From positions 41,690 to 105,689 of the forward strand of contig JADKCG010000011.1 of the NCBI GenBank assembly GCA_016714745.1: a stretch of DNA of 64,000 nt, in the 5' to 3' direction. This document shows positions 1 to 64,000 of the stretch, in pieces. How positions within the stretch are numbered: the first letter of the stretch is position 1; each line of letters opens with the position of its first letter. The notes under the pieces are model-generated. The model did not search any database. It was not told the DNA's origin and was given only the letters and a program-made list of their open reading frames with translations. Both the position numbers and the translations under genes were made by a program. Origin of the DNA: Elusimicrobiota bacterium (lineage in GTDB: Bacteria > Elusimicrobiota > Elusimicrobia > FEN-1173).

Positions 1-820
1 TGGTTTCCAAATCGATTTGGGTCACGTCCCCGGTGATCACCATGCGGGACCCGTTGCCCATGCGGGTGAGGAACATCTTCATTTGTTCGGGCGTGGTGTT
101 TTGGGCCTCGTCGAGGATGGCAAACGCTTCGTCCAAGGTGCGTCCCCGCATGTAGGCCAAGGGGACGATCTCAATGACCTCTTCATCCCGCATGGTGCGA
201 AACCGGTCAGCGCCCACCATGCTGTGAAAAGCGTCGTACAGGGGTTTTAAATAGGGATGGACTTTCTCATAGAAATCGCCGGGCAGGAACCCCAACTTTT
301 CCCCCGCTTCCACGACAGGACGGGTCAAAACGATGCGGGACACCAGCCCCCGTTCCAAAGCCGCCACGGCACAGGCCACCGCCAGAAACGTTTTTCCGGT
401 TCCCGCCGGGCCGATCCCGAACACCATTTCTTTTTCCTGAATGGCCTTGACGTAGGTTTTTTGGGTCGCGGATCGCGGGCGAATGGGCTGGCCCGTGACG
501 GACACCACAATCGCGTCTTGAGACGACGCGGCGTGCGAAATTCCAGGAACGGGAACTTCCACCGGGTCCGCCCCCGCGCCTTTCCGTCGGGAAAGAACGG
601 CGGATTTCTTCATTTCTCCCAGCGTGGCGATGGCCTGTTCCACGGGTTTTGGTTTTCCCCGCACCGCCAAGGTCACCCCCCCCTCGTTGATCCTGTCCGA
701 GGGCCGAACAAACACCTGCACCCCAAACCGCCGTTCAATCTCTTTAATGTTCCTGTCGTGAGGGCCAAAAAGAAGCACCGCTTCCTCTTGATCCGATAAG
801 GCCACTCGGCGAGTTACCAT
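1..820 (-). CDS. phoH: PhoH-family ATPase (3' end runs off the window)
   Basis: Reverse-strand translation from ATG at 818-820 gives MVTRRVALSDQEEAVLLFGPHDRNIKEIERRFGV..., Walker A GPAGTGKTFLAVA and ILDEAQNTTPEQMKMFLTRMGNGSRMVITGDVTQIDL. It is absent from the ORF track because no stop lies inside the window. Confidence 0.85.
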   Translation of the reverse strand, partial: MVTRRVALSDQEEAVLLFGPHDRNIKEIERRFGVQVFVRPSDRINEGGVTLAVRGKPKPVEQAIATLGEMKKSAVLSRRKGAGADPVEVPVPGISHAASSQDAIVVSVTGQPIRPRSATQKTYVKAIQEKEMVFGIGPAGTGKTFLAVACAVAALERGLVSRIVLTRPVVEAGEKLGFLPGDFYEKVHPYLKPLYDAFHSMVGADRFRTMRDEEVIEIVPLAYMRGRTLDEAFAILDEAQNTTPEQMKMFLTRMGNGSRMVITGDVTQIDLET

Positions 821-827
821 AAAAGGG

Positions 828-2611
<1,784 letters not shown>

Positions 2612-2625
2612 ATGAAAGTCCCCCT

Positions 2626-2705
2626 GTCGTTGCCCCATTCATGGGGCGACGTTGACGCAACTCGTTGAGATTCAAAAAAATTCGCCCGATAAATCGGGCA
2701 ACGAC
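2626..2705. repeat. About 80-nt element with terminal inverted repeats GTCGTTGCCC...GGGCAACGAC and two hairpins (copy 1 of 2)
   Basis: gtcgttgccccattcatggggcgacg ... ttcgcccgataaatcgggcaacgac. Its reverse complement aligns with 28258-28333. Confidence 0.7.
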
Positions 2706-3985
2706 TAATTCGTTTTTCCAATAGAGGTCAACAACCGGTCGACGACTTCCACCAGAGGAATCTCTTCTTGGCTATGACTCCTTAAATTTTTTAAAACCAC
2801 GGCGCCTTTCTTTAATTCCTCTTCCCCCACCAACACCAGCCAATCCGCGCCCCACCCATCCGCCGCACGAAACTGGGCCTTAAGACTTTTGGTCGACGCC
2901 CCGATCTCAATAGCGGGCATTCGCCCGCTTTTCACGAAAGTCCTTAATTTTTGGGCAAGCGTAAAGGCCGTGACGCTTGTGCCAACACCGGCTTGGGCGA
3001 TAAAGATCTTTTTGGGCGGGGGAGCGGAGAACCCTTGGGCTTGCAACGCCCGTGCGACGCGGTCCACCCCCAAAGCAAACCCCACGGCGGGGGTGTCTGG
3101 ACCACCCAAAAGTTTGACCAATCCGTCATATCGACCCCCGGCACCGATGGCGTCTTGGGATCCCTGTCCCGGCGCGGTCACTTCAAACACGGTACGCGTG
3201 TAATAATCGAGGCCCCGAACCAATCGCGGCGATTCTTCAAAGGAAAAGGGGGTCGCCTTCAAGAGGGAATAAACCTCGTCCCGATGGGCGCGACAGGCGT
3301 CGCACAAATGGTCCGCCATGAGCGGCGCTTCGGTAAATTTGGGGCCGTCCCCCTTACAGTCCAAGGCGCGGAGAGGATTGCGTTCCAGCCGGCGGACACA
3401 ATTTTCGCACAGGTCCGATTTTCGTTCGGTGAGATAGGCTTTCAAGGCTTCCCGGTAAGCGGGCCGACAGACCGCGCACCCGATGGAGTTCACCAAAAAC
3501 CGAACTCCGTTCGTCAATCCCGACGACGTCAAAATGTCCCGGACCAAAAGGAGCGTTTCCGCATCGGCCTGAGGGGACGGGTTGCCAAAACTTTCCCCCC
3601 CGATCTGCCAAAATTCTCGATAGCGCCCCGCCTGGGGCCGTTCGGCCCGGAACATGGGGCCGCCATACCACAGTTTTTTGACGGGGGCCGATTGGTCCCA
3701 TCCATGTTCCAGATAAGCGCGGACCACGCCGGCGGTGCCTTCCGGACGCAGAGCCAAAGGCCGGCCGCCCCGATCTTCAAACAGATACATTTCTTTTTCG
3801 ACGATGTCGGTCGTGTCGCCCACGGCCCGAGAAAAAAGGTCAGCGCTTTCAAACGTCGGTGTCCGAATTTCTTCGTACCCATACATCTCAAAACATGCCC
3901 CCGCACACCCTTCCAAACGACGAAAGGTGCGAACATCAAGATCCACGATATCCCGGGTTCCCCGGGGAGCGCTGGGGCGTGTCAT
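2705..3985 (-). CDS. hisS: Histidyl-tRNA synthetase
   Basis: 426-aa ORF with RGTRDI..., LFSRAVGDTTDIVEKEMY, LRPEGTAGVVRAY, YGGPMFRAERPQAGRYREFWQ and a C-terminal anticodon-binding-like region. Confidence 0.92.
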   Translation of the reverse strand: MTRPSAPRGTRDIVDLDVRTFRRLEGCAGACFEMYGYEEIRTPTFESADLFSRAVGDTTDIVEKEMYLFEDRGGRPLALRPEGTAGVVRAYLEHGWDQSAPVKKLWYGGPMFRAERPQAGRYREFWQIGGESFGNPSPQADAETLLLVRDILTSSGLTNGVRFLVNSIGCAVCRPAYREALKAYLTERKSDLCENCVRRLERNPLRALDCKGDGPKFTEAPLMADHLCDACRAHRDEVYSLLKATPFSFEESPRLVRGLDYYTRTVFEVTAPGQGSQDAIGAGGRYDGLVKLLGGPDTPAVGFALGVDRVARALQAQGFSAPPPKKIFIAQAGVGTSVTAFTLAQKLRTFVKSGRMPAIEIGASTKSLKAQFRAADGWGADWLVLVGEEELKKGAVVLKNLRSHSQEEIPLVEVVDRLLTSIGKTN

Positions 3986-4031
3986 AGGGGAAGACGAGGG
4001 GGATTTTACAACTTTAACGGACCGAACGGAG

Positions 4032-5357
4032 CTACCAAGAACGGTTGGTTTCTTTCCAAGAGAGGAGGTGGATGGGCGCGTTGGCCCACACCACTTTGTT
4101 CAGGACAGCCGGATCAAAATACACTTGAGTTCCCTCAAACATGCCCGTGTTACCACCAACCTGAAGGATTCCAACCATCTTACTTGATTCCCTCAGATCG
4201 GGATCGATGCTGTAAAAATAACCGTGAATTTGAACGTTCGGGATGTCGTAGCAACAATGGTTCGGCTGTGCATAGACACCAACAAAGTTGTTGTTCCATT
4301 CCGCCACTCCCGTTGTTCCGGCTCTCACCGTCGTTCCTTCATAGTGAACCGGCGCTGTGGCGGGAATCGTGGCACGAAAAACATGAAAGGGAATATTGCT
4401 GTTGTATAAACTGACGCCCCCCTGAGGATCGATGACAGCCTCTACATCCAAGAAAGCCCGTCGGATGAATGCAAACGAACTCCCGGTCGTTTCAAAATAC
4501 AAGACGGAAGTGGAACTCCGAAACTCATAATGATTCCCCAATAATTCCGGCAGGGCAGAGAATTTGTCGAATGTGATTAAATTTCCTGGATTCAACGAAA
4601 CCTGAAAATAACCCGAATTCGGGGGGTTTCTGACCACGGGATTTCCATCCGATCGACTAATTTGGCCAGTGGCGGAGGTGTTTGGCACTGTTGAATTCAT
4701 GGCTTTCGCCTTATAGTAGGCAAGGTCCGGCGCGGGATGCGAACCCATATTTGTTTGAAACGACCAATTGTCCACATTGTTTGTGTTGGGAGGTGTCGGA
4801 TCGGTATCGCGAGGAGTGGCCCCCGAACTGAAGTAACGCGGGAATGCCGTTCCCGCAGTGCCAAAGAAGTTGCCGTAACTCCTGACCGCCCCCCAATGAA
4901 CTTGGGGTAAAGCTGATTCGCTAAAACTAAACCCTTTATTAAAAATTAAACCGGTGTCGGGGTTCATGGGGGCGTATTCCGCCTCAATCACGCGAACTTC
5001 TTGGGTGGATTTATCCCGCCCCTTTCCCACCACAAGAACCGTGCCCGGGGTGCTCCCGGGCGTCAGAATGACCTTATAAGATCCTCCATTAACATCCTCG
5101 TAAGTGCGGTCATCCCGATACCCGGCGATCGGGACCCCAGCGGCGGCGTTCGTCCAATTCACCCAGTTCTCCGATAATTTGGCCACGCCCTTGGAAACGC
5201 CCACTTCACCCAGCTGAAAAGCCAAGGTGGCTTTCGATTTTTTAACCGCCTGTTTTGATTCGTTCTGCAAAAGTTGGATCACGAGGGGAAAAAACAAAAG
5301 CACCAACAACACAATTCCCACGAACGCGGCCAGCATGTTTCCTCGGGGGTCTCTCAT
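4032..5357 (-). CDS. Hypothetical membrane-anchored protein, possibly a PilX-like pilus assembly protein
   Basis: 441-aa ORF with a single N-terminal TM helix (MLAAFVGIVLLVLLFFPLVIQLL) followed by a Thr/Asn/Gly-rich extracytoplasmic region. It is divergent from the pilin-like genes. Assignment rests on architecture and context only. Confidence 0.4.
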   Translation of the reverse strand: MRDPRGNMLAAFVGIVLLVLLFFPLVIQLLQNESKQAVKKSKATLAFQLGEVGVSKGVAKLSENWVNWTNAAAGVPIAGYRDDRTYEDVNGGSYKVILTPGSTPGTVLVVGKGRDKSTQEVRVIEAEYAPMNPDTGLIFNKGFSFSESALPQVHWGAVRSYGNFFGTAGTAFPRYFSSGATPRDTDPTPPNTNNVDNWSFQTNMGSHPAPDLAYYKAKAMNSTVPNTSATGQISRSDGNPVVRNPPNSGYFQVSLNPGNLITFDKFSALPELLGNHYEFRSSTSVLYFETTGSSFAFIRRAFLDVEAVIDPQGGVSLYNSNIPFHVFRATIPATAPVHYEGTTVRAGTTGVAEWNNNFVGVYAQPNHCCYDIPNVQIHGYFYSIDPDLRESSKMVGILQVGGNTGMFEGTQVYFDPAVLNKVVWANAPIHLLSWKETNRSW

Positions 5358-5392
5358 GCCCTAACCATACACCCAAAACCCAACAATTTCAA

Positions 5393-5409
5393 CCCCCCCC
5401 CAAAAAAAA
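5393..5409. repeat. Homopolymer tract C9A8 in the divergent intergenic region
   Basis: aaccccccccc aaaaaaaa lies directly upstream of a TTGAAA(5422-5427)-N17-CATACT(5445-5450) promoter-like element for the pilin-like gene. Confidence 0.8.
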
Positions 5410-5475
5410 CAAAAACACCCCTTGAAAATTTTCTCTTTCGGGGGCATACTGGGTCAGATGAAGGGAGGAGGACCC

Positions 5476-6285
5476 ATGCGAGCGGCAAAAAATGTCCCAT
5501 CTTCCATAAAAGGCGTGACCTTGGTCGAATTGATGGTGATGAGCGTTATCGCGTCCCTGGTGGCGATCACCGTCATCCAAGGTTTTTCTGGAATTAGCAA
5601 AGGGATCATTGCCAGCCGATTTAAATCCCTGGGAACTCAGTTGGCGAACGAAAAAATGCAACTCATAAAGAGCACCCCCTACTATCGATTGCTTGTTTCC
5701 AGCCAGACGGTTGTTCCCACAGGGTTAGGTTCTCTCACGCCGACTGTCCAGAGCGACGAATTTAACCATCCCCCCACCGTTTCGATCGTGAATGGGGTTA
5801 CGTTTACCGCTTACACCAGAGTTCAACGTGTCGCGAAAAACTCGGCTGAAACATTGGACGTGGTCAGCTGGAACGCCCCTGAAACGGGAATTAAGCAGAT
5901 AACGGTGGACGTGGTATGGACGGAACGCAATACACTAAGACGCAGTCGTTTGATCAATCTCTTAGAAAATTCCAGCCGATTGGTTGCAAATGGGGTTTTC
6001 GTTGGGGAGGTGTGGAATGGCACCTCATTTTTGCCAAACGCTCTTGTTGAAACACTGGAAGACTCTTCATTAAAGGTCCTGTCGGACGCCGGAGGGAATT
6101 ACCGCCTGAACGCCCCCGTGGGAACTTATACCCTACGCGCATCCAAGCGAGGCTTTTTCCCGAAACCATTTTCAATTGTGTCATCACCAACTCGGCCCCA
6201 CAAACCACAGTCAATTTCACCAACCTGGTTCTCATGTCGTCCGGCACCGTTTCGGGGTCAGTTTGGCACAATGACCATTTGGTGA
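5476..6285 (+). CDS. Prepilin-type N-terminal cleavage/methylation domain protein (N-terminal piece of a larger interrupted gene)
   Basis: ATG 5476 is preceded by GGGAGGAGG. The leader MRAAKNVPSSIKG is followed by VTLVELMVMSVIASLVAITVI (G/xTLxE pilin motif). Further on there is a CarboxypepD_reg-like stretch (GNYRLNAPVGTYTLRASKRGFFP). The frame degenerates after about 6160. Confidence 0.7.
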   Translation: MRAAKNVPSSIKGVTLVELMVMSVIASLVAITVIQGFSGISKGIIASRFKSLGTQLANEKMQLIKSTPYYRLLVSSQTVVPTGLGSLTPTVQSDEFNHPPTVSIVNGVTFTAYTRVQRVAKNSAETLDVVSWNAPETGIKQITVDVVWTERNTLRRSRLINLLENSSRLVANGVFVGEVWNGTSFLPNALVETLEDSSLKVLSDAGGNYRLNAPVGTYTLRASKRGFFPKPFSIVSSPTRPHKPQSISPTWFSCRPAPFRGQFGTMTIW

Positions 6286-6297
6286 TCAGCCGAGTGT

Positions 6298-8028
6298 GTG
6301 AACAAAAGTTTGGTGGGTGGGGAAATGCAAGAATACGTGGAAATTTTTAATTTCACCACCTGGACCTGGACCGTTGATGGACAAATAGGCCTGATGTTCC
6401 AGCGGCGATTGGTCCAGGACCCTCAACCGATCCCGATTGCCATCAATTATGCCGGCGGTGGTAACACGATTGCCCCGAACAAATTCTTCCTTTTTGCAAG
6501 CTCAACGACCATTGACATAAGCGGTGCCTTCCGCGTCGCGGACGCTTCCTGGGACCAAACGGCGAGCGCGGCGGCCTGCAATCTCGCGGCGGTGAATAAC
6601 GATGCCTGCTTTCCATATTTTGATTCGACCGCGGTGACATTTGACATCATTCCTTATAATGATGTTGATTACCCAACCGAAGGCGCGGGAGTATTGACTC
6701 TTTATGTTAAGGGCTCAGGAATAATCCTTGACCGGGTCGGATGGGATGGTCCTGGGGCGGTCTCTCCGGCATTCTATGAAACAAGCCCGATGATGACAGG
6801 AGGCGGGATAAAAAATGGCCAAGTCATTTATCGGAAAAACACACCGCCGGGAGGATGGGATGAAACCGTTGGGCCGGCATACGATAGCAACAACAACAAC
6901 CTCGATCTGCAGTTGGCTCCTGCCATTCCCCACTTTCCTCCCCGAAACACATCGTCCGCCGCATTGCCTATCAAAGCCGGTGTTCCTTCAGTCGGCGCCT
7001 TTGTTTTCGCCAACGATGGACTTTCTCAATTGGTTCAGGCGATCGCCGCGGGATCTCCTCCCGAAGCCAAGTTCACGTTACCGAACATCGCCACGGGAAC
7101 CTGGACGGTCAACGCGTCCACTGCCAATTACTTCCTCAGTTTTGCAACCTCTGTAATGGCCGGGGTTACCGTGTCCACCTCTCTCATACTCAATACCCCG
7201 GCGCAATATGGCTTTTTAAGCGGGTACATCAAAGACACGACGAACCAAGTTATCTCTAATATTTATGTCAATCCCGGAAACGGACGGTCTGACTTAACAG
7301 GTTTTTACCGTATTGCGGCACCTCCCGGGTTTCAAAAAATTTTCGGGAACCCTAACCAGGAAAATCCGAACTTTGTGCAAACGAGCTGTATGGTCAATGT
7401 CCCACTGGCTAAAGAAACCGGATACAACATTTCATTGAATATCGCCGGAAAAATTTCCGGCTGGGTAACAACCGATGGAACAACACCGCTCCCAGGGATT
7501 TCCGTTAAGGCACTGAACCAATATGGTGGCATAAATCAAGTCGCGTCCACCGGGCATGATGGAAGGTTTGAATTGAAAGTGGATAGCACTGGGGACTACT
7601 CAATTCTCCCCGCGCCATCCGCGGGCGAATCGGTTGTCCCGGCCTCCAAAAACGTAACGATCAGCGGGGGAACCTCCTCGGTCTTTGTGGGCACGTTTAC
7701 CGTTTCGTCAAACCTCGGCACATTGGCCGGGTCGGTCACCGCTCAAGGGAAACCCATTTCAACGGGCGTTTATATCATCGCGAGCACCGGGACGGTCCCC
7801 GCCACTCCCCCAGTGATCGACCACTCCTTTCGCCAGAGCGGAACGGTCTTTTTGTCTGGATCGTCCCGAAGCGATGGGACCTATTCCCTTCCCGTCACAC
7901 CGGGGACTTACACAGTGGCCGCCTGGTACACCACACTGAGCGGAAACACCCCAACCGTTGTGCGCAAAGACTTTTCCAACATTGTGGTTTCTGCCAACCA
8001 AAAAACCACACTTAATATCCCATGGTGA
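6298..8028 (+). CDS. Secreted repeat protein with a lamin-tail-like (EYVEIFN) segment and several carboxypeptidase-regulatory-like beta-sandwich repeats; probably the C-terminal part of the preceding gene
   Basis: 576-aa ORF. It shows QEYVEIFNFTTWTWTV (LTD-like EFVELYN motif) and repeated G.Y.L/TPGTYTV motifs (GDYSILPAPS, TPGTYTVAAWY). Confidence 0.55.
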   Translation: MNKSLVGGEMQEYVEIFNFTTWTWTVDGQIGLMFQRRLVQDPQPIPIAINYAGGGNTIAPNKFFLFASSTTIDISGAFRVADASWDQTASAAACNLAAVNNDACFPYFDSTAVTFDIIPYNDVDYPTEGAGVLTLYVKGSGIILDRVGWDGPGAVSPAFYETSPMMTGGGIKNGQVIYRKNTPPGGWDETVGPAYDSNNNNLDLQLAPAIPHFPPRNTSSAALPIKAGVPSVGAFVFANDGLSQLVQAIAAGSPPEAKFTLPNIATGTWTVNASTANYFLSFATSVMAGVTVSTSLILNTPAQYGFLSGYIKDTTNQVISNIYVNPGNGRSDLTGFYRIAAPPGFQKIFGNPNQENPNFVQTSCMVNVPLAKETGYNISLNIAGKISGWVTTDGTTPLPGISVKALNQYGGINQVASTGHDGRFELKVDSTGDYSILPAPSAGESVVPASKNVTISGGTSSVFVGTFTVSSNLGTLAGSVTAQGKPISTGVYIIASTGTVPATPPVIDHSFRQSGTVFLSGSSRSDGTYSLPVTPGTYTVAAWYTTLSGNTPTVVRKDFSNIVVSANQKTTLNIPW

Positions 8029-8519
8029 AACGTCGTCCGGGGTACACTCTGGTGGAATTGATGGTGGTCTCCGCCGTTTTGGCTCTTCTGTTCTCTCTCG
8101 GGTCGACCCTGCTCATGAGAATCAATACTTTTCTTCGCCTTTCTGTCGGTAAAATCGAAACCCAAAGGGATGTGCGAAACTTGTTAACGATGATCACCTC
8201 GGAAATCCGACTGGCGAGATCGTCTCAAGTTGCCCTTTCTTGTAACGATAATGCCCAACCCCCGTACAGCAAGATCACCTTTCAGAAATACCAAGGGGAC
8301 ACCATCTCCTTCTGGCAATCCGGTCGATCCCTTGTGATGCAAAAGAACGGCGCCCTCAATGTCCTTTCAAAAAATATTCGATCGCTGATGTTTTCTTATC
8401 CCTCCACCAGCGATCCAAGCCTCCTGACGGTTCTCTTAACCATCGAGAAAGCCGACGGAACTGGCAGGACCCAGGCCCTTCAGTTGGGGGGCGAAACCAT
8501 TCGGATTTTGAACGAGTAA
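8022..8519 (+). CDS. Prepilin-type N-terminal cleavage/methylation domain protein (pseudopilin/minor pilin)
   Basis: MVKRRPG/YTLVELMVVSAVLALLFSLG. The start overlaps the upstream stop (ATGGTGA). Confidence 0.8.
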   Translation: MVKRRPGYTLVELMVVSAVLALLFSLGSTLLMRINTFLRLSVGKIETQRDVRNLLTMITSEIRLARSSQVALSCNDNAQPPYSKITFQKYQGDTISFWQSGRSLVMQKNGALNVLSKNIRSLMFSYPSTSDPSLLTVLLTIEKADGTGRTQALQLGGETIRILNE

Positions 8520-8524
8520 CGCCC

Positions 8525-10519
8525 ATGGACGTTCCAATCCGGGCGCTCGCGGCCAGCAAAATACCGCTGTTTACCGGTCTGACAGATGAGGACCGGGCCC
8601 TGGTGTATTCCCTCTTTCACGAAAAACATCTAACGACGGGTGAAATCCTTTTTCACCAAGGAGATCCCGGCACTGCCCTTCATCTCCTGATGAGCGGGCA
8701 AGTCAAAACGGTTCAGGAACAAAATGGAAAAACCCACATCTTGGCCACCCTGGGTCGCCGGGGAGACGTTTTAGGGGAAATGGCTCTTTTAGGCGGGGAA
8801 CCTCGACCCGGAACCGCGACAGCGGTTGAACCAACCGTCCTGCTGGAATTGAACCGGAGCGATTTCGAGGCCGCCTTGGGACGATCCCCCTCCTTGGCCA
8901 TTGCTCTCTCCCGCCATTTAACATTTCGGCTCATGCAAGTGAATCAACGCCCGGCCCATGTTCGCTCCCAAGGGAAGGTCTTTGTCCTCATGGGCGCGCT
9001 TCCGCCCAAAGAACGGATGGGCTTCGCTCTCAATCTCGCGCTCTCCACCTTGGAACAAACCCGACTCAGGGTGTTGATGGTTGAAGTGGCGGAGGACAAC
9101 ACCGACACCACCGTCGCCCACCTCAGCCGAAACACGTGGACGGCCCCCCCCATGGACCTCCAAGATTTTCAAACCGTCGAAGGTCTGCGCGCCTTGACGT
9201 TTGGCCATGCCTCCGGACTCGATGTTCTTTCTCTCCCAGAACAATGGCTTTCGGGGCGACTTTTCGGAGGGCTTTACCCTCTCGTCTCAACAGCGCGGCA
9301 AGAATGGGATGTTGTCTTCATCTCATTGCCTGGACGCCCTTCCCGAGCCGCCCGGGCGCTTTGGGAAGATGCGGATCGAACCTTTTATGTGCGGGAGGAA
9401 ACCGCCGAAAAAGGGGGGCCCCTTTGGCGGGAATTGGAAAGCGTGGTACCTTCCCCGCAATTGGACCTGGTGGAATTACAACGAAGCTCTGCTCCAAGAC
9501 GAAACCGCCCCGGCCGATTTTACATCCCTTGGCGGGAGGGGATTGGTATTCCCAGCGGTGAAGAGTGGTTGTTTCTCAAGTCCATCGATGGCCCTATCCA
9601 AAAGGGCCTGGACCGGATGGCGCGGCACCTCGCGGGGTTGCGAATTGGACTCGCCATGGGATCGGGAGCGGCCCTGGGATATTCGATTATTGGGGTGTTG
9701 CGTTCCCTCGAACGAAATGGAGTTTTTCCTGACCTTTTGGCAGGGACCTCCATGGGCGCGTTGATCGGAAGCTTTTACGCCGCCGGACGGTCTGTGGACG
9801 AACTGGAAATGATCGCTCTCAGCATCACTAAAAAACGACTTTGGTCCATGGCAGACATGGCTCTTCCCTGGAAAGGGGTGGTGGTGGGAAACGGCGTCCT
9901 CCGATTCCTGAAATCGATTTTAGGGGATACGACCTTCGATCAACTGCAACGGCCTTTTGCCTGTGTGGCCACTGATATCAACACCGGAATGGAACGGGTG
10001 TTGCGCCATGGCTCTGTGGCTGAGGCCGTCCGCGCGTCTCTTTCATTGCCGTTCTTTTTTGAACCATTTTATTTGCAAGGCCGTTATCTGGTCGATGGTG
10101 GGCTGGTGAACCCGATCCCGACCTCCATCGTTCGCGCCATGGGCTCGGACATCATCCTTGCCGTCAACAACACCACAGCGCCGTCGTTAAAAGGGAATCA
10201 CGGAAAACGGACCCCGCGCCCCTCCGTCTTTAACCCCGTTCACGGCCCCCACATCTTCAAGGTCATGGCAAAAACGCTTTATACCATGCAATATGGGATT
10301 GCCAAAACCGGCGCCAGCGAAGCCGATGTGGTCATCACCCCCGATATGTCCGAGTTCGCCTGGATGGAGTTCCACCGAGCGGCAGACATCATTAAAATCG
10401 GCGAAGAACAAACCGAAAAAACGATGCCAAAAATTAGGGCCAAACTCCCCTATTTCGCCGACAATAGCCGACGTCATCTACGTCAAAGAATCCCACCCCC
10501 CCCCCTTTTTATTTCATAA
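8525..10519 (+). CDS. Cyclic-nucleotide-binding domain / patatin-like phospholipase fusion protein
   Basis: The N-terminus resembles a cNMP-binding domain (GEILFHQGDPGTALHLLMSGQVK...GEMALLGGEPRPGTA). The patatin core shows GLAMGSGAALGYSIIGVL, GTSMGALIGSFYA and DGGLVNPIP. Confidence 0.8.
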   Translation: MDVPIRALAASKIPLFTGLTDEDRALVYSLFHEKHLTTGEILFHQGDPGTALHLLMSGQVKTVQEQNGKTHILATLGRRGDVLGEMALLGGEPRPGTATAVEPTVLLELNRSDFEAALGRSPSLAIALSRHLTFRLMQVNQRPAHVRSQGKVFVLMGALPPKERMGFALNLALSTLEQTRLRVLMVEVAEDNTDTTVAHLSRNTWTAPPMDLQDFQTVEGLRALTFGHASGLDVLSLPEQWLSGRLFGGLYPLVSTARQEWDVVFISLPGRPSRAARALWEDADRTFYVREETAEKGGPLWRELESVVPSPQLDLVELQRSSAPRRNRPGRFYIPWREGIGIPSGEEWLFLKSIDGPIQKGLDRMARHLAGLRIGLAMGSGAALGYSIIGVLRSLERNGVFPDLLAGTSMGALIGSFYAAGRSVDELEMIALSITKKRLWSMADMALPWKGVVVGNGVLRFLKSILGDTTFDQLQRPFACVATDINTGMERVLRHGSVAEAVRASLSLPFFFEPFYLQGRYLVDGGLVNPIPTSIVRAMGSDIILAVNNTTAPSLKGNHGKRTPRPSVFNPVHGPHIFKVMAKTLYTMQYGIAKTGASEADVVITPDMSEFAWMEFHRAADIIKIGEEQTEKTMPKIRAKLPYFADNSRRHLRQRIPPPPLFIS

Positions 10520-10600
10520 TCCGGACAGGGATGAGCTAGGATGTTCTTACAAAATAGAATATATACAAAATAGACAACGTCCCCTACTTTTTGGCTTTTT

Positions 10601-11031
10601 TTACCAGGTGGACCATAGACGGCCGGTGGAGTCTTGGTGGGTGCAATTTACTTCTAGGGAGCCCAGGGCGGCGGTATACATCCAATCGCCACCGTCGGTA
10701 TAGGCTCCGACGTAATCTTGGACGGCTTGCGATTCTGGGTGGTTCCCTGGGGGGGGAACGCGACAGGAGGGAAATGTTTCTATGTAACGGGCCCGCTGGC
10801 CAGGGCCGACGGAAGTTCTCCTACCCCTGGAAAACGGCCTTCGTTATCGGCATAATAAATCGAGAGGGCGGAACGGAGGGCTCCCAGGGCCCCCTTCGTG
10901 GAAGATTCTTTTGCCCGAATCACCATGTTGCCAAACTTGGGGATGACCACAGAGGAAAGAATCGACACGATCGCCACGGTGACCATCAGTTCGATCAAAG
11001 TGAATCCCAACGCCCAGGAACGCATTCTCAT
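10601..11031 (-). CDS. Type IV pilin/PulG-like pseudopilin, frame interrupted once
   Basis: MRMRSWALG/FTLIELMVTVAIVSILSSVVIPKF... The ORF stops at 10780. The next frame continues RYIETFP...DYVGAYTDGGDWMYTAALGSLEVNCTHQDSTGRLWSTW to a stop at 10601-10603. The shift is in GGGCCC at about 10787-10795. Confidence 0.8.
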
Positions 11032-12195
11032 AGGGGTTTCCTGGTTTTGTCCGGGAGAGGAAGTTCCGCCTTAAGACCGGATTTTTCAGGGACGGCGGGC
11101 AGGGAGCGACGGTAACTATTCAGGGTGCGTCGAGGGACCAGGAACCCGAATCGCGCCAGCAGTTCTTTCTGAAGCTCCAGATCGGTTTGTTGTCCCCCGT
11201 GGGAGTCCTCCCCCTCCATGTTCTGCAGAACACCCAGGCAGAGGTGTTTGCGCGAACAAAACATATCTTCCAACAAGACCTCTTCGTCCCAGGGAAGGAC
11301 AAGGCTCCTCCCCTGAATGGCCCGATTCACGGTGGAGGGCGCCACCGCCAAGCGTTTCGCCAATTGTCGTTGTGTGATCGGAGTCTTTTTTGAAATATCC
11401 TGGGTGGCCAAATAGAATCGCTGGGCGTGGCAAACGAAATCCAATAGGCGGTAAAGGGTGTTCTGTCTCCAATTGATGAACTCCAAACGCCGAACGAAAG
11501 ATTTCATGTGGCGTTGCTCCTGGGGAGTCAGTTGGTCCCCCCTTGAGCAACCCCTGAAGCCGTTCATATTGAATATCGTATCGTCCCCTCGCCAAGAGGG
11601 GAGAACTGAACTCAAAAACAGGTTCCCCCGCCCCGTCCAGACTCACCCGAGCCAACCGAACCACGTGTTGGCCCGGCGCACCGGTCCCCTTTGTCGAAGG
11701 ATCAAAAAATTCCGATTGGACGGAATAGGTCAAAAGAAAATCCCGCACCGTTTGAACCTCCGCCTCTGTTAACCCCAGGGACTGGGCCATCCCGGCGCGA
11801 TCGATTTCTTTTTCCGCACGGAGGAAGTGGGTCTCGAATTGTTCCTGTCCCATGCGCTGAATAACCGCCAGGGCCTCGCGCCCCTCCGAAATCACTTGCG
11901 CCGCCTCCGGGCGCGCCCCGCCAGAGAGGGTTTCATCGTTCAGCTCGTAAAACGAGGGAGAAAGTTTCGTTCTTGGATTGGGCTGGAAGCGAATCACTTT
12001 CCACTGGGCCTCTTTCGGATAAAGCAATTTCTCGAAAAGGGGATCGGTCTCCGCCTCTCGCACCAATTCCGCAATCTCTCGTTCCGACATTTTCAGGAGA
12101 TTGACCGTCTGGAGCCGGGCCAATAGAGTTCCATGCGCCTGTAGCGAGGCTCGGGGTTTGACCGCAAGATGGGGAGGGCGTGGCTTTTTATCCAT
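11028..12195 (-). CDS. rpoN: Short sigma-54 (RpoN)-like factor, frame interrupted once
   Basis: The N-terminus resembles region I (LQAHGTLLARLQTVNLLKMSEREIAELVREAETDPLFEKL). The C-terminal part (ORF 11028-11615) has RQNTLYRLLDFVCHAQRFYL, an HTH-like ITQRQLAKRLAVAPSTVNRAIQGRSLVLPWDEEVLLEDMF and an RpoN-box-like VPRRTLNSYRR. The frames join across the C6 run at 11537-11542. Confidence 0.6.
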
Positions 12196-12357
12196 AGCGC
12201 TTTCCTTAGTGTAAGTGCTAAAGAGAAATATTTCAAGGCTTTTTCGCGCAAGGAATAAAATTGTTCGGATATTAAAACATAAAACCCTTGACAGAAAATG
12301 GCTTATCTGTTAGATATGAGTATGTATATAGAAACTCCCCCCCTGTGGAGGTTTTTG

Positions 12358-13320
12358 ATGGCCCGCTTGTGGCGCCGATGGCGAAAAGAAGCCAATCGGC
12401 GCATGACCATAATGGTGATCCCCCATGGGGTTTCCCGTCCGCGACAAATTTCTCTCCCGTTGCCGTTCCTGGCCCTTCTTTTCGTCTCCTGGACAGCGCT
12501 CACGGCCTGGGCGGGTTTTGCCGCCTCCGACCGATTCGATTATTGGCGCGCCAAGGTCAACAGCCATTTTCTCCAGATGAAACTCGCCTACTTGAACAAT
12601 CAGGTGAACGAATCCCGCGCCATGCTCGACGAAGTGAAAAGCCTGGAAACAGAGTTACGCGCCATGCTCAGGCTTGGCAGTCGGGACGCGATCATCCAAA
12701 CAGAAACCGCGCCTTCCTCCGATTCCGCGGACCGATCATTGGGAGGGCCTTCGGTTGACGACGCGAAAGCCCTGGAACGTTTGCTGGAATCCAAGAACAC
12801 GGACATGAGTTTTGAGGAAATGGCCCACGAGATCCGGACCCTTCGCTCCGAAGCCAAAATGCGGATCGCCAGTTCCCGCCGGTTGGGTGACCAAATAACG
12901 ACGGAACGTCAAGTTTACCGAACGACGCCGAACCTGTGGCCGGTGTCGGGGTATCTCACGTCCCATTTCGGGTCCCGCCTCTCCCCCATTGATGGTTTTC
13001 GGGAATCCCACCAAGGCATGGACATCGCCGGCCCCGCCGGATCTTCCATCCGCTCCACAGCCGACGGGGTGGTGAAACTCGCGGGATGGGCGGGAGGCTA
13101 CGGGAACGTGGTGGTAATCGACCACGGGCTTGGTTATTCCACCCGCTACGGGCATAACCGACAACTTTTCGTTAAGACCGGCGACCGAGTCAAACGCGGC
13201 CAAGTGATTGCCCTCATGGGCCAAACGGGAAGAGCCACGGGCCCCCATTGTCATTATGAAGTGTGGTATAATGGCCGCGCTATGAACCCCGCGCGATTCC
13301 TCAAAAAGCACGCCTCCTGA
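12358..13320 (+). CDS. M23-family metalloendopeptidase (peptidoglycan hydrolase)
   Basis: HQGMDIAGPAGSSIRSTADGVV...GNVVVIDHGLGYSTRYGHN...GQTGRATGPHCHYEVW. I prefer ATG 12358 (GGAGG at 12347-12351, upstream TTGACA 12288-12293) over the ORF-track start at 12298. Confidence 0.85.
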   Translation: MARLWRRWRKEANRRMTIMVIPHGVSRPRQISLPLPFLALLFVSWTALTAWAGFAASDRFDYWRAKVNSHFLQMKLAYLNNQVNESRAMLDEVKSLETELRAMLRLGSRDAIIQTETAPSSDSADRSLGGPSVDDAKALERLLESKNTDMSFEEMAHEIRTLRSEAKMRIASSRRLGDQITTERQVYRTTPNLWPVSGYLTSHFGSRLSPIDGFRESHQGMDIAGPAGSSIRSTADGVVKLAGWAGGYGNVVVIDHGLGYSTRYGHNRQLFVKTGDRVKRGQVIALMGQTGRATGPHCHYEVWYNGRAMNPARFLKKHAS

Positions 13321-13724
13321 TGTTTGGCAAAAAAGACATCGACACCACCCACATGGAAACCATCATTGGTCCGGACACGCGTTTTATGGGAAACATCCGG
13401 TCCAAGGGGTTCGTCCGCATTGACGGCGCCGTGGAAGGCGGCGTTTCGGCGGAAGGGGTGATCTTGGGCGAAAAAGGGAGCATCAGCGGAGACATCCTCG
13501 CGAAAGTGGTTTTTATTTCCGGAAAAGTCACGGGAAACGTCACGGCCGCGCATTCTCTTGAACTTCAACCCAAAGGCCAGATCCGGGGAGATCTCAAGAC
13601 CGCGCAACTCTCCATTGCTGACGGCGCCCTCTTCGAAGGCCATTGCCTGATGACCGCCGAAAAAATCGGCGAGGTGGCATGGGATGAAGGTCTTCAACAA
13701 AATCCCGCCGCTTCCCCCTCTTGA
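13320..13724 (+). CDS. Bactofilin
   Basis: 134 aa with repetitive beta-helix motifs (GNIRSKGFVRIDGAVEGGVSAEGVILGEKGSISGDILAKVVFISGKVTGNV...). The start overlaps the M23 stop (TGATG). Confidence 0.85.
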   Translation: MFGKKDIDTTHMETIIGPDTRFMGNIRSKGFVRIDGAVEGGVSAEGVILGEKGSISGDILAKVVFISGKVTGNVTAAHSLELQPKGQIRGDLKTAQLSIADGALFEGHCLMTAEKIGEVAWDEGLQQNPAASPS

Positions 13725-13733
13725 GCCCCCACA

Positions 13734-14489
13734 ATGAATTGGTTTCATAAGAATAGAAAAAAGATCTTTTTGTTTGTGATCGCGATTTTCGTGATCGGCT
13801 CTTTTGCGGGGTTCGGAAGCTATTTTTTAACCCAATCCCCCTTTGACGCCGCCATTCAGGTCAACGGCCGGAAAATCCCTTACAAACAATTTGAAAGCCT
13901 CTATCAACGGGTCATTGAAGAACAGCGGCAGAGATCTCCCGACCCCTTGACCGATCCTCAACGGGAATATATCAAACGCCAGGTGGTCCAGTCCCTCGTT
14001 CAAGAAGAAGTCTTTTTGATGGAAGCGGAAAAATTGGGCATCCATGCGACGGATGCGGAATTGGCTCAGGTGATCCAGAGCATTCCGGTTTTTCAACGGG
14101 AGGGCCGTTTTGATGTTCGGACCTACCAAGAAATACTGGGACGGCTCCGTCTGCGGGTGGAAGATTTTGAAGCGGAACAGCGGCGCCAACTGAAGGTCCA
14201 GAAAGCTCAGTTCGTGATGGCGTCGGGCGTCAAACTTTCCTCTCTCGAGATTCCCGCCAAAGTCCAAGCGGCCTTGGCCCAAGCCAAAGAAGAGGACCGG
14301 AAAAAGATGCTGGAGAACATGGACGGATTCCGCGAAAACCTTCGTCGGCAAGAAGTCCAGGCGTGTCTCCAAGAATGGTACGGCGACATCAACACCAGGC
14401 TGAAAGTTAAAGTGCTCTTGAATAAGTTGGAACCCGGCCCCAAGCCCTCCACACCCGCCGTTCCCACCCCCACTGCCCCCCTCAATTAG
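13734..14489 (+). CDS. SurA-N/PpiD-like membrane-anchored chaperone-domain protein (no PPIase motif seen)
   Basis: An N-terminal TM helix is followed by AIQVNGRKIPYKQFESLYQ...VQEEVFLMEAEKLGIHATDAELAQVIQSIPVFQ. Confidence 0.55.
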   Translation: MNWFHKNRKKIFLFVIAIFVIGSFAGFGSYFLTQSPFDAAIQVNGRKIPYKQFESLYQRVIEEQRQRSPDPLTDPQREYIKRQVVQSLVQEEVFLMEAEKLGIHATDAELAQVIQSIPVFQREGRFDVRTYQEILGRLRLRVEDFEAEQRRQLKVQKAQFVMASGVKLSSLEIPAKVQAALAQAKEEDRKKMLENMDGFRENLRRQEVQACLQEWYGDINTRLKVKVLLNKLEPGPKPSTPAVPTPTAPLN

Positions 14490-14595
14490 CCGGGATTCCC
14501 CGGTTGGCGAGGGGCTACCGTCGACAGGGTCCGCAACAGAATTTTCCAGCCCTCCCGGACGGAAATGCTCAGTCAACTTAAATTTTCAGGTGAGG
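14490..14595 (-). repeat. About 105-nt imperfect-palindrome intergenic repeat, copy 1
   Basis: The reverse complement aligns almost base for base with 15343-15451 and 30467-30574 (..cctgaaaatttaagttgactgagcatttccgtccgggagggctggaaaattctgttgcggaccctgtcgacggtagcccc..ccaaccggggaatcccgg). Confidence 0.9.
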
Positions 14596-14641
14596 TTCTG
14601 CTCGCCCCCTCCCCCCAGGGAAGGAGCGACGATCAATATTG

Positions 14642-15265
14642 TCATCGAATACTTTTACGCTTTCTGATGGAAGAAAAGGAATATCCCGCCTTTATCGCTT
14701 TTGTCATCAATTCCCGCACCCCCCGACGAGGAAGTCCCACCACGTTATCGAAATCTCCGATGTGTTCTGTCACAAAGGGATTGCCTTTGGCCTGGGCGGC
14801 GTAGGCGCCGGCTTTGTCGTGGTTTTTCCCGGACAAACGGGCGAGGGTTTCAGCTGAGAATGCGCGCATTTTGACACGCGTTCGGTAAACCCCCGTCCAT
14901 ACCCGGTTGCCGGGACGTACCGTGAAGGCCAACCCAGTGTAAACCACGTGCCATTTCCCAGTCAATTCGGAAAGAATCCGATGGGCATCCGCTCGATTCA
15001 CAGGTTTGCCGTAGATTTTTCCCCGTCGAACAACGGCGGTGTCGGCCCCCAACACCCCCCCACACTTTACCCGCCGTGCCACAGCCAGGGCCTTTCGCCG
15101 CGCCAACCCTATGACATAACGCCGAACATCCGCCCCCCGCCGCGGAGCGGGTTCGGGCACGCCGCTTTCAATGACCCGAAACCGAGGGACAACCCCCCGT
15201 AACAAGATCTTTCGCCGGGGCGACCCCGACGCTAAAATAAAAGGCAACGCGACGGTGCGATCCAT
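14642..15265 (-). CDS. maf: Maf-like nucleoside triphosphate pyrophosphatase (septum formation protein)
   Basis: From ATG 15263-15265: MDRTVALPFILASGSPRRKILL...GADTAVV..GKIYGKP...AGAYAAQ. The upstream part of the 290-aa ORF runs through the repeat and was discarded. Confidence 0.85.
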   Translation of the reverse strand: MDRTVALPFILASGSPRRKILLRGVVPRFRVIESGVPEPAPRRGADVRRYVIGLARRKALAVARRVKCGGVLGADTAVVRRGKIYGKPVNRADAHRILSELTGKWHVVYTGLAFTVRPGNRVWTGVYRTRVKMRAFSAETLARLSGKNHDKAGAYAAQAKGNPFVTEHIGDFDNVVGLPRRGVRELMTKAIKAGYSFSSIRKRKSIR

Positions 15266-15342
15266 GTTCCCGTGGCCCACCTCCACTATTGAATGACCGT
15301 CAAGCGCTTCGTGGCGCGAACTTTCTCTCCCGCCTTTTCGGC

Positions 15343-15451
15343 TTAACCTGAAATTTTCAGCGGACTGAGCATTTCCTTCCGGGAGGGTTGGAAAATTCTG
15401 TTTCGGACCCTGCCGACGGTAGTCCTGTGCCAACCGGGGAATCCCGGTTAA
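15343..15451 (+). repeat. About 105-nt imperfect-palindrome intergenic repeat, copy 2
   Basis: ttaacctgaaattttcagcggactgagcatttccttccgggagggttggaaaattctgtttcggaccctgccgacggtagtcctgtgccaaccggggaatcccggttaa. The termini are TTAACC / GGTTAA. Confidence 0.9.
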
Positions 15452-15717
15452 ATGGTCCACATAGAGCTTCCGGACGGCAGGCCTCCGGTGTTCCAACGAA
15501 GTTCGTGACCCCATTTTCCCTCCGACGTTCGAACGGGGGATGGCGCGTCGGGCTCAAAAACGACGTCGCCGGCCAACCCCAGGGCCCGCGACGTTTTAAA
15601 ACGGACGATCACTTCGTTGAGCACACGGGCTGATTCTCCAGACAAAGGACTCTTCCGATCCCCCCCGGCAAAGGCGGGAAACGAAATAAAAACAGAAGCC
15701 GCCACCCCCAAACTCAT
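15448..15717 (-). CDS. Hypothetical small secreted protein (weak call)
   Basis: 89-aa ORF starting 5 nt after the cutA stop, with a signal-peptide-like MSLGVAASVFISFPAFA. Its 3' end runs into the repeat. Confidence 0.25.
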   Translation of the reverse strand: MSLGVAASVFISFPAFAGGDRKSPLSGESARVLNEVIVRFKTSRALGLAGDVVFEPDAPSPVRTSEGKWGHELRWNTGGLPSGSSMWTI

Positions 15718-15721
15718 TTTT

Positions 15722-16060
15722 TTATGGGGATCCTCTCACTGGTTTGACAGAATTCGAAAGCCAGGACAAATAGGAAGCGTTCCCCCCTCGGACAGGCAGG
15801 GCAACGATCTCCGGAACAGTATAGGGGTGGAGGATTTTGACACGCCGCATTAAAGCGGGGAGACGAGCCCGGGTGGTTTTGGCGAGAAGCAGATGTTCCA
15901 CTGATTTTTCCAATTTCCCCTGCCACCGGTAAAGAGAGCGCACTCCCACGATGTTCACGCAAGCGGCCAACCGTTCGGCCACCAATGACGCCGCCAACCG
16001 ACGGGACACCCTCGCGTTCGGAGCCGTCATCAAAACAACGACGACGGCGGTCCGCGTCAT
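15722..16060 (-). CDS. cutA: Divalent-cation tolerance protein CutA
   Basis: 112 aa with LAACVNIVGVRSLYRWQGKLEKSVEHLLLAKT...HPYTVPEIVALPV. The start overlaps the upstream stop (ATGA). Confidence 0.85.
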   Translation of the reverse strand: MTRTAVVVVLMTAPNARVSRRLAASLVAERLAACVNIVGVRSLYRWQGKLEKSVEHLLLAKTTRARLPALMRRVKILHPYTVPEIVALPVRGGNASYLSWLSNSVKPVRGSP

Positions 16061-17929
16061 GACAATCGCAAGCCCCCGCGCTCGAGACGAAACAGGATGG
16101 CCACGCAGGCGGGATCAAACTGTTTGCCGGCACACCCCTCGATTTCTTTCAGGGCCACATCGGTCGGAAGGGCTTTTCGCCCCATCGCCCCCGAGACCAA
16201 CCCGTCAAACGCGTCCATCACAGCGATCACGCGAGACCCGATCGGTATTTTTTCTCCTGATAATTTGTCCGGACTCCCCTGGCCGTCCCAGCGTTCGTGG
16301 ATGTGGCGCACGATCCGCGCCGGCCCCGCCAGGGCGGCAACGCCAGCCAACGCCTCGGAACTCAGACGGGGAACGCTGTAGAGGAGATCCCGATCTTTGG
16401 GCAAAAGCTCTCCCTGTTTGAACAACACCTCCGCGGGCAAGACGACTTTCCCCACATTAAACAGCAGTGTCGCCCATTCCGCTTCCCGCTGTTCCGTGGG
16501 TGACCAGGCCAACGTCTCCCCGGCGGCCCCCACCCGACGGAGAAGGCGTTCGGCCCTCCCCCCCGGAGAGGAACCTCGAGTTTCAATCAAGTCGGCCACG
16601 GCCGCCAACGCCCCCCGAGCGACGTCGCGCAGATTTTGATGAATGAGCACCTTCTCCACCGCCGCCGCCCCCAACAGAGACAGACCGGCAAAAGCCGCCG
16701 CGTCGTCGGAAGAAAACGGCCGCCCGTCTTTGCGGTTGATGGCCTCGATCACCCCCACCAACCGTCCGTGGGAGGACAAGGGCCCCGCGAGGATGGAGCG
16801 TGACAGAATCCCCGGCACCTCATCGATGGATTTGGAAAAACGATCTTCCCGCGTCACATCCTCGACTTGGACCAGTTCCATGCGGTCCGCGGCAGACCCA
16901 GCCAGCCCTTCGCCTTTCTTGAACGAAACAGGAACCGCGTCTCCCGGGACCGCGTTCGCGGTTGAAAATCCGAGGGTGAAACATTCCGTTCGTTCGTCCC
17001 AAAGAAAAATTTGCAGGGCCTGGGCCTCCACAAGCCGTGTGGCCAGTTCGGCAACGTTTTTCATCACTGTCGCTAGAGAGAGAGTGAAGGCGAAGGGTTC
17101 CACCGAATGGAGAAGCCGCATCATTTGTTGGGACGGAGTTGTCGCTTCCACTTGCGCTTTGGCCTGTTCCAACTCCTCGGAAAGAGTTTGGACCCGCTGG
17201 GCGCTTTGGTCCCTGGCCTGCATGGCCGTTTCAAGCAGGGCTTTCATTTCGTGCAACTGGGCGTGCGCGTCCCGCGCGGCCCGGCGTGATTCCAACAGTT
17301 CTTCGGGAGAGGGCCCTGGAGAAGGAGGCGGGAGCGGTGGAGGAGGAACGGTCCCGGAGGGTCCCCGAACCCTGAACACATTTAAGAGGAGGGCGATCTG
17401 ATGGGCGAGCCCCACAGCCAGTTCCATGTCTTGCGCGGAAAAGGTCCCCCGCGGGGTCTTGTTGAACAGTTCCAGCACCCCTTCCCGGCGGCTCTCCGTC
17501 TGAACAGGGACCGCGAGAAGCGTGCGAACCTGATAGTTCACCGCGTCCGCCATTTCTTTTCGGAATGTCTGGCTTTTCGATACGTCCGGAAGGATCACCG
17601 GTTCTCGGCTCTGATACACCTGGCCGACAATGCCTTCCGTTAAGGGGACGCGGAACAGCCGGAGCGCTTTTTCTTTAGCGGTCACCTGAAGAGCCGGAAG
17701 GTTCGTCCAACGGAGGGTGACAAAATCGAAGACTCCGCCCGTCTCATCCGCCAACGCGATCGCCCCCCGCGTCGGCGCCCACCAATTCCAACACTTTTCC
17801 GAGAACCTCATAGAGGACATGTTCTTTAGGATGGGGGGAGGAAGAAAAAGAGGACAGGATATGAAACCCGGCGGTTTGGCGTTCCAGCGCTTTCACCGAA
17901 TCAAATAAAATTTCCCGAGCGCCCGGCAT
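16057..17929 (-). CDS. Multi-GAF domain / HD-GYP phosphodiesterase-type signalling protein, frame interrupted once
   Basis: C-terminal HD-GYP motifs (HIHERWDGQGSPDKLSGEKIPIGSRVIAVMDAFDGLVS). GAF-like segments lie upstream. ORF 17744-17929 supplies the N-terminus (..LELVGADAG) and joins AIALADETGG across the C6 run at 17763-17768. Confidence 0.8.
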
Positions 17930-18127
17930 TTAAACAACTCCCCGCTCTTCAGACAAAGGAGCGAACCCCATTAGGGGAGTGGACGGCAAACAGAACAGGT
18001 GAGGGCCATGGCGCCGTTATTGTAGCGAAATTTTAAATAGGAATGCAAAGAGAATTTCTTATTTCACCACAAAAAAGTGTGCGGGGGCAACGACACGAAT
18101 GCAGGCCTTATCAAAACCGCATTGGGG

Positions 18128-18643
18128 TTAACCCTTGAGAGCTTGTTTGTGACGACGGGCGTAGACTTGATATTGACGGGCGTTTTTTCGAAGATGGGAT
18201 TTTTCTTTGGCGGTGAGGGGGCGGACCGTCCGGGCGGGACGCCCCAGAGCCAGGTGACCGGCCGGGACCCGCGTTCCCGGCGACACCAGGGACTTCGCGC
18301 CCACCAAAGCGCCTTTCCCGACGACAGAACGGCCTAAAAGGATAGCGCCCATGCCGATCAATGCGCCGTCGCCCACGCGACAGGAATGGAGGATCGCCCC
18401 GTGCCCCACCGTCACGTTTCGCCCCACCCATGTGGGAACACCGTGGTCCGTATGGACAACGACGTTGTCTTGAATATTGGATCCATCCCCCACCACGATT
18501 CTCTCAATGTCGCCCCGCAAAACCGCGCCCGGCCAAACGGACGTCCCCCCGCCCAGTCGAACATCGCCGATCACCTCGGCAGAAGGATGGACGAAGGCGG
18601 TCGCCGACAGGTGAGGGGCGGTCCGCCCAAGCGCGCGGATCAC
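18128..18643 (-). CDS. Gamma-class carbonic anhydrase-like / hexapeptide-repeat (LbH) protein
   Basis: FVHPSAEVIGDVRLGGGTSVWPGAVLRGDIERIVVGDGSNIQDNVVVH...VGHGAILHSCRVGDGALIGMGAILL. A GTG start at 18641-18643 overlaps the argF stop (GTGA). Confidence 0.8.
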   Translation of the reverse strand: MIRALGRTAPHLSATAFVHPSAEVIGDVRLGGGTSVWPGAVLRGDIERIVVGDGSNIQDNVVVHTDHGVPTWVGRNVTVGHGAILHSCRVGDGALIGMGAILLGRSVVGKGALVGAKSLVSPGTRVPAGHLALGRPARTVRPLTAKEKSHLRKNARQYQVYARRHKQALKG

Positions 18644-19587
18644 GATTTTTTCGCCCGTCCTCCCAAGAATTTTTGGAGCACCGCTTTTTGAACATGCAAG
18701 CGGTTTTCCGCCTGCTGAAACACAACGGAGCGGGGTCCTTCCAGCACCACCGCCGTGATCTCTTCGTCCCGGTGCGCCGGCAAACAGTGGAGGACCACGG
18801 ATTTGGGATGGGCACACTCCATCAACGATTCGTTGACCTGATACCGCTGGAAAATCTCCCGGCGTTTCTCGGCCTCCTCCTCTTGGCCCATCGACGTCCA
18901 GACATCGGTATACACTACATGCGCGCCCGTGACCGCCTCCCGCGGATCCTCCACGACTTTAACCCGCGCACCGGACCTCGTTGCGAGGACCACGGCTTGG
19001 CGTTGAAACTCTTTGGCGGGCTCATACCCGCGGGGGCAAGCGGCCGTAAAGCGAAGCCCTAAAAGCGCGGCCGCGAGCAACCAGGACTGAGCCATATTAT
19101 TGCCGTCGCCGACGTAGGCGATGTGAAGTTTCTTAAGACCCGCCGTGTTCTTCAACTGAAACGCCTCCATCACGGTGAGAAGGTCCGCCAGAACCTGGCA
19201 GGGATGCTCTTTATCCGTCAAGCCGTTGATCACGGGGACGTCCGCATAACGGGCCAAAATTTCCGCGTCTTCATGCCGGTGGGCGCGGATCATGATGCCG
19301 GCCAAGTAACGGGACAGGGTTCTGGCCGTATCCGCCAAGGTTTCTCCCCGTTTCAACTGAAGTTGTTGCTCGCTTAAGGTGAGCGCCAGCCCGCCCAACT
19401 CATACATGGCGACAGCAAAGGACACGGCTGTGCGGGTGGAAGGTTTTTGAAAAATCATGCCGAGGCTCTTGCCCGCCAGCGAACGGGAAGGCGCGCGGCG
19501 CGATTTAAGACGGGCGGCGATCGCCAAAATTTGAGCAATATCGGCGGCGGAAAGATCCGCCATGGAAAGAAAGTCTTTTGGGTTCAT
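18640..19587 (-). CDS. argF: Ornithine carbamoyltransferase
   Basis: From ATG 19585-19587: MNPKDFLSMADLS...FQKPSTRTAVSF...HPCQVLADLLT...HCLPAHRDEEIT. Confidence 0.88.
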   Translation of the reverse strand: MNPKDFLSMADLSAADIAQILAIAARLKSRRAPSRSLAGKSLGMIFQKPSTRTAVSFAVAMYELGGLALTLSEQQLQLKRGETLADTARTLSRYLAGIMIRAHRHEDAEILARYADVPVINGLTDKEHPCQVLADLLTVMEAFQLKNTAGLKKLHIAYVGDGNNMAQSWLLAAALLGLRFTAACPRGYEPAKEFQRQAVVLATRSGARVKVVEDPREAVTGAHVVYTDVWTSMGQEEEAEKRREIFQRYQVNESLMECAHPKSVVLHCLPAHRDEEITAVVLEGPRSVVFQQAENRLHVQKAVLQKFLGGRAKKS

Positions 19588-19601
19588 AAAAATTCCTTTT
19601 A

Positions 19602-20852
19602 TCATTGTCCCCAATGGGGGGTGAAACTGCGTCCCGGTATTTGAGCGAGCCGACGTGGGGTGGAGCCGTCGGCTCCCATCACCCACAGTTCGGGGCGGCC
19701 ACCGCGGGTACTGCTGAAAACGAGGCGGCGCCCATCGGGAGACCAGGTGGCGTTTTCGTTGTCCCCCTCCCCAAACGTCAGACGGGAAAGCTTTCCGGTC
19801 GCGACCTCCAACGTCCAGAGGTCAAAAAATTTTTTCTCCAACTGAGTAAACACGATTAAATGCCCCAGCGGGGACCAATGGGGAGAATCCGCCAGGGGAC
19901 CGCTGACCGCCCGGCGAAGGTTGGCGCCGGAAACGTCCATGAAATAGATCTGGGGCGTTCCCGGCCGATCGGACGTGAACGCGATGCGGTCACCGTCGGG
20001 CGACACCGTGGGCGCGGTATCAACGGCAGAGGAATTTGTCAGTGCTTGCACCACGCGCCCCTCCAGGTCCACGTGGAAGAGGTTCGGCGAACGTCCATCG
20101 GAAAGGGTCGCCACGATGGATTTTCCATCGGGCATCCACGCCGCGGCGGAATTGAGCCCCTCGAACCGGCAGAGCGTCGTCCGATCCCTCCCGTCGGACC
20201 GCATCCGATCGATGGACGGTCGACCGCCCCGATAAGAGGTAAAAATAATCCATTCCCCATCTGGGGAAAGTTTGGGGAAAAGGGCGATGGAATTGTCTCG
20301 GGTAAGACGAAGGAGGTTTTCCCCGTCCGCGTCCACCCGGTAAACGTCCTTTTTGCCCGCGGCGTCGTTGACGAACACAATGCGGCTCGCGGCGATGCCC
20401 GGCTGGCCGGTGACATAACGGACGATCTCGTCTGCCCAACGATGGGCGACCCGGCGCGCGTCCTCGTCCAACAAAAACTTTTTTGAGAGGACGGGCCGGC
20501 CGGTGTTGACGTCCAAAAGTTGCCCCTCAAATTGAACACGTCCAAACAGGGCTTTCCCGATAGACCCGACGCACAGCATATCGGCGCCGAGCCGGGACCA
20601 CGGGGCCGTCCCCTGTGAGGACGGAGGGCCCTCAACGATCACTTTGAATAGGTCCGCGGCCTCCAGATCATTTTTGAGCGTCCGAAAAATCGCCCCCGCG
20701 GAATCGCCCCCCCCGGGAACGCCTCGGTCGGTGGTCACCGCCGCCAGCCCCAGATCGGTTTTTTCACCTTTGGACGACAGTTCCAAATAAAGCGAGTCCG
20801 CCGCTAGAGAGACGGTGATAAAAAGGAAGAAAACAGGGTAGAATATTTTCAT
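19602..20852 (-). CDS. tolB: Tol-Pal system beta-propeller protein TolB
   Basis: 416 aa with a signal peptide and repeated propeller motifs (SPDGEWIIFTSYRGG, SPDGDRIAFTSDRPGTPQIY, SPDGRRLVFSSTRGGRPELW). Confidence 0.9.
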   Translation of the reverse strand: MKIFYPVFFLFITVSLAADSLYLELSSKGEKTDLGLAAVTTDRGVPGGGDSAGAIFRTLKNDLEAADLFKVIVEGPPSSQGTAPWSRLGADMLCVGSIGKALFGRVQFEGQLLDVNTGRPVLSKKFLLDEDARRVAHRWADEIVRYVTGQPGIAASRIVFVNDAAGKKDVYRVDADGENLLRLTRDNSIALFPKLSPDGEWIIFTSYRGGRPSIDRMRSDGRDRTTLCRFEGLNSAAAWMPDGKSIVATLSDGRSPNLFHVDLEGRVVQALTNSSAVDTAPTVSPDGDRIAFTSDRPGTPQIYFMDVSGANLRRAVSGPLADSPHWSPLGHLIVFTQLEKKFFDLWTLEVATGKLSRLTFGEGDNENATWSPDGRRLVFSSTRGGRPELWVMGADGSTPRRLAQIPGRSFTPHWGQ

Positions 20853-20864
20853 AAGACCGGACCG

Positions 20865-21770
20865 CTACTGCGCCGGAGACTTTTTGGGGACCGTCGGACG
20901 GACGGGAACCGCCTTCGGTTTCGCGGCGGGCGACGGTTTGGGAGCGAGATCGTCTTTGTCTCCCCGTAAAGACTTCAACCGCTCGTGGGCTTTTTGCGCC
21001 TCTTTGCGATGGGGGTATTTTTTTCGCAATCCGTCGTACACCGCGATGGCTTCGGACGTTTTTCCCAATTGCTCCAGCGTGAGCCCCTTCTGCAAAAGAG
21101 CCGTGGGCACCTGGCCGGATTTTGGGTAATGGACCACCACCGCGTCAAACGCCTCAAGCGCTTCCTCCCCATTTTTGAGAGCCACATAACATTCACCAAT
21201 GGTGTACTGGGCCAGGGGGGCTTTCTCGGTGTCAGGGTATTGGTCGAGGTACGTCTGAAAAATCTGAATGGCTTGGTCGTATCGACGTTTGGCGAATTCG
21301 TTGGCCCCCGCCTGATAGAACCGGGACGGCGAGGGCGCGGGAATGGATTTAACGCCCTGGACCGTTTTGACCACGGCGTCCAATCGGTTCGAGATGTTTT
21401 TGTCTAAATCGTCGATGCGGGCGGCCAGGGTGGTCATGTGGTCGTCTGTTTCAACCAGTTGAGAAGACAAAGACTCCAATTTAAGCGTCAGTTCTTCCAT
21501 CTTGGCCGAGAGGTCTGCCTGGTTTCCTTGAAGTGATGCCTGATTTTCCTTGAGAGCCCCTTGAAACTCCCCTTGCGTTTCTTGTTGTTCTGTGAGGGTG
21601 GTTTGGAGGCGAAAAATATCACCTCGGAGATCTTCAATCTCTTGGGTTGTGGCCAAACACCCCGGCAACACTAAACCCATAAACAAAATCACAGCCAAAG
21701 ACACCCCCCCCTCCCCCCTCAATTTTTTAAGGGGGGGCGGCGGGAATTTCGAAGAAAAGGGGATATCCAT
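20865..21770 (-). CDS. ybgF: YbgF/CpoB-like lipoprotein (coiled coil plus TPR)
   Basis: Lipobox LPGC, a coiled-coil segment, then TPR-like YDQAIQIFQTYLDQYPDTEKAPLAQYTIGECY...HYPKSGQVPTALLQKG. It sits between pal and tolB. Confidence 0.65.
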   Translation of the reverse strand: MDIPFSSKFPPPPLKKLRGEGGVSLAVILFMGLVLPGCLATTQEIEDLRGDIFRLQTTLTEQQETQGEFQGALKENQASLQGNQADLSAKMEELTLKLESLSSQLVETDDHMTTLAARIDDLDKNISNRLDAVVKTVQGVKSIPAPSPSRFYQAGANEFAKRRYDQAIQIFQTYLDQYPDTEKAPLAQYTIGECYVALKNGEEALEAFDAVVVHYPKSGQVPTALLQKGLTLEQLGKTSEAIAVYDGLRKKYPHRKEAQKAHERLKSLRGDKDDLAPKPSPAAKPKAVPVRPTVPKKSPAQ

Positions 21771-21841
21771 TAATTTTTCCAGAAGAGAAAAATCCCGGCC
21801 TTCCCGCTGACACTTAACGGAAAGGCCGGGACATTCAACTT

Positions 21842-22405
21842 TTATTTAGGGAGAGGGATTTGGACGGGCGTGGCGGACTTTAATGTCGTCTCACTCCGCC
21901 GGTTGCGGGCCCAGCAATCCTCCGTCATTTCAGTGCAGAGGGGCCGTTCTTCACCATAGGAAATGGTGTCCAGGGCCGACTTGGAAATGCCCAACGTGGC
22001 GTAATAATCCCGCACCACTTTGGCCCGCCGTTGGCCCAACGCCATATTGTATTCCAAAGTTCCCCGGTCGTCGCAGTGGCCTTCCACGCGAATTTTCACG
22101 CCGGAAGAGGCCTTGAGGATGGTTTTAAGAACCCCGGCGTTTTTCTTAAGACTCGCGCGGGACTCCGCTGTTAATTCCGCTTTCATATAGTGAAAGGTCA
22201 CCGTATCCAAAAAGCCGGGGGCGGTGCCCCAGTCGCTCCCCACATCAACGGTGGGAACCCCCGACGCCACGGGAGTCGCGACTTCCGTGGGTTCAGCGAC
22301 GGCCGCTTCGGGGGTGGGTCCTTTGGCCTTTGGGCAACCCGTGAGGGCCAACCCAAAGAGGACCAACGTCAAACCAGGAAAAACGAGTTTTTTCATTGAA
22401 TTCAT
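21842..22405 (-). CDS. pal: Peptidoglycan-associated lipoprotein Pal (OmpA family)
   Basis: ATG 22403-22405 has an AAGGAG RBS. Lipobox LALTGC. The OmpA-like C-terminus reads VEGHCDDRGTLEYNMALGQRRAKVVRDY. Confidence 0.88.
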   Translation of the reverse strand: MNSMKKLVFPGLTLVLFGLALTGCPKAKGPTPEAAVAEPTEVATPVASGVPTVDVGSDWGTAPGFLDTVTFHYMKAELTAESRASLKKNAGVLKTILKASSGVKIRVEGHCDDRGTLEYNMALGQRRAKVVRDYYATLGISKSALDTISYGEERPLCTEMTEDCWARNRRSETTLKSATPVQIPLPK

Positions 22406-22482
22406 GTGAATCTCCTTGGTGCAATGTGCCCGCAAGCCATTGCGGGGAAGGTGTTTTTTTGGTAAGATTCATTGTCAATATT

Positions 22483-23202
22483 ATGCCGAATTCTTTGGCA
22501 CCCATCTCTTTTCCCTGCGCCCTGGGCCTTGTTAAAGAGCGCCTGGCGGCCGCGGCCAAACGCGCCAAACGTTCTGCGGAAGAGATTGATATTTTGGCGG
22601 TTACTAAAACGATTTCGGCTGAACGGATGGAAGAAGCCCTGGCCCTGGGGCTTCGGCAATTCGGCGAGAGCCGCGTACAGGAAGCCGACAAAAAACGGGA
22701 GATCTTTGCGGCTCGGTTCCCCCCGGATAAAGCGCCCCGCTGGCATTTGATCGGGCATTTACAGAGCAACAAAGTTCGGCGAGCGGTGGCACTGTTTGAT
22801 TGCATTCAGTCCGTGGACAGCCTGAAACTGGCCGAACTTTTGGCCGCGGAGGGCGAGCGGCGCGCTCATCCGATCAGTTGTTTGGTGGAAGTTAAAATTT
22901 CCAACGAGGCCACAAAACAGGGAATGCCGCCGGACAATTTGGCCCCTTTCCTTGAACGGGCCGCACGACTTTCTTTTTTACGGATCGAAGGGCTCATGGG
23001 AGTGGCCCCTCTTTTCAAAGACGTTGAGAAAACACGTCCTTACTTTTCGGCCCTTCGGACGTTGTTTGAACGCAACAAGAACGCCTTTTTGGTGGATCGC
23101 CCGATCCTTTCTATGGGCATGTCTCAGGATTTTGAAGTGGCGGTGGAGGAAGGGAGCACGATGGTTCGCCTTGGATCCGCCCTTTTCGGAGCACGTTCAT
23201 GA
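22483..23202 (+). CDS. yggS: YggS-family pyridoxal-phosphate-binding protein
   Basis: From ATG 22483: ...ILAVTKTISAERMEEALALGLRQFGESRVQEA...WHLIGHLQSNKV...LSMGMSQDFEVAVEEGSTMVRLGSALFG. Confidence 0.88.
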   Translation: MPNSLAPISFPCALGLVKERLAAAAKRAKRSAEEIDILAVTKTISAERMEEALALGLRQFGESRVQEADKKREIFAARFPPDKAPRWHLIGHLQSNKVRRAVALFDCIQSVDSLKLAELLAAEGERRAHPISCLVEVKISNEATKQGMPPDNLAPFLERAARLSFLRIEGLMGVAPLFKDVEKTRPYFSALRTLFERNKNAFLVDRPILSMGMSQDFEVAVEEGSTMVRLGSALFGARS

Positions 23203-24006
23203 ATATGCGTTTGGCGGTTTTGGGAGGCGGGAACATGGGCGGGGCCCTGGTGGCGGGGATTCTGGCCGCCAAGATCGTCCCCCCGAGCCGGGTGACGGTG
23301 ACCGACGTGGACACCGCGCGAGCCAACCAGTTGAAGAAAGAATTTGGTGTGCGGACCGGCCACGACAACCGAGCCGCCGTTCGCAACGCGGATGTGATTG
23401 TTCTTTGCGTAAAACCCCTCCACATGGACGGGGTTCTTGCCGAGTTGGCCGGGCAGATCGGTCGGCAAACCCTGGTGATCTCTGTCGCGGCGGGTGTGCG
23501 GTCGGAACGCATTGAAAAAGCGCTGGGGAAAGTCCCGGTCATTCGGGTGATGCCCAATACCCCGGCGCTCCTGCGGGCCGGGACCCTCGTTTTCAGTCTG
23601 GGTCGGTATGCGAAACCACGACAGGAAACCACGGCCAAGAAAATTTTGTCGGCGCTCGGGCGCGTCTGGAAAGCGCCGGAATCGCGAATGGACGCGGTGA
23701 CAGCATTGTCGGGGTCCGGTCCCGCCTACGTTTTTTATCTCGCTGAATGTCTGGCGTCCGCGGGAGCGTCGTTGGGTCTTTCCCGAGAGATGGCCGACGC
23801 GCTGGCCCGCCAAACGGTGTATGGAGCGGGCCGCATGCTGGCGGAAACCAAAAACTCTGCCGCGGAATTACGGCGGCGCGTGACGAGCCCGGGGCACCAC
23901 CGAAGCGGCGCTGAAGGTGTTGACCGACCTCGATTTGGCCGGAACGTTTAAACGCGCTCTGACGGCCGCGAGCCGCCGGTCCAAGCAATTGTCAAGCGGC
24001 AAATGA
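23199..24006 (+). CDS. proC: Pyrroline-5-carboxylate reductase, frame interrupted near the C-terminus
   Basis: MNMRLAVLGGGNMGGALV...VMPNTPALL...LSGSGPAYVF. After VTSPG the frame must shift in the G run at 23891-23894 to read TTEAALKVLTDLDLAGTFKRALTAASRRSKQLSSGK, with a stop at 24004-24006. Confidence 0.88.
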
Positions 24007-24052
24007 TTTTTTGGGCCGATCACCGCCCGTGAGAGATTAAGGAGACCCACAC

Positions 24053-24316
24053 ATGATCATCCGAGTCCGAGTGATACCGAACGCCGTCCGAAGCGAAGTG
24101 GTGGGCCGCATCGGCTCCACCGTGCGAGTGAAAGTGGCCGCCCCGGCCATTGACGGCAAAGCCAACGCGGAATTGACGAACTTCCTGGCGGAATTCTTCG
24201 AAGTGAAAAACCGAGGGGTCAAGATCGTTCGCGGCGAGAAAGGGAAAGAAAAGACCGTTGAGATTTCGGGCCGCACCGAAGAAGAGCTCGAAGAAGTGAT
24301 GGAAACGATCCCCTGA
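24053..24316 (+). CDS. yggU: DUF167/YggU-family protein
   Basis: 87 aa with IRVRVIPNAVRSEVVG...VKVAAPAIDGKANAELTNFLAEFFEV. It keeps the conserved yggS-proC-yggU neighbourhood. Confidence 0.8.
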   Translation: MIIRVRVIPNAVRSEVVGRIGSTVRVKVAAPAIDGKANAELTNFLAEFFEVKNRGVKIVRGEKGKEKTVEISGRTEEELEEVMETIP

Positions 24317-25339
24317 AAAAAAGCCGTTCCCCGGTCGAAGCCTACCGATGGCGGAAGGGGCGCCTGGACGTTTTGGAACAGCGTGACCTCCCCCGTCCGG
24401 GTTCGATACATTTCCTGCCGAACCCACAGGGACGTGGCCCGCGCCATTCGCGACATGTCCATCCGTGGCGCCCCCGCCATTGGGTGCGCCGCGGCCTTCG
24501 GAATGGCTTTGGCCGCGAAAGAACGGCCGTTCAAACGTTCAAAAGACCTAACCGTCCAATTAGAAAAGGCACGACTGTGCCTGGGGGCCACACGGCCGAC
24601 GGCGGTGAACCTGTTCTGGGCCCTGGAACGCATGGCCCGGGTTTACAAAAATCCCAAAATTCTAAATCTCCCCATGGCCCTCGAACAAGAAGCCCTGGCG
24701 ATCCACACGGAAGACAGGGCGTCCTGCCATGCCATCGGTGACGCGGGGGCAAGACTTTTACCGAAGAAAGCGGTTGTTCTCACCCATTGCAACGCCGGGG
24801 CGCTGGCCACGGCCGGATACGGAACCGCCGTGGGCGTGATCCGCTCCGCCCACCGACAAGGCAAAATTAAACGGGTCTACGTTGACGAAACCCGTCCCTA
24901 CTTGCAAGGCGCCCGTTTGACCGCCTGGGAACTGGACCAAGAAGGGATCCCCTACGAGATTTTGACAGACAATATGGCCGGCCACATTTTAAAAACCGAA
25001 AAACTGGACGCGATTATTGTGGGCGCCGACCGCATCGCCGCCAACGGCGACACCGCCAATAAGATCGGCACGTATTCGTTGGCGATCCTGGCCCAATACC
25101 ACGGCGTCCCTTTTTATGTGGCCGCCCCTTTCTCAACGGTGGACCGCGCGACCCCCACCGGAGCCGCCATCCCCATCGAAGAACGGTCCGTCGAAGAAGT
25201 CGTCAAATTCCGAGGTTTCTCCATCGCTCCCAAAGGCGCCCAGGCCCGCCACCCGGCCTTCGACGTCACCCCCGCGAAACTCATCACCGCGATCATCACG
25301 GAACGCGGGGTTTTTTCTCCGAGGCGATTGCTGAGATAA
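24313..25339 (+). CDS. mtnA: Methylthioribose-1-phosphate isomerase (eIF-2B family), frame interrupted near the N-terminus; start uncertain
   Basis: ...VEAYRWRKGRLDVLEQRDLP in one frame joins VRYISCRTHRDVARAIRDMSIRGAPAIG... (ORF 24383-25339) across the C5 run at 24390-24394. Downstream motifs are THCNAGALATAGYGTA and VGADRIAANGDTANKIGTY. Confidence 0.8.
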
Positions 25340-25373
25340 CAGCTCACGGGGAACGCCACGCTCCCATCCCCGA

Positions 25374-25424
25374 CCACACGAACGTGTGAGCCACACGAAT
25401 GTGTGAGCCACACGAACGTGTGCG
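25374..25424. repeat. Three tandem 17-nt units, each containing the palindrome CACACGAAYGTGTG
   Basis: ccacacgaacgtgtgag / ccacacgaatgtgtgag / ccacacgaacgtgtgcg, immediately upstream of TAGAAT (25432-25437) and the ileS ATG. Confidence 0.9.
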
Positions 25425-25446
25425 GATTCGCTAGAATAGACACCCT

Positions 25447-28247
25447 ATGAAACCTAAATTCAACGTTCAACTGCCCAGAACCCAATTCCCCATGAAAGCC
25501 GACCTTCTCTCCGGGAACCGGACACGCTCGCCCGATGGGAAAAACTGCGCCTTTACGCTCGTCTGCAAGAAAAGAACGCGGCCGGCAAACCGTTTGTCCT
25601 CCACGACGGGCCTCCGTATGCCAACGGCGCGATCCACATGGGCCACGCGTTAAACAAAGTGTTAAAAGACATCATCGTCAAATACAAATCACTGCGGGGG
25701 TTCCGATCGCCGTATCTCCCCGGCTGGGACTGCCACGGATTGCCGATCGAACACCAGCTGATGAAAGAGAAAGGCTGGGACAAACACAAGGTGGGCCGTG
25801 TGACGTTCCGTCAAGAAGCCGCGCGATACGCGGAACATTGGATCGAGATCCAGCGACGGGAGTTTAAACGTCTGGGCATTTTGGGCGAATGGGAGCATCC
25901 CTACAAAACGCTCCAGCCCGACTACGAAGCCGGAATTGTGAAAACCTTTTATGACCTTTTAGCGAAAGGCGACGTGGTTCAAGACCGAAAACCCGTGTAT
26001 TGGTGTCCCCATTGCGAAACGGCGCTGGCGGAAGCCGAGGTCGAATACGAAACCAAAACCTCCCGCTCGATCTTTGTCAAATTCCCGATTGTCGAGTGGC
26101 CGTCCAACGCGGACGCGCAAAAGTTGGCGCGCCTTCACGGGAAAAAAGTCAACGTTTTGATTTGGACCACCACGCCGTGGACCTTGCCGGCCAACGTGGG
26201 GCTGGCCTTCCATCCGGAAGGCCGATACCGCATTTGGGAATCCGCCAAAACCCACGAACGCTTTTTGGTGGGAGATCCCGGGTGGGCGATGCTGGAAGAA
26301 CTGTTCGGCGGCGGCAAAACTGACGCGCCCACGGTGGACGGTTTGTCGCTGGAGGGCCTGGTCGCCAAGAACCCCCTTAACAACAACGATTCCCAAGGTC
26401 TCTTAGCGGAATTCGTTTCTTCTTCAGAAGGCACGGGCGTGGTCCACATCGCGCCCGGCCACGGGGAAGACGACTACCGGGCGGGAAAATCCTATGGTCT
26501 CACGGTCTTATCCCCCGTGGACGACCGAGGCCGATTTTCGGACGATGTCATGCCCAACGAACTGGCCGGAAAATCCGTCTGGGACGCCAACGCCCTGATC
26601 GTTGAGCGTCTGGCGAAATCGCACCTTTTGTTAAAGGAGACGAATGTCTCCCACAGTTACCCGCACTGTTGGCGGTGCAAAAACCCCATTATTTTCCGTG
26701 CGGCCAAACAGTGGTTTTTGAAAGTTTCCGATGCGTTCCGCACCGCACTCATCCAAAGCACCAACCGGGTGGAGTGGATTCCCGAGTACGGACAGGAACG
26801 GATCCTCGGAATGCTGAAAACTCGACCGGACTGGTGCTTGTCCCGCCAACGGTTTTGGGGAACGCCGATCCCCATGTTCCTCTGCGAGTCCTGCCATGAA
26901 CCCTTGAAAGACAAAACGGTTTTCGCCAACGTGGTGGACGCGTTCCGTGCTCACGGGAGCAACGTGTGGTATGAAAAAGACCCCGCGTTTTTTGGGGTGA
27001 CATCCCCCTGTGCCAAATGCGGGCACACGAAATTCAAAAAAGACGAAGACATTTTGGACGTCTGGTTCGACTCGGGCGTTTCGTGGGTTTCGGTTCTTCA
27101 ACAGAGGCCTGAAACAAAAGGCGTGGGTCGGGCGGACGTCATGTACCTGGAAGGCTCGGACCAACACCGAGGCTGGTTTCAAACGTCGCTTTTGCCGGCG
27201 GTGGCTTTGACGGGCGAACCGCCGTACGCCCAGGTTCTCACCCACGGCTTCGTTTTGGACGGACAGGGGCACGCCATGTCAAAATCGCTTGGCAATGTCA
27301 TCGCGCCGCAAGAACTCATCGAAAAATACGGGGCCGACATCGTTCGCCTTTGGGTGTCCGTGACAGATTACCGGGAAGACGTGAGGCTTTCCCAAGACAT
27401 TTTAAACCGTGTCATCGACACTTATCGAAAAATCCGCAACACCCTGCGGTTTATCCTCGGAAATTTAGGCGACTTCGTTCCCGCCCAAAACGCCGTGCCG
27501 ATCGACAAAATGGACGTGTTGGACCTGGCGGCCCTCTCCGCTTTGAACAAGTTGGTGGAACAGATCACGCACCATTTCGACGCCCAGGAATTCCACTTGG
27601 TCACCGCCGCCTTGGCCGACCATTTCTGCATCAATACCCTCTCCGAATATTACTTGGACGTGCGAAAAGACATCCTCTACTGTGATGGCCCGAATGCCCC
27701 CCGACGACGGAGCACCCAGACGGCGCTCTGGCACATCGGGCGAACCTTGGCGCGGGCCTTGGCGCCCCTCCTTTCATTTACGTCGGAGGAAACCTGGCAA
27801 ACCTTGGCCGAACAAAAGGTGTTAGCGAAAGAAGACAACCCAGAAAGCGTGTTTCTTAACCCATTTCCGACGGAAATTTCTTTGCCGGCGGGAAAGTATT
27901 TTGTCATGGCGGACTTTCTCCGGGCCAAACGGGCGGTGAACGAAGCTGTGGAAAAAGCCCGCCAAGCGGGCACGGTTAAGGCCCCCAACGACGCCTCGAT
28001 TCGGCTCAAGATTCATGAAGGAAACGCCCCGATGAGCGGGCTCCCCCTGGAAGAGCTGGCGTCCCTCCTGGGGGTCGCGCACGTAGAGGTGGAGCTGACC
28101 GGCACCGGGGATCCCCTCTCTGTGATGAGCGTCTCCGTCGCGCCCGGCGCCAAGTGCCCCCGCTGTTGGATTTGGCGCGAAATCACCGAAGGCGGCCTCT
28201 GCGCCCGATGCCGCGACGCGGAAACCGCCGCACCCCCCAAAAAATGA
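25447..28247 (+). CDS. ileS: Isoleucyl-tRNA synthetase, frame interrupted near the N-terminus
   Basis: MKPKFNVQLPRTQFPMKADL (25447 frame) joins REPDTLARWEKLRLYARLQEKNAAGKPFVLHDGPPYANGAIHMGHALNKVLKD (25638 frame) at about 25507-25512. The KMSKS motif appears as HAMSKSLGN, and C-terminal zinc-finger cysteines are present (CPRCW...CARC). Confidence 0.92.
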
Positions 28248-28257
28248 CTCTGGAATG

Positions 28258-28333
28258 TCGTTGCCCGATTTATCGGGTGATTTTTGCTTTGGTCGCGACG
28301 TTTCACCATCGCCCCATAAATGGGGCAACGACA
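28258..28333. repeat. About 76-nt TIR/hairpin element (copy 2 of 2)
   Basis: gtcgttgcccgatttatcgggtga...atcgccccataaatggggcaacgac is the inverse orientation of 2626-2705. Confidence 0.7.
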
Positions 28334-28350
28334 GAAAATTGGATCGCCCA

Positions 28351-28800
28351 TTGAGACGTTTCATCTCAACCGTCCTCACTGTTTTATTTCTGGACCAGAC
28401 CTCGAAAATCGTCTTGGAAAAGCTTTTACCCCTGGGCCATTCGGTTCCGCTCCTGCCTTGCTTCGCTTTGACCCACGTGCAAAACACCGGGGCGGCCTTC
28501 GGGATAATGGCCCAATCGAACAAACTCTTCATCGGCCTCACAGTGGTCATCTTGGCCCTCTTAGTCAAAATGCACAAAGAGGTAACCGCCCAGGGCGCCT
28601 GGGCCCGGACGGGGATTGCTTTTGTTTGGGGCGGCGCCATCGGGAATCTCGTGGACCGTCTCAGAAACGGCGCGGTCACGGACTTTCTTGATGTTTACTG
28701 GAAATCCTGGCATTGGCCCGCTTTCAATGTGGCCGATTCCGCCATCACCGTCGGCGTGAGTTTGCTCCTCCTCCAGAATTTCCTGACGGAAAAACCATAG
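28351..28800 (+). CDS. lspA: Lipoprotein signal peptidase II
   Basis: LDQTSKIVLEK...THVQNTGAAFG...GGAIGNLVDRLRNGAVTDFLD...WPAFNVADSAITVG. A TTG start at 28351 is preferred because the ORF-track start at 28255 lies in the repeat element. Confidence 0.88.
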   Translation: MRRFISTVLTVLFLDQTSKIVLEKLLPLGHSVPLLPCFALTHVQNTGAAFGIMAQSNKLFIGLTVVILALLVKMHKEVTAQGAWARTGIAFVWGGAIGNLVDRLRNGAVTDFLDVYWKSWHWPAFNVADSAITVGVSLLLLQNFLTEKP

Positions 28801-28802
28801 AC

Positions 28803-29567
28803 ATGCACCCGATCCTCTTCCGCTGGGGCCCCTTCACCCTCCACACCTACGGACTTTTTGCGGCCCTGGGATTTTTAGCCGGCTACGGGCTGGCCAACAC
28901 GACCGCAAAACGAAGGGGCCTTCCCCCGCCCTTGCGGGGGACGCTTTGGTCCCCCTTCTCATCGGCGGAATTTTGGGCGCCCGAATTTTCTATGTCATTT
29001 TCCATGCGGCAGAATTTTCGGGGGTTTGGCTGGACACCCTCAAAATCTGGCAGGGCGGTCTCATGTGGCAGGGCGGATTTTTGGGCGGCGTTATGGCTTT
29101 AGCGATCTTCGTTCATCGGCGGAAAATTCCGTTCCTCTCTGGCGGATGCCTTTTCCCCGGCGGTCGCTCTCGAGCAAGCCGTGGGCCGAATCGGATGTTT
29201 GTTCGCCGGCTGTTGTTTCGGGAAGACCTGCGACCTCCCCTGGGCCATCACGTTTCATAACGCCGAAAGCTTAGCGCCCACAGGCCAAGCGCTCCACCCC
29301 ACACAACTGTATGACGCAGGGCTCAACCTCGTCATCACCGCTCTTCTCCTTCGACTATCCAAAACCGGCTGGGCCAAACAAAGCGGACAGACCACGGGAC
29401 TTTATCTGCTCTTGGCTGGCCTGGCGCGACTGGCCGTGGAACCGTTCCGCGCCGACGCCCGAGGAACGGGGCTGGGGATCTTTTCGGCGACGGGGCTCGT
29501 GGCCATTGGGTTGATCATCGCGGGAACAACGATGAGCGTTGTCGTTCAATCCCGGCGCGCCCCATGA
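28803..29567 (+). CDS. lgt: Prolipoprotein diacylglyceryl transferase, frame interrupted twice
   Basis: MHPILFRWGPFTLHTYGLFAALGFLAGY.. joins ALAGDALVPLLIGGILGARIFYVIF...IWQGGLMWQGGFLGG.., which joins ADAFSPAVALEQAVGRIGCLFAGCCFGK...HPTQLYD. The shifts are at the C5 run 28923-28927 and at about 29120-29141. Confidence 0.88.
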
Positions 29568-30469
29568 AGGAAGAGAAAGAATTTGTCTTTTTGGACGAGG
29601 GAGAACGACTGGATCGGTTCCTGACGCGGTCCCTGGCTCCGCTGTCACGCACGCGAGTGCAACGACTGATCGAGGAAGGGGCGGTGACGGTGAACCGACG
29701 CACGGAACCGGCCCGCCGGCTTCTGGAGAAGGGAGATCGGGTACTGGTTCAAATTCCAACCTTCTCCGCTCTTCCCCCCGCCGCTGTTGAAAGTGTTCCG
29801 ATCCTGTATGAAGACGGCGATATCATTGTGGTGGACAAACCGGCAGGGGTGGTGGTGCACCCCGCGGGGCCCTACCGAACGGATACGCTGATCCAACGAC
29901 TGTGGCCAAAACTTTCCGCGGGGTGGGCCGTCACCGGTCAACGACCCGCCACCGATCGACCCGGCGTGGTTCACCGATTGGACAAGGGCACCTCCGGCGT
30001 GATGGTGATCGCCAAAACTCCCGCCGCCGCCGAAAACATCTCCCACCAGTTCGCGGCGCGAACGGTGAAGAAAACCTATTGGGCCTTGGTGCAGGGAACA
30101 CTCACGGCCCCCGGACGAATTCGGTCGTTGGTCGGACGATCCCGCCACACTCCCCAAAAAATGTCCACCGAGAGCGGCCGCCCTTCAGAAACAGAATACA
30201 TCGTTTTAAAAATCTTCCCCAAAACCCATCCCCCCACCACGCTTTTAGAAGTTCATCCGCGAACCGGACGAACCCACCAAATCCGGGTCCAATTGGCGGC
30301 GCTGGGACACCCGCTCGTAGGAGACACCCTCTACGGCGGCCCCCCGGGCCCGCGACCCCTCCTCCACGCCCTGCGGATTGAATTCCGTCATCCTCGATCC
30401 GGAAAAATCCTATCGTTCCAAGTCCCCCCCCCGGGGGACGTCGTTGTTCCCACCCACGCCGAGACCTAA
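29564..30469 (+). CDS. rluD: RluA/RluD-family pseudouridine synthase
   Basis: The N-terminus is S4-like (RLDRFLTRSLAPLSRTRVQRLIEEGAVTVN). The catalytic motif is HRLDKGTSGVMVIAK, followed by RTHQIRVQLAALGHPLVGDTLYG. Confidence 0.88.
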   Translation: MKEEKEFVFLDEGERLDRFLTRSLAPLSRTRVQRLIEEGAVTVNRRTEPARRLLEKGDRVLVQIPTFSALPPAAVESVPILYEDGDIIVVDKPAGVVVHPAGPYRTDTLIQRLWPKLSAGWAVTGQRPATDRPGVVHRLDKGTSGVMVIAKTPAAAENISHQFAARTVKKTYWALVQGTLTAPGRIRSLVGRSRHTPQKMSTESGRPSETEYIVLKIFPKTHPPTTLLEVHPRTGRTHQIRVQLAALGHPLVGDTLYGGPPGPRPLLHALRIEFRHPRSGKILSFQVPPPGDVVVPTHAET

Positions 30470-30574
30470 CCTGAAAATTCCAGTTGACTGAGCATTTCCG
30501 TCCGGGAGGGTAGGAAAATTCTGTTCCGGACCCTGTCGACGGTATCCCTGTGCCAACCGGGGAATCCCGGCTAA
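30467..30574 (+). repeat. About 105-nt imperfect-palindrome intergenic repeat, copy 3
   Basis: taacctgaaaattccagttgactgagcatttccgtccgggagggtaggaaaattctgttccggaccctgtcgacggtatccctgtgccaaccggggaatcccggctaa. Confidence 0.9.
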
Positions 30575-30632
30575 CCCCAATCACAGCGATTCGATTTTCA
30601 ATAGGCCGCGGCGTGAGACAAAAAATTCCCGG

Positions 30633-31704
30633 TTATGGTTTTCGGCGTGGTTTGGGGGGCTCTTTTTTTCCCATCAGAGCGAGTATTTCTCGGAACTCGC
30701 TGACGGCTTCATCCAAGTCGTCTTTGGCGGGTGGGGAAGGAGGAGGGAGATCGGGAAGAGCTTGGGCTGGGACAGTGGAGGCAGAGGTGGAGGGCATCTG
30801 GGGGATCGCCCATTCGTGGAGCGCTGTCTCTGGTGCCGGCGGCGGAGAGGGGGGGACGATGGGCGGCGGGATCACAGACCGCAGAGCCGCGGGGGAGAGA
30901 ACAGGCGGAGTCTCAGGCGCGGGGATTTTGGGCGCGGGAACCGGGGGAACGGGAACCGCGGGAAGTTTCGGAGGGGCCTTTGGTTCGGGGAGCGGGGGGG
31001 GGTAGGCTTTGGGACGCGTCAGCTGAATCGCCATTTCGCCGATGCTTTGGGCCAATTCTGTCAACTCGTTTTTTCCTGAAAAAGCCGTCATGGCCAATCC
31101 TTTTTCCCCTCGCGCCACACGGTCCGCCCAAGCCCGCATGTTTTGAATGGGGCGAATCACCGCATGGGCCAGAGCCCATAGAAACGCTAAACCGAAGAAC
31201 ACCACCAACCCCAACCCCCCCATCAGTCCCAAATGGTTGCGTTGGAGTTCCCGAACCACTGTATTTTCAGATTGTACCTTGGCGTTTTGAACGCGGCGTT
31301 TGATGCCGTCAAATTTAATGAGCGCACCTCGGCTGTTCGGCGAAAATTCTTTTTCCACCAGGGCCATGGCTTGGACCCGTTTCCCCGGATTTCGTCCCCG
31401 TGGGCTTCCCCTTTTTAACCGCGCCCGCCCACTCCTCGAGCCGTTGCCGCGCTTGAGCGGAGACCTGCACGAGCTGAAGCCGCTCCGACTCATCTCCCAA
31501 AAGAACATAGCTCTCCAACAAACGCACTTGACGCACAAAAAAATACTCGATGTCCGTGACCGCGGCAAATGTTTTCATGGCTCGGCGGCCGTTCAGGAAC
31601 GCCATTTCTTCACGCCGGACATTGATGAAACACCAAGCCATCACAACGCCCGACGACACAGCAAACAGCAAAGAAAACAAAATCACTTTCGATCGGATTC
31701 TCAC
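30633..31704 (-). CDS. Membrane protein with HAMP domain and proline-rich C-terminal tail, frame interrupted once
   Basis: A GTG start at 31704 overlaps the upstream stop. TM1 is RSKVILFSLLFAVSSGVVMAW. ..RQRLEEWAGAVKKG joins SPRGRNPGKRVQAMAL... at the C/T runs 31408-31416. TM2 plus a HAMP-like segment follows (AHAVIRPIQNMRAWADRVARGE...ELTELAQSIGEMAIQL), then a PPPLPEPKAPPKLPAVPVPPVPAP tail. Confidence 0.6.
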
Positions 31705-33353
31705 GGCCGTCCCCCTCCGGATTCTTTTTTAAGTTTGGCGATCTCGTTGTAGACGTCAGAGAGGGTGATCCCCGTGGGACCATATTTCTTTAAGATCCGT
31801 TCCAAGAGCGAAAGCCGTTCGGCCTTGTCGGCCCCTTGAGCAACGGTCTTTTTATAAAAATCCATGGTGATGCGATAATCTGTGGTCACCTGGGCCAGCT
31901 CGGAGTTCACCCGTTCCAATTCCTGAACCGCTGAAGTCACGTCGACCCCTTTGTTGTTGTATTTCTCCAGAGTGGATTTCAGAAGGACCGACCGTTCCTC
32001 CAAACCCGCGCCGCGGGAAACGCGCGTGTTGTAGGCGCGCATGGCGGAATCGAAAGCGGTCGTGTATTCTTGGCGGGCTTTTTGCCGGGACAAACGTTCC
32101 CGTTCCTCGGACGTCAAACGCCGGTTGGGAACGACGACGCTGGTCACATTTGTTTTTTTCGCTTCTTCGAGGTCGGCTTTCAGCCGCTCCAGCTCCGCGG
32201 CGTAATCGCCCAACAGCTTGTTCCGCTCTTCTTTCACAAAAGCGGCTTCTGACTCCACCGCTCTCATCGCGGCTTCCGCGCGCGCCGTCGCCTCACGTTC
32301 CCGCTGAAGTTCTTCAGCCAGATCATCCTCGGATATGGCGTGGCCAAATTTAAAGGACAAGGACACGTTCTGCTGATTGCCCATCCCGTCCGCCGCGCCC
32401 AGGGGAATGGTGAACACGTAATCCAACACAAGCCCGCTCACCTCATAGCCGCCCCCAAAATTCACTTGACGAAAATCCCGCCCCCGACCCCCGCCCCCCC
32501 GCGGAGAGAAAGCAGACCATACCGTTTGAATCCCCATTGTCGTTCTCCACCGAAATGAAGCCGGGTATCTGACTGGCTCTGTAAATAGGTCCGCTGACTG
32601 ACCTCCACGCTGATTTTGCTGTATGTTTTGTCAAATACCGCGCCGATTCGAGTGATCATGGGAAGTCGCAATGTTTGCGAGAGTCCCATGTCCGGCCGGT
32701 TGGCGTTCTCAAAAGACAGCCCCGCCCGAAATCGCGACGAGAGGGCGTAGAGACCGCCCAGATCCACACCCACAGCGGATTTACCGTGGCCGTTTTTAAA
32801 CACCGGATCCTCCGCAAACGTCCGGGCGCCGGGGTCGTTGCCCGAAAACCCATTTAAGGTATCGGCATTTTGACCGAAGGTGCGATCCAACTTTTAAGCC
32901 CACCCCTAAGGCCAGCCTGTCCGATAAAAAGGGACGGCCGTAGGCAAGGGTTATCGTCCGTTCTTTGAAGAGACTATCCACCCGGAACTCATGATATCCA
33001 ACGCCAAACCCGCCCCACCGTCCGTCCGCGGGAAGTGGGAGCGCCGCGCCAACGAACGTTTGCGCCGTTTTGCTCTGGTCCGAGAGGCCTGGGAACGGCC
33101 GCGCGTAGTAAGCCGTGACCTCGGAACGGTACAAGCTCGCCAACCCCGCTGGGTTGTAGTACAAACTATGGACATCGTCCGCCACCGCGGTAAAGGCTTC
33201 CCCCAAGGCCGCCGGCCGGGCACCAACGGGGAATTCGTCGAAAGCGAACAACGGACCCGAGAAGAGGAGAGCGGTGAAGGGCCACAAAAGAATCGTTTTC
33301 ATCCCCCCCCTGAGAGGACGACGAAACACCCTTTTCGCTCGAAGCAAGTTCAT
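31701..33353 (-). CDS. PorV/PorQ/UPF0164-like outer-membrane beta-barrel fused to a long C-terminal coiled coil, frame interrupted twice
   Basis: A signal peptide is followed by EFPVGARPAALGEAFTAVADDVHSLYYNPAGLASL, the motif typical of PorV-type barrels. Three ORF pieces (32796-33353, 32462-32890, 31701-32537) join at the T run at about 32888-32896 and in the G/C-rich 32477-32500. The C-terminal roughly 200 aa are heptad-like (AEELQREREATARAEAAMRAVESEAAF...). Confidence 0.55.
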
Positions 33354-33745
33354 CGGGCCACCACCACAACACCGCTTAAGACAGAACCTTCACCGTCGAT
33401 TTTGTAAACGTAGGGGCCGGACGGGACCCTGTTGCCGTTCTCGTCGCGACCGTCCCAAACAAAGCTGTCGGGTGTGGGGATATTGTCAGACACGGCAACG
33501 AGCGACGCCACGTGGGACCCAGACATATCAATAATAACACCAGAGACTTGGGCCAAACGGGGGTTATCCACCTTAAAATAAACCACATCATTGATTCCGT
33601 CGCCATTGGGGGAGAAGATGCGGGGAAAGACATCCGTGTCCGGGTTAAGGGACAAACAAATCCCCACCGCGGGCGCGGCGAGGATCGTCAAAATAATCCC
33701 TAAAAATAACATCATACGTGTGTCGATCATTGTTGTCAGTCTCAT
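33350..33745 (-). CDS. Small secreted/membrane-anchored protein consisting of a FlgD-Ig/CHU_C-like module
   Basis: A TM/signal segment (MMLFLGIILTILAAPAVG) is followed by FPRIFSPNGDGINDVVYFKVDNP...FVWDGRDENGNRVPSGPYVYKIDGEGSVLSGVVVVAR. The same module ends the upstream 535-aa protein. Confidence 0.6.
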   Translation of the reverse strand: MRLTTMIDTRMMLFLGIILTILAAPAVGICLSLNPDTDVFPRIFSPNGDGINDVVYFKVDNPRLAQVSGVIIDMSGSHVASLVAVSDNIPTPDSFVWDGRDENGNRVPSGPYVYKIDGEGSVLSGVVVVAR

Positions 33746-33752
33746 AAATGAA

Positions 33753-35360
33753 TCAGCGGGCGATAACCATCGTCCCTGTGATGGTTTTTCCCTCCCCCTT
33801 GATCTGATATATGTATACACCCGGAGGCACGCTCTGTCCAGAGGAATCTCGGCCGTCCCATGTCAGGGTATCCTCCGTGGGCGCGCCTGAGCCAGCGGGG
33901 CGGAGAACGCCCACTTCGGCCCCTCCCATATCGATGATTCGTCCGCTCACAGAAGACTGTTTCGGGTTTTGAATCACGAAATAGATCAGATCGTTAATTC
34001 CGTCCCCGTTCGGCGAGAAGATCTGAGGGAAGACCGCGGCCTTATCCAGCGTCAGTTCTGTCGCCACATCAAATTGACGAATTTGGTAGACCCCTTGAAC
34101 CGCCGTATTAAACGATACCGTCAGGTCTCCCGCGCCCACCCCCCTCTCTTCAACATTCGCTTGCGCCACTTTGACCCATGTGGCGCCGTTCCACCACAAG
34201 ACCCCCATCTTATTTTTATCCAAGCCGCCGTTTCCACCTTGATAATTGAGGACCACCGTCATTTGAGGACGGGACAGGACCATCTCTTTCGGCGCGGGAA
34301 CACCGTTGGGTTCGCGCAAACAAAGCGTGTAAGTGGCTCGGGTCCGGCTCCCCCCCGCGTTGGCCAGTGACGAAGTCTCCGGCTCCACACAGAGAAGGAA
34401 ATTCTTTTGGCTGGTCTTAAGTTCCGGGATCAGCCCTTCCGGCACAAAGGCCCGGCTGTACGTCCCGTTTTGGGCAGTGCCGGTTTGTCCCAGGAACCGC
34501 TGAGGCGTGACGTGAAGGAAATTGGAACGCGCGATCGCGGACGTTCGTCCGGTTGTATCAACGGCAACAATGAGGAAATAGGTATCGGCCGCTGGGGTCG
34601 GAATGTCCACAGAGAGTGGGCCAGCCATGGGAACCGATGCGAAGACCGTGCTGGACGCCGCGAAATCGAATAAGCTCGGAGAACGATACACCTCGTATGA
34701 AGCCAAATCCATGATGGGCGTGCCGTCCTCATTTTGAGTGACGGCCGGCCAGGTAATGGTGTAGCCAGGGGTTGTGCGGGTGACCACAAACCCAGCGACG
34801 GGAGCCGGAGGCTTGGTATCGCCCAGGCTCTTCGTATAAACAAAAGCTTGTAGGACCGGAGTGGCCGCCTTTGTATCAATCGGCGACGAATTTCCTTTAA
34901 GATCAACGCTCTCGAGCGCAAACCAATAGGAAGTGCCGGGAGTTAAGTTGGCCTGCATGGTTTCAGCGTTTCCAGGATCCGCCGGAATTGACGGTGGGGA
35001 TCCCGCCGTCAACGCTTTGTTCCACCAGGTCGTTGTGCTCCCACCGCCCGCCATTTCGCTGGAGATGGAGAAGGTGGCGTATTTCACGGTATAAGAGTTG
35101 ACCGGGGCGGTTGTTGTGAACAACCACCCGTTATCTTCAGGCGCTGTCCATGTGAGAATAACTTCACCAGGCACGATCGTGGCCAGCGCGGCCAAATCGA
35201 GCACAGCGTCAGGCGCGAAGGTGTCGTTGATGTTGATGGTGAGGTTGAGGTCTTCCGTGAGCGCGGCCCTCCCAGGCACCGCCCCCAAAGACAAAAGGAC
35301 TCCGAGGGTCGCCCACAGCGACCCACGCAGGACTTTCATCAAAGCCTCGTTCCTCTTCAC
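33753..35360 (-). CDS. Secreted multi-domain protein (Fn3-like repeats) with C-terminal FlgD-Ig/CHU_C-like module
   Basis: Signal peptide. Fn3-like segments (LTWTAPEDNGW...YTVKYA; YTITWPAVTQNEDGTPIMDLASYEVYRS). The C-terminus reads FPQIFSPNGDGINDLIYFVIQNP...LTWDGRDSSGQSVPPGVYIYQIKGEGKTITGTMVIAR. Confidence 0.6.
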   Translation of the reverse strand: MKRNEALMKVLRGSLWATLGVLLSLGAVPGRAALTEDLNLTININDTFAPDAVLDLAALATIVPGEVILTWTAPEDNGWLFTTTAPVNSYTVKYATFSISSEMAGGGSTTTWWNKALTAGSPPSIPADPGNAETMQANLTPGTSYWFALESVDLKGNSSPIDTKAATPVLQAFVYTKSLGDTKPPAPVAGFVVTRTTPGYTITWPAVTQNEDGTPIMDLASYEVYRSPSLFDFAASSTVFASVPMAGPLSVDIPTPAADTYFLIVAVDTTGRTSAIARSNFLHVTPQRFLGQTGTAQNGTYSRAFVPEGLIPELKTSQKNFLLCVEPETSSLANAGGSRTRATYTLCLREPNGVPAPKEMVLSRPQMTVVLNYQGGNGGLDKNKMGVLWWNGATWVKVAQANVEERGVGAGDLTVSFNTAVQGVYQIRQFDVATELTLDKAAVFPQIFSPNGDGINDLIYFVIQNPKQSSVSGRIIDMGGAEVGVLRPAGSGAPTEDTLTWDGRDSSGQSVPPGVYIYQIKGEGKTITGTMVIAR

Positions 35361-35384
35361 GGCACTCTTAACCTCCTCTCAATA

Positions 35385-36296
35385 TTACTCGGTGGTCACG
35401 AAGACCCTTGAAAATATGCTCAGGGGGAAGTCATATCCGTCCATCTCCGCTTGAATGAGGAAAAGGAATTTCTTTCCTTTGTTCTCCGGAATGTCCGGGA
35501 TTGTCAACGTCAGGTCTGTCCCCTTGATCTGATCCGGTTTAATTTTCATGCGAGGCGATGTGATGTTCAACCACGCCGGATCCGGGACATCCCATCCTGT
35601 TTCTTTCTGGGTGTTGTCGGTGCGAACGCTGGTCAACTTCAGCTTAACGGGATCGTTGCCTCGGTTTGTCACCTTTAAGAGAATATTTTTCATTCCCTTT
35701 AACGTAACAGGTTTCCCGAGCGGAACATTCTCCAACCGGTTGACCGTCGGTGTCAGGGCCAGGTCCAAAGCGCCCAGAACCATGCGTTTCTTCTCTTTTT
35801 TGGCCGAGGAGGGACCCATCGCTCCAACGGTGAACCGAATGAAGCTGTTGATGGCCACGGCGATTTCTTCCGGTCCCTCGGATCCCGCATGAATGTTCAC
35901 CTGGAAGTGGCGTCCGATCAGTTTCGGATCATTGGGCACCGAGAGAATCACTTCCGCGCTGGCCAGATCACCGGCGCCCAACTTGAAACGGTTCGGAATA
36001 ATTTTCAACCATTCCGGATTGGGGATCGGCTCGAAATCCAATTTTGCTCCCGCAGGGCCGGGAACAGGGATTTCGGGAACCACGCTCACTTCGATGGGGT
36101 AATCCGAGCCGTTAATGAGCACATAGGGCACGCCCCGAATCTGACGGATATTGATGTCAGACCCCGGCTGAACGTTTTCCATCTCAATCTCAGGAAACCG
36201 AACGGCCAGGGACAACTTTCCCCATGCGGTCGATCCCAAAAGAAAGAAGACGCCCAGAACCCATCCACACTGAATTCGTCCTAATTTATTGCCCAT
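35385..36296 (-). CDS. Secreted protein with an internal two-fold duplication (hypothetical)
   Basis: Signal peptide (WVLGVFFLLGSTAWG). The two halves share a pattern: IPNPEWLKIIPNRFKLGAGD..VILSVPNDPKLIGRHFQVNIHA versus VPDPAWLNITSPRMKIKPDQ..LTLTIPDIPENKGKKFLFLIQA. Confidence 0.5.
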   Translation of the reverse strand: MGNKLGRIQCGWVLGVFFLLGSTAWGKLSLAVRFPEIEMENVQPGSDINIRQIRGVPYVLINGSDYPIEVSVVPEIPVPGPAGAKLDFEPIPNPEWLKIIPNRFKLGAGDLASAEVILSVPNDPKLIGRHFQVNIHAGSEGPEEIAVAINSFIRFTVGAMGPSSAKKEKKRMVLGALDLALTPTVNRLENVPLGKPVTLKGMKNILLKVTNRGNDPVKLKLTSVRTDNTQKETGWDVPDPAWLNITSPRMKIKPDQIKGTDLTLTIPDIPENKGKKFLFLIQAEMDGYDFPLSIFSRVFVTTE

Positions 36297-36449
36297 GCGA
36301 TTTCTCCTTCATCTCGTCGTTGTCATTTCGCATTCGAGACGCTCTTCTCGGTTCGCTCAGAAAGACAACCGCCAGGTCAGACGCTTCAACGTCCTCTCTA
36401 AAACGGCGTTCTTGCAAAACCGAAACGCGATCCCTTCTGCGAGAGAGTC

Positions 36450-36989
36450 TTAGTTGGCCGATACCTCCACGGTAAACGACCGCAGGGTCATGATGGTCGA
36501 CGAGGTCGGCATGTCGATCTTAAACCACAGACCGCGGGTCGTCGTCGCGTTGAACACAGAACCGTCTTGGTCGCCGGAATACACAGCGCCAACGCCCGTG
36601 GCCAACACCGCCGACCCTTGCGTCACCACATCGTCGTTCGCGAGGAAGTTGCCCGCCGCCGGCGCCACCGAGTTAAACAACGCCCGCAGGTTATAGCGGT
36701 CCGCTCCGACCGTCGAACTCGACGTCCACACGCCGTCCGCCGTCTTGATCCGCAGTCCCAACGTTTCGGGAACTGTCCCGTTGTTGGTCACGGTCACTGA
36801 CGAACTCACGTTGTCAACGGACCCCAAGGTGAGCGTGCCGAGGGCCAACGTTCCCGTCGACAAGGTCAAGCTCTTCGATCCGTTCGGCGTCACGGTGAGG
36901 ATCAAGTCCGCCGTCGTTGCCGCTTTCACTCCTGAACCAAACAGCATGAGGCTTCCCAAAACAAGAAGCCCGGTGAGTGTTTTTTTCAT
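36450..36989 (-). CDS. Secreted 179-aa putative surface/fibre subunit, tandem copy A
   Basis: MKKTLTGLLVLGSLMLFGSGVKA/ATTADLILTVTPNGSKSLTLSTGTLALGTLTLGS...TVTNNGTVPETLGLRIKTADGVW...LWFKIDMPTSSTIMTLRSFTVEVSAN. RBS is GGAGACACACA. The 201-aa ORF-track version includes a non-genuine upstream extension. Confidence 0.7.
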   Translation of the reverse strand: MKKTLTGLLVLGSLMLFGSGVKAATTADLILTVTPNGSKSLTLSTGTLALGTLTLGSVDNVSSSVTVTNNGTVPETLGLRIKTADGVWTSSSTVGADRYNLRALFNSVAPAAGNFLANDDVVTQGSAVLATGVGAVYSGDQDGSVFNATTTRGLWFKIDMPTSSTIMTLRSFTVEVSAN

Positions 36990-37066
36990 TGTGTGTCTCC
37001 TTAGTTGGCTGCTACGTCCACGGTAAACGACCGCAGGGATGAGTATTCTTTTCATTGTCTGTCTCC

Positions 37067-37606
37067 TTAGTTGGCTGATACTTCCACGGTAAACGACCGC
37101 AGGGTCATGATGGTCGACGAGGTCGGCATGTCGATCTTAAACCACAGACCGCGGGTCGTCGTCGCGTTGAACACAGAACCGTCTTGGTCGCCGGAATACA
37201 CAGCGCCAACGCCCGTGGCCAACACCGCCGACCCTTGCGTCACCACATCGTCGTTCGCGAGGAAGTTGCCCGCCGCCGGCGCCACCGAGTTAAACAACGC
37301 CCGCAGGTTATAGCGGTCCGCTCCGACCGTCGAACTCGACGTCCACACGCCGTCCGCCGTCTTGATCCGCAGTCCCAACGTTTCGGGAACTGTCCCGTTG
37401 TTGGTCACGGTCACTGACGAACTGACGTTGTTAACGGACCCCAAGGTGAGCGTGCCGAGGGCCAACGTCCCCGTCGACAAGGTCAAGCTCTTCGTTCCGT
37501 TCGGCGTCACGGTGAGGATCAAGTCCGCCGTCGTTGCCGCTTTCACTCCTGAACCAAACAGCATGAGGCTTCCCAAAACAAGAAGCCCGGTGAGTGTTTT
37601 TTTCAT
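37067..37606 (-). CDS. Secreted 179-aa putative surface/fibre subunit, tandem copy B
   Basis: Differs from copy A by only a few residues (NGTKS for NGSKS, SVNNV for SVDNV) and is offset by exactly 617 nt. Confidence 0.7.
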   Translation of the reverse strand: MKKTLTGLLVLGSLMLFGSGVKAATTADLILTVTPNGTKSLTLSTGTLALGTLTLGSVNNVSSSVTVTNNGTVPETLGLRIKTADGVWTSSSTVGADRYNLRALFNSVAPAAGNFLANDDVVTQGSAVLATGVGAVYSGDQDGSVFNATTTRGLWFKIDMPTSSTIMTLRSFTVEVSAN

Positions 37607-37683
37607 TGTGTGTCTCCTTAGTTGGCTGATACTTCCACGGTAAACGACCGCAGGGATGAGTATTCTTTTCATTGTCTGTCTCC

Positions 37684-38224
37684 TTAGTTGGCTGATACTT
37701 CCACGGTAAACGACCGCAGGGTCATGATGGGCGACGAGGTCGGCATGTCGATCTTAAACCACAGACCGCGGGTCGTCGTCGCGTTGAACACAGAACCGTC
37801 TTGGTCGCCGGAATACACAGCGCCAACGCCCGTGGCCAACACCGCCGACCCTTGCGTCACCACATCGTCGTTCGCGAGGAAGTTGCCCGCCGCCGGCGCC
37901 ACCGAGTTAAACAACGCCCGCAGGTTATAGCGGTCCGCTCCGACCGTCGAACTCGACGTCCACACGCCGTCCGCCGTCTTGATCCGCAGTCCCAACGTTT
38001 CGGGGAACTGTCCCGTTGTTGGTCACGGTCACTGACGAACTGACGTTGTTAACGGACCCCAAGGTGAGCGTGCCGAGGGCCAACGTCCCCGTCGACAAGG
38101 TCAAGCTCTTCGTTCCGTTCGGCGTCACGGTGAGGATCAAGTCCGCCGTCGTCGCCGCTTTCACTCCTGAACCAAACAGCATGAGGCTTCCCAAAACGAG
38201 AAGCCCGGTGAGTATTTTTTTCAT
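37684..38224 (-). CDS. Secreted putative surface/fibre subunit, tandem copy C, with a 1-nt insertion (G4 versus G3 at 38002-38005)
   Basis: ORFs 37925-38224 and 37684-37995 together reproduce copies A and B. The span is 541 nt versus 540. Confidence 0.65.
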
Positions 38225-38298
38225 TGTGTTCCTCCTGTTGTTTATGATTTTGTGCCTTCAATTTCGGCCAACCCCTAAGGTTCCGATTGACCTTCTTC

Positions 38299-38327
38299 TA
38301 TATACCCCCAAAATACCCACTTTTCAA
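38299..38327 (-). promoter_or_regulatory. Sigma-70-type promoter for the tandem subunit operon
   Basis: The minus strand reads TTGAAA-N17-TATATA (plus-strand tatata 38299-38304, tttcaa 38322-38327). An A/T-rich tract lies upstream, and the site is about 70 nt 5' of ATG 38224. Confidence 0.5.
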
Positions 38328-38771
38328 GGCTTTTTTTATAAATTTAACAATCAATTTAAAGCTGTAAATATAGATCGATTATTGTTTTTAATAATACCCG
38401 ACATTGTCTCGGCCCTGTTTGGTTCCGGATTGTTTGAGAAATGGATATTGTTGGTATATTTTTGCCGCTATTGGTTTTGTGATTGGTTGTCCGTAACGGC
38501 GGTTCGAATGCTGGAGGGAGAAAAATTTTATGGATTTTATGGCACGGGATTGCGACCGCGCCAGCGGAAGTTCCGCAGGGGAGCGACCGGCCCGTGAGAG
38601 GAACGGGCGCTGTGAGAATCCCGTTTTTGTTTGGACCCGGACTTTGCAATAGGCGCCAGCACCGAGAGGAAGAAGCCGGTGACTGTTGCGACGAGAAACG
38701 CGAAAGCGGTGCGGTGTCTACGGCTGAGAAAAAGTCCCAGATTCTTCGTCTTGAAAAATCGGGGTGAAGCC

Positions 38772-39992
38772 TCAGGAAGAGCGGGAAACGTCTTTCAAAA
38801 CTTTACCGGGCACTCGTCGCAACATTTTTCCATCCCACAGCGACGCCGCCCCCAGCGAATCGTCAATCATCTTTTCCATTTCGAGTTCGACTTCTAACCG
38901 CCGAATAATGTCAACCGCCACATTGGTCTTTGGCTTTTTAGACAGAAGCGAGCAACAGTCTTTGTAGGGTTGAATGGCCAGGTCGAACACATAGATCTTC
39001 CGGGCTAAATCAATAATCGAATTTTTATCGGAGGCGATGAGGGGCTGGAACACCGAGACCGACAACCCCGTCTGAACCGCCAGAAGATTGTCGATGGTTT
39101 GACTGGCGACCTGCCCGAGACTGTCCCCGGTGACAAGGCCTTGATAGCCCAGCCGGCCCGCGAGGGCCTCGGCCGTGCGAAACATGAACCGCCGGAAGAA
39201 TACGGTTTCGAAAGCGGTGGGCACCCGGAGAGACGCGGACACCTGGTAACGGTCGTGGGGAACCAGAAAAAGACGGATCTCCGGGTTCGAGGTTTTGAGC
39301 ACGTCAAAAAGTTTAGTGATTTTTGTGCCGATCACCTCTTCTGAAGATCGATAGGGATGAAAGTGCAACAGGTCCACCCGGGCCCCCCTCCGCATCATGA
39401 GCCACGCCGCCACGGGCGAGTCAATACCGCCAGAGAACAAACACAACATCCGCCCCGACGTCGCCTGAGGCATGCCCCGCACCCCTTCTGCTCGCCCCGA
39501 CGCCACAACGATTTCGTTGGTTAAAATTTCCACATAAATCGCCAAATCCGGCCGATGGAGGTTCACGGTGAGCCCCGCGGCCCCGATCACCGATTCCCCT
39601 AACCGAACGCAGATCTCCTGGGAGACCAACGGATAATTTTTGACGGACCGGCGGGCGTGGATCTTAAACGATTTCACAGCGGGGTCCCGGCACGCCTCCA
39701 TCAAGGCGGCCGCTTCGACCTGCGCAAACCCAATGTCTTCCGGGGTCCAAGGAAAGATTTTTCCAAACGCATACCAGGCCACGCCGAACACCTGATCCAA
39801 TGCATGACCGACCCGTTCCCGAGAAGCGTCGGGCGCCAATTCGCCAATCACGCGAGCGCTCTCCAACCGAACGGTCAGCGCGTCCGCGCCCAACCGCCGG
39901 CGGATGTCATCGGTAAACTTCCGCTCAAACATCCGGCGGTTGCCGCCTTTCGTCCCCAACTCCGAATAGTGAACCACCACGACGTCTTTCAT
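38772..39992 (-). CDS. thiI: tRNA 4-thiouridine synthase ThiI
   Basis: MKDVVVVHYSELGTKGGNRRMFE (THUMP-type N-terminus), PP-loop LFSGGIDSPVAAW and LVTGDSLGQVASQT. Confidence 0.88.
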   Translation of the reverse strand: MKDVVVVHYSELGTKGGNRRMFERKFTDDIRRRLGADALTVRLESARVIGELAPDASRERVGHALDQVFGVAWYAFGKIFPWTPEDIGFAQVEAAALMEACRDPAVKSFKIHARRSVKNYPLVSQEICVRLGESVIGAAGLTVNLHRPDLAIYVEILTNEIVVASGRAEGVRGMPQATSGRMLCLFSGGIDSPVAAWLMMRRGARVDLLHFHPYRSSEEVIGTKITKLFDVLKTSNPEIRLFLVPHDRYQVSASLRVPTAFETVFFRRFMFRTAEALAGRLGYQGLVTGDSLGQVASQTIDNLLAVQTGLSVSVFQPLIASDKNSIIDLARKIYVFDLAIQPYKDCCSLLSKKPKTNVAVDIIRRLEVELEMEKMIDDSLGAASLWDGKMLRRVPGKVLKDVSRSS

Positions 39993-40104
39993 GGGAAACG
40001 ATGGTAGCACATTGGAGCGGAGGGGAAAGAAAATTGGCTTACGAATTATTGGGGAACATGCTTGTTCTCATGCACGGCAAATCCCTTCCTACAGACAGGG
40101 ACCT

Positions 40105-40241
40105 CACCTAGCCGCGAGGCAAACTGGGGAGGTATCTATCGACACTGCGGTTGGCACAGGGATACCGTCGACAGGGTTCGGAACAGAATTTTCCAACCCT
40201 CCCGGACGGAAATGCTCAGTTCACTGAAATTTTCAGGTTAA
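40105..40241 (-). repeat. About 105-nt imperfect-palindrome repeat, copy 4 (one end divergent)
   Basis: The reverse complement of 40149-40241 reads aacctgaaaatttcagtgaactgagcatttccgtccgggagggttggaaaattctgttccgaaccctgtcgacggtatccctgtgccaacc. The terminal CCGGGGAATCCCGG hairpin is replaced by unrelated sequence. Confidence 0.8.
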
Positions 40242-40310
40242 ATTTACCTTCCCTCAAAAAGACATGCGTGTTTTTTTGACTTTGGGTTAAATTACTCGTA
40301 TAGTTAATCC

Positions 40311-41429
40311 ATGAAAAACAATCTGTCTCGTTATTTGGAAGGGTCTATTCGCAAAGACTTGGAGCGAAAAATGGTCTTTGTGGGTGGACCCCGCCAAGTG
40401 GGGAAGACGACCTTGGGAAAATCCCTGCTGGCGTCCCCCTCGGGCTATCTCAATTGGGATGTGCCGGACCATCGGGAACACATCCTCTCGCGGGAGCTCC
40501 CCCCGACCTCTCCCCTTTTGTTTGATGAAATCCACAAGTACCGAGGCTGGCGGAATTATTTAAAAGGTCTGTATGATGCGGGCGACAGCCGGCACGTTTT
40601 GGTCACGGGAAGCGCGCGACTGGACTTTTATCGATTTGGCGGAGATTCGCTTCAAGGCCGATATCATTACTACCGGCTCCATCCTTTTTCCGTGGCCGAG
40701 CTGGGAATCTGTTCGGAAAAAGATTTCCACCAATTGCTCACCCTGGGCGGTTTTCCAGAACCCTTTTTGTCGGGATCCCACACCGAAGCCAAACGGTGGG
40801 CTCGAGAAAACCGTGACCGCCTCATTCGGGAAGACATTGTGGGTCTGGAAACGATACAGGATCTTGGGCAAATGGAACTTCTGGCTCTGCGGCTTCCTCA
40901 ATTGGTGGGGAGCCCCCTCTCGATCAATGCCCTGCGGGAAGATCTTCAGGTCAGCCACAAAACTCTCTCCCGATGGATTGTCGTTTTTGAACGGACCTAC
41001 GCCTTATTCCGTTTGCCCCCCTTGGGCGGTCCCAAATTAAGGGCGGTCAAAAAAGAGCAAAAACACTACCACTACAACTGGGCGCTTGTTCCGGAGGAGG
41101 GGCCCCGATTTGAAAATATGGTCGCCGCTCATCTTTTGAAATGGGTGGATTACCATGTGGACACCGAGGGCCGAGATTTGGAACTTCGCTATTTCCGAGA
41201 CGTGGACGGACGCGAGGTGGATTTTGTCATCACGGAGGACGGTCACCCTCTGCGCCTCGTGGAATGCAAATGGTCGGAGGCGTCGGTCAATCCAACGTTA
41301 TTTTACCTCAAACGCCGGTACCCCAAAGCCGACGCGTGGCAAATATCTGCTGTCGGAAAAAAAGAGTATAAAACACCAGAAGGAATCCGCGTCTCCCCTG
41401 CCTTAACATTCCTGCAGACCCTCATGTAA
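40311..41429 (+). CDS. AAA-type ATPase of the DUF4143-containing family
   Basis: Walker A GGPRQVGKTTLGK, LFDEIHKY, and the family-typical C-terminus (YFRDVDGREVDFVI...LVECKW). Confidence 0.75.
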   Translation: MKNNLSRYLEGSIRKDLERKMVFVGGPRQVGKTTLGKSLLASPSGYLNWDVPDHREHILSRELPPTSPLLFDEIHKYRGWRNYLKGLYDAGDSRHVLVTGSARLDFYRFGGDSLQGRYHYYRLHPFSVAELGICSEKDFHQLLTLGGFPEPFLSGSHTEAKRWARENRDRLIREDIVGLETIQDLGQMELLALRLPQLVGSPLSINALREDLQVSHKTLSRWIVVFERTYALFRLPPLGGPKLRAVKKEQKHYHYNWALVPEEGPRFENMVAAHLLKWVDYHVDTEGRDLELRYFRDVDGREVDFVITEDGHPLRLVECKWSEASVNPTLFYLKRRYPKADAWQISAVGKKEYKTPEGIRVSPALTFLQTLM

Positions 41430-41439
41430 AGAATTCCAG

Positions 41440-41835
41440 TTACGCGGCGATGGAGACCGGCGGGGGTTTGCCTTGGACGACGCCGTCGTCCCAGCCGTCT
41501 CGGATGGAGGTCAGAACTTCTTTCACTTTCTGGAGAGGTTCGGAGTCTTTTTTTAAATTGGATCGCACGAGGGCGTCATACATAAAATCGTAGAGGAGAT
41601 ACAGATTTTGGGCGATCATGCCGCCTTGCTCCATGTTGAGGCTGTTGGCCAAATGCAAAACGATGTCTTGGGCTTTCATGAGTTGGTGGTGCGCTTCGGG
41701 GACATGTTTGGCGGCGATTTCCACTTCCGCTTTTTTGATGGCCGAGAGGGCGCCATCATAGAGCATCAAAACCAGTTTGGCGGGTGAAGCAGATTCCACT
41801 TCTCGGGCCAGATAATTCTTTTGCATGTCGTTCAT
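41440..41835 (-). CDS. fliS: Flagellar export chaperone FliS
   Basis: 131 aa with EVESASPAKLVLMLYDGALSAIKKAE...LYLLYDFMYDALV. It lies downstream of fliD. Confidence 0.85.
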   Translation of the reverse strand: MNDMQKNYLAREVESASPAKLVLMLYDGALSAIKKAEVEIAAKHVPEAHHQLMKAQDIVLHLANSLNMEQGGMIAQNLYLLYDFMYDALVRSNLKKDSEPLQKVKEVLTSIRDGWDDGVVQGKPPPVSIAA

Positions 41836-41855
41836 GGTGCGATGCTCCTTTGTGG

Positions 41856-44000
41856 CTAAGAATTCGCGTTCGTTTGGTTTAAGAAGTTTGTCAAGGCGTT
41901 GCCCATCGTTTGGTTTTTCGACATGGCCGATTCCATTTGGTTAAACGCCCTTTCCATCCGCGCGATCTCTCGGTTGACCCGGTCGTTGGTCACCTCGATT
42001 TGTGTATCGAGCCGAGATTTCTCCTCAGTGATCTGTTGTCGTGACGTCGAGAACACACCCCCCACATCATCGGAAATCCGAGTGACCAACGCCCCTGTCC
42101 GACGGGAAGCTCCGGTGGATTCAAAAGCTTCAAACTCCACAATTCGAGATTGCCCATCCGCCGCGTGGGAGGCCAACACCTTGACCCGAAGTTGGTCTGT
42201 GAACGCATTGATCAGTTGGGAATTCACTCCCTGGGTGTTGTTGCGAACCGAAGCCACCGCCGTCCAGCTGGAATCGTCCGCCGGATTGGCTCCGATGCGC
42301 AGAGCCTCGATGTCGTAGTCCTTAATCCCCCACGTGGCCACCGGGTTGGTGTTTGTGTTCAGCGTGTGAACAACGGCCCGAGCGATCGTTCGGGGAGAAG
42401 CAAACTGAAGGGTCACCCAATCGGAAAAAATATTTGGGGTATTGTCCATCCACCCCTCCGTCAAGGGGCCGAAAAGCGCGGGGTCGGTGACCCCGTTGGC
42501 CACGCGATTAACATCGTAGTCGATGGCCGTACTGCTCGCGCTTCGAACAGCGGACAAGGCCCCGTTCAGGGAACTGCTGAAAAGGGCTTTCACATCCTCA
42601 TAGTGATTTGTCATCCAGTCGGTGAGGGTGGCGGTGTTCACTTCCAACACCCCCCCCTTCCCGGCATTGACGCCGATCTGAAAGATCGAAGAGGCCGACG
42701 TGGTCAAACCGTCCACAGATTCGGTGATGGCGTTGGTCAGGTCGGACAAGGCAGAGGAGAGCAAGGGATTGTTAAACAATGCCCCGCCCTTGGTTTTGGT
42801 TTCGGCATTATAGGTATTCTGTTCGGCCACGGCCGTCACAATGGCATTGTAAGCGTTAAAAAAATTTTTAACCGTCCCAACGGCACCCTCCACATTGGAT
42901 TCCACGTTAACGATAATCGCTTTCGCCGGGTCGGCATCCAGGACATTCAAGGACAACCCTTGAATCACGGAGTTAAAAGTGTTGGTGCGGCTTCGAAACT
43001 CTTGGGGGGTGGTGGTCCCAATTTTAATGATGGCATCTTGGGCGGCTTCCACTTCTGTGAACGTGAACCCGGGGTCAGAGGAGGTGAGCGCAATTTCAGA
43101 CGCATCGCCGGAATACCGGCTCACCACAGAAAGCCGGTAGGGCGTGCCTGTCCCGTCATTCACAATAGAGGCCGAGAAAGGGCCGCCGAAATCGTTGATG
43201 GCGTCCCGCAATCCTTCGAGGGTGTTGTTGGAAGAACTCACGGTGATGGTGTAGAGGGGGTTCAGGTCGCCCCCCTCCACCTCCCCAGCCAGCGATGATC
43301 CGAGTATATTCAGGGACGCGGCCGTGGTTCCCCCCTCTTCGGCCACCACCAGTCCGCCCGTGGTCATACCCGTATTGTCCTGAATCAGTAACCCCGTGCC
43401 GTCCGCATTTAGCTTGGCAGTCACGTTCACGCCGGCCGCCCCGGATATATCGTCTATGATGTCTTGGACGGTAATGTTCCCGGACAAATCAATAACAGCC
43501 GACGTCCCGGTCCGGTCCGTGATTCGAATGGTTCCGAGGGTCACCCCGGCGCCATTGTTCAGCATGGACAAAAGGGTCGTCCCGGTCACGTCTTGGTCCA
43601 CCGTGCCGTTGCCGACTTTCAGGGTCAAGGTTCCGTCCGCCATGGCGGGGGTGTCGACGGCCGCGAAATTGTTGGACATGCTCTCCTGGCCCCGCGCCGT
43701 TTGAGTGACTTTCACCACATGGACACCCACTTCCGCCGTGCCGGTCACATTCGCGTTCAAAAGGGTTTTGTCGCTGGAAGTGACCATGGTCGGTCGCGTG
43801 GAGAACATGTCGGTAAGGGTTTTTGACGCGGCGCGAAGACCGGCAAATTTTGCGTCCATGGCATCCCAGGCGGCGGTTCTCGTATCCAACTCGGCTTGGC
43901 GCGCTTTCAGCTTTGTAATGGGCTGTTGGGCGATCGCTTTCAGCTGGGCCAGGATCGTGTCCGTGTCCATCCCTGAAACAATTCCACCAATTTTCGGCAT
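41856..44000 (-). CDS. fliD: Flagellar filament cap protein FliD carrying an internal discoidin (F5/8 type C)-like domain
   Basis: ATG 43998-44000 has an AAGGAG RBS. The N-terminus is MPKIGGIVSGMDTDTILAQL. The C-terminus is coiled-coil (RVNREIARMERAFNQMESAMSKNQ). The insert is described in the findings. Confidence 0.85.
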   Translation of the reverse strand: MPKIGGIVSGMDTDTILAQLKAIAQQPITKLKARQAELDTRTAAWDAMDAKFAGLRAASKTLTDMFSTRPTMVTSSDKTLLNANVTGTAEVGVHVVKVTQTARGQESMSNNFAAVDTPAMADGTLTLKVGNGTVDQDVTGTTLLSMLNNGAGVTLGTIRITDRTGTSAVIDLSGNITVQDIIDDISGAAGVNVTAKLNADGTGLLIQDNTGMTTGGLVVAEEGGTTAASLNILGSSLAGEVEGGDLNPLYTITVSSSNNTLEGLRDAINDFGGPFSASIVNDGTGTPYRLSVVSRYSGDASEIALTSSDPGFTFTEVEAAQDAIIKIGTTTPQEFRSRTNTFNSVIQGLSLNVLDADPAKAIIVNVESNVEGAVGTVKNFFNAYNAIVTAVAEQNTYNAETKTKGGALFNNPLLSSALSDLTNAITESVDGLTTSASSIFQIGVNAGKGGVLEVNTATLTDWMTNHYEDVKALFSSSLNGALSAVRSASSTAIDYDVNRVANGVTDPALFGPLTEGWMDNTPNIFSDWVTLQFASPRTIARAVVHTLNTNTNPVATWGIKDYDIEALRIGANPADDSSWTAVASVRNNTQGVNSQLINAFTDQLRVKVLASHAADGQSRIVEFEAFESTGASRRTGALVTRISDDVGGVFSTSRQQITEEKSRLDTQIEVTNDRVNREIARMERAFNQMESAMSKNQTMGNALTNFLNQTNANS

Positions 44001-44010
44001 CGTTGACTCC

Positions 44011-44298
44011 TTAAGCGTCCGCACCCTCGGCCGGGGCCGGGCGTGGGGTTCTGAGACTGGCGCTCATCTGGCGCATCATTTCCAGGGCTTCCGCTTTCGG
44101 AACAACCCGGGTCGGCTTGTTTGTTTCGGGATTCACTTCGGTCACCTTAGGCCCTTCTTTCGTCATCGCATAGTGAAGGACCACTTCTCTTATTGGTTTT
44201 TCCTCGGGCCGTAAATAGGCCCCGCCGCCTAATTTATGGGTTCCCATCACCGCGGGCGGCAACGCGCCCATCGCTCCAACTCCCGGTAGAACATCCAT
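44011..44298 (-). CDS. flaG: FlaG-family flagellar protein
   Basis: 95 aa between fliC and fliD, with a VVLHYAMTKEGPKVTEVNPETNKPTRVVPKAEALEMM core and an AAGGAGGG RBS. Confidence 0.6.
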   Translation of the reverse strand: MDVLPGVGAMGALPPAVMGTHKLGGGAYLRPEEKPIREVVLHYAMTKEGPKVTEVNPETNKPTRVVPKAEALEMMRQMSASLRTPRPAPAEGADA

Positions 44299-44372
44299 AA
44301 CACCCTCCTTTCCCCGGACCCGGCCGGCCCCGCGGCGTGCGCCGCGGGGCCCGACCAGTCCACGGAAACGCT

Positions 44373-45797
44373 TTACCGACCCAACAGGGACAGGATCGAC
44401 GTAGGCGATTGGTTCGCTTGCGCCAACATCGCGGTCGCTGATTGGATCAACACTTGGAACTTTGTGAAGCTCGCCATTTCGCTCGCCATGTCGACGTCGC
44501 GAACGCGTGATTCAGACGCCGTCACGTTTTCCAGAGCGACGTTGAGCGAGTTGACTTTCGTTTCCAACGTGTACTTCTGGATGGCGCCCAGTTGAGCGCG
44601 GGCAGTGGAGACGTCGTTGATCGCTTCGTCGATGATCGACAGGGCGGTCGTGGGGTCCGTCGTGAGGTTATACGTCGCACCGGTCAAGATGGCGTTTAAC
44701 CCCGTGGCCCCACCGGCAGTCGTTCCGAGAGCCGATGCACGCACATCCGTAATGCTTGCGCTCACGGTGTCCGAGGCGGAAGATCCCACCTGGAAGGTCA
44801 ACTGACCCTGGGTGATCGCGACGGAATTCGCGTAGGCCGTGTTCGCCGTTGAAGCGGCGGTCCCCGTTAATGTCACAGTCGTCCCTGCATACGTGGTGCC
44901 GGTGTCGGCCGTTAAAGTCAACCCGGAACCTGTCGCCGCCTGGCCGTTGATCGTGCCTCTAACATTGAGGCCTGTGTCGGCGTTAAACCCAGCCGTTTTC
45001 CAATAACCAGCGGCATCGTTGATGGAGACGGAGTAGGCGGAACCGTAGCTTCGGTGGCGAATGTCAATGTTGTTACCATTCGCGACCGCTTCAATCGTGG
45101 TGCCCAGGCCGGCATTGTCTAACCCCACCTGAACAGCCGCAACGGCCGCCCCAATATTGGCCGAAGCGCCTATTGTCACAGTGTAACCGTTAACCGTGAT
45201 CGTCCCTCCGGCTTTGGCCCCGGCAAAGGACTGATCGCCAGCGAGGATGGCTCGCTCAGCGACGGCTCCAGCCAACGTCGCGACACCAATGACGGTCGTC
45301 CCCGCAGGAGCGGTGGCGCCCGCAGTGGCCGCAGTAATGTTTGTCACGTCAGCCACGGTGGCGCGGTTGCCCAACGACCCGTCCAGAAGAGATTTACCGC
45401 CGAAATACGTGTTGTTGGCGATTTTGTTCAGGGCGTTGACGGCTTCGTCCACTTGGTTCTGGTCGGCCGCGATGGAAATCGAGTCGTTCACACCGGTGTT
45501 TTTGGCGTGGAGGACCAGGCCGCGGATTTGGTTAAGGATGGAGTGCATTTCTTGCATGTTGCCTTCCGCGGTTTGAATCATGGACGCGGCGTCCTGGGTG
45601 TTGGACACGGCCTGTTTCAAGCCCGTGATCTGCGCCCGGAACTGTTCAGACAGCACCAATCCGGCGGGATCGTCACCGGCTTTGTTAATCCGGTAACCGC
45701 TGGACAGTTTTTCCAAGCTGGAGCTGAACATCGATTCGTTTTTGGTGAGTTGCCGCCACGAGTTGAGAGCGGCGATGTTGTTCGCTATTCGTGCCAT
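44373..45797 (-). CDS. fliC: Flagellin
   Basis: MARIANNIAALNSWRQL...LSSGYRINKAGDDPAGLVLSEQFRAQITGL, with a conserved C-terminus LAQANQSPTSILSLLGR. The central domain is variable and Thr/Ala/Gly-rich. Confidence 0.92.
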   Translation of the reverse strand: MARIANNIAALNSWRQLTKNESMFSSSLEKLSSGYRINKAGDDPAGLVLSEQFRAQITGLKQAVSNTQDAASMIQTAEGNMQEMHSILNQIRGLVLHAKNTGVNDSISIAADQNQVDEAVNALNKIANNTYFGGKSLLDGSLGNRATVADVTNITAATAGATAPAGTTVIGVATLAGAVAERAILAGDQSFAGAKAGGTITVNGYTVTIGASANIGAAVAAVQVGLDNAGLGTTIEAVANGNNIDIRHRSYGSAYSVSINDAAGYWKTAGFNADTGLNVRGTINGQAATGSGLTLTADTGTTYAGTTVTLTGTAASTANTAYANSVAITQGQLTFQVGSSASDTVSASITDVRASALGTTAGGATGLNAILTGATYNLTTDPTTALSIIDEAINDVSTARAQLGAIQKYTLETKVNSLNVALENVTASESRVRDVDMASEMASFTKFQVLIQSATAMLAQANQSPTSILSLLGR

Positions 45798-45900
45798 GGT
45801 GTTTCCTCCTTGAGTTAGGAACCCGGGACTCCTTTCCCGAGTTGGGGAGGGTCGAATTTTCTGCCCGCCACCGGGAGAGCGCTGGGGCCCTCCGAGTCCA

Positions 45901-45927
45901 TTATCGGCGGAGGGAGGAGGAACTAAA
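45901..45927 (-). promoter_or_regulatory. Sigma-28 (FliA)-type promoter for fliC
   Basis: The minus strand reads TTTAGTTC-N11-GCCGATAA. The -10 element is a perfect match to the class 3 flagellar consensus GCCGATAA. The site is about 100 nt upstream of the fliC ATG. Confidence 0.6.
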
Positions 45928-46341
45928 GGGGCGAAAAGCGAGGAAACGGCAAATCCCCCCCCTTTTTTTAAGAAGGATCAAGGCTAAAAAACACGTCTTT
46001 CCCCCCTTTGCAAAGGGGGGCAGGGGGGATTTGCCGGGGGATTGTTTAATTTATGCTCGTCCGGCTTTTTGAAAAACAGATTTAAATTACAAAGCGATTA
46101 TCTAAAAAGAATTGCAGTTGTCCGGATAAACGTTAACGGAAACCCGCACTCCCTTCGTTCCGGCATGGGGTTGGCCGGCCCGTCGCAAAGCTTCCGACCG
46201 CGCTAGCGGAAGTGTCGGGTGGGAGCGGCCAGCCCATGTGTTTCTACACGGGCAGGATGCCCGTGCTACAAAATTGCTATTTCACCAAATGGGTGAAACC
46301 CTTCAGGCGGTAGATGTTTCTTATCGGAGGATTTGGGTAAA

Positions 46342-47244
46342 CTAACACCTTTTATTAAGAATGTCGGACAGAGCGTCGGCGAGGGTGGGGTGATGGAAGG
46401 GGTAGCCTGCGGCGAGAAGTTTTTTGGGGCTCACTCTGGCGCTGGCCAGCAAGAGGGCGTTGGCCATTTCACCAAGCAGGAGTGTGGCGGCGAAGGCGGG
46501 CATGGGAAGAAGTGTGGGGCGGTGCAGGGCACGGCCCAACTCTTTTGTGAATTCGTCATTCGTGACGGGGGTTGGGGCTGTCACGTTCACCGGGCCAGAC
46601 AGCGTGTCCGTTGCCAAAACGTGCCGTATGGCCCCCACCACGTCTTCCAAGCTTACCCAACTCCACCATTGGCGCCCCGTTCCGATTTTTCCGCCCAGGC
46701 CCCACTTAAAGGGCAGGAGCATTTTTTTTAGGGCGCCCCCCTGGGAACTGAGTACGACGCCGAACCTCATGTTTGCCACCCGGATGCCTTTGGCCGACGC
46801 CGCCACACAAGCGGACTCCCAGACCCGACAGACGTCGGGAAGAAACCCATCCCCCCCGGCACTCTCCTCGGTCAACCGTTCTTCGCCTCGATCCCCATAA
46901 AATCCAATGGCGGAAGCGCACACCATCACTTTCGGTGGGTGGGAGAGTTTGGCCAACGTTTCTGAAAGAAAATAGGTTCCGCGGAGCCGACTTTCTAAAA
47001 TTCGTTCTTTCAACGCCGGTGTCCATCGACCCGAGGCGATGTTTTCCCCCGCCAAATGGATGACGGCCTGAAACCCTTCCAGAAGGTGCGGGTCCACCTG
47101 CCCCCGTTGGGGATCCCACAAAATCCGGGGCGCATGAACCGCGTCGGTGCGCGCCAACAGAGTCACCTCGTGCTTTTCTTTTTCCAATACACTCACCAAC
47201 GCCCGACCGATTAAACCCGTCCCGCCCGACACAAGTATTTTCAT
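46342..47244 (-). CDS. YfcH/TIGR01777-like NAD-binding epimerase-family protein
   Basis: From ATG 47242-47244: MKILVSGGTGLIGRALV... with a DUF1731-like C-terminus (PMPAFAATLLLGEMANALLLASARVSPKKLLAAGYPFHHPTL). Confidence 0.75.
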   Translation of the reverse strand: MKILVSGGTGLIGRALVSVLEKEKHEVTLLARTDAVHAPRILWDPQRGQVDPHLLEGFQAVIHLAGENIASGRWTPALKERILESRLRGTYFLSETLAKLSHPPKVMVCASAIGFYGDRGEERLTEESAGGDGFLPDVCRVWESACVAASAKGIRVANMRFGVVLSSQGGALKKMLLPFKWGLGGKIGTGRQWWSWVSLEDVVGAIRHVLATDTLSGPVNVTAPTPVTNDEFTKELGRALHRPTLLPMPAFAATLLLGEMANALLLASARVSPKKLLAAGYPFHHPTLADALSDILNKRC

Positions 47245-47337
47245 AAGACCCCCGCATAACAGATGGGTTGCAGAAGAAATTTTACAATAATCAAAGATCG
47301 GGACCTCATAAAATGCATGGAATTTATAAAAAAATAC

Positions 47338-47366
47338 TTGCAATTTAACCAAGAAGGGGCTATACT
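47338..47366 (+). promoter_or_regulatory. Sigma-70-type promoter upstream of the AbiE pair
   Basis: TTGCAA (47338-47343) - 17 nt - TATACT (47361-47366). Confidence 0.5.
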
Positions 47367-47384
47367 CTTCTTGAGGAAACCCCA

Positions 47385-47957
47385 TTGAAAAACGCGGAGA
47401 AATTCAAGAATAGGATGGAATTATTACACGTCTACCGACGACAGGAATTGAAGGAAATGTCCACGTCGGTTGACCGTGACCTTAAAACGCTTGTCAGGCG
47501 CGGGGAAGTTTTGAAGTTGTCAGGAGGACTCTATTATCGTCCCCAAAAGAACGTTTTTGGTGTCACCCCACCGGAGGACCGAGAAATGGTTCGGGCATTC
47601 CTCAAAACCGATGACTTTCTTCTCTCTTCGAACAATCACTACAACCAGCTCGGGCTGGGGCTCACCCAGGTCTACAACGATTATAAAGTTTATAACCACA
47701 AACGCTCAGGAACGTTTATCTTAGGTGGTAAGCGGTTTGCATTCCGGCAGGTCCCCTCCTATCCCCAGAAAATCAGTAAAGAGTACCTCCTTATTGATCT
47801 ACTGAACAATCTCAATGGTCTTCCTGACCGCACAGACCTTGTGCTTCATAATCTTCCCTTTCGATTACACGGGTTTGATCGGAGAATGGTGGAGGATTTC
47901 CTTAGTCGATATGGACGGCCCAGGGCCCGCGCGGTTCTGCGGAGAGCCTATGCCTAA
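47385..47957 (+). CDS. Putative AbiEi-like antitoxin/transcriptional regulator
   Basis: 190-aa ORF (TTG start, with an alternative ATG at 47415). It overlaps the AbiEii-type gene by 8 nt. The assignment comes mainly from this pairing. Confidence 0.5.
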   Translation: MKNAEKFKNRMELLHVYRRQELKEMSTSVDRDLKTLVRRGEVLKLSGGLYYRPQKNVFGVTPPEDREMVRAFLKTDDFLLSSNNHYNQLGLGLTQVYNDYKVYNHKRSGTFILGGKRFAFRQVPSYPQKISKEYLLIDLLNNLNGLPDRTDLVLHNLPFRLHGFDRRMVEDFLSRYGRPRARAVLRRAYA

Positions 47958-48888
47958 ATTTGTTCACGACCTATCTCAAGCCAAGTCGCTTTTTGAAGCG
48001 CTCGCGGCTGAAAAATCGATTCTCCCGATCGTGATTGAGAAAGATTACTGGGTCATGCATTGTCTTTGGGGCCTGCAACAGAACGACTTGAAATTCGAGA
48101 TGAAGGGGGGCACGTCTCTCTCGAAAGGATGGGGATGCATTGAGCGTTTTTCGGAAGACATCGACATTCGTTTTGAAGCACCGGAAGATTTGAACCTCAA
48201 AGGGACGAAACCAATAAATATTGATGCCCGTCTCGCTTTCTTTGATACGCTGGCAAATAGAATTCAGGTCCCGGACATTCTCGTTGAAAGGAATCGCTCT
48301 TATGACGACGAGAAAGCCTACAATGGAGGGATCGGACTCAAATACAATTCACACTTTCTCTCGGTTCCAGGCTTGAAACCGGAAGTTCTGCTGGAGGTTG
48401 GCTTTGCTCGGACAGCCCCCCACGAGCCCCGAGATATCAGCAGTTGGGCCTTGGAAAGGGCCCTCGAGGCGAAGGCAAAAGTTTTCGACAATCGGGCCCG
48501 GGCGGTCCTTTGCTTCAATCCGGAATACACCTTCGTGGACAAACTTCAAACCATCTGTAAAAAATTTCGTCAATACCGAGATCGGAAAGAAGAGCGCGAC
48601 CGCCCGCGCCAGTTCTTACGTCACTATTACGATCTCTTCAAGCTCCTGGAACTCGATCGGGTAAAATCATTTCTGAAAACATCGGACTACAACGCCTACA
48701 AAGCCGAAAAGATTCGCGGAAAAGACGCTATTGAATTCGATTCCCGGAGCGCCTTCCTCTTTCGGGACGAAACCATGAGGCACGATTTCGAGATCGAGTA
48801 TGATTCGATGAACAGCCTTCTCCTCTCTCCCGGTCCCACTTTCAAAGTTATCATCGAAAGACTCAAGAAATTCAGCCCCTCGTTTTAG
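47950..48888 (+). CDS. Nucleotidyltransferase AbiEii/AbiGii-family toxin (DUF1814)
   Basis: From ATG 47950: MPKFVHDL...IEKDYWVMHCLWGL...FEMKGGTSLSKGWGCIERFSEDIDIRF. Confidence 0.75.
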   Translation: MPKFVHDLSQAKSLFEALAAEKSILPIVIEKDYWVMHCLWGLQQNDLKFEMKGGTSLSKGWGCIERFSEDIDIRFEAPEDLNLKGTKPINIDARLAFFDTLANRIQVPDILVERNRSYDDEKAYNGGIGLKYNSHFLSVPGLKPEVLLEVGFARTAPHEPRDISSWALERALEAKAKVFDNRARAVLCFNPEYTFVDKLQTICKKFRQYRDRKEERDRPRQFLRHYYDLFKLLELDRVKSFLKTSDYNAYKAEKIRGKDAIEFDSRSAFLFRDETMRHDFEIEYDSMNSLLLSPGPTFKVIIERLKKFSPSF

Positions 48889-48927
48889 GAAGGGCCTCGC
48901 CCAAGAGAAATTCTATAATGTGCTCCT

Positions 48928-50597
48928 ATGACCCTGGCTCCCATCGCGGCAATGGCGTGCATCGTTTTTTTGGCCGCTTACCTAATTTATGGCCGGATTC
49001 TTTCCCGGCTGTTTGGGCTTGACCGAAATCGGGTCACGCCGGCCCATGCCCTTCGGGACGGGGTGGACTATGTGCCGGCCAAGGGGCCGCCGTTAATGGC
49101 CCAACATTTTTCCGCCATTTCGGCGGCGGGCCCCATCGTGGGGCCGATCTTGGCGGGATTGTGGTTCGGATGGCTTCCGGCGCTCCTTTGGATCGTTTTC
49201 GGATCGATCTTCATGGGCGCCGTTCACGATTACACGAGTTTGGTGGGGTCCATTCGGCATAAAGCCGCGTCCGTAGCGGAAATAATTCGGGAACACGTGG
49301 GCGGCCGGGCCTACAAATTTTTTGTGGCGTTTGTGTGGCTCTCCCTGGTCTATGTCATCACCGCTTTTACGGACATCACCAGCGCCAGTTTTGTGGAACC
49401 CCATTACGGCGGAGGGGTGGCCACCGCATCGACTTTTTATCTTTTAATTGGCCTGGCGTTGGGATTGGCCTTGACCAAAGCCCGCGTGCCGCTCTGGCGG
49501 GCGACCCTGATCGCCTTGCCCTTGGTGGGCGTGGCCATTGCCTGGGGACAATCGTTCCCCCTGCGATTTCCAGACAGCGGCTGGATTCGACCCCAGCTCG
49601 CTTGGAACTTCATTATTTTGGGTTACTGTTTCATTGCGTCCCAGATTCCCCTCTGGCTCTTGGTCCAACCGCGCGGCTATTTGGGAGGATACTTTCTTTA
49701 CGGCACGCTCTTGGCGGGAATCGTGGGACTCTTTTTGGGGGGCGATAAAATCCAATATCCCGCGACGCTCGGGTTCATGGGACAAACAGGGCGGCCCTCT
49801 TTTCCCCATGCTATTTGTGACGGTGGCCTGCGGCGCCTGCTCCGGGGTTCCATGGATTGGTGGGGTCGGGGACCACCTCCAAACAAATCGACGTGGAAAC
49901 CGATTGCCGATTGGTGGGATACGGAGGGATGTTGCTTGAAGCCCTGGTGGCCGTGGTGGCTCTCTCCACACTCATGGTATTGCCCCTGGGAGACGCGTCC
50001 CTGGGGCTCGGACCCGATCGAATCTACGCGGCGGGGTTGGCGCGGTTCGTGGAACGGTTCGGCATCAATCCCGAAATCGCGCGAAACTTTGCTCTTCTCG
50101 CGTTCGCCACATTTATTTATGATACGTTGGACGTCACCACACGGTTGGGGCGTTACATGTTACAGGAACTGACCGGCTGGACCGGTGTCAAAAGCGGGAT
50201 GGTGACGACGCTCCTCACCCTGGCGCTTCCCGCGGTTTTCGTGACGATCCGGATCGTTGACGTTTCGGGCAATCCCGTGCCCGCATGGAAAATGTTTTGG
50301 ACCATTTTTGGCACATCCAACCAACTCCTGGCGGGCCTCACGCTTTTGGGCCTCACCGTGTGGCTGAAAGAACGCGGGGGACGCGTGTGGCTCGTCACCG
50401 CCCTGCCCATGGTGTTTATGATGGCCATGACGTTGTGGGCCCTGGGCCGAACCATCGCCCCCTGGGCCGCCACTCTCTTCACCCGACCCCACTGGGAAAC
50501 CATCCCCGTGGTCGCGGTCGTCCTTAGCGGTTTGGCCGTTTTGTTGATTGTTGATTCCGTTCGAATCGTAAATAAAAAACAAAGGATTCCCCAATGA
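48928..50597 (+). CDS. cstA: Carbon starvation protein CstA-family transporter, frame interrupted twice
   Basis: ...VDYVPAKGPPLMAQHFSAISAAGPIVGPILA.. joins GGPLFPMLFVTVACGACSG, which joins FHGLVGSGTTSKQIDVE... The shifts are at about 49788-49795 and in the G4 run 49844-49847. Confidence 0.85.
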
Positions 50598-51043
50598 TGT
50601 CCTCTTTCGACTTGAAACATACGCTTTTGCTGGGTTGGCCGATTCTCTCGGTTCTATTGGTGTTTTCTATTCTCACCGTATCCATCTTTTTTGAATGCCT
50701 GTCGCTCCACCAACGAATCCGAACCGACATATCAAAGGGAGACGGCGCCGAGCTCAAATCGCTGTTCAACCGGGCCGAACAGCGATTGGCCATCCTGGGA
50801 ACGTTGGCCAACGCCGCCCCGTTTGTCGGCCTTTTGGGAACGGTGATCGGCATCATCCGGGCGTTTCACACGATCAGCCAAGCGTCGGGGTCCGGCGGAG
50901 GCATGGCCCTTGTGGCGGGTGGCATCTCCGAAGCGCTTTTCTCCACAGCCGCGGGTCTCGCCGTGGCCATTCCCGCCAGCATGCTGTTCAACTATTTCAC
51001 TTTCAAAAACGAGAAATTGATGGAGACCGCGGGGATCGAATAA
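50594..51043 (+). CDS. tolQ: MotA/TolQ/ExbB-family proton channel
   Basis: LGTLANAAPFVGLLGTVIGIIRAF...GGISEALFSTAAGLAVAIPASMLFNYF. Confidence 0.8.
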   Translation: MMSSFDLKHTLLLGWPILSVLLVFSILTVSIFFECLSLHQRIRTDISKGDGAELKSLFNRAEQRLAILGTLANAAPFVGLLGTVIGIIRAFHTISQASGSGGGMALVAGGISEALFSTAAGLAVAIPASMLFNYFTFKNEKLMETAGIE

Positions 51044-51483
51044 TGAAAGTCCATCTGGGGTCCCACAAGAAAAAACACCTCATCACGGAAATCAACATGG
51101 TGCCGTTCATCGACGTGGTGCTGGTGCTGTTGATCATCTTTATGATCCTGTCGCCCTTCATCGCCCAATCCCAAATCCCCGTGAGCCTGCCCCGGGCCGC
51201 GGGCCAACCGGGAGACGACGACGCGCCCCTGAAAGTGAAGATCACGAAAGACGGCGATTATTATGTGGGTGACCAGCGCGTTCTCCGAAACAATTTGGCG
51301 GAAAAACTGACCCAGGACATCGCCCGCAACAACCGGCGCGCTGTGTTGATCGAAGCCGACCGGGACGTGTCGTTTAAGAACGTGGTGTTGGCCCTGGACG
51401 CGGCGCAGAAACTCAACGCCGTCAAGGTCGGGGTGGCGGTCCTTCCCACAGAGGACATCGACGCCGCGCCCCCGAAGAAATAA
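51044..51483 (+). CDS. tolR: ExbD/TolR-family protein
   Basis: From ATG 51044: ...EINMVPFIDVVLVLLIIFMI...VLIEADRDVSFKNVVLALDAAQKLNAVKVGV. Confidence 0.8.
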
Positions 51484-51513
51484 CTTGACAAGTCGTGTGG
51501 GGGTGATCTTCCC

Positions 51514-52254
51514 GTGACCCGATACTTGGCTTACTCTTCTGTTCTACACGGATTGGCCTTTGGCACCCTTTTGCTTTTCCTCTCTTGGACCGACCGCCCC
51601 CAAGCCTATTACGGGTTTCAATTTTTAGGCGGACAGTCGGGGTTTGGAACGGGTCGGCTGGAACCCGCTCCCGCGCCGGCACCGACGAAAGAAGTGGGCC
51701 ATCTCCCGGGGTCGGCCGCCAAAGAAGAAACGTTGCCCAAGTCGGACGATACCGATCGCGTGGCGATCGCGAAAAAAACAGCTTCAAAAAAAGAAACGGC
51801 CCCAACGGCCAAGTCCCCGGAGAAAAACCCAAAAAACAAAGCGGGAGAAAAGGGGGGGCGTGGCAACGCGGCGTTGGGGCACGGCGATTTTCAGGGATCC
51901 AAAACGGGGCCCGTCGGCGGTGTGGGGACGTCATTGGAAATCGGAGGGTTCGGACCCGGGGGAGCCGGAGGCGCGGGAAACCTGTTCCCCTATAAATGGT
52001 ATGGCGAATTGGTCTATAAAAAATTATGGGAAGCCTGGGACAGAACCGACGCCGGAACCTTGGAATGCAAAGTGGCATTTAAAATTTTAAAAGACGGCAA
52101 GGTGCTCAATGTTAAAATTAAAAGCACCTCCGGCGATGCGCTCTTCGACATGAACGCCAAACGCGCCGTCCTCGTGGCCGCGCCGTTCCCCAAACTTCCC
52201 GACGGCTTTAAAGAAGAAGAACTCCCGATCCTCGTTCGGTTTCGGCTGCAATAG
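51514..52254 (+). CDS. TonB/TolA-type energy-transducer protein
   Basis: GTG start, an N-terminal TM helix, a Lys/Pro/Glu-rich linker, and a TonB_C-like end (KVAFKILKDGKVLNVKIKSTSGDALFDMNAKRAVLVAAPFPKLP). Confidence 0.7.
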   Translation: MTRYLAYSSVLHGLAFGTLLLFLSWTDRPQAYYGFQFLGGQSGFGTGRLEPAPAPAPTKEVGHLPGSAAKEETLPKSDDTDRVAIAKKTASKKETAPTAKSPEKNPKNKAGEKGGRGNAALGHGDFQGSKTGPVGGVGTSLEIGGFGPGGAGGAGNLFPYKWYGELVYKKLWEAWDRTDAGTLECKVAFKILKDGKVLNVKIKSTSGDALFDMNAKRAVLVAAPFPKLPDGFKEEELPILVRFRLQ

Positions 52255-52471
52255 TCCCTTCTTAAAAAGGACCGCCGTTGTCGGGATTCCCTGGGTAAAC
52301 CGGGATCCATCCTATCACCCTGCAAAAAATGGGCGGGGAGAGGGAGGAAAGAATCTTATTCCGGTTTTGTGGCACGGGCAAGATGCCCGTGCTACAACTG
52401 CCTTTGGTGGAAGCTTCTTAGAAGGGGTTGTAACAGTAGCTAAAAATTCGGGCTCACGGACTGGACCCCGG

Positions 52472-53193
52472 CTATCTTACAACGGCGATTTTGAGATGGG
52501 AGCGAAAAGAAGTGTCGTTGGACTTTCCCTGGACCAAACCGAAATAAATCCCGCTGGAAATGGGACCTGTCCAGACAAATTCATAGGATGTTTTATCCCC
52601 CGTGATCGAGAGGGGGATCAGTGCCCCCTTCTCCACCAGATGGCCCGAGGTATCGAATATTTTGACCTCCAAGGTGTCCAACTGAACACCTTCCACATGG
52701 ACCACCGGGGTCGCACCCCCCACCGCAGGGTTCGGGTAGCAATACGCTTCGGCAATCCCCGCGGGAGAATTTACTCCCCGCACGATCACCGGCGTGGAGA
52801 GGGCTGACTCGTTACCAACCCCATCCAACGCCGAAACCTGGTACCGGTGTGTTTCCCCCGGATTCACACCGGTATCTTTAAATGAGGGTCCTTCCACCTG
52901 GGCAATTTTTCCCCGTCCCGATAGACCCTGTACCCGATCAACCCTGTGACCTGATCCGTTGAAGAATTCCATTTTATCTCCACCACATGCCCGAATTTGG
53001 CTGAAACTCCGCCTGGAGTTGTGGGAGGCTCACGGTCTTCAATGGGCTGGATACGGACGTGGGAGGAATCTGACATAAAGGGAATAGTCATCGAGACCCC
53101 CGATTCGACGGCCCCGCGAACCAGGCTCCCCCAAAAAGCGGTTCCAGCTAGAATAAAGAAAAGGTTTGATTTTACAGCTCGATTGTGTTTCAT
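52472..53193 (-). CDS. Secreted Fn3-like protein with a C-terminal sorting-type beta-sandwich (YPNP... tail), frame interrupted once
   Basis: Signal peptide. ..IKWNSSTDQVTGLIGYRVYRDGEK joins IAQVEGPSFKDTGVNPGETHRYQVSALD at the T/C runs 52906-52914. The C-terminus reads AYCYPNPAVGG...LEVKIFDTSGHLV...GIYFGLV...KIAVVR. Confidence 0.6.
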
Positions 53194-53331
53194 CTATTTT
53201 TTCCTCCCAGTTTGTTCCCTCACCCCAAACACATGCGACATCCCTGCCATTTCTCCCCCAAAAACTCACGTAAACCGTCGCCCCAGCGAAACCCGGGGCT
53301 TATTGGAGTTTATCGAGAAGGCGTCCGCATC

Positions 53332-53359
53332 TTGACAGGGTGGGTGCAAATGGTATTAT
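53332..53359 (+). promoter_or_regulatory. Sigma-70-type promoter (extended -10)
   Basis: TTGACA (53332-53337) - 16 nt - TGgTATTAT (-10 at 53354-53359). Confidence 0.5.
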
Positions 53360-53426
53360 TTCGGCAGTTCGGCTCCCAATGCGGTGGACCTCGTGTTGGG
53401 TTCTTAAAACGCGCCGGAACCGCGCC

Positions 53427-53460
53427 GTCTCGTTCCTTTAGGAGCGGGACGCTTTTTTTT
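53427..53460 (+). terminator. Intrinsic-terminator-like hairpin plus T8 in the leader of the permease gene
   Basis: GTCTCG-12 nt-CGGGAC followed by GCTTTTTTTT. The GGAG RBS and ATG 53472 follow immediately. Confidence 0.45.
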
Positions 53461-53471
53461 GGAGTGGATGA

Positions 53472-55436
53472 ATGATTAAAAAAATGAGGAACTGGGTCTT
53501 TGGGGCCCCTAAAAACCCACTTGACCCCCACGTTTTTCACAATGTTTCGTTAATAGCGTTTTTTGCTTGGGTTGGTCTGGGGGCGGACGGGTTAAGTTCG
53601 TCTTGTTACGGTCCGGAAGAGGCGTTCCGCGCCCTGGGCCCCTATTCCCACCTGGCCATCCCGCTGGCCATTGCGGTTGGACTTACCGTTTTTATCCTTT
53701 CCGCCAGTTATTCTCAAATTATCGAGGCGTTTCCTTCAGGGGGCGGCGGGTACCTGGTTGCCACAAAACTGATCGGCCCCATCCCTGGGCTTGTCTCCGG
53801 GGCGGCCCTGCTTGTGGATTACATCCTGACCGTCGCCATCTCGATCGCCTCCGGGGCTGACGCCATTTTCAGTTTTCTTCCCCCCCACCTGCTTCCCTAC
53901 AAATTTGCCGCTACACTTCTATGTCTTGGGATCCTTGTGACACTCAATTTACGAGGAGTTAAAGAATCCATCGTTGTTTTGACCCCTATCTTCATCGTTT
54001 TTCTTGTGACCCATTTGATCATCATTACCTTTGGGATTTTCTCACACGGTTCGGAACTGCCCGGGTTAGTCGGGACAACCATGACAGAAACGCGGGAAGG
54101 CATTGGAACCATCGGATTTTTGGCAATGGCCGGGATCTTTCTACGGGCCTTTTGTTTGGGAGGCGGGACGTTTACCGGCATTGAAGCCGTTTCCAACGGA
54201 CTCCAAATACTGCGCGAACCCCGCGTGGCCACCGGCAAACGCACCATGAAATATATGGCATTTTCCTTGGCTCTCACCGCCGGGGGAATACTCGTTGCCT
54301 ACGTTCTAAACGGGGTGCACCACCAGGAAGGGCGCACCATGAACGCGGTTCTTATCCAAGGCCTGGTCAAAAACTGGCCGGGCGGACATTTGTTCCTTTT
54401 GATCACCTTGCTCTCGGAAGGAGCACTGCTTCTGGTGGCCGCCCAGGCCGGTTTTTTAGCGGGCCCGCGAACAATGTCGAACATGGCCATTGATAACTGG
54501 CTCCCCCGCCGACTCACGAACCTGTCGGACCGGTTGGTCATTAAGGACGGCATTCTTTTCATCGGGCTCGCGGCCATGGCGATGCTCCTCTACACCAAAG
54601 CCGCCGTCCGAATCCTCATCGTGATGTATTCGATCAATGTCTTCTTAACCTTTTCCCTGACCCAGTATGGCATGGTCCTTCATTGGTTAAAAAAACGGGG
54701 AGACGGATGGAAACGCAAAATATCGGTGAGTTTTATCGGGCTTGCCCTGACGTCGGGGGTGCTGGTGGTCACCTCCGTGATCAAGTTTCAGGAGGGAGGC
54801 TGGGTCACTTTGCTCATCACAGGCGCTCTCATTGGTTTCTGTTTCTGGGTGCATGCCCATTACCAAGCCACCGCAAAAGCGCTCCGCCATCTGGACGATA
54901 TCCTCACCAACCTGCCCCTGCCGGAAGAACCGCCCGAGACAAAGAAACTTCCATCCAAACCCACGGCCGTCCTTCTGGTGAACGGGTATAACGGGATGGG
55001 CATCCACTCCCTCCTTTCAATCCACCGCCTGTTTCCCGGCCATTTTAAAAATTTCGTTTTCGTTTCTGTCGCTGTCATCGACTCCGACCGGTTCAAAGGA
55101 AAAGCCGAAATTGACAATCTCCGGGATTCCGCCCAGGCGGACCTGGACAAATACGTTCAGCTTTCCCAACGCATGGGACTTTACGCGGAATCGAAATTGA
55201 TCCTTGAAACAGACGTCATCGATGGACTGGAACGCGTCTGCGAGCAAGTGTCCCAACAGTGGCCGAAACGGGTTTTCTTCATGGGCCAATTGGCTTTTGA
55301 AGGAGAAACTTTTTGGACCCGTTTCTTGCACAACCGCACATCCTTCGTGCTTCAACGTCGATTGTTGTTTAACGGCCAGCAAGCCGTCATCTTGCCCATC
55401 CGTGTGCGGCTGAAACAGGCGGTTCTGCCGAAATAG
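53472..55436 (+). CDS. APC-superfamily amino-acid/polyamine-type permease with a cytoplasmic C-terminal extension
   Basis: 654 aa and multi-TM (GADGLSSSCYGPEEAF, GGGGYLVATKLIGP...), with a soluble tail of about 200 aa. Confidence 0.65.
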   Translation: MIKKMRNWVFGAPKNPLDPHVFHNVSLIAFFAWVGLGADGLSSSCYGPEEAFRALGPYSHLAIPLAIAVGLTVFILSASYSQIIEAFPSGGGGYLVATKLIGPIPGLVSGAALLVDYILTVAISIASGADAIFSFLPPHLLPYKFAATLLCLGILVTLNLRGVKESIVVLTPIFIVFLVTHLIIITFGIFSHGSELPGLVGTTMTETREGIGTIGFLAMAGIFLRAFCLGGGTFTGIEAVSNGLQILREPRVATGKRTMKYMAFSLALTAGGILVAYVLNGVHHQEGRTMNAVLIQGLVKNWPGGHLFLLITLLSEGALLLVAAQAGFLAGPRTMSNMAIDNWLPRRLTNLSDRLVIKDGILFIGLAAMAMLLYTKAAVRILIVMYSINVFLTFSLTQYGMVLHWLKKRGDGWKRKISVSFIGLALTSGVLVVTSVIKFQEGGWVTLLITGALIGFCFWVHAHYQATAKALRHLDDILTNLPLPEEPPETKKLPSKPTAVLLVNGYNGMGIHSLLSIHRLFPGHFKNFVFVSVAVIDSDRFKGKAEIDNLRDSAQADLDKYVQLSQRMGLYAESKLILETDVIDGLERVCEQVSQQWPKRVFFMGQLAFEGETFWTRFLHNRTSFVLQRRLLFNGQQAVILPIRVRLKQAVLPK

Positions 55437-55485
55437 AAAAATTTTAAAGCCAAAGGGCAATGGCGCCCCCGGACAGGAGTGACCT

Positions 55486-57309
55486 ATGGAATCCAAGGTA
55501 AATGAAGTTGTTGAAATATCTTCGGTCAAGTTTTTGGCGGGGTGTGCTTTGACCGCCGTGGCGGCCCTATTAGCGGGGTTTATAAAACCTCTCCCCGCAA
55601 GCCTGCTGGCGGCAGAGGTCCTGCTGACAATTTTGGCTCTTTTTGTATTCGGGTCCATTAAATATCGCATCGACAAAAATGCGCTCACCTTTGGCGCCGG
55701 GATTGTGATCACCGCCACCTTTTGGCCTATCTGGAAAGCCACCTGGGCGGCCAACGCAACCGCCGAAGGGGGAACGTGGGGGGGGCATATCCTCCACACC
55801 GCACAGCATTATCTTTTATCCCTGCACGGTTGGGATCAACTCGTTCACGCGGACACCATGCTCTTTATTTTGGGCCTCACATTTTTTGTGGCGGCCATTG
55901 CCCAAACGCGATTGTTGGAAACCGTGAGTTTCACGGTCTTGGATCAGGCCGGAGGTCGACTGGTGCCTACCGTGGCCGCCCTCACAGCGATCGTGGCCGC
56001 GGCCTCTGGCGTGTTGGACGGGGTGTCTATGATCGGCCTCATGATTCGGACGTTGGTGATTCTACTCTTCCTTGCCAAAGCCAAGAACGAACACGTGGTT
56101 TATGCGGTGATGGTGTCCACCGTGGTCACCACCGTTTGCGGCATGTGGCTGGCCTATGGCGAACCCCCCAACCTGATCATGAAATCCAACCTTCACCCCC
56201 ATTTGGACAACACCTTTTTCCTTCGCTACTGCCTCCCCGCCGCTGTCGGTAGCTACGCCATCGTTTTCTGGAACATGAAAAAACGTCTGACCGGACGAAC
56301 CGTGGACCTCCACAAACTCGATATTTTAGACCGCCATACAGCCGACGTGAGATTCCTCCAAGCGGTCCGACAGGGAAAGGTTATGACCGCCGTGGAGTTT
56401 GCGGAAACCCACGCAGAAACCCTCGGCACAAAATTCGAGCCTGTGATAAATCGTATTCACCAAGGCATCCCTTTTGGGGAAGCCTTGGTCAACGAGCATG
56501 TCTCAGCGGAAAAACGGATTCCGCTCCTGGCCGAATATTTGGACGAATCCCTGGCCCAAGACCTCGACAATTATTACGTCCACACTTTTGGCCGAAACGA
56601 CCATCAGGCAGATGAATCCGCCCGCAGACTGGGAAACACGCTGGACGCAACCCGCCGACTCAGAAGAAGCGCCCAGTTTATAGGAGTCCTCTCCTTTGTT
56701 CCTTTTATAGGATTGCTGATCCTCCATGCGGTCAACCACAATGTTCCGCTTTTCCTGGCGTCTTTCGCCGGGTTTACCGTGGCGTTCCTGAGCATCCTAC
56801 GGCACCGGAAAATCCGCACCCTCGCGTTGCACGATGGTTCACATGAATTCAAGGAGTATCTCTTCCTTCTTCCCCTCTTTCTATCCATCACTCTCCTACA
56901 GAAAACAGGGTTCTTCGACCAGCTGGCTCACTTTATACAATCGGGAGTGGAAAATTATGGAAAAACCTCCATGGCGCTCGGACAATTCGCCTTCGCCACA
57001 GTTCTTTCGGCCCTCCTGGACAACAACGTGGTCGCCGATTTCCTGGGGCGTGCGCTTAAAAACCTCGACGTGGTGCTGATCCACTTGTTCGCCATGGCCC
57101 AGATTGCCGGATATGCGTTGGGGGGATGCTGGACCCACATCGGGTCCGCCCAATCCGTTGTCGCGTATGCATTCGTCCACAAAGAAATCGACCACCGTTT
57201 TACCCCCTTTCAATGGATCAAAGCCATGACCCCCGTGATCCTCCAAATTGCGGTTTTCATGACAATTTTGATATTCGTGCAATCGAAACTCTCGGCATGG
57301 CTTCACTGA
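55486..57309 (+). CDS. Ion-transporter-superfamily (ArsB/NhaD/CitMHS-like) membrane permease
   Basis: 607 aa and polytopic. The motif GMWLAYGEPPNLIM resembles the GDPPN motif of this superfamily. A central hydrophilic loop is present. Confidence 0.5.
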   Translation: MESKVNEVVEISSVKFLAGCALTAVAALLAGFIKPLPASLLAAEVLLTILALFVFGSIKYRIDKNALTFGAGIVITATFWPIWKATWAANATAEGGTWGGHILHTAQHYLLSLHGWDQLVHADTMLFILGLTFFVAAIAQTRLLETVSFTVLDQAGGRLVPTVAALTAIVAAASGVLDGVSMIGLMIRTLVILLFLAKAKNEHVVYAVMVSTVVTTVCGMWLAYGEPPNLIMKSNLHPHLDNTFFLRYCLPAAVGSYAIVFWNMKKRLTGRTVDLHKLDILDRHTADVRFLQAVRQGKVMTAVEFAETHAETLGTKFEPVINRIHQGIPFGEALVNEHVSAEKRIPLLAEYLDESLAQDLDNYYVHTFGRNDHQADESARRLGNTLDATRRLRRSAQFIGVLSFVPFIGLLILHAVNHNVPLFLASFAGFTVAFLSILRHRKIRTLALHDGSHEFKEYLFLLPLFLSITLLQKTGFFDQLAHFIQSGVENYGKTSMALGQFAFATVLSALLDNNVVADFLGRALKNLDVVLIHLFAMAQIAGYALGGCWTHIGSAQSVVAYAFVHKEIDHRFTPFQWIKAMTPVILQIAVFMTILIFVQSKLSAWLH

Positions 57310-57493
57310 CATTCGTCCGCCGTCCGACGAAATACTTTGATCGACTTTTTATTCGAATCCTGTGATCCAACTTCAAATTCCGGGTATAAGATCTCACAAA
57401 CCGGGTTGTTCCCCCTTCCTGAAATCACCGCTCCTTTAGGCTTTTTGACCGCCCCCTTGACGGGAGAGGATTCCCCGGGCATAGTATAAGACC

Positions 57494-59776
57494 ATGCTGA
57501 GAGACAAAATAGTTCGGCGGCTGGCGGGGTGGATCACGGGCCATCGGTGGATCGTGATGTCCTTCACGACAACGCTGGGCGTCGTCCTTCTCCTCCAGCT
57601 CCCCCGCGTCCAATCCAAGACCGATGTAGACGTTTTTTATATTCCTACGAACGAGGACTTCATCCTTCATAAAACCATCGAAAAACTTTATCGACGCAAT
57701 GAATTTTTCTCCATTCTCTACAAAGACAAAAACTTATTTTCCCCTGACCGCCTGGCCGATCTGGCGGCAATGACCGAGGCCCTAGAGGCTTTACCCGATA
57801 TCGATGAAATCATCAGCCTCGCCAACATTAACGACATGCGGGGGACCAACGACTCCTTCATCGTAGAACCGTTTCTTCATGACACGCCCACAACCCCGGA
57901 CGGATTGGATCGGCTCCGCCAGCGGGCGATGGACAAGCCGCTCTACAAACGGCGTTTGATCTCAGAAGACGGAACGACCACCGCCATCGGCGTTTTTCTT
58001 CCCCACAGCGCGGACGGAGACCTTCGGCGCCGTGTGCTCGCCGGCGTGGAAACCGCTTTGGCCCCCTATCGCGCCCGCGGATACCAATTTCATCTGGTTG
58101 GGTGGCCGGTGATGAACGTCCGATTGGTTGAGTTCATGAACCAAGACATGTCGCGTTTCCTCCCGTACACGCTGATTCTCGCTTTAGGGATGATTTGGTT
58201 TGTGTTCAGGAATGGGCGGTTGCTGTTCCTCTCCGGTCTGGGGGTGGTTTTAACCGTTTCGGCCACTCTCGGGTTTGCTGGATGGGTGGGCCTCCCCATC
58301 AACAACGCCTCCATCGCGGCCTTTCCCATCGTGATGGCATTGGCCCTGTCGGATTTGGTCCATCTTTTTTCCCACCTCGACCGAAAGGTTTTATCCCAAT
58401 TCCCCGACCGAACGGCGGCGTTGACCCATGTGTTGGAACAGATCCTCTTCCCGTGCCTGTTGACAAGCGTCAACACCGCCATTGGATTTTTGTCTTTCTC
58501 GTCCAACCAAATTCCAGCCGTTCGCGAATTCGGTTGGTTGGCGGCCTCCGGCATGATGTTCGAATTTCTCTTCACGTTCGGCCTTGTGGCGCCGCTCCTG
58601 CTTTTCTTTAAACCGGAGCGGGTCTACCGGAAATCCGTGGACCACGCCCGTCATGAGATCCCCCGCCTGGTGCAATGGGTCCACGGACTGGTTCTGCGTC
58701 GGCCCGTGGGGACGTTGATCGTTTGCCTGTTTGCCCTGACCTGGGGCGGTTGGCAGTCCCGCCACGTGCAGGTGGAAACGGACCTGGTGAAGTTTTTCCC
58801 CTCCCACACCCCTGTCCGCCAAGACATGGAATTCACCAATAAAAATCTCGGGGGAATTCAAACCCTCAATGTCGAGTTCTCTTCGGAGCGAGAGGCGTTT
58901 AAAGACCCGGACCGGCTGGCGGCCTTGGCTCGGCTTGAAACGGCGCTGGAGACCGTTCCCGGAGTAGATCAAGTGATTTCCGTTGTGGATTATTTTCGGG
59001 AAATGAACAAAGCCTTTCACGCGGAAGATCCCGCCTACGACCGGCTTCCTGACAGCCGGCGACTCTTAGAACAATATCTCCTGCTCTATAATGCCGACGA
59101 TTTGGATGAGGTGGTCACTCCGGGCTTCGATCGGACCCGCCTGTGTCTACTTCTCAAAGAGACCAGTTCCCAAAAAAATGCTGTGACGCTCAAACGCGTC
59201 AAGGAATTGATTGCGGACAACCCTGTCCCCGGGGCGCACCCCGTCGTTGTCGGCAACGCAGTCAATCTCGTCAACTCTACCGGCGTCATGGTAGGCGACC
59301 AACTTCGCAATATTGGCCAAGCGGTGGGAAGCATTTGGCTGGTCATGGTGGTGGTGCTTCGGTCCGTGGGACTAGCCACCCTCTTTTTGGTGCCGAACCT
59401 TTTTCCCATTGTCCTGAACTTCGGAATCATGGGGACTTTCGACATTCCCATTGACACCGGGACCGCTCTCATCGCGGCATCGGCCTTTGGAATTATTGTG
59501 GATGACACCGTCCACTTTTTTACCCGCTTCGCGCAACGCCGACAACAAGGATGGAGTTACGACCACGCGCTTAATGAGGTGACCGGTGAAAAGGGCGAAG
59601 CCGCCCTCTCCTCCTTTTTAATTTTGTCCATGGGATTCGGGGTCCTGACCTTGGGCCACTTTGTCCCAGTGATCCGTTTCGGAATGTTAAACATCCTGGT
59701 CTTGACCACAGGGATGTTCGGGGATATGTTCTTTCTAAAATCAATCATGGGGATCGGCAGGCGGTGGATCCATTGA
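57494..59776 (+). CDS. RND-superfamily (MMPL/HpnN-like) transporter
   Basis: 760 aa with two 6-TM bundles separated by periplasmic loops, and the motif ASAFGIIVDDTVHFFTRF. Confidence 0.7.
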   Translation: MLRDKIVRRLAGWITGHRWIVMSFTTTLGVVLLLQLPRVQSKTDVDVFYIPTNEDFILHKTIEKLYRRNEFFSILYKDKNLFSPDRLADLAAMTEALEALPDIDEIISLANINDMRGTNDSFIVEPFLHDTPTTPDGLDRLRQRAMDKPLYKRRLISEDGTTTAIGVFLPHSADGDLRRRVLAGVETALAPYRARGYQFHLVGWPVMNVRLVEFMNQDMSRFLPYTLILALGMIWFVFRNGRLLFLSGLGVVLTVSATLGFAGWVGLPINNASIAAFPIVMALALSDLVHLFSHLDRKVLSQFPDRTAALTHVLEQILFPCLLTSVNTAIGFLSFSSNQIPAVREFGWLAASGMMFEFLFTFGLVAPLLLFFKPERVYRKSVDHARHEIPRLVQWVHGLVLRRPVGTLIVCLFALTWGGWQSRHVQVETDLVKFFPSHTPVRQDMEFTNKNLGGIQTLNVEFSSEREAFKDPDRLAALARLETALETVPGVDQVISVVDYFREMNKAFHAEDPAYDRLPDSRRLLEQYLLLYNADDLDEVVTPGFDRTRLCLLLKETSSQKNAVTLKRVKELIADNPVPGAHPVVVGNAVNLVNSTGVMVGDQLRNIGQAVGSIWLVMVVVLRSVGLATLFLVPNLFPIVLNFGIMGTFDIPIDTGTALIAASAFGIIVDDTVHFFTRFAQRRQQGWSYDHALNEVTGEKGEAALSSFLILSMGFGVLTLGHFVPVIRFGMLNILVLTTGMFGDMFFLKSIMGIGRRWIH

Positions 59777-59803
59777 ACCCGGATCGAGTTTAAAGGAGAA
59801 AAA

Positions 59804-60479
59804 ATGCGTAAAATACCGCTCTATCAACTTCTGTCCGCTTATGCTGTGTTAGGAATTTGGGCGGGAGCATCGGGATTGATCTCATGGCTTCTCGTTCACC
59901 CCTGGGATGGGGCCAGTCCTTTAATATATTTCGCCGCCTTCGCTTTGGCCTGGGTGATTGTCGGCATGGGTCTCCATCGAACCCTGATGACTTTTTTTCC
60001 TCTTCTGGAAGGGGAGGTTCCACCAGGATCCCGGCAGGAGTTCATCTACCACGTGTTCTTTTGCCATTTTGGTTCTTCCTCATTTATCCGCTGGCCACAT
60101 GTAAATTAATCCCCATTCCACTCACTCGGATATTCTTTATTTGTTTTGGGGCACGCCTGGGCCAAAACAGTTACCCCAGCGGGAGCATGATTTTTGATCC
60201 GCGTTTCGTCACGGTGGGGAACAATGTGATAATGGGATTCCATTCCTGCCTAATCCCGCATGCCCTTGAGGGAGAGAACCGCCTTTCGCACAAGGCCATC
60301 CGGATCGGAGACAACGCGGTGATCGGGGTCAACGCGGTGATCCTGGGAGGCGTGACGGTGGGGGAAGGCGCCGTGATCGCGGCGGGGACGGTGGTCCTCA
60401 AATCCACGGTAATCCCCCGCGGGAACTTTGGGGAGGCCTGCCCGCCCGCCGTATCGCCTCAGTCGAAAAATCATGCTGA
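59804..60479 (+). CDS. Membrane-anchored hexapeptide-repeat acyltransferase, frame interrupted twice
   Basis: N-terminal TM helices, then ..EFIYHVF joins LPFWFFLIYPL...IRIGDNAVIGVNAVILGGVTVGEGAVIAAGTVVLKSTVIPRG, which joins LWGGLPARRIASVEKSC. The shifts are at about 60055-60063 and 60415-60425. Confidence 0.7.
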
Positions 60480-61435
60480 CAGCGGTGATCCTGGCAGGGA
60501 TGTTGGTGTTTTTGGCGATGATCTGGGTTTTATTGACCCAACCGCTTTTTCCGAAAGTGCCGGCCCGTCTGCCGGTCCTCGCCGTTGATCCCGCCCGGTT
60601 AAGGGCACACGTTGAACATCTCTGCCAATGTTCTCCCCGCCATGCCTTGGCCCCAGGATTGGAACACGCCGCCCGTTACGTGAGGGACCAATGGACGGTG
60701 TCCGACCTTCCCGTGGAAGAACACACCTTTGACCTTAACGGCCGGACCTACCGCAATTTCCTCGTTTCTTTCGGACCTCGCACGGAGGAACGCGTCGTCC
60801 TGGGAGCCCATTACGATGGACGCGACGATACCCCCGGAGCTGACGACAACGCCAGCGGGGTGGCCGTCCTCCTTGAATTGGCCACGTTCTTTCGGGCGAC
60901 CTCGCTAAAGACCCGGGTTGACCTCGTGGCTTACACGCTTGAAGAAATCAATCCCGGCCTCTTACCGCTCCAAGGGAGCACAATCCACGCCCAAACCCTC
61001 CAACAGGAAGGGGCACGGGTAAAAATGATGGTGTCGTTGGAAATGCTCGGGTATTACGACGATCGTGTCGGGAACCAACACTACCCGTTGCCATTCATGA
61101 AATGGCTGTATCCCCGCCGGGGAAACTTCCTTTCCCTCGTGGGATCTCTTCGAGAAACGCGGTGGGTCTATCGCTTAAAACGCGTGATGCGCCGTGCCTC
61201 GCCTTTGCCCATTTACAGCATGACCGCGCCCCGTTGGGTCCACGGCATCGAACATTCCGATCATCAAAGTTTTTGGAACGCGGGGTATCCTGCCGTCATG
61301 ATCACCGACACGGCCTATCTCCGAAATCCCAATTACCATCGCCCCACCGATACCCCCGACACACTGAATTATCCCCGCATGGCACACGCCGCCGCGGCCG
61401 TGTACGCCGCGGTGGTTGCCCTGACCGAGAAATAG
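60473..61435 (+). CDS. M28-family metallopeptidase
   Basis: From ATG 60473 (overlapping the upstream stop): a TM anchor, then VVLGAHYDGRDDTPGADDNASGVAVLLELA and SDHQSFWNAGYPAVMITD. Confidence 0.8.
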   Translation: MLTAVILAGMLVFLAMIWVLLTQPLFPKVPARLPVLAVDPARLRAHVEHLCQCSPRHALAPGLEHAARYVRDQWTVSDLPVEEHTFDLNGRTYRNFLVSFGPRTEERVVLGAHYDGRDDTPGADDNASGVAVLLELATFFRATSLKTRVDLVAYTLEEINPGLLPLQGSTIHAQTLQQEGARVKMMVSLEMLGYYDDRVGNQHYPLPFMKWLYPRRGNFLSLVGSLRETRWVYRLKRVMRRASPLPIYSMTAPRWVHGIEHSDHQSFWNAGYPAVMITDTAYLRNPNYHRPTDTPDTLNYPRMAHAAAAVYAAVVALTEK

Positions 61436-61517
61436 ATAAAGCGACTTTGTAGGGTCAAAGGCCGCCGCTGAGATGACGGCACCCCCCCCGCAAGAATTCA
61501 CCCCCCAAAAATAATCC

Positions 61518-61545
61518 TTGACATTTTTTATGGATATGGTAGAAT
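61518..61545 (+). promoter_or_regulatory. Near-consensus sigma-70 promoter with extended -10
   Basis: TTGACA (61518-61523) - 16 nt - TGgTAGAAT (-10 at 61540-61545). Confidence 0.55.
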
Positions 61546-61595
61546 GGATTATCGCGACACGTTGATGTGCCGTTAACTAAAATGGACAAAGATGG

Positions 61596-61627
61596 TCCTT
61601 CCTTTTTTTGGGGGAGGATTTTTTTTT
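61596..61627 (+). terminator. Intrinsic-terminator-like hairpin plus T9 between that promoter and amtB
   Basis: TCCTTCC-TTTTTTT-GGGAGGA (one G-U pair) followed by nine T. Confidence 0.5.
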
Positions 61628-61716
61628 GTCCCTGACCTTCCAAGACGAAGCCGTCTTTCCTAAAGAATAAAATCAAATAACAGGGCGATTTATCGCTCTA
61701 TTTACTGGAGGAACTT

Positions 61717-63269
61717 ATGCTGTGTAAAATAAAACGTTGTCTTTGGCGTGGAAGTCTTTTCGCGCTCTTGACCTGGGGCGCCGGACTAACACCCGCCGTC
61801 CTTCGAGCGGAGGAACCCACCCCCGCTGTGACAGAAGCGGTTGCGGTGGCCGATCCGGCCCCGGCCATGGAATCGCGTCTAGCCGCCATTGAACAAGGGC
61901 TCACCGACCGAAAAGTCGTCTCCGACACCCTCTGGGTCCTCCTCACGGCCTTCTTGGTGTTTTGGATGAACGCCGGGTTCGCCTTGGTGGAATCGGGCAT
62001 GTGCCGCGCCAAAAACGCCGTCAACATCCTCTCCAAAAACTTCATCGTCTTCGCCGTCAGTTCCCTGGCCTTTTACGTCTTAGGCTGGGGTGTCATGTTC
62101 GGCGACGGCAACGGGTTCATGGGATTGAAAGGCCTGTTCATGATTTCCGGGGCGGACAACAGTCCCGCCACGGGGTCGGCCTATTCCGGCGTCTATAACG
62201 CCATCAACTGGACGGGCGTTCCGCTTTCCGCGAAATTCTTCTTCCAATTGGTGTTCGCGGGCACGGCGGCCACCATCGTCTCCGGTTGCGTCGCGGAACG
62301 AATCAAATACGTCAGCTTCATCGTCTTCAGCGCCCTCCTGGTGGGCATCGCTTATCCCATCACCGGCCACTGGATATGGGGCGGCGGATGGTTGGCCCAG
62401 AAAGGTTTCTGGGACTTTGCCGGATCCACCGCGGTTCACACCGTGGGCGGCGTGGCGGGCTTGGCCGGGATTTTGATCCTGGGCCCCGCATCGGGAAGTT
62501 CCGTCCCGACGGAACCCCCAACGCCATCCCGGGCCATAACCTGACCTCCGCGACCCTGGGGTGTTTGATCCTTTGGCTCGGCTGGTTCGGGTTTAACCCC
62601 GGATCCACCATGGCGGCCGATGCCGGCGCCATCAGCCACATTCTGAACACCACAAACTTGGCCGCGGCCGCGGGGCTTTTGACCGCAACGCTCACCGCGT
62701 GGTTGGTTCTGGGAAAACCCGACCTGGGCATGACCATCAACGGCTGTTTGGCCGGATTGGTGGCCATCACCGCCCCGTGCGCCTACGTAACTTTGCCCGC
62801 CTCTATTCTGATTGGGGGAATTGGCGGCGTACTGGTGGTCTTTGCTGTGTTGTTCTTTGATAAGATAAAAATCGACGACCCCGTGGGCGCCTTGGCCGTG
62901 CACTTGACCAACGGTATTTGGGGCACCCTCGCCGTGGGCCTGTTCGCTGTGGACAAAATCACCGGCGTCGGGACCGGCAACGGTCTCTTCTACGGGGGCG
63001 GATTCAAACTCCTGGGCGTTCAGTTCCTGGGATCCGCGACCACGATCCTGTTCACGCTCGCAGTCTCGATCGTCTTCTGGTTGATCGTGAAAGCCGTGAT
63101 GGGTCTCCGGGTCAGTCGCGAGGAAGAAATCCGCGGTCTCGACATCGGGGAACACGGAATGGAAGCCTACGCTGGATTCCAAATCTACATGACGGAATAC
63201 GGCTTGGCCCCCGCCGGTGAAAGCGGTGAATCAAAACCCGAGCCAAAATTGGCCGGGTCCGGGAGGTAA
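61717..63269 (+). CDS. amtB: Ammonium transporter, frame interrupted once
   Basis: Signal peptide. [23 protein letters not shown]. ..AGILILGP joins [40 protein letters not shown] at the C4 run 62484-62487. Confidence 0.9.
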
Positions 63270-63275
63270 TCATCC

Positions 63276-63617
63276 ATGAAACTTATTATTGCCATGGTTC
63301 AACCGCACAAAGTGGCGGAGGTCAAAAAAGCCCTGGACGACGCCCAGATTCACCTCATGACGGTGTCCAACGTCCTGGGGTCTGGGCGACAGAAGGGCTA
63401 CACAGAAAGCTACCGCGGCGCGAAGTATGAAGTGAACCTCCTAAAAAAGGTCCGCTTTGACATTGCCGTGAACGACGAGTATGTCGAACCCTGCATCGCG
63501 GCCATCACCAAGGCCGCGCGGTCCGGGAACATCGGCGACGGAAAAATCTTCGTGGTCCCCCTCGAAGAAGTGGTCCGTATCCGCACGGGAGAAAAAGGCA
63601 AAGCCGCCATCGGCTAA
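63276..63617 (+). CDS. glnK: P-II nitrogen regulatory protein
   Basis: 113 aa with [20 protein letters not shown]...[17 protein letters not shown] (T-loop)...[20 protein letters not shown]. It lies directly downstream of amtB. Confidence 0.92.
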
Positions 63618-63638
63618 CCGTTCCCAACGTTTCACCTG

Positions 63639-63675
63639 AAAGGGCGGGGGTCCTTGACCCCCGCCCTTTCTCTTG
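63639..63675. terminator. GC-rich hairpin terminator after glnK
   Basis: AAAGGGCGGGGG-tccttga-CCCCCGCCCTTT followed by ctcttg. Confidence 0.65.
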
Positions 63676-63734
63676 TATAGCGGTAAATAATATTTGCCAA
63701 TATGACATTTAAGTGGTAAATATTATGTACCACT

Positions 63735-64000
63735 ATGAAATTGATCTTCCGAGACATTTTGCTGGAAAAGGAATTTGCGCTTCCGTTGACATATGTTCCA
63801 CGGGCGCAGGCGTTCACGCTTCTTCCGCGGAAGGCGTTGGCCGTCATCGGCGTCCGCCGGTGCGGAAAAACGACTTACCTCCGGCAAATCTGGGACACGC
63901 TCTTACGCCAAAACAAGGGGCGGCCGGACCACCTGATCTACGTTAACTTCTTTGATGAGCGCCTGTTTGGGCTGAAGGCCGCTCAACTCCATGAACTTCT
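63735..64000 (+). CDS. AAA-type ATPase (DUF4143-family-like), 5' part only
   Basis: My translation from ATG 63735 reads MKLIFRDILLEKEFALPLTYVPRAQAFTLLPRKALAVIGVRRCGKTTYLRQIWDTLL... (Walker A GVRRCGKTT). The frame is open to the window end. Confidence 0.7.
   Translation, partial: MKLIFRDILLEKEFALPLTYVPRAQAFTLLPRKALAVIGVRRCGKTTYLRQIWDTLLRQNKGRPDHLIYVNFFDERLFGLKAAQLHEL

Follow-up and report, generated by a model that had tools for sequence, protein, structure and literature searches.

A probable MITE family with TTAA-type target-site duplications lies dispersed between the genes of an Elusimicrobiota bacterium

What are the short repeats that recur between the genes of this stretch of Elusimicrobiota DNA, and how did they come to lie where they do? 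We analyzed a stretch of 64,000 nucleotides (hereafter, the window; G000:C11:41690-105689) together with the rest of the assembly that contains it (G000; 2.95 Mb on 38 contigs, 55% G+C, 83.7% complete as judged by marker genes). A sequence-only reading of the window had described four copies of the repeat and had listed among its candidate roles a non-autonomous mobile element akin to ERIC, Correia, and MITE sequences. That proposal stands: the target-site duplication, the 88 copies in the genome, the empty sites in sister species, and the tandem copies that share a target all argue for it, and we put the probability that the repeat is a MITE, a non-coding, non-autonomous DNA transposon, at about 0.88. 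The family is previously undescribed, but it is of a well-known kind and represents no new kind of system.

The four copies in the window lie where they had been reported, with limits refined here to include the duplicated target, and they are 87 to 95% identical in pairwise comparisons, which is beyond what chance can produce. Copy 1 (window 14486 to 14594, minus strand) is situated between convergent genes; on the plus strand it reads as TTAG at 14486-14489, a 101-bp core at 14490-14590, and TGAG at 14591-14594, the latter being the other copy of the target with one base changed relative to TTAG. Copy 2 (15343 to 15451, plus strand) has TTAA at 15343-15346 and 15448-15451 on either side of a core at 15347-15447. 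Copy 3, the copy first reported (30466 to 30574, plus strand), has CTAA at 30466-30469 and 30571-30574 around a core at 30470-30570 and is 96% identical to the family consensus. Copy 4 (40081 to 40241, minus strand) sits between divergent gene starts, with TTAA at 40238-40241 and the core running downward from 40237. It had been described as diverged at one end; rather, it belongs to a long subfamily, carrying an insertion of about 81 nt within the 3' terminal hairpin and lacking the last ~23 nt and the second copy of the target. A 43-nt or 81-nt insertion in this hairpin characterizes six copies in all, and the five outside the window (C6:24042, C7:77085, C7:94791, C20:64137, and C4:63646) all end in the usual GGAATCCCGG-YTAA. 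The positions of the neighboring genes bear out the earlier statement that all four window copies are intergenic, and the transposase families searched give no match on contig C11, in keeping with the reported absence of a transposase from the window. In another part of the window, positions 36423-38236 hold three tandem 617-bp units that are 98 to 99% identical, each encoding on the minus strand a protein of about 200 aa whose start (MKKTLTGLLVLGSLMLFGSGVKA...) resembles a signal peptide; in the third unit, the frame is split in two.

The repeat family extends throughout the genome. An iterated nhmmer search returned 88 matches in G000 on 28 of the 38 contigs, and 71 of these are near full length, spanning at least 95 of the 108 model positions. 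Together the matches account for 8.6 kb (0.29% of the genome sequence). The consensus is reproduced exactly by one copy, 12 copies are at least 95% identical to it, and the presence of such near-consensus copies suggests that the MITE has amplified recently.

Aligning all copies with their flanks defined both ends of the element and revealed the duplicated target. The conserved unit is a 101-bp core that starts with CCTGAAAATTTCAG and ends with CCGGGGAATCCCGG. The left terminal ~19 bp are CCTGAAAATTTCAGTTGAC, the right terminal ~19 bp, read inward, are CCGGGATTCCCCGGTTGGC, and there is a small palindrome at each end (CTGAAAATTTCAG and CCGGGGAATCCCGG). The core is flanked by a 4-bp target-site duplication of the type YTAR, predominantly TTAA. 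Thus, the termini TTAACC...GGTTAA, previously read as an inverted repeat, are actually the duplicated target (TTAA, CTAA, etc.) beside the CC and GG tips of the element. The left and right tetranucleotides are identical in 32 of 53 copies, compared to 12.8±2.4 when shuffled, and none of 10,000 shuffles reached 32. Matching pairs other than TTAA (n=13) comprise CTAA in eight cases and TTAG, CTAG, TTAC, TTAT, and TGAG in one case each, and the next four bases outward do not match between left and right in any copy. The first and fourth bases of the tetranucleotide change in concert on the two sides (T-T in 32 and C-C in 13 copies at position 1; A-A in 37 and G-G in 6 at position 4); therefore, the duplication is 4 bp long, and a 2-bp duplication of TA is excluded. 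In addition, two tandem pairs have one TTAA in common (C23:18712/18817 and C23:32684/32789), as would be expected if the duplicated target of one copy had served as the insertion site of the next.

The target also bears on where copies lie relative to genes. Although coding DNA contains 70% of all YTAR sites, the interiors of coding regions are free of copies. For 16 of 60 copies, a neighboring gene has its stop codon (TAA or TAG) inside the duplication, abutting the core, compared to 11% expected from accessible YTAR sites (p=7e-4); this enrichment is approximate, like all position statistics here, since it uses rough gene calls under which 80% of the genome is coding. Two window copies illustrate the arrangement: the TAG in the TTAG of copy 1 is the stop codon of the open reading frame at 13734-14489, and the TAA in the left CTAA of copy 3 is the stop codon of the open reading frame at 29564-30469. 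Given that YTAR includes TAA and TAG, and that the duplicated bases rebuild the target next to the gene, a copy that inserts at a stop codon does not alter the protein, which explains why many copies border on the ends of genes and why genes themselves stay uninterrupted. Between co-directional genes there is a weak orientation bias, with 28 copies antisense and 14 sense. The last codons of the open reading frame at 29564-30469, just upstream of copy 3, contain a hairpin of C9/G5 homopolymers (GTCCCCCCCCCGGGGGAC, window 30422-30439) that a simple scan scored as terminator-like.

We examined the distribution of the element in four genus-mates (G001 to G004), each a different species with about 70 to 75% identity to G000 in coding DNA and conserved gene order. 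The element is present in all four, with about 36, 24, 8, and 3 candidates at a first look, and no copy was found in the 36 other genomes of the family and class that were examined; it is also absent from the plasmid and phage collections searched. The JGI metagenome collection yielded a single diverged copy (two scans gave 0 and 1 match). An exact 19-mer of the right end was found outside the genus, in Desulfobacterales and other phyla; it is a chance match within a conserved coding gene (...ANRGEIP...).

Comparisons of individual sites, all of which are between species, revealed empty sites in both directions. No copy was detected at the place orthologous to copy 1 (window 14486-14594) in any of the four genus-mates, and the convergent genes at this site are 218 nt apart in G000 compared to about 4 nt in G002 and about 60 nt in G004. 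At copy 2, the orthologous spacer measures about 514 nt in G000 and about 98 nt in G001. Conversely, insertions in G004 and G002 map to matching places in G000 that are free of copies. In a look-up of flanking proteins for near-identical strains, three of the four proteins had no record and the fourth led to a contig of the same strain that is broken inside the repeat. Sequencing run ERR8482637 contains an identical contig. Overall, the repeat has the properties of a MITE: a non-coding core shorter than 300 bp (101 bp), dispersed copies, a duplication of fixed length, and presence or absence at orthologous places. We also observed that one 2.4-kb stretch (G000:C21:76410-78856) is 99.4% identical to locus L033 (G001:C1:1145012-1148103), the species being otherwise about 70 to 75% identical; this stretch bears the best-matching and only scored MITE copy of G001. 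Such near-identity could stem from horizontal transfer in the recent past or from misbinning of a contig.

On the sequence of its termini, the element can be assigned to a superfamily of TTAA-flanked MITEs with a common terminal repeat, CCYGRAWTYCCCRGTTGG, that is present in several genera within a single Elusimicrobiota family. Inverted pairs of a variant right-end motif were seen in the genus-mates, and a search for such pairs revealed further short elements: elements of 157, 158, and 206 bp in G000 (C6:82244, C18:89689, C22:28654, and C3:107538), a 161-bp family in G002, and elements of 156 to 300 bp in G007, G010, and G011, genomes from further genera of that family. The majority of these elements carry the terminal repeat CCTGRAATTCCCAGTTGG, with TTAA or a different YTAR tetranucleotide on their flanks. 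The two ends of the MITE itself agree at only about 10 of 19 positions; however, the terminal repeat of the sister families is intermediate between them, and we therefore read the two ends as probably diverged versions of one repeat. Two possible leads to a larger relative were rejected. A lone terminal repeat in G007:C35 precedes an open reading frame of 447 aa that encodes an HI0933-like flavoprotein and no transposase, and three 5' partial copies, considered as ends of a larger element, all stop near model position 45 and have nothing in common downstream.

Separately, the 14-bp palindrome of the right tip (CCGGGGAATCCCGG) occurs alone, with YTAA on either side, at six or more sites in G000 (C9:81047, C19:20696, C13:94155, C20:38163, C12:44174, and C21:51379), and in G002 (L052:5699-5719) a full copy is followed by a similar solo unit built on the left tip, TTAA-CCGCAATTTCAGG-TTAA. 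The simplest explanation for the solo palindromes would be a deletion with its endpoints in two AACC motifs, one at the left end and one directly preceding the palindrome of the right end.

Two other explanations for the repeats must be weighed against transposition by a DDE-type enzyme. One is that they are a structured non-coding RNA family, or an mRNA 3'-end stabilizer or terminator, in which each copy is retained for its fold. The consensus does form three hairpins, its folding z-scores are mildly negative (-2.2 and -2.5 for the two strands), many copies lie just past gene ends, and the weak orientation bias described above would also suit such a role. However, among 65 distinct copies, 82.7% of cells are paired compared to 82.5% with shuffled partners, a value that 173 of 500 shuffles reach, and pairs changed on both sides number 11 compared to 8.8±2.2 when shuffled. 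Compensatory changes are thus no more frequent than in shuffled controls, and the structured-RNA role that the sequence-only reading had kept as an alternative is left without support; because pairing does not exceed that of the shuffles, the fold is a legacy of the founding sequence that individual copies do not maintain. RNAalifold recovers hardly any consensus fold, the window has no Rfam match at the gathering level, and the element has none at E≤10, which agrees with the earlier remark that it was not recognized as a named family. The element also lacks a T-run or intrinsic terminator and a sigma-70-type promoter consensus, some copies lie between divergent starts, and a target duplication is not expected from an RNA gene. 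We consider an RNA role very improbable. The other explanation, that the repeats are REP/REPIN-like or IS200/IS605-type hairpin elements moved as single-stranded DNA by the product of a Y1 (HUH) transposase-like gene, draws on the small palindrome at either end, on the solo terminal palindromes, and on the nine proteins of about 335 aa with a Y1_Tnp (IS200-like) N-terminal domain that G000 encodes (C17:12481, C15:10727, C10:89266, C21:18213, C6:79757, C18:53620, C8:45525, C29:12020, and C29:15450). To our knowledge, Y1 transposition leaves no target duplication, and the 4-bp duplication with co-varying sequence therefore largely refutes this explanation. Moreover, all Y1 genes are more than 2 kb away from the nearest copy or hairpin, and Y1 genes are equally numerous (6 to 9) in genus-mates that are nearly without copies. 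We regard movement by a Y1 protein as barely credible. The nine Y1 paralogues of G000 are 40 to 90% identical to one another, and with 6 to 9 per genome across the five genomes of the genus, these proteins show no association with the MITE.

Returning to the MITE reading, we propose that a DDE-type transposase supplied from elsewhere would recognize the two terminal ~19-bp sequences (CCTGAAAATTTCAGTTGAC and CCGGGATTCCCCGGTTGGC), cut YTAR (mostly TTAA) with a 4-bp stagger, and join the element there; gap repair would then leave the tetranucleotide on either side. Direct observation covers the target duplication, the number and spread of copies, the empty sites, and the lack of conservation of the kind expected for an RNA; the MITE may still be active.

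We searched for the source of this transposase. No autonomous parent with both exact ends was found in the five genomes of the genus or in the family, and in G000 no transposase lies between any pair of ends spaced 0.2 to 8 kb. The most promising candidate relative is a divergent, intact 1,640-bp insertion sequence (IS) in G004:C23 that encodes a transposase of 457 aa. This protein matches the NCBIfam model for IS1380 family transposases over its full length with 127.6 bits, below the equivalog cutoff of 180 bits, and it matches PF13701 with 60.5 bits, above the cutoff. The IS has the tips CCTAAAAACGTAAGTT and CCTAAAACGTGAGTT (CCTA...) and is flanked by ATCAA on both sides. Its tip is identical to the left end of the MITE (CCTGAAAATTTCAGTT) at 12 of 16 positions, and the agreement with the right end is only about 8 of 19 in a hand alignment. 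An inward-facing CCTGGAATTCCC-GTTGG at L102:831 was considered as the right end of this IS and rejected; the true end, where the ATCAA flank matches, lies 500 bp nearer the gene. The closest annotated relative of the transposase, at 47% identity, is on a Polaromonas plasmid, in an element with the tips CCTATTTTCGGCAGTTAGC and CCTAGAAACGGCAGTTAGC (CCTA...) and the duplication TTAAA. Fragments of the 457-aa transposase occur in G000 (C30:3682-4083, 86% amino acid identity) and in G003, and searches of G001, G002, and the other genera examined revealed none.

The CC/GG tips and the 4-bp duplication of the MITE agree with those of the IS1380-type elements examined (CC...GG, 4 to 5 bp), and together with T(T/C)AA-type targets they would fit an IS1380-type mobilizer without proving one. 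Several observations count against this link: the likeness is confined to the outer ~16 bp of the left end, the intact IS was seen only once, and its duplication is ATCAA rather than YTAR. In addition, G002, G010, and G011 have MITEs of the superfamily but lack an IS1380-type transposase of the G004:C23 kind. We still take an IS1380-family transposase as the most likely mobilizing enzyme, a deduced class assignment to which we give even odds. A bolder version, which we think improbable, is that the element and its sister families, with their palindromic tips, are traces left by a TTAA-specific, piggyBac-like branch of IS1380 transposases in Elusimicrobiota. Because the enzyme is lacking in most genomes with these MITEs, an unrecognized or very divergent transposase may still be moving them; under this version, the solo units of TTAA, 14-bp palindrome, and TTAA could be by-products of transposase chemistry and not simple deletions.

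The ends of IS5-family elements usually start with GG or GA, not CC. An IS5-group transposase would nonetheless suit the target, given that a 4-bp 5'-YTAR-3' duplication is the documented signature of IS5 (PMC5009759) and that the spectrum seen here (TTAA, CTAA, TTAG, CTAG) agrees with it. However, in the five genomes of the genus, no IS5-group element was found whose tips are CC...GG or whose ends match, and the matches to DDE_Tnp_1, DUF4096, and DUF772 end otherwise, with a 9-bp duplication, with AGTCTGTAGAAAAA repeats, or as a degenerate fragment. Mobilization by an IS5-group enzyme instead of an IS1380-type one is thus possible but unlikely.

Other transposable elements were examined as parents and rejected. 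An IS4-like IS of 1.88 kb has CTTTCTATTACCCACAT repeats and a 9-bp duplication; its four copies in G000 (C14:25141-27020, C3:143004-144879, C10:97612-99485, and C17:15233-17105) are about 99% identical, with the transposase frame split into two open reading frames. A DUF772 IS of about 2.0 kb has AGTCTGTAGAAAAA as its repeats. The IS1380-like elements L098, L099, and L100 (tips CCCAGAAAATCC; one such element is in G000) show no visible TTAA-type duplication and a loose likeness to the MITE tips, the 404-aa DDE proteins of G002, G003, and G004 lack MITE-like ends, and an IS5/IS427-type fragment in G001 is degenerate with unusable ends. DDE_Tnp_4 and IS701 (DDE_5) have no match in the genus. A 140-bp segment beside IS copies proved to be an unrelated repeat.

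Some of these elements have features of their own. The DUF772 IS, which also carries a DDE domain, is present in at least nine copies and forms two arrays (G000:C2:129665-141611, C12:70945-89110, and C16:1-1789), with intact frames of 522 to 571 aa. Five of its copies are broken at one internal position by an element of about 300 bp with 26-bp inverted ends (GTGTTGCGACCGGCTAATTGGTTCA), and a sixth copy has about 124 bp at that same position. The 140-bp segment is 99% identical among its three occurrences (C14:4735-4874, C30:3445-3584, and C27:9624-9761), each beside a different transposase fragment, and possibly marks the end of an IS or a site favored for insertion.

These results allow about 90 intergenic stretches in G000, and more in its relatives, to be labeled as one MITE family instead of as candidate regulatory RNAs, and the family accounts for contig breaks in these metagenome assemblies. 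They also provide a clean case of a transposon whose target holds a stop codon, which allows it to land harmlessly right at gene ends. A full-text literature search found no description of MITEs in Elusimicrobiota, a little-studied and mostly uncultured phylum in which a MITE superfamily is now documented. The current understanding of how MITEs work is unchanged. If the IS1380 link is true, it would place a bacterial preference for TTAA-type targets among the prokaryotic relatives of piggyBac, which is relevant to target choice by transposases.

Compared with known systems, the MITE resembles the IS1380 family in its CC...GG tips, 4- to 5-bp duplication, T(T/C)AA-type targets, and the 12 of 16 positions that its left end shares with the genus-mate IS tip; it differs in that it encodes nothing, in that only the outer ~16 bp of one end are alike, and in the ATCAA duplication of the IS. 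The eukaryotic-type comparison is to piggyBac, which integrates at TTAA (PMC7351741) and of which IS1380 has been cited as a distant prokaryotic relative (PMC10140906); we treat the resemblance among the MITE, IS1380, and piggyBac as a lead, not a result. With IS5 of Escherichia coli, the MITE shares an identical target and duplication (5'-YTAR-3', 4 bp; PMC5009759), but the genomes examined yielded no IS5-type element whose terminal repeats match.

The MITE has no sequence similarity to Rfam families, plasmids, or phages, and its likeness to other short repeats is one of description. Correia/NEMIS elements of Neisseria are about 105 to 155 bp long, with 26-bp terminal repeats and a TA duplication in the Correia elements, and ERIC elements of enterobacteria are 127 bp long. 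Like the MITE, they are short, imperfectly palindromic, intergenic, and present in high copy number; by their descriptions, they are set apart by target duplication and host taxon and, for the Correia elements, by their tips, and we know of no 4-bp YTAR duplication in ERIC. The RUP element of Streptococcus pneumoniae is a 107-bp intergenic MITE with about a hundred copies per genome and stops in all frames, and its mobilization in trans is attributed to the transposase of an IS whose terminal repeats are similar (PMC2229807). RUP is nearly equal in size to the Elusimicrobiota MITE, likewise intergenic, and comparable in copy number; however, RUP targets TA and is linked to IS630-Spn1, whereas the MITE described here duplicates a 4-bp YTAR, has CC...GG tips, and occurs in Elusimicrobiota. 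By analogy, in size, copy number, and behavior, the MITE appears closest to RUP and the Correia elements.

Follow-up and report, generated by a model that had tools for sequence, protein, structure and literature searches.

Eight genes at positions 30633-38327 of the window (the whole stretch of 64,000 nucleotides that was analysed) lie together on the minus strand, comprising three copies of a gene for a 179-aa subunit and genes for a 303-aa protein, a 535-aa protein, a 131-aa protein, an outer-membrane barrel and a HAMP-domain membrane protein. The question raised by this locus is whether these proteins act together and, if so, what they build. The original prediction was an uncharacterized surface fibre or coat assembly module. 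The conserved gene order and the support gained by both of the analogies drawn at that time, to chaperone-usher pili and to T9SS, favour this proposal; however, the match of the subunit to pilin folds lies below significance and some of the genes are frame-broken. The module may be a new way to build or display cell-surface fibres. The reading that we tentatively prefer, with a probability of roughly 0.45, is a pilus-like fibre and adhesin-display system that would use a chaperone-like escort and have a PorP-type barrel platform in place of the usher. Every element listed in the original prediction was found on the minus strand where it had been placed, and the features are as follows.

38341-38368, minus strand: second promoter candidate, TTTACA-N16-TAAATT, from a consensus scanner
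38299..38327, minus strand: promoter-like TTGAAA-N17-TATATA, read directly, ~75 nt ahead of the ATG of the first subunit gene; function predicted only
7 nt before the ATG at 38224 (subunit copy A), minus strand: AGGAGG ribosome-binding site
37684-38224, minus strand: subunit copy A, 179 aa after removal of one C (38002-38005)
37607..37683, minus strand: inter-copy spacer 1, a remnant with the first 16 nt and the last 38 nt of the subunit gene and a second ribosome-binding site
37067-37606, minus strand: subunit copy B, 179 aa
36990..37066, minus strand: inter-copy spacer 2, a remnant identical in makeup to spacer 1
36450-36989, minus strand: subunit copy C, 179 aa, 2 aa different from copy B
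35385-36296, minus strand: 303-aa secreted protein, two homologous ASH/PapD-like Ig domains and a joining helix
33753-35360, minus strand: 535-aa secreted protein, N-terminal Fn3-like modules and a CHU_C / type-B-CTD-like / FlgD-Ig-like C-terminal domain
33350-33745, minus strand: 131-aa protein, nothing but a signal or anchor sequence and a CHU_C-like domain; the stop codon and the start of the barrel gene overlap (ATGA)
31701-33353, minus strand: outer-membrane barrel of the PorV/PorQ-PorP/SprF superfamily with a helical extension
30633-31704, minus strand: HAMP inner-membrane protein with TM1, a helical periplasmic domain of ~150 aa, TM2, HAMP, a Pro-rich tail and a conserved C-terminal helix

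The predicted promoter TTGAAA-N17-TATATA is present by direct reading, but it is not listed by the consensus scanner, which proposes the second candidate instead. The subunit copies are separated by 77 nt, with 153 nt before the 303-aa gene and 24 nt before the 535-aa gene. Whether the 535-aa and 131-aa genes are 7 nt apart or overlap is a matter of the start assigned to the latter, ATG at 33745 or GTG at 33820, respectively. The 131-aa/barrel and barrel/HAMP junctions are 4-nt ATGA/GTGA overlaps, which suggest translational coupling and thus argue against a chance juxtaposition of unrelated hypothetical proteins or a decaying locus with pseudogenes. What does speak for chance or decay is the presence of five frame-breaking lesions in the 7.7 kb of the locus, affecting three of the eight genes, which the earlier description had overlooked although all of its elements are there. 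In subunit copy A the run at 38002-38005 contains a surplus C, and the gene falls into two frames as sequenced (NCBI annotates its N-terminal fragment as IPN90_07700); the barrel gene is split over three frames by lesions near 32895 and 32499; and the HAMP gene is split over frames, with gaps near 31416 (1 nt) and 31386 (67 nt) when set against locus L001. Since IleS, an essential gene in the same window, is likewise frame-broken, the lesions are most simply assembly indels rather than decay, and the barrel and HAMP orthologues are intact. Furthermore, seven distinct loci of uncultivated Elusimicrobia, in addition to the window, keep the six genes in this order: L001, L002, L003, L004, L005, L007 and L008 (L010 is the same locus as L002, and L006 repeats L005 on a shorter contig that ends inside the 535-like gene). 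L001, L002 and L008 show the order of the window, and L003/L004, L005 and L007 provide three further flanking contexts, each different and unlike that of the window. Because of this synteny, chance or decay is effectively refuted and is given next to no weight here. The original prediction had named two findings that would speak against a module, namely a known family for the subunit and the 303-aa protein, or a gene order not conserved in relatives; instead, neither protein matched a known family and the order was conserved, including in unrelated flanking contexts.

The three subunit genes are near-identical, as had been noted, with 98-99% identity and differences of 4-10 nt and 2-4 aa between copies. 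Copy B consists of a signal peptide (...VKA/ATT), an amphipathic strand, ADLILTVTPNG, and a beta-rich domain of ~140 aa ending FTVEVSAN. Hydrophobic residues alternate along the mature N-terminus, ATTADLILTVTPNGTKS, which is conserved across the wide family and resembles the N-terminal extensions of FimG and FimF (ADVTITVNGKV and ADSTITIRGYV); in the AlphaFold monomer this strand lies outside the sheets. An exhaustive profile search found ~1400 representative clusters of the family at E<=1e-3 and 675 at E<=1e-10. The earlier inability to assign the subunit to a family is borne out, as it has no home in Pfam or NCBIfam: the subunit and 73 family members gave no match in Pfam, and one of the 73 weakly matches an NCBIfam fimbrial model (E 1.6e-4). 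The nearest PDB folds of the subunit model (pLDDT 80) are almost all donor-strand fibre subunits (CsuA/B, CS20, TasA, FimF/G/I/A, PapE, CfaB, Caf1, Sulfolobus thread and CanA), with CsuA/B of the archaic Csu pili as the top structural neighbour. The match to pilins in the PDB search is weak (best E 7e-3, TM 0.3-0.5, none at E<=1e-3), and the modelled fold can be called weakly pilin-like. An hhalign comparison of the subunit family with a FimA/I/F/G alignment gave a probability of 2.4%. The mature subunit contains no Cys, and thus the invariant Cys pair of type 1 pilins is missing and there is no conserved disulfide. TasA (8aur), the Sulfolobus thread (7pnb) and CanA (7uii), which are among the structural neighbours, belong to systems in which Ig-like or jelly-roll subunits polymerize through N-terminal donor strands with no chaperone; unlike the present module, these systems occur in monoderms or archaea and need no outer-membrane component or dedicated escort. 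No sequence match of the subunit to TasA, thread or CanA proteins was found, and the sole link to TasA / peptidase M73 is the weak fold match to 8aur (E 2.6e-2), the subunit having no Pfam match. The weak fold match, the 2.4% probability and the missing Cys pair were counted against a fibre.

The 303-aa protein had been described as an internal twofold duplication, and its N- and C-terminal halves are indeed 23% identical (E 2e-9). Its model (pLDDT 83) contains two ASH/PapD-like domains and places it firmly among the ASH/PapD-like two-domain proteins. The fold matches HYDIN-type ASH proteins at E 1e-12 and FimC, CfaA, Caf1M, CupB2, SafB and CsuC at E ~1e-7, so that ASH-domain ciliary proteins are matched better than chaperone-usher chaperones. 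At the sequence level there is no PapD match in Pfam, the hhalign probability against FimC is 0.1%, and profile searches gave no match to any described family. The protein is a candidate for a periplasmic escort or chaperone of the subunit domain, a reading that is not specific because tandem Ig/ASH domains are common; this lack of specificity and the 0.1% value were also counted against a fibre. Genetic coupling of the 303-like gene to the subunit domain was observed directly: it follows a subunit-domain gene immediately in 11 of the 12 distinct loci with sequence downstream of one (the arrangement is listed for the window, L001, L002, L003/4, L005, L007, L008, L012, L016, L017, L019 and L020).

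With these two proteins, the suggested likeness to chaperone-usher pili gained support, as the ASH/PapD-like fold matches chaperones and donor-strand pilins are the best, though weak, neighbours of the subunit. Features common to this module and to chaperone-usher pili of the type 1/P and archaic Csu/CupE kinds are an Ig-like subunit (~16 kDa) that is exported by the Sec route and has, once mature, an N-terminal amphipathic strand and then N-G; adhesins, here adhesin-like proteins, with a subunit-type domain at the C-terminus; and a dedicated two-Ig-domain partner, here putatively periplasmic, that is encoded beside the subunit and whose model matches FimC, Caf1M and CsuC. However, the partner here differs from chaperone-usher chaperones in having 303 aa, two mutually homologous domains and a linker helix; Pfam Fimbrial (PF00419), SCPU (PF05229) and PapD matches are lacking; and the gene order is adhesin, subunit, escort. 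There is also no usher (~800 aa, PF00577): the sole barrel is of ~300 aa and of the 14-strand PorP/PorV type, and the window cassette and its relatives contain no outer-membrane gene of usher size. In line with the earlier remark on the window, no cassette contained an usher, sortase or ATPase gene, and this was counted against a fibre as well.

The adhesin-like proteins are long members of the subunit family. Among the best 150 family matches, 31 exceed 300 aa, and in 29 of these 31 the subunit domain ends <=6 residues from the C-terminus, with the match starting at about profile position 34-42. Their N-terminal parts contain FG-GAP, LamG, Fn3, LTD and galactose-binding-like domains, and these proteins of up to 3214 aa look from their sequences like extracellular adhesins; the Fn3-like modules of the 535-aa protein occur repeated in them. 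The genes of such giant proteins adjoin the cassette or lie immediately upstream of it in L003/4, L005, L007, L012, L014, L016 and L017. In three of nine giant proteins (L005, L016 and L020) a weakly aligned alternating strand precedes the subunit domain in cis, which blurs the argument that the donor strand is found only in free subunits and was counted against a fibre.

The position of the domain at the extreme C-terminus is also that of T9SS CTDs, and it would be explained if the module sorted and anchored proteins in the manner of a T9SS 'shuttle' and built no fibre. In that case the domain of 140 aa would be a C-terminal sorting or anchor domain that is read by the 303-aa escort and the PorV/PorP-like barrel and tethers giant adhesins to the outer membrane, while the free 179-aa proteins would be either coat proteins present in large amounts, as monomers or in two-dimensional form, or else competitors or caps at the same receptor. 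This reading, which we consider rather unlikely, is favoured by L019 and L020, where the 303-like gene directly follows the giant adhesin with no free subunit between them and the stretches examined show only these two genes. On the other hand, a pure sorting signal leaves no role for three features of the free forms, namely the conserved amphipathic strand at the N-terminus, the amplification in tandem and the separate promoter; the CTD profiles, type A and type B alike, do not match the ~140-aa domain; and its fold neighbours are fibre subunits, not CTDs.

The genes downstream bear on the same alternative. The 535-aa and 131-aa proteins had been said to share a C-terminal module of about 90 aa, and an alignment of 93 aa with 54% identity (E 2e-30) agrees with this. 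The module scores just above the cut-off of 27 for Pfam CHU_C (28.1 bits in the 535-aa and 30.9 bits in the 131-aa protein) and below the cut-off of 35 for TIGR04131 (24.5 and 25.2 bits), and FlgD_ig matches the same stretch as CHU_C. The barrel occupies approximately residues 35-335, ends in a beta-signal-like SLSFKF and is followed by a C-terminal helical extension of ~215 aa. Its orthologues, of 526-545 aa and intact in all cases, align with the PorV_fam profile over positions 6-326 of 326 (E 1e-14 to 7e-18) and with the PorP/SprF profile over positions 33-292 of 292 (E 1e-7 to 7e-11), in keeping with the PorV/PorQ type that had been proposed. These intact orthologues do not reach the curated cut-offs, with 55-65 bits versus 90 for PorV_fam (NF033709) and 31-42 versus 90.55 for PorP (TIGR03519). 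Divergent homologues carry PF11751 and the NCBI name PorP/SprF, and in these TPR repeats replace the helical extension. The appendage, helical or TPR, is periplasmic on the grounds that it lies C-terminal to the barrel, and recalls PorE of T9SS, which contains TPR repeats.

A complex of PorE with PorP is documented, and proteins with a type-B CTD bind the PorP-like barrel adjacent to them (PMC9143113). The suggested likeness to T9SS type-B/PorP logic was strengthened by the full-length barrel alignments and the type-B-CTD-like tails: as in PG1035-PorP-PorE and SprB-SprF, a superfamily barrel is encoded immediately after proteins with CHU_C / type-B-CTD-like ends. CHU_C-like tails in the same operon, and a barrel from a superfamily whose known members bind CTDs (PMC9143113; PMC12618676), are what a sorting and anchoring system would also contain. 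However, T9SS is described as confined to Bacteroidota/FCB, whereas the host here is an Elusimicrobia MAG; the main product, the subunit, has no CTD; and the barrel and TIGR04131 tail scores are under the NCBIfam cut-offs. No T9SS translocon gene was found in the window or the cassettes: PorK/L/M/N, SprA/Sov and PorU were absent from the cassettes and from a scan of ten more ORFs (426-760 aa) in the window, which also counts against the sorting and anchoring reading.

The helical extension had been described as a coiled coil of about 200 aa; the barrel and the extension are there, but only ~60 aa are coiled-coil-like, the remainder being two helical repeats of ~55 aa (31% identity, E 4e-8). 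The last gene encodes, as predicted, a HAMP-domain membrane protein (35 bits versus a cut-off of 25) with a Pro-rich tail. No kinase or MCP output follows the HAMP domain in the window protein or five orthologues, only the tail and a short conserved helix. A long periplasmic extension on the barrel (TPR repeats in the divergent homologues), a last gene product that sits in the inner membrane, has a large helical domain in the periplasm and lacks a signalling output, and the absence of an encoded export machine would all suit a module of envelope architecture that exports nothing. The barrel and its coiled coil would tether the outer membrane to the wall or the inner membrane, as in OmpM/SlpA-type and Omp-alpha-type proteins, with the Ig-like proteins as a periplasmic scaffold and the HAMP protein as the inner-membrane partner. 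We regard this as improbable, since the fusions to FG-GAP, LamG, LTD, Fn3 and galactose-binding-like domains resemble extracellular adhesins, and variable, recently amplified subunit copies can be reasoned to suit a surface structure better than a housekeeping tether. In addition, some subunit/303 pairs have neither a barrel nor a HAMP gene in their vicinity. No barrel was seen in the examined stretches of the distant cassettes L016 and L017, an observation that was counted against a fibre.

A barrel with a helical part encoded in the operon of a fibre subunit is also found in the Pseudomonas Fap system, where the coiled coil of FapF spans the periplasm and FapF exports the fibre subunit, its substrates crossing unfolded (PMC5557850). 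FapF differs, however, in its N-terminal coiled coil and in its substrate, an amyloid repeat protein; the present module has a C-terminal helical part, a PorV/PorP-like barrel and an Ig-like subunit, and a relation between the two was not detected at the sequence level. A 14-strand barrel could pass only unfolded chains.

According to the preferred reading of a pilus-like fibre and adhesin-display system, the module would span the envelope and build or display a proteinaceous surface fibre or adhesin array. The 179-aa protein, Sec-exported, encoded in three tandem copies and with an Ig-like domain after a conserved amphipathic N-terminal beta-strand, would be the major structural subunit. Beta-strand complementation of the kind known from chaperone-usher pili, TasA fibres and archaeal threads may connect the subunits head to tail, and the giant adhesin-like proteins may enter the fibre through their C-terminal subunit domain as tip or side adhesins. 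The 303-aa protein would escort or cap the subunit domain in the periplasm. If T9SS type-B CTD/PorP pairs are a guide, an outer-membrane platform or anchor could be formed by the PorP/PorV-like barrel together with the 535-aa and 131-aa proteins, docked by their CHU_C-like tails; the periplasmic helical extension and the HAMP protein would link this platform to the inner membrane. Across the loci, the subunit copy number ranges from 1 to 3, and in L003/4 and L005 the cassette adjoins GGDEF and glycosyltransferase genes.

The eight genes at 30633–38327 form a real, conserved and unannotated envelope module. Their order, whose conservation in relatives had been proposed as a check against chance juxtaposition, was found in seven further distinct loci (L001, L002, L003, L004, L005, L007 and L008). 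L006 was not counted separately, as it covers the L005 site on a contig that is shorter and ends inside the 535-like gene. The conserved order comprises one to three subunit genes, a 303-like gene, genes for proteins of ∼500–536 aa and ∼91–180 aa as called, a barrel gene with a helical extension and a HAMP gene; the L002 gene in the 91–180 aa slot was probably called too short. The synteny of the window (FliD–FliS–ThiI … RluD–Lgt–LspA–IleS) is shared by L001 and L002, L008 carries the same cassette as these three, and L003/L004, L005 and L007 represent three further genomic contexts, with subunit identity to the window dropping to 43–47% among the cassette loci. Since the six-gene order is repeated in seven other loci, also in differing contexts, chance juxtaposition is ruled out. 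A phage origin of the locus was also rejected, the window locus being surrounded by housekeeping and flagellar genes.

The folds of the parts are recognizable; for their combination no description was found in the families or the literature searched, and its features were rated as relating to strand-complemented surface fibres and to anchoring by a T9SS C-terminal domain (CTD) and PorP, both known kinds. The most far-reaching interpretation, held at a probability of about 0.3, is that the locus could encode a previously unrecognized usher-independent fibre-assembly pathway of uncultivated diderms. A new Ig-like domain family of ∼1400 clusters would be common to pilin-like subunits and giant tip adhesins. 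A PapD/ASH-like two-domain chaperone would attend to both, and an oligomeric PorP/PorV-type barrel would serve as their mount or export channel, together with adaptors resembling type-B CTD proteins and a HAMP partner in the inner membrane. If true, this would add a third solution to chaperone–usher and T9SS, and might form an evolutionary link between the two.

The subunit is, as originally described, a beta-rich secreted protein: a signal peptide (VKA/ATT) is followed by a conserved N-terminal segment, ADLILTVTPNGTKS, in which hydrophobic residues alternate, a beta-rich domain and the conserved FTVEVSAN end. Its placement outside any recognized family held in the profile searches, as neither Pfam nor NCBIfam gave a match above threshold for the subunit and 73 family members, and a profile search against PDB sequences gave no match. 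Sub-threshold matches of the subunit, these relatives and the 303-aa protein were to choice-of-anchor D and fn3_5, the ASH-like choice-of-anchor D being weakly matched by eight of the 73 relatives. An exhaustive profile search retrieved 1400 representative clusters at E ≤ 1e-3 (675 at E ≤ 1e-10), and the domain family is therefore large and unannotated. Among the 150 best matches, 31 are longer than 300 aa (maximum 3214 aa), and in 29 of these 31 the domain ends within six residues of the C-terminus, its match beginning at about profile position 34–42. The N-terminal parts of these long proteins carry FG-GAP, LamG, Fn3, LTD, kelch-like (called by eye from one protein, P0127) and galactose-binding-like modules together with signal peptides, an adhesin-like make-up. 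A weakly aligned alternating strand precedes the domain in three of nine giant proteins examined, so that absence of the N-terminal strand from the giants is a tendency and no rule.

In the AlphaFold model of the subunit (pLDDT 80), residues 24–40 are not in sheets. The PDB neighbours that Foldseek gave for this model are without exception weak (best E 7e-3, TM 0.3–0.5), yet overwhelmingly donor-strand fibre subunits: CsuA/B, CS20, TasA, FimF/G/I/A, PapE, CfaB, Caf1, SafA, the Sulfolobus thread and CanA. In its N-terminal motif the subunit is similar to the extensions of FimG (ADVTITVNGKV) and FimF (ADSTITIRGYV), which is a likeness and no test; an hhalign profile–profile comparison of the Fim pilins with the subunit family was negative, and the invariant Cys pair of these pilins is missing from the subunit. 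Isopeptide or disulfide linkage, the former having been suggested as a feature to look for, was rejected, because Cys is absent from the mature subunit and conservation of K39 and E175 is confined to the close clade and does not extend family-wide.

The 303-aa protein was correctly recognized as an internal duplication, its halves being homologous at E 2e-9, and it likewise falls outside described families, with no match in Pfam, NCBIfam or PDB-sequence profile searches. Its predicted model (pLDDT 83) contains two Ig domains connected by a helix, and Foldseek firmly places this model in the ASH/PapD-like superfamily, with matches to HYDIN-type proteins (E 1e-12), CEP192 SPD-2 and P. gingivalis 2qsv (E 8.5e-10). 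The chaperones FimC, CfaA, Caf1M, CupB2, SafB and CsuC of chaperone–usher systems match the model at E ∼1e-7; hhalign of the protein with E. coli FimC was negative. For function, gene order gives the strongest clue: a 303-like gene lies directly 3' of a subunit-domain gene in the window, L001, L002, L003/4, L005, L007, L008, L012, L016, L017, L019 and L020, from which we infer a direct action of the 303-aa protein on this domain. Such coupling is not found in the Planctomycetia locus L011, the phage-like contig L015 or L014, where the contig ends early. In L019, where the 303-like partner is a single-domain version, and in L020, the preceding gene encodes a giant adhesin with no intervening free subunit. 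Both loci are well accounted for by the main rival explanation, a non-fibrous sorting or anchoring system in which the subunit domain is a C-terminal anchor signal, yet this leaves the amplified free subunits with their conserved N-terminal strand unexplained.

The barrel had been described as carrying a PorV/PorQ/UPF0164-type motif, and the alignment of intact orthologues indeed spans the whole PorV/PorQ profile (E 1e-14 to 7e-18), although at 55–65 bits against a cut-off of 90; the PorP/SprF profile is also aligned over its entire length (E 1e-7 to 7e-11). The barrel ends in the beta-signal-like SLSFKF, after which a 215-aa helical extension follows. In the usual topology of outer-membrane barrels an extension after the C-terminal beta-signal is periplasmic, and the extension is placed there for this reason. 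Of the coiled coil of ∼200 aa originally proposed, the helical nature stands, whereas its being wholly coiled coil does not: a coiled-coil-like stretch is followed by two repeats of ∼55 aa. Divergent Elusimicrobiota homologues of the barrel (P0251–P0255; 31–37% identity) carry TPR repeats instead of the coiled-coil extension and match Pfam PorP_SprF, P0253 being named PorP/SprF by NCBI. This suggests that beyond Bacteroidota there is a broader class of such barrels, PorP-like and bearing helical appendages in the periplasm.

The C-terminal module said to be shared by the 535-aa and 131-aa proteins was recovered as a 93-aa tail with 54% identity (E 2e-30), which marginally passed Pfam CHU_C and matched TIGR04131 and FlgD_ig under cut-off. 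T9SS type-B CTD proteins bind a PorP-like barrel encoded beside them (PMC9143113); the same adjacency of genes for CTD-like proteins and a PorP-like barrel is seen here. The T9SS is not described for this phylum in the literature searched, and, as first reported for usher and core T9SS genes, the cassettes and ten further window ORFs (426–760 aa) scanned contained no gene for a T9SS core component, an usher or a secretin. The last gene encodes the expected HAMP membrane protein with a Pro-rich tail, laid out as TM1, a periplasmic helical domain, TM2, HAMP, the tail and a conserved C-terminal helix; no output domain was found in it.

Every cassette protein except the HAMP protein has a Sec signal, and the subunit domain is common to small free proteins and giant adhesins. 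In the proposed fibre pathway, free subunits would polymerize via the N-terminal strand and adhesins would join via their C-terminal domain, while in the periplasm the 303-aa protein would escort or cap the subunit domain. The CTD-like 535-aa and 131-aa proteins might dock on the barrel to form an outer-membrane platform, which the helical extension and the HAMP protein would join to the inner membrane. A folded Ig domain cannot pass a 14-strand barrel; the chains would either cross unfolded or use another translocon. A possible parallel for unfolded export is FapF, a coiled-coil-bearing trimer through which chains cross unfolded (PMC5557850).

Two sizeable families lacking a curated model are defined by the locus, one being the subunit domain and the other its partner with two domains; the locus ties both to barrels of the PorP/PorV type in bacteria other than Bacteroidota. 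Elusimicrobia, like the candidate phyla related to them, are nearly all uncultivated. The subunit domain would allow giant adhesins to be recognized and annotated in metagenomes. If the subunits polymerize by strand complementation, a new usher-less route of pilus biogenesis would be defined, and a role of PorV/PorP-like barrels and CTD-like domains in phyla lacking T9SS would be shown.

All eight genes lie on the minus strand as initially mapped, with 4-nt overlaps of start and stop codons at the 131/barrel and barrel/HAMP junctions. The three subunit genes are near-identical, as noted from the start, differing by 4–10 nt (2–4 aa) in a tandem unit of 617 nt. They are separated by two spacers:

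36990–37066, minus strand, inter-copy spacer with remnant and second ribosome-binding site
37607–37683, minus strand, inter-copy spacer with remnant and second ribosome-binding site

In the remnant, the opening 16 nt of the gene are fused to the closing 38 nt; with the duplicated ribosome-binding site, the remnant creates an alternative in-frame ORF of 201 aa. It goes back to a copy that had undergone an internal deletion and was later amplified along with the unit. The promoter-like TTGAAA-N17-TATATA sequence is present (38327–38299), in an AT-rich stretch that contains a second site of this kind. Rfam over 30000–39200 gave no riboswitch before the subunit genes, the sole match being a sub-threshold IMES-2 inside the 535-aa gene. 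The 153-nt gap that separates copy C from the 303-aa gene was considered as the site of an attenuator or terminator; this was rejected, as the gap does not fold better than shuffled sequence (z = −0.07).

The subunit sequence is identical to that of an Elusimicrobia metagenome-assembled-genome protein (locus tags IPN90_). Five frame lesions occur in the locus: one extra C in copy A (38002–38005), gaps of 2 nt (∼32895) and 1 nt (∼32499) in the barrel gene, and gaps of 1 nt (∼31416) and 67 nt (∼31386) in the HAMP gene. Homopolymer runs lie in or next to most of them, and all orthologous barrel (526–545 aa) and HAMP (323–385 aa) genes are intact. The essential gene IleS starts at 25447 and changes frame at ∼25501–25526 (within the stretch 25447–25640), with its first ∼18 codons in one frame and the remainder, from …SLREPDTLARWEKL, in another. 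This break indicates assembly indel errors and bears on all frameshifts in the window; because essential genes are also affected, the five lesions are read as assembly errors and not biology, although the 67-nt gap could be a genuine deletion. Phase variation at the copy A C-run was rejected in view of similar indels in IleS and at four other sites in the locus.

The only clear genome match obtained outside Elusimicrobia is L011 (Planctomycetia MAG CAZABB010000006.1), in which the subunit domain is C-terminal in two proteins (1–648 and 2034–6857), one of 1608 aa, with neither a 303-like nor a barrel gene in the 10 kb examined; the narrow-alignment search for related loci gave five genome loci and sampled the breadth outside Elusimicrobiota thinly. 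A 175-aa family member, P0062 (profile E 1e-36), is encoded at 8115–8642 of L015, a phage-like Logan SRR26786846 contig on which terminase large-subunit fragments and a major head protein are encoded a few genes further downstream. In L003/L004 (1–9648) the cassette adjoins genes for a response regulator, a CHASE-PAS histidine kinase, GGDEF and HEAT proteins and a GT2-YaiO fusion, and in L005 (16637–17743) a GGDEF response regulator gene, which hints at c-di-GMP and biofilm-linked regulation. Band_7 (and NfeD) genes, situated between ThiI and the cassette in L001 and L007, are replaced in the window by a 550-nt AT-rich intergenic region (38225–38771), and the space between ThiI and FliS (40311–41429) holds an ATPase gene of the AAA_14/DUF4143 type, an assignment made from its synteny with L002. 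Two further window ORFs, one of 441 aa (4032–5357) with no Pfam match and one of 576 aa (6298–8028) with CarboxypepD_reg as its only family match, may encode extra surface proteins.

Follow-up and report, generated by a model that had tools for sequence, protein, structure and literature searches.

A threefold array of a fibre-subunit-like gene with gene-mimicking spacers in an Elusimicrobia genome

In Salmonella and E. coli, tandem duplication-amplification starts with a duplication at a short junction, which is followed by RecA-dependent unequal crossover. Filament subunits can be encoded by several genes, as with the tandem flagellins flaA/flaB and the archaeal flaB1-B3, and the pilS cassettes of Neisseria are long variable coding segments that act as donors for gene conversion.

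We analysed a 64,000-nt stretch of DNA (the window) from an Elusimicrobia genome (G000) in which the gene for a secreted pilus-like subunit is present three times, head-to-tail and on the minus strand. We consider it likely that the gene, which would encode the major subunit of a secreted fibre on the cell surface, probably of the donor-strand type, has truly been amplified in tandem. Judged from its sequence, the array appears to be an ordinary, textbook product of duplication and unequal crossover whose history is still legible; a literature search returned nothing specific to it.

Layout of the array and its spacers

The three genes (Table 1) follow one another with a period of 618 and 617 nt and are 98-99% identical at the DNA level; a repeat search returned a 300-nt block spaced 617/617 at 99-100% and a 234-nt block spaced 617/618 at 98%. 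In this one assembly with known indel errors, the source of the copy number as well as of the sequence differences between copies, 10 substitutions and one 1-nt insertion separate the coding copies. The triplication described in the earlier note is thus borne out, but not as an "exact" 617-bp one. Genes 2 and 3 encode products that are the same at all but 2 of 179 residues and, if its frameshift is disregarded, the product of gene 1 is only 2 residues apart from that of gene 2. A candidate promoter of the array is proposed from a consensus match and not from evidence of function.

Table 1. Features of the array and of the neighbouring operon genes, in window coordinates
Feature	Position	Strand	Remarks
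Candidate promoter of the array, TTTACA-16-TAAATT with TG	38341..38368	-	Consensus scan only; AT-rich region upstream of gene 1
Gene 1, first transcribed	37684..38224, 541 nt	-	Start at 38224; own ribosome-binding site AGGAGGAACACA
Mini-copy 1	37618..37672	-	11-nt flanking spacers, 37673-37683 and 37607-37617, hold ribosome-binding sites
ORF from mini-copy 1 ATG in gene 2 frame	37067-37672	-	201 aa; ORF listing
Gene 2, intact 179-aa precursor	37067..37606, 540 nt	-	Start at 37606; N-terminal signal-peptide-like segment MKKTLTGLLVLGSLMLFGSGVKA
Mini-copy 2	37001..37055	-	Join as in mini-copy 1; 2 substitutions in the tail part
ORF from mini-copy 2 ATG in gene 3 frame	36450-37055	-	201 aa; ORF listing
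Gene 3, intact 179-aa precursor	36450..36989, 540 nt	-	Start at 36989; T38S and N59D relative to gene 2
303-aa secreted protein, two PapD-like/ASH Ig domains	35385..36296	-	Next gene downstream; AlphaFold2 pLDDT 82.4
535-aa protein, fn3-like and CHU_C/FlgD-Ig-like C-terminal domains	33753..35360	-	Same operon
PorV/PorQ/PorP-like outer-membrane barrel gene	31704..33449	-	~573 aa in relatives; two frame switches split the copy here

Both spacers hold one identical 55-nt design, a mini-copy of the gene in which its 19-nt head is fused to its 36-nt tail, so that full genes alternate with head-to-tail remnants, much as had been proposed. The mini-copy reads ATGAAAAGAATACTCATCC for the head and then CTGCGGTCGTTTACCGTGGA[A/C]GTA[T/G]CAGCCAACTAA for the tail; GGAGACAGACA stands before each mini-copy and GGAGACACACA, with the real ATG, after it, and each has its own AAGGAG-type ribosome-binding site at a spacing equal to that of the real genes. 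This agrees with the earlier description of a gene head fused to a gene tail, with one ribosome-binding site before it and a second one before the real start, except that the tail is 36 nt long and not about 33. Tandem Repeats Finder independently finds, at each junction, a 66-nt unit with a copy number of 2.0 (92% matches at 36974-37104, 95% at 37591-37721). Between the mini-copy heads and those of the genes there are 2-3 mismatches over 19 nt, and the join common to both, CTCATCC/CTGCGG, has only these 2 occurrences in the whole genome. When the junction 30-mer was searched for exactly in metagenome and genome contigs, no other public contig matched, and in an exact-protein look-up the gene 2 product was absent from every other record.

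In both mini-copies the tail is out of frame at the fusion, as had been stated; what had been missed is that the mini-copy ATG is in frame with the following gene through 66 nt, or 22 stop-free codons, which gives rise to the 201-aa ORFs. Together with the retention of an AAGGAG-type site at real-gene spacing, this reading into the next gene speaks for a functional mini-copy, whose second ribosome-binding site and in-frame start would boost or couple translation, or would yield an extended precursor with different targeting. We regard such a role as improbable: no mini-copy is present in the relatives' arrays examined, where the spacers are unrelated and often hairpin-bearing; an in-frame, stop-free stretch of 22 codons is estimated to arise by chance about 1 time in 8; folding of RNA at the doubled junction is no better than that of shuffles (z = +1.6); and since the last duplication the mini-copies have picked up 2 substitutions over 66 nt, versus 1 in ~525 nt of comparable coding sequence, an excess that suggests relaxed constraint. 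The mini-copy, or scar, would instead be a passive by-product and no functional spacer, tolerated because its ATG reads in frame and stop-free into the next gene; read-in would add 22 residues before the signal peptide, which is itself cleaved off, and the mini-copy is probably harmless on that account.

Two further candidates were rejected. An RNA element in the spacer between gene 3 and the 303-aa gene was ruled out (z = +0.45), and the 201-aa protein P0002 was dropped as an instance of a conserved N-terminal extension, its extra residues being read-through from the contig end; the spacer in the P0002 array is an ordinary one of 147 nt with a hairpin.

Copy number, reading frame and assembly quality

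The locus carries one copy in G003 and G004, two in G002 and G001 and three in G000, and homologous arrays in more distant genomes have three (G020) and six (G037). Comparison of related genomes, the check suggested in the earlier note, thus reveals copy numbers that differ, from 1 to 6. Paralogues cluster by genome in all seven of the multi-copy genomes, with 10 label changes, which is the minimum and is matched by none of 200 shuffles. What is gained from the extra copies is probably the dosage of an abundant structural protein.

In gene 1 a run of C (G on the plus strand, 38002-38005) is one nucleotide too long, a +1 frameshift that leaves ORFs of 99 aa and 103 aa, and past the shift the DNA of gene 1 is nearly equal to that of gene 2 (1 substitution in ~320 nt). 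The G000 assembly, with a completeness of 83.7% in 38 contigs, has 9 frame switches in ~85 kb of conserved coding sequence (about one per 9 kb), spread over 5 contigs and mostly in homopolymers. Since homopolymer frameshifts are this frequent across the assembly, that of gene 1 most likely stems from an error of long-read-type assembly at a homopolymer. Decay specific to the operon was considered for its four frameshifts and set aside, because four other contigs have similar switches, and there the affected genes are unrelated.

The same observations bear on the idea that the array is a device for antigenic or phase variation, acting through subunit variants, through changes in copy number or through slippage in the C run that would silence gene 1. 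Near-identical tandem repeats are prone to recombination, copy number differs between species, and frameshifted copies are found in other metagenomes too (P0035, P0046). However, the proteins are nearly identical, classical slipped-strand phase variation needs longer runs than the 3-4 C present here, and like frameshifts occur genome-wide in housekeeping-type genes, which points to assembly noise; we consider a variation device very unlikely. Of the "dosage or antigenic variation" suggested previously, dosage is plausible, but antigenic variation unsupported, with genes 2 and 3 only two residues apart.

A proposed recombination history of the array

Gene 2 is a two-block hybrid: it agrees with gene 3 at the first three informative positions (11, 27 and 72) and groups with gene 1 at the remaining six (112, 138, 175, 183, 525 and 531). 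The pattern has a single switch point, and only 2 of the 84 possible site orderings give blocks so clean. A hybrid that is gene 3-like in its 5' part and gene 1-like in its 3' part has the orientation predicted by unequal crossover. The array combines three features of a tandem amplification, namely head-to-tail units of constant period, a shared novel join and a recombinant internal copy.

As both remnants have an identical join, the scar would have arisen once, by one illegitimate event; and as the 66-nt copies at the junctions are 92-95% alike, with heads that differ at 2-3 of 19 nt, it would predate the last duplication and would not be assembler stutter. In the scheme that we propose, the starting point would have been a two-gene array with 11-nt spacers, in which the stop codon overlapped the next ribosome-binding site (TAAGGAG). 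One illegitimate event would have created the head/tail join, either as a 66-nt duplication of tail, spacer and head or as a 485-nt deletion that removed a middle gene's body. Both sites have an ACC codon, a candidate microhomology, although a clean join there would be 1 nt shorter than that seen, and an extra inserted T or another mechanism would be needed. A single unequal homologous crossover, in which gene B on one chromatid paired with gene A on the second and the exchange fell within gene positions 72-112, would then have produced the order A - scar - (5'B/3'A hybrid) - scar - B, which is that of the present array. The scar would thus have been copied along with the gene, as ordinary unequal crossover between homologous copies spread the 617-nt unit. 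A simple three-gene array that underwent one 617-nt duplication does not fit, as it would have four genes and one scar, versus the three and two observed. The earlier proposal of "repeated unequal recombination at short homologies" therefore holds for unequal recombination, which the hybrid gene 2 supports, and its repetition at short homologies need not be invoked, given the identical join in both remnants. Gene conversion could yield the same hybrid pattern as a crossover.

It could also be that the array is an artefact of assembly, with truly one or two copies, or junctions free of mini-copies, and near-identical repeats or strain variants that were mis-assembled. The genome is a draft of the metagenome type in which consensus errors are demonstrable, stretches of ~300 nt are identical across all copies and hard to resolve, contigs of short-read relatives break at the locus (L035 begins 67 nt upstream of a subunit gene), and no independent sequence carries the junction. 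We nevertheless judge this explanation unlikely. The homopolymer indels and the 108-kb contig point to long reads, which would easily span 1.8 kb; the distinct substitutions of the copies form a biologically sensible hybrid pattern; the doubled 66-nt units are similar but not identical; and independent assemblies also have this gene in tandem, one of them a single-contig genome where it is present 6 times.

The subunit, its operon and related systems

An AlphaFold2 model of the subunit (pLDDT 84.7) has no regular secondary structure at residues 24-40 in the monomer. Its top Foldseek matches are donor-strand fibre subunits (TasA, CsuA/B, the PapG pilin domain, CfaB, FimI and CanA), all of them weak, with E-values from 1.5e-3 (the best, to 8aur) to 0.1 and TM scores of 0.3-0.45. 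Searches of the subunit against Pfam, NCBIfam and PDB sequences gave no match above noise; the Peptidase_M73 family model of TasA/camelysin was unmatched, none of 30 members hit a Pfam family at E<=1 beyond noise, and the sole TasA/camelysin link is the Foldseek match to 8aur at E 1.5e-3. The family comprises stand-alone proteins, ~180 aa long, as well as giants that carry the domain at their extreme C-terminus and are without the N-terminal extension, their domain starting at profile position 36-40. From the model, the product weakly resembles a secreted donor-strand fibre subunit of the TasA, Csu or Fim kind, and the Foldseek matches and family architecture accord with the "surface subunit" of the earlier note.

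The 303-aa protein encoded next matches ASH-domain proteins in Foldseek at 1e-13 and FimC, Caf1M, CsuC and CfaA at ~1e-7, and is on structural grounds a candidate chaperone for the subunits. Its gene follows the subunit gene or genes in relatives of the genus and on a metagenome contig, and in G001 it lies between two subunit copies. The CHU_C-like domain of the 535-aa protein scores 28.1 bits against a cut-off of 27, and the barrel scores 62 bits against PorV_fam, under the 90-bit cut-off. A search for SprA_N of the T9SS translocon left the genome unmatched, but the control was unmatched too, so that it says nothing.

These elements may be combined, as a tentative joint reading that we find possible but doubtful, into an undescribed donor-strand-exchange fibre system of Elusimicrobiota with the triplicated gene as its major subunit. 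A two-domain PapD-like/ASH chaperone and a PorV/PorP-like barrel would replace the usher, each lineage would adjust its subunit dosage as tandem copies rapidly expand and are homogenised (1-6 copies), and the scar and hybrid middle gene of G000 would be a record of this process caught in the act. The array shows how a recombination join can pass for a tiny gene, complete with ribosome-binding site, and so generate misleading 201-aa ORFs; it flags a locus of an error-prone assembly where copy number and frame calls need read support; and within an uncharacterised operon for a surface fibre, widespread in Elusimicrobiota (1,362 family representatives), it singles out the gene that is amplified most. 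Amplification is here a useful pointer to which operon gene encodes the major structural subunit.

The subunit is like the Fim, Pap, Csu and CFA/I pilins and the TasA fibre proteins, which together are its best structural matches, in being a secreted Ig-like protein of ~155 aa whose N-terminal extension is conserved and beta-prone, and like chaperone-usher pilins in being encoded alongside a PapD-like two-domain protein; the giant relatives, in which the C-terminal domain has no extension, resemble tip adhesins. Unlike the chaperone-usher and TasA proteins, it has no membership at the level of sequence, and neither the usher (PF00577, in the 83.7% complete G000) nor PapD_N (PF00345, anywhere in the genome) is matched, whereas the E. 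coli controls match both; the operon has instead the PorV/PorQ/PorP-like barrel and the protein with a CHU_C-like domain. As with pilE/pilS of Neisseria, partial copies of a pilin gene lie near an expressed one, but the mini-copy, with only 19 + 36 nt and invariant, cannot supply variation. In the flagellin arrays, as at this locus, an abundant subunit that polymerises is encoded by neighbouring genes of high similarity, which recombination keeps alike; the present genes belong to another protein family that lacks a Pfam match, are far more alike (98-99% at the DNA level) and have a scar between them. The array is closest in its organization to duplication-amplification, with units that follow head-to-tail at a constant period, a single novel join that recurs at each boundary, a hybrid internal copy and a copy number that differs from one related species to another. 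It differs in that the join falls within the head and the tail of the gene itself, mimicking a miniature gene with a ribosome-binding site, and, unlike amplifications selected in the laboratory, it appears to be fixed in a wild genome.

The array and its spacers

A repeat search of the window recovered three copies of a 300-nt block with start-to-start spacings of 617 and 617 nt and 99-100% identity, and three copies of a second, 234-nt block spaced at 617 and 618 nt with 98% identity; the same three-unit structure was seen in a unit-by-unit alignment. What the earlier note had described as an exact 617-nt triplication is indeed a three-copy array with mini-copies of the gene in its spacers, but the strand had to be corrected and the copies are not exact: parsing revealed ten substitutions and a single 1-nt insertion among the three coding copies. 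Both spacers parse to 77 nt and contain the proposed fusion of the gene's head to its tail (the mini-copy, or scar), although the tail measures 36 nt rather than the 33 nt first given. In the output of Tandem Repeats Finder, each junction is made of exactly two copies of a 66-nt unit (tail, spacer and head), which match at 92% in one case and 95% in the other.

Features of the array, its spacers and the surrounding operon (window coordinates)
Feature	Position	Strand	Length	Description
Tandem array	36450-38224	minus		repeat detection and exact parsing
Gene 1	38224-37684	minus	541 nt	exact parsing
Gene 2	37606-37067	minus	540 nt	exact parsing
Gene 3	36989-36450	minus	540 nt	exact parsing
First spacer element			11 nt	ribosome-binding-site spacer GGAGACAGACA
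Mini-copy head			19 nt	ATGAAAAGAATACTCATCC
Mini-copy tail			36 nt	CTGCGGTCGTTTACCGTGGA...GCCAACTAA; head and tail together 55 nt
Second spacer element			11 nt	GGAGACACACA, then the real start codon
303-aa gene	35385-36296	minus	303 aa	two PapD-like/ASH Ig domains, AlphaFold2 pLDDT 82.4
PorV/PorQ/PorP-like barrel gene	31704-33449	minus		three ORFs here; 573 aa, intact in G003
HAMP-domain gene after barrel gene	31005-31704	minus		split once
Small ORF	33350-33820	minus	156 aa	paralogue of a C-terminal domain (see text)
AT-rich stretch upstream of gene 1	38240-38470		about 230 nt	
Promoter-like site in AT-rich stretch	38368-38341	minus		TTTACA-16-TAAATT

Because the tail leaves its own reading frame at the join and the doubled unit of 66 nt amounts to 22 codons, the mini-copy ATG reads into the next gene without a stop, which accounts for the 201-aa ORFs, starting MKRILIPAVVYRG..., in the ORF listing of the window. 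Initiation at this ATG would add 22 residues ahead of the signal-peptide-like segment MKKTLTGLLVLGSLMLFGSGVKA, and the mature protein would be the same if the signal peptide were still cleaved. The spacers of relatives consist of unrelated sequence, often with hairpins, and the absence of a mini-copy from all of their array spacers examined argues against a conserved role for it. Neither the doubled junction (z = +1.6) nor the spacer ahead of the 303-aa gene (z = +0.45) has RNA structure beyond chance. On its plus strand, the AT-rich stretch upstream of gene 1 has a further two promoter-like sites.

Assembly evidence and copy number in relatives

Indirect evidence favours a real array over a mis-assembly. 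When 73 conserved ORFs of the same-genus genome G003 were compared with the whole assembly of G000, the genome that holds the window, about 85 kb of coding sequence could be aligned and contained nine frame switches (roughly one per 9 kb), on at least five contigs and mostly at homopolymer runs. The G000 assembly (38 contigs, 2.95 Mb, 83.7% complete; genus relatives, 94-99%) has a long-read-type error profile, and arguments from frameshifts, pseudogenes or spacing in it call for read support; sites in the window include 31385-31396, 32477-32501, 32892 and 38002-38005. Long reads cross a 1.8-kb array easily, so the number of copies ought to be sound even at places where individual bases are in doubt. 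The structure is also unlike a mis-assembly because the copies carry a biologically sensible hybrid SNP pattern and because the doubled 66-nt units are not identical but match at 92-95%. Tandem arrays of this gene are present in independent assemblies, with two copies in G002, G014 and G011, three in G020 and six in the single-contig G037. Neither the junction 30-mer, searched against other public metagenome and genome contigs, nor the gene 2 product has an exact match in any other record, so there is no independent sighting of the mini-copy.

The comparison of copy number between related genomes that the earlier note had proposed as a check revealed variation, from one to three copies at the orthologous locus (one in G003 and G004, two adjacent in G002, two parted by the 303-aa gene in G001 and three in G000) and up to the six of G037. 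A maximum-likelihood tree built from 21 copies unites the paralogues within each multi-copy genome, with 10 label changes, the minimum possible, a value matched in 0 of 200 shuffles; the copies would either have duplicated repeatedly or have been held alike by gene conversion. The tandem copies of G002 (L008, G002:C63, 1501-2613) encode mature proteins that differ at two of the first 130 residues (C/T81A and A113T) and at seven of the next 13, near the C-terminus (SGLAFVSGTTRG versus NGSVFASSDTRG), a pattern resembling the boundary of a gene-conversion tract. The order in G001 (L025, G001:C1, 15555-17782) is subunit, 303-aa gene, second, non-adjacent subunit copy and 535-aa gene; the 303-aa gene and the second copy show frame switches, and this assembly may also be error-prone.

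The simplest reading of the multiple copies is dosage of an abundant polymerising subunit, with which the recurrence of multi-copy arrays across the class agrees. Antigenic variation, the other function suggested at first, is not supported, since two substitutions, T38S and N59D, are all that separate the products of genes 2 and 3. Gene 1 has an extra C (the G run at 38002-38005 on the plus strand), and in the 320 nt past it one site differs from gene 2; given the genome-wide error profile, this base is most likely a mistake in the consensus sequence. A C run of only 3-4 nt is unlikely to mediate phase variation, and similar frameshifts occur throughout the genome.

The subunit and its operon

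Judged by the naming of homologues in the source records, G000 is a draft genome of the Elusimicrobia. Sequence comparison of the 179-aa product with Pfam, NCBIfam and the PDB yielded no match beyond noise. Its AlphaFold2 model, built from 30 homologues with good confidence (pLDDT 84.7), is a beta-sandwich preceded by residues 24-40 without regular secondary structure. The closest PDB structures by Foldseek are weak matches (E 1.5e-3 to 0.1, TM 0.3-0.45) but form a strikingly uniform group: the TasA fibre, CsuA/B, the PapG pilin domain, CS20, CfaB, FimI/FimG/FimA and archaeal cannulae, each a subunit polymerised through donor-strand complementation. When 1.84 billion representatives were searched with a profile, 1,362 members were found at E<=1e-3 in two layouts: stand-alone proteins of about 180 aa that cover the whole profile, and large proteins (up to 3,214 aa) in which the domain sits at the very C-terminus, starts at profile position 36-40 and therefore has no N-terminal extension. 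The tip adhesins of chaperone-usher pili share this C-terminal-domain layout with the large family members. G000 itself encodes such domains, for example at C32:4259-4711, within a 767-aa open frame. With moderate confidence, we regard the product as a secreted fibre subunit, probably of the donor-strand type.

The neighbouring genes fit with fibre assembly. In Foldseek searches the 303-aa protein matches ASH-domain proteins (about 1e-13) better than the pilus chaperones FimC, Caf1M, CsuC and CfaA (about 1e-7), and Pfam shows no PapD match for it; we regard it as a candidate chaperone for a fibre system lacking an usher. Further downstream are the 535-aa protein, whose C-terminus is CHU_C/FlgD-Ig-like, and the PorV/PorQ/PorP-like barrel. 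PorV-like genes are likewise found some 5 kb away from paralogues of the subunit gene at other places in these genomes. As the Usher and PapD_N models match nowhere in G000, whereas an E. coli control matches both, this would not be a classical chaperone-usher system. More interesting than the array itself is the entire operon, which may encode a donor-strand fibre system of Elusimicrobiota that works without an usher. The 156-aa ORF is a paralogue of the C-terminal domain of the 535-aa protein, and its position is kept in G001, G002, G003 and a JGI contig.

Origin of the array

The join CTCATCC/CTGCGG is identical in both mini-copies and absent elsewhere in the genome, which indicates that the scar would have formed once and then been copied along with the gene, and not by the repeated recombination proposed in the earlier note. 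Gene 2 equals gene 3 at gene positions 11, 27 and 72 and gene 1 at positions 112, 138, 175, 183, 525 and 531 (position 493 holds a variant private to gene 1), and by our own count a clean two-block pattern arises in 2 of 84 orderings of the nine informative sites. Such a hybrid, with its 5' part from the distal gene and its 3' part from the proximal one, is the exact product expected from one unequal crossover in a two-gene array, which would have converted A-scar-B into A-scar-(5'B/3'A)-scar-B.

The scar itself may have arisen by duplication of a 66-nt junction segment or by deletion of 485 nt, the body of a former middle gene, two readings that would leave indistinguishable sequences. The codon ACC occurs at each breakpoint, as CTC-ACC-GGG in the head and as ATG-ACC-CTG in the tail. 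Had the join been made cleanly at ACC, it would be in frame and 1 nt shorter than the observed one, which has one extra T. Of the 19 nt of the mini-copy head, 2-3 depart from the gene heads, and 2 nt distinguish one mini-copy from the other; comparable coding sequence has accumulated 1 substitution in about 525 nt since the last duplication. These values fit a scar that predates this duplication and is under little constraint.

With its constant-period direct repeats, shared join at the unit boundaries and recombinant internal copy, the array is an ordinary bacterial tandem amplification, and it resembles others in that an event at a short junction would have been followed by homologous unequal crossover. 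Unlike in the usual case, the join point lies inside the gene's own head and tail and so mimics a very small gene that shares the reading frame of the one after it, a difference that counts for annotation rather than for mechanism.
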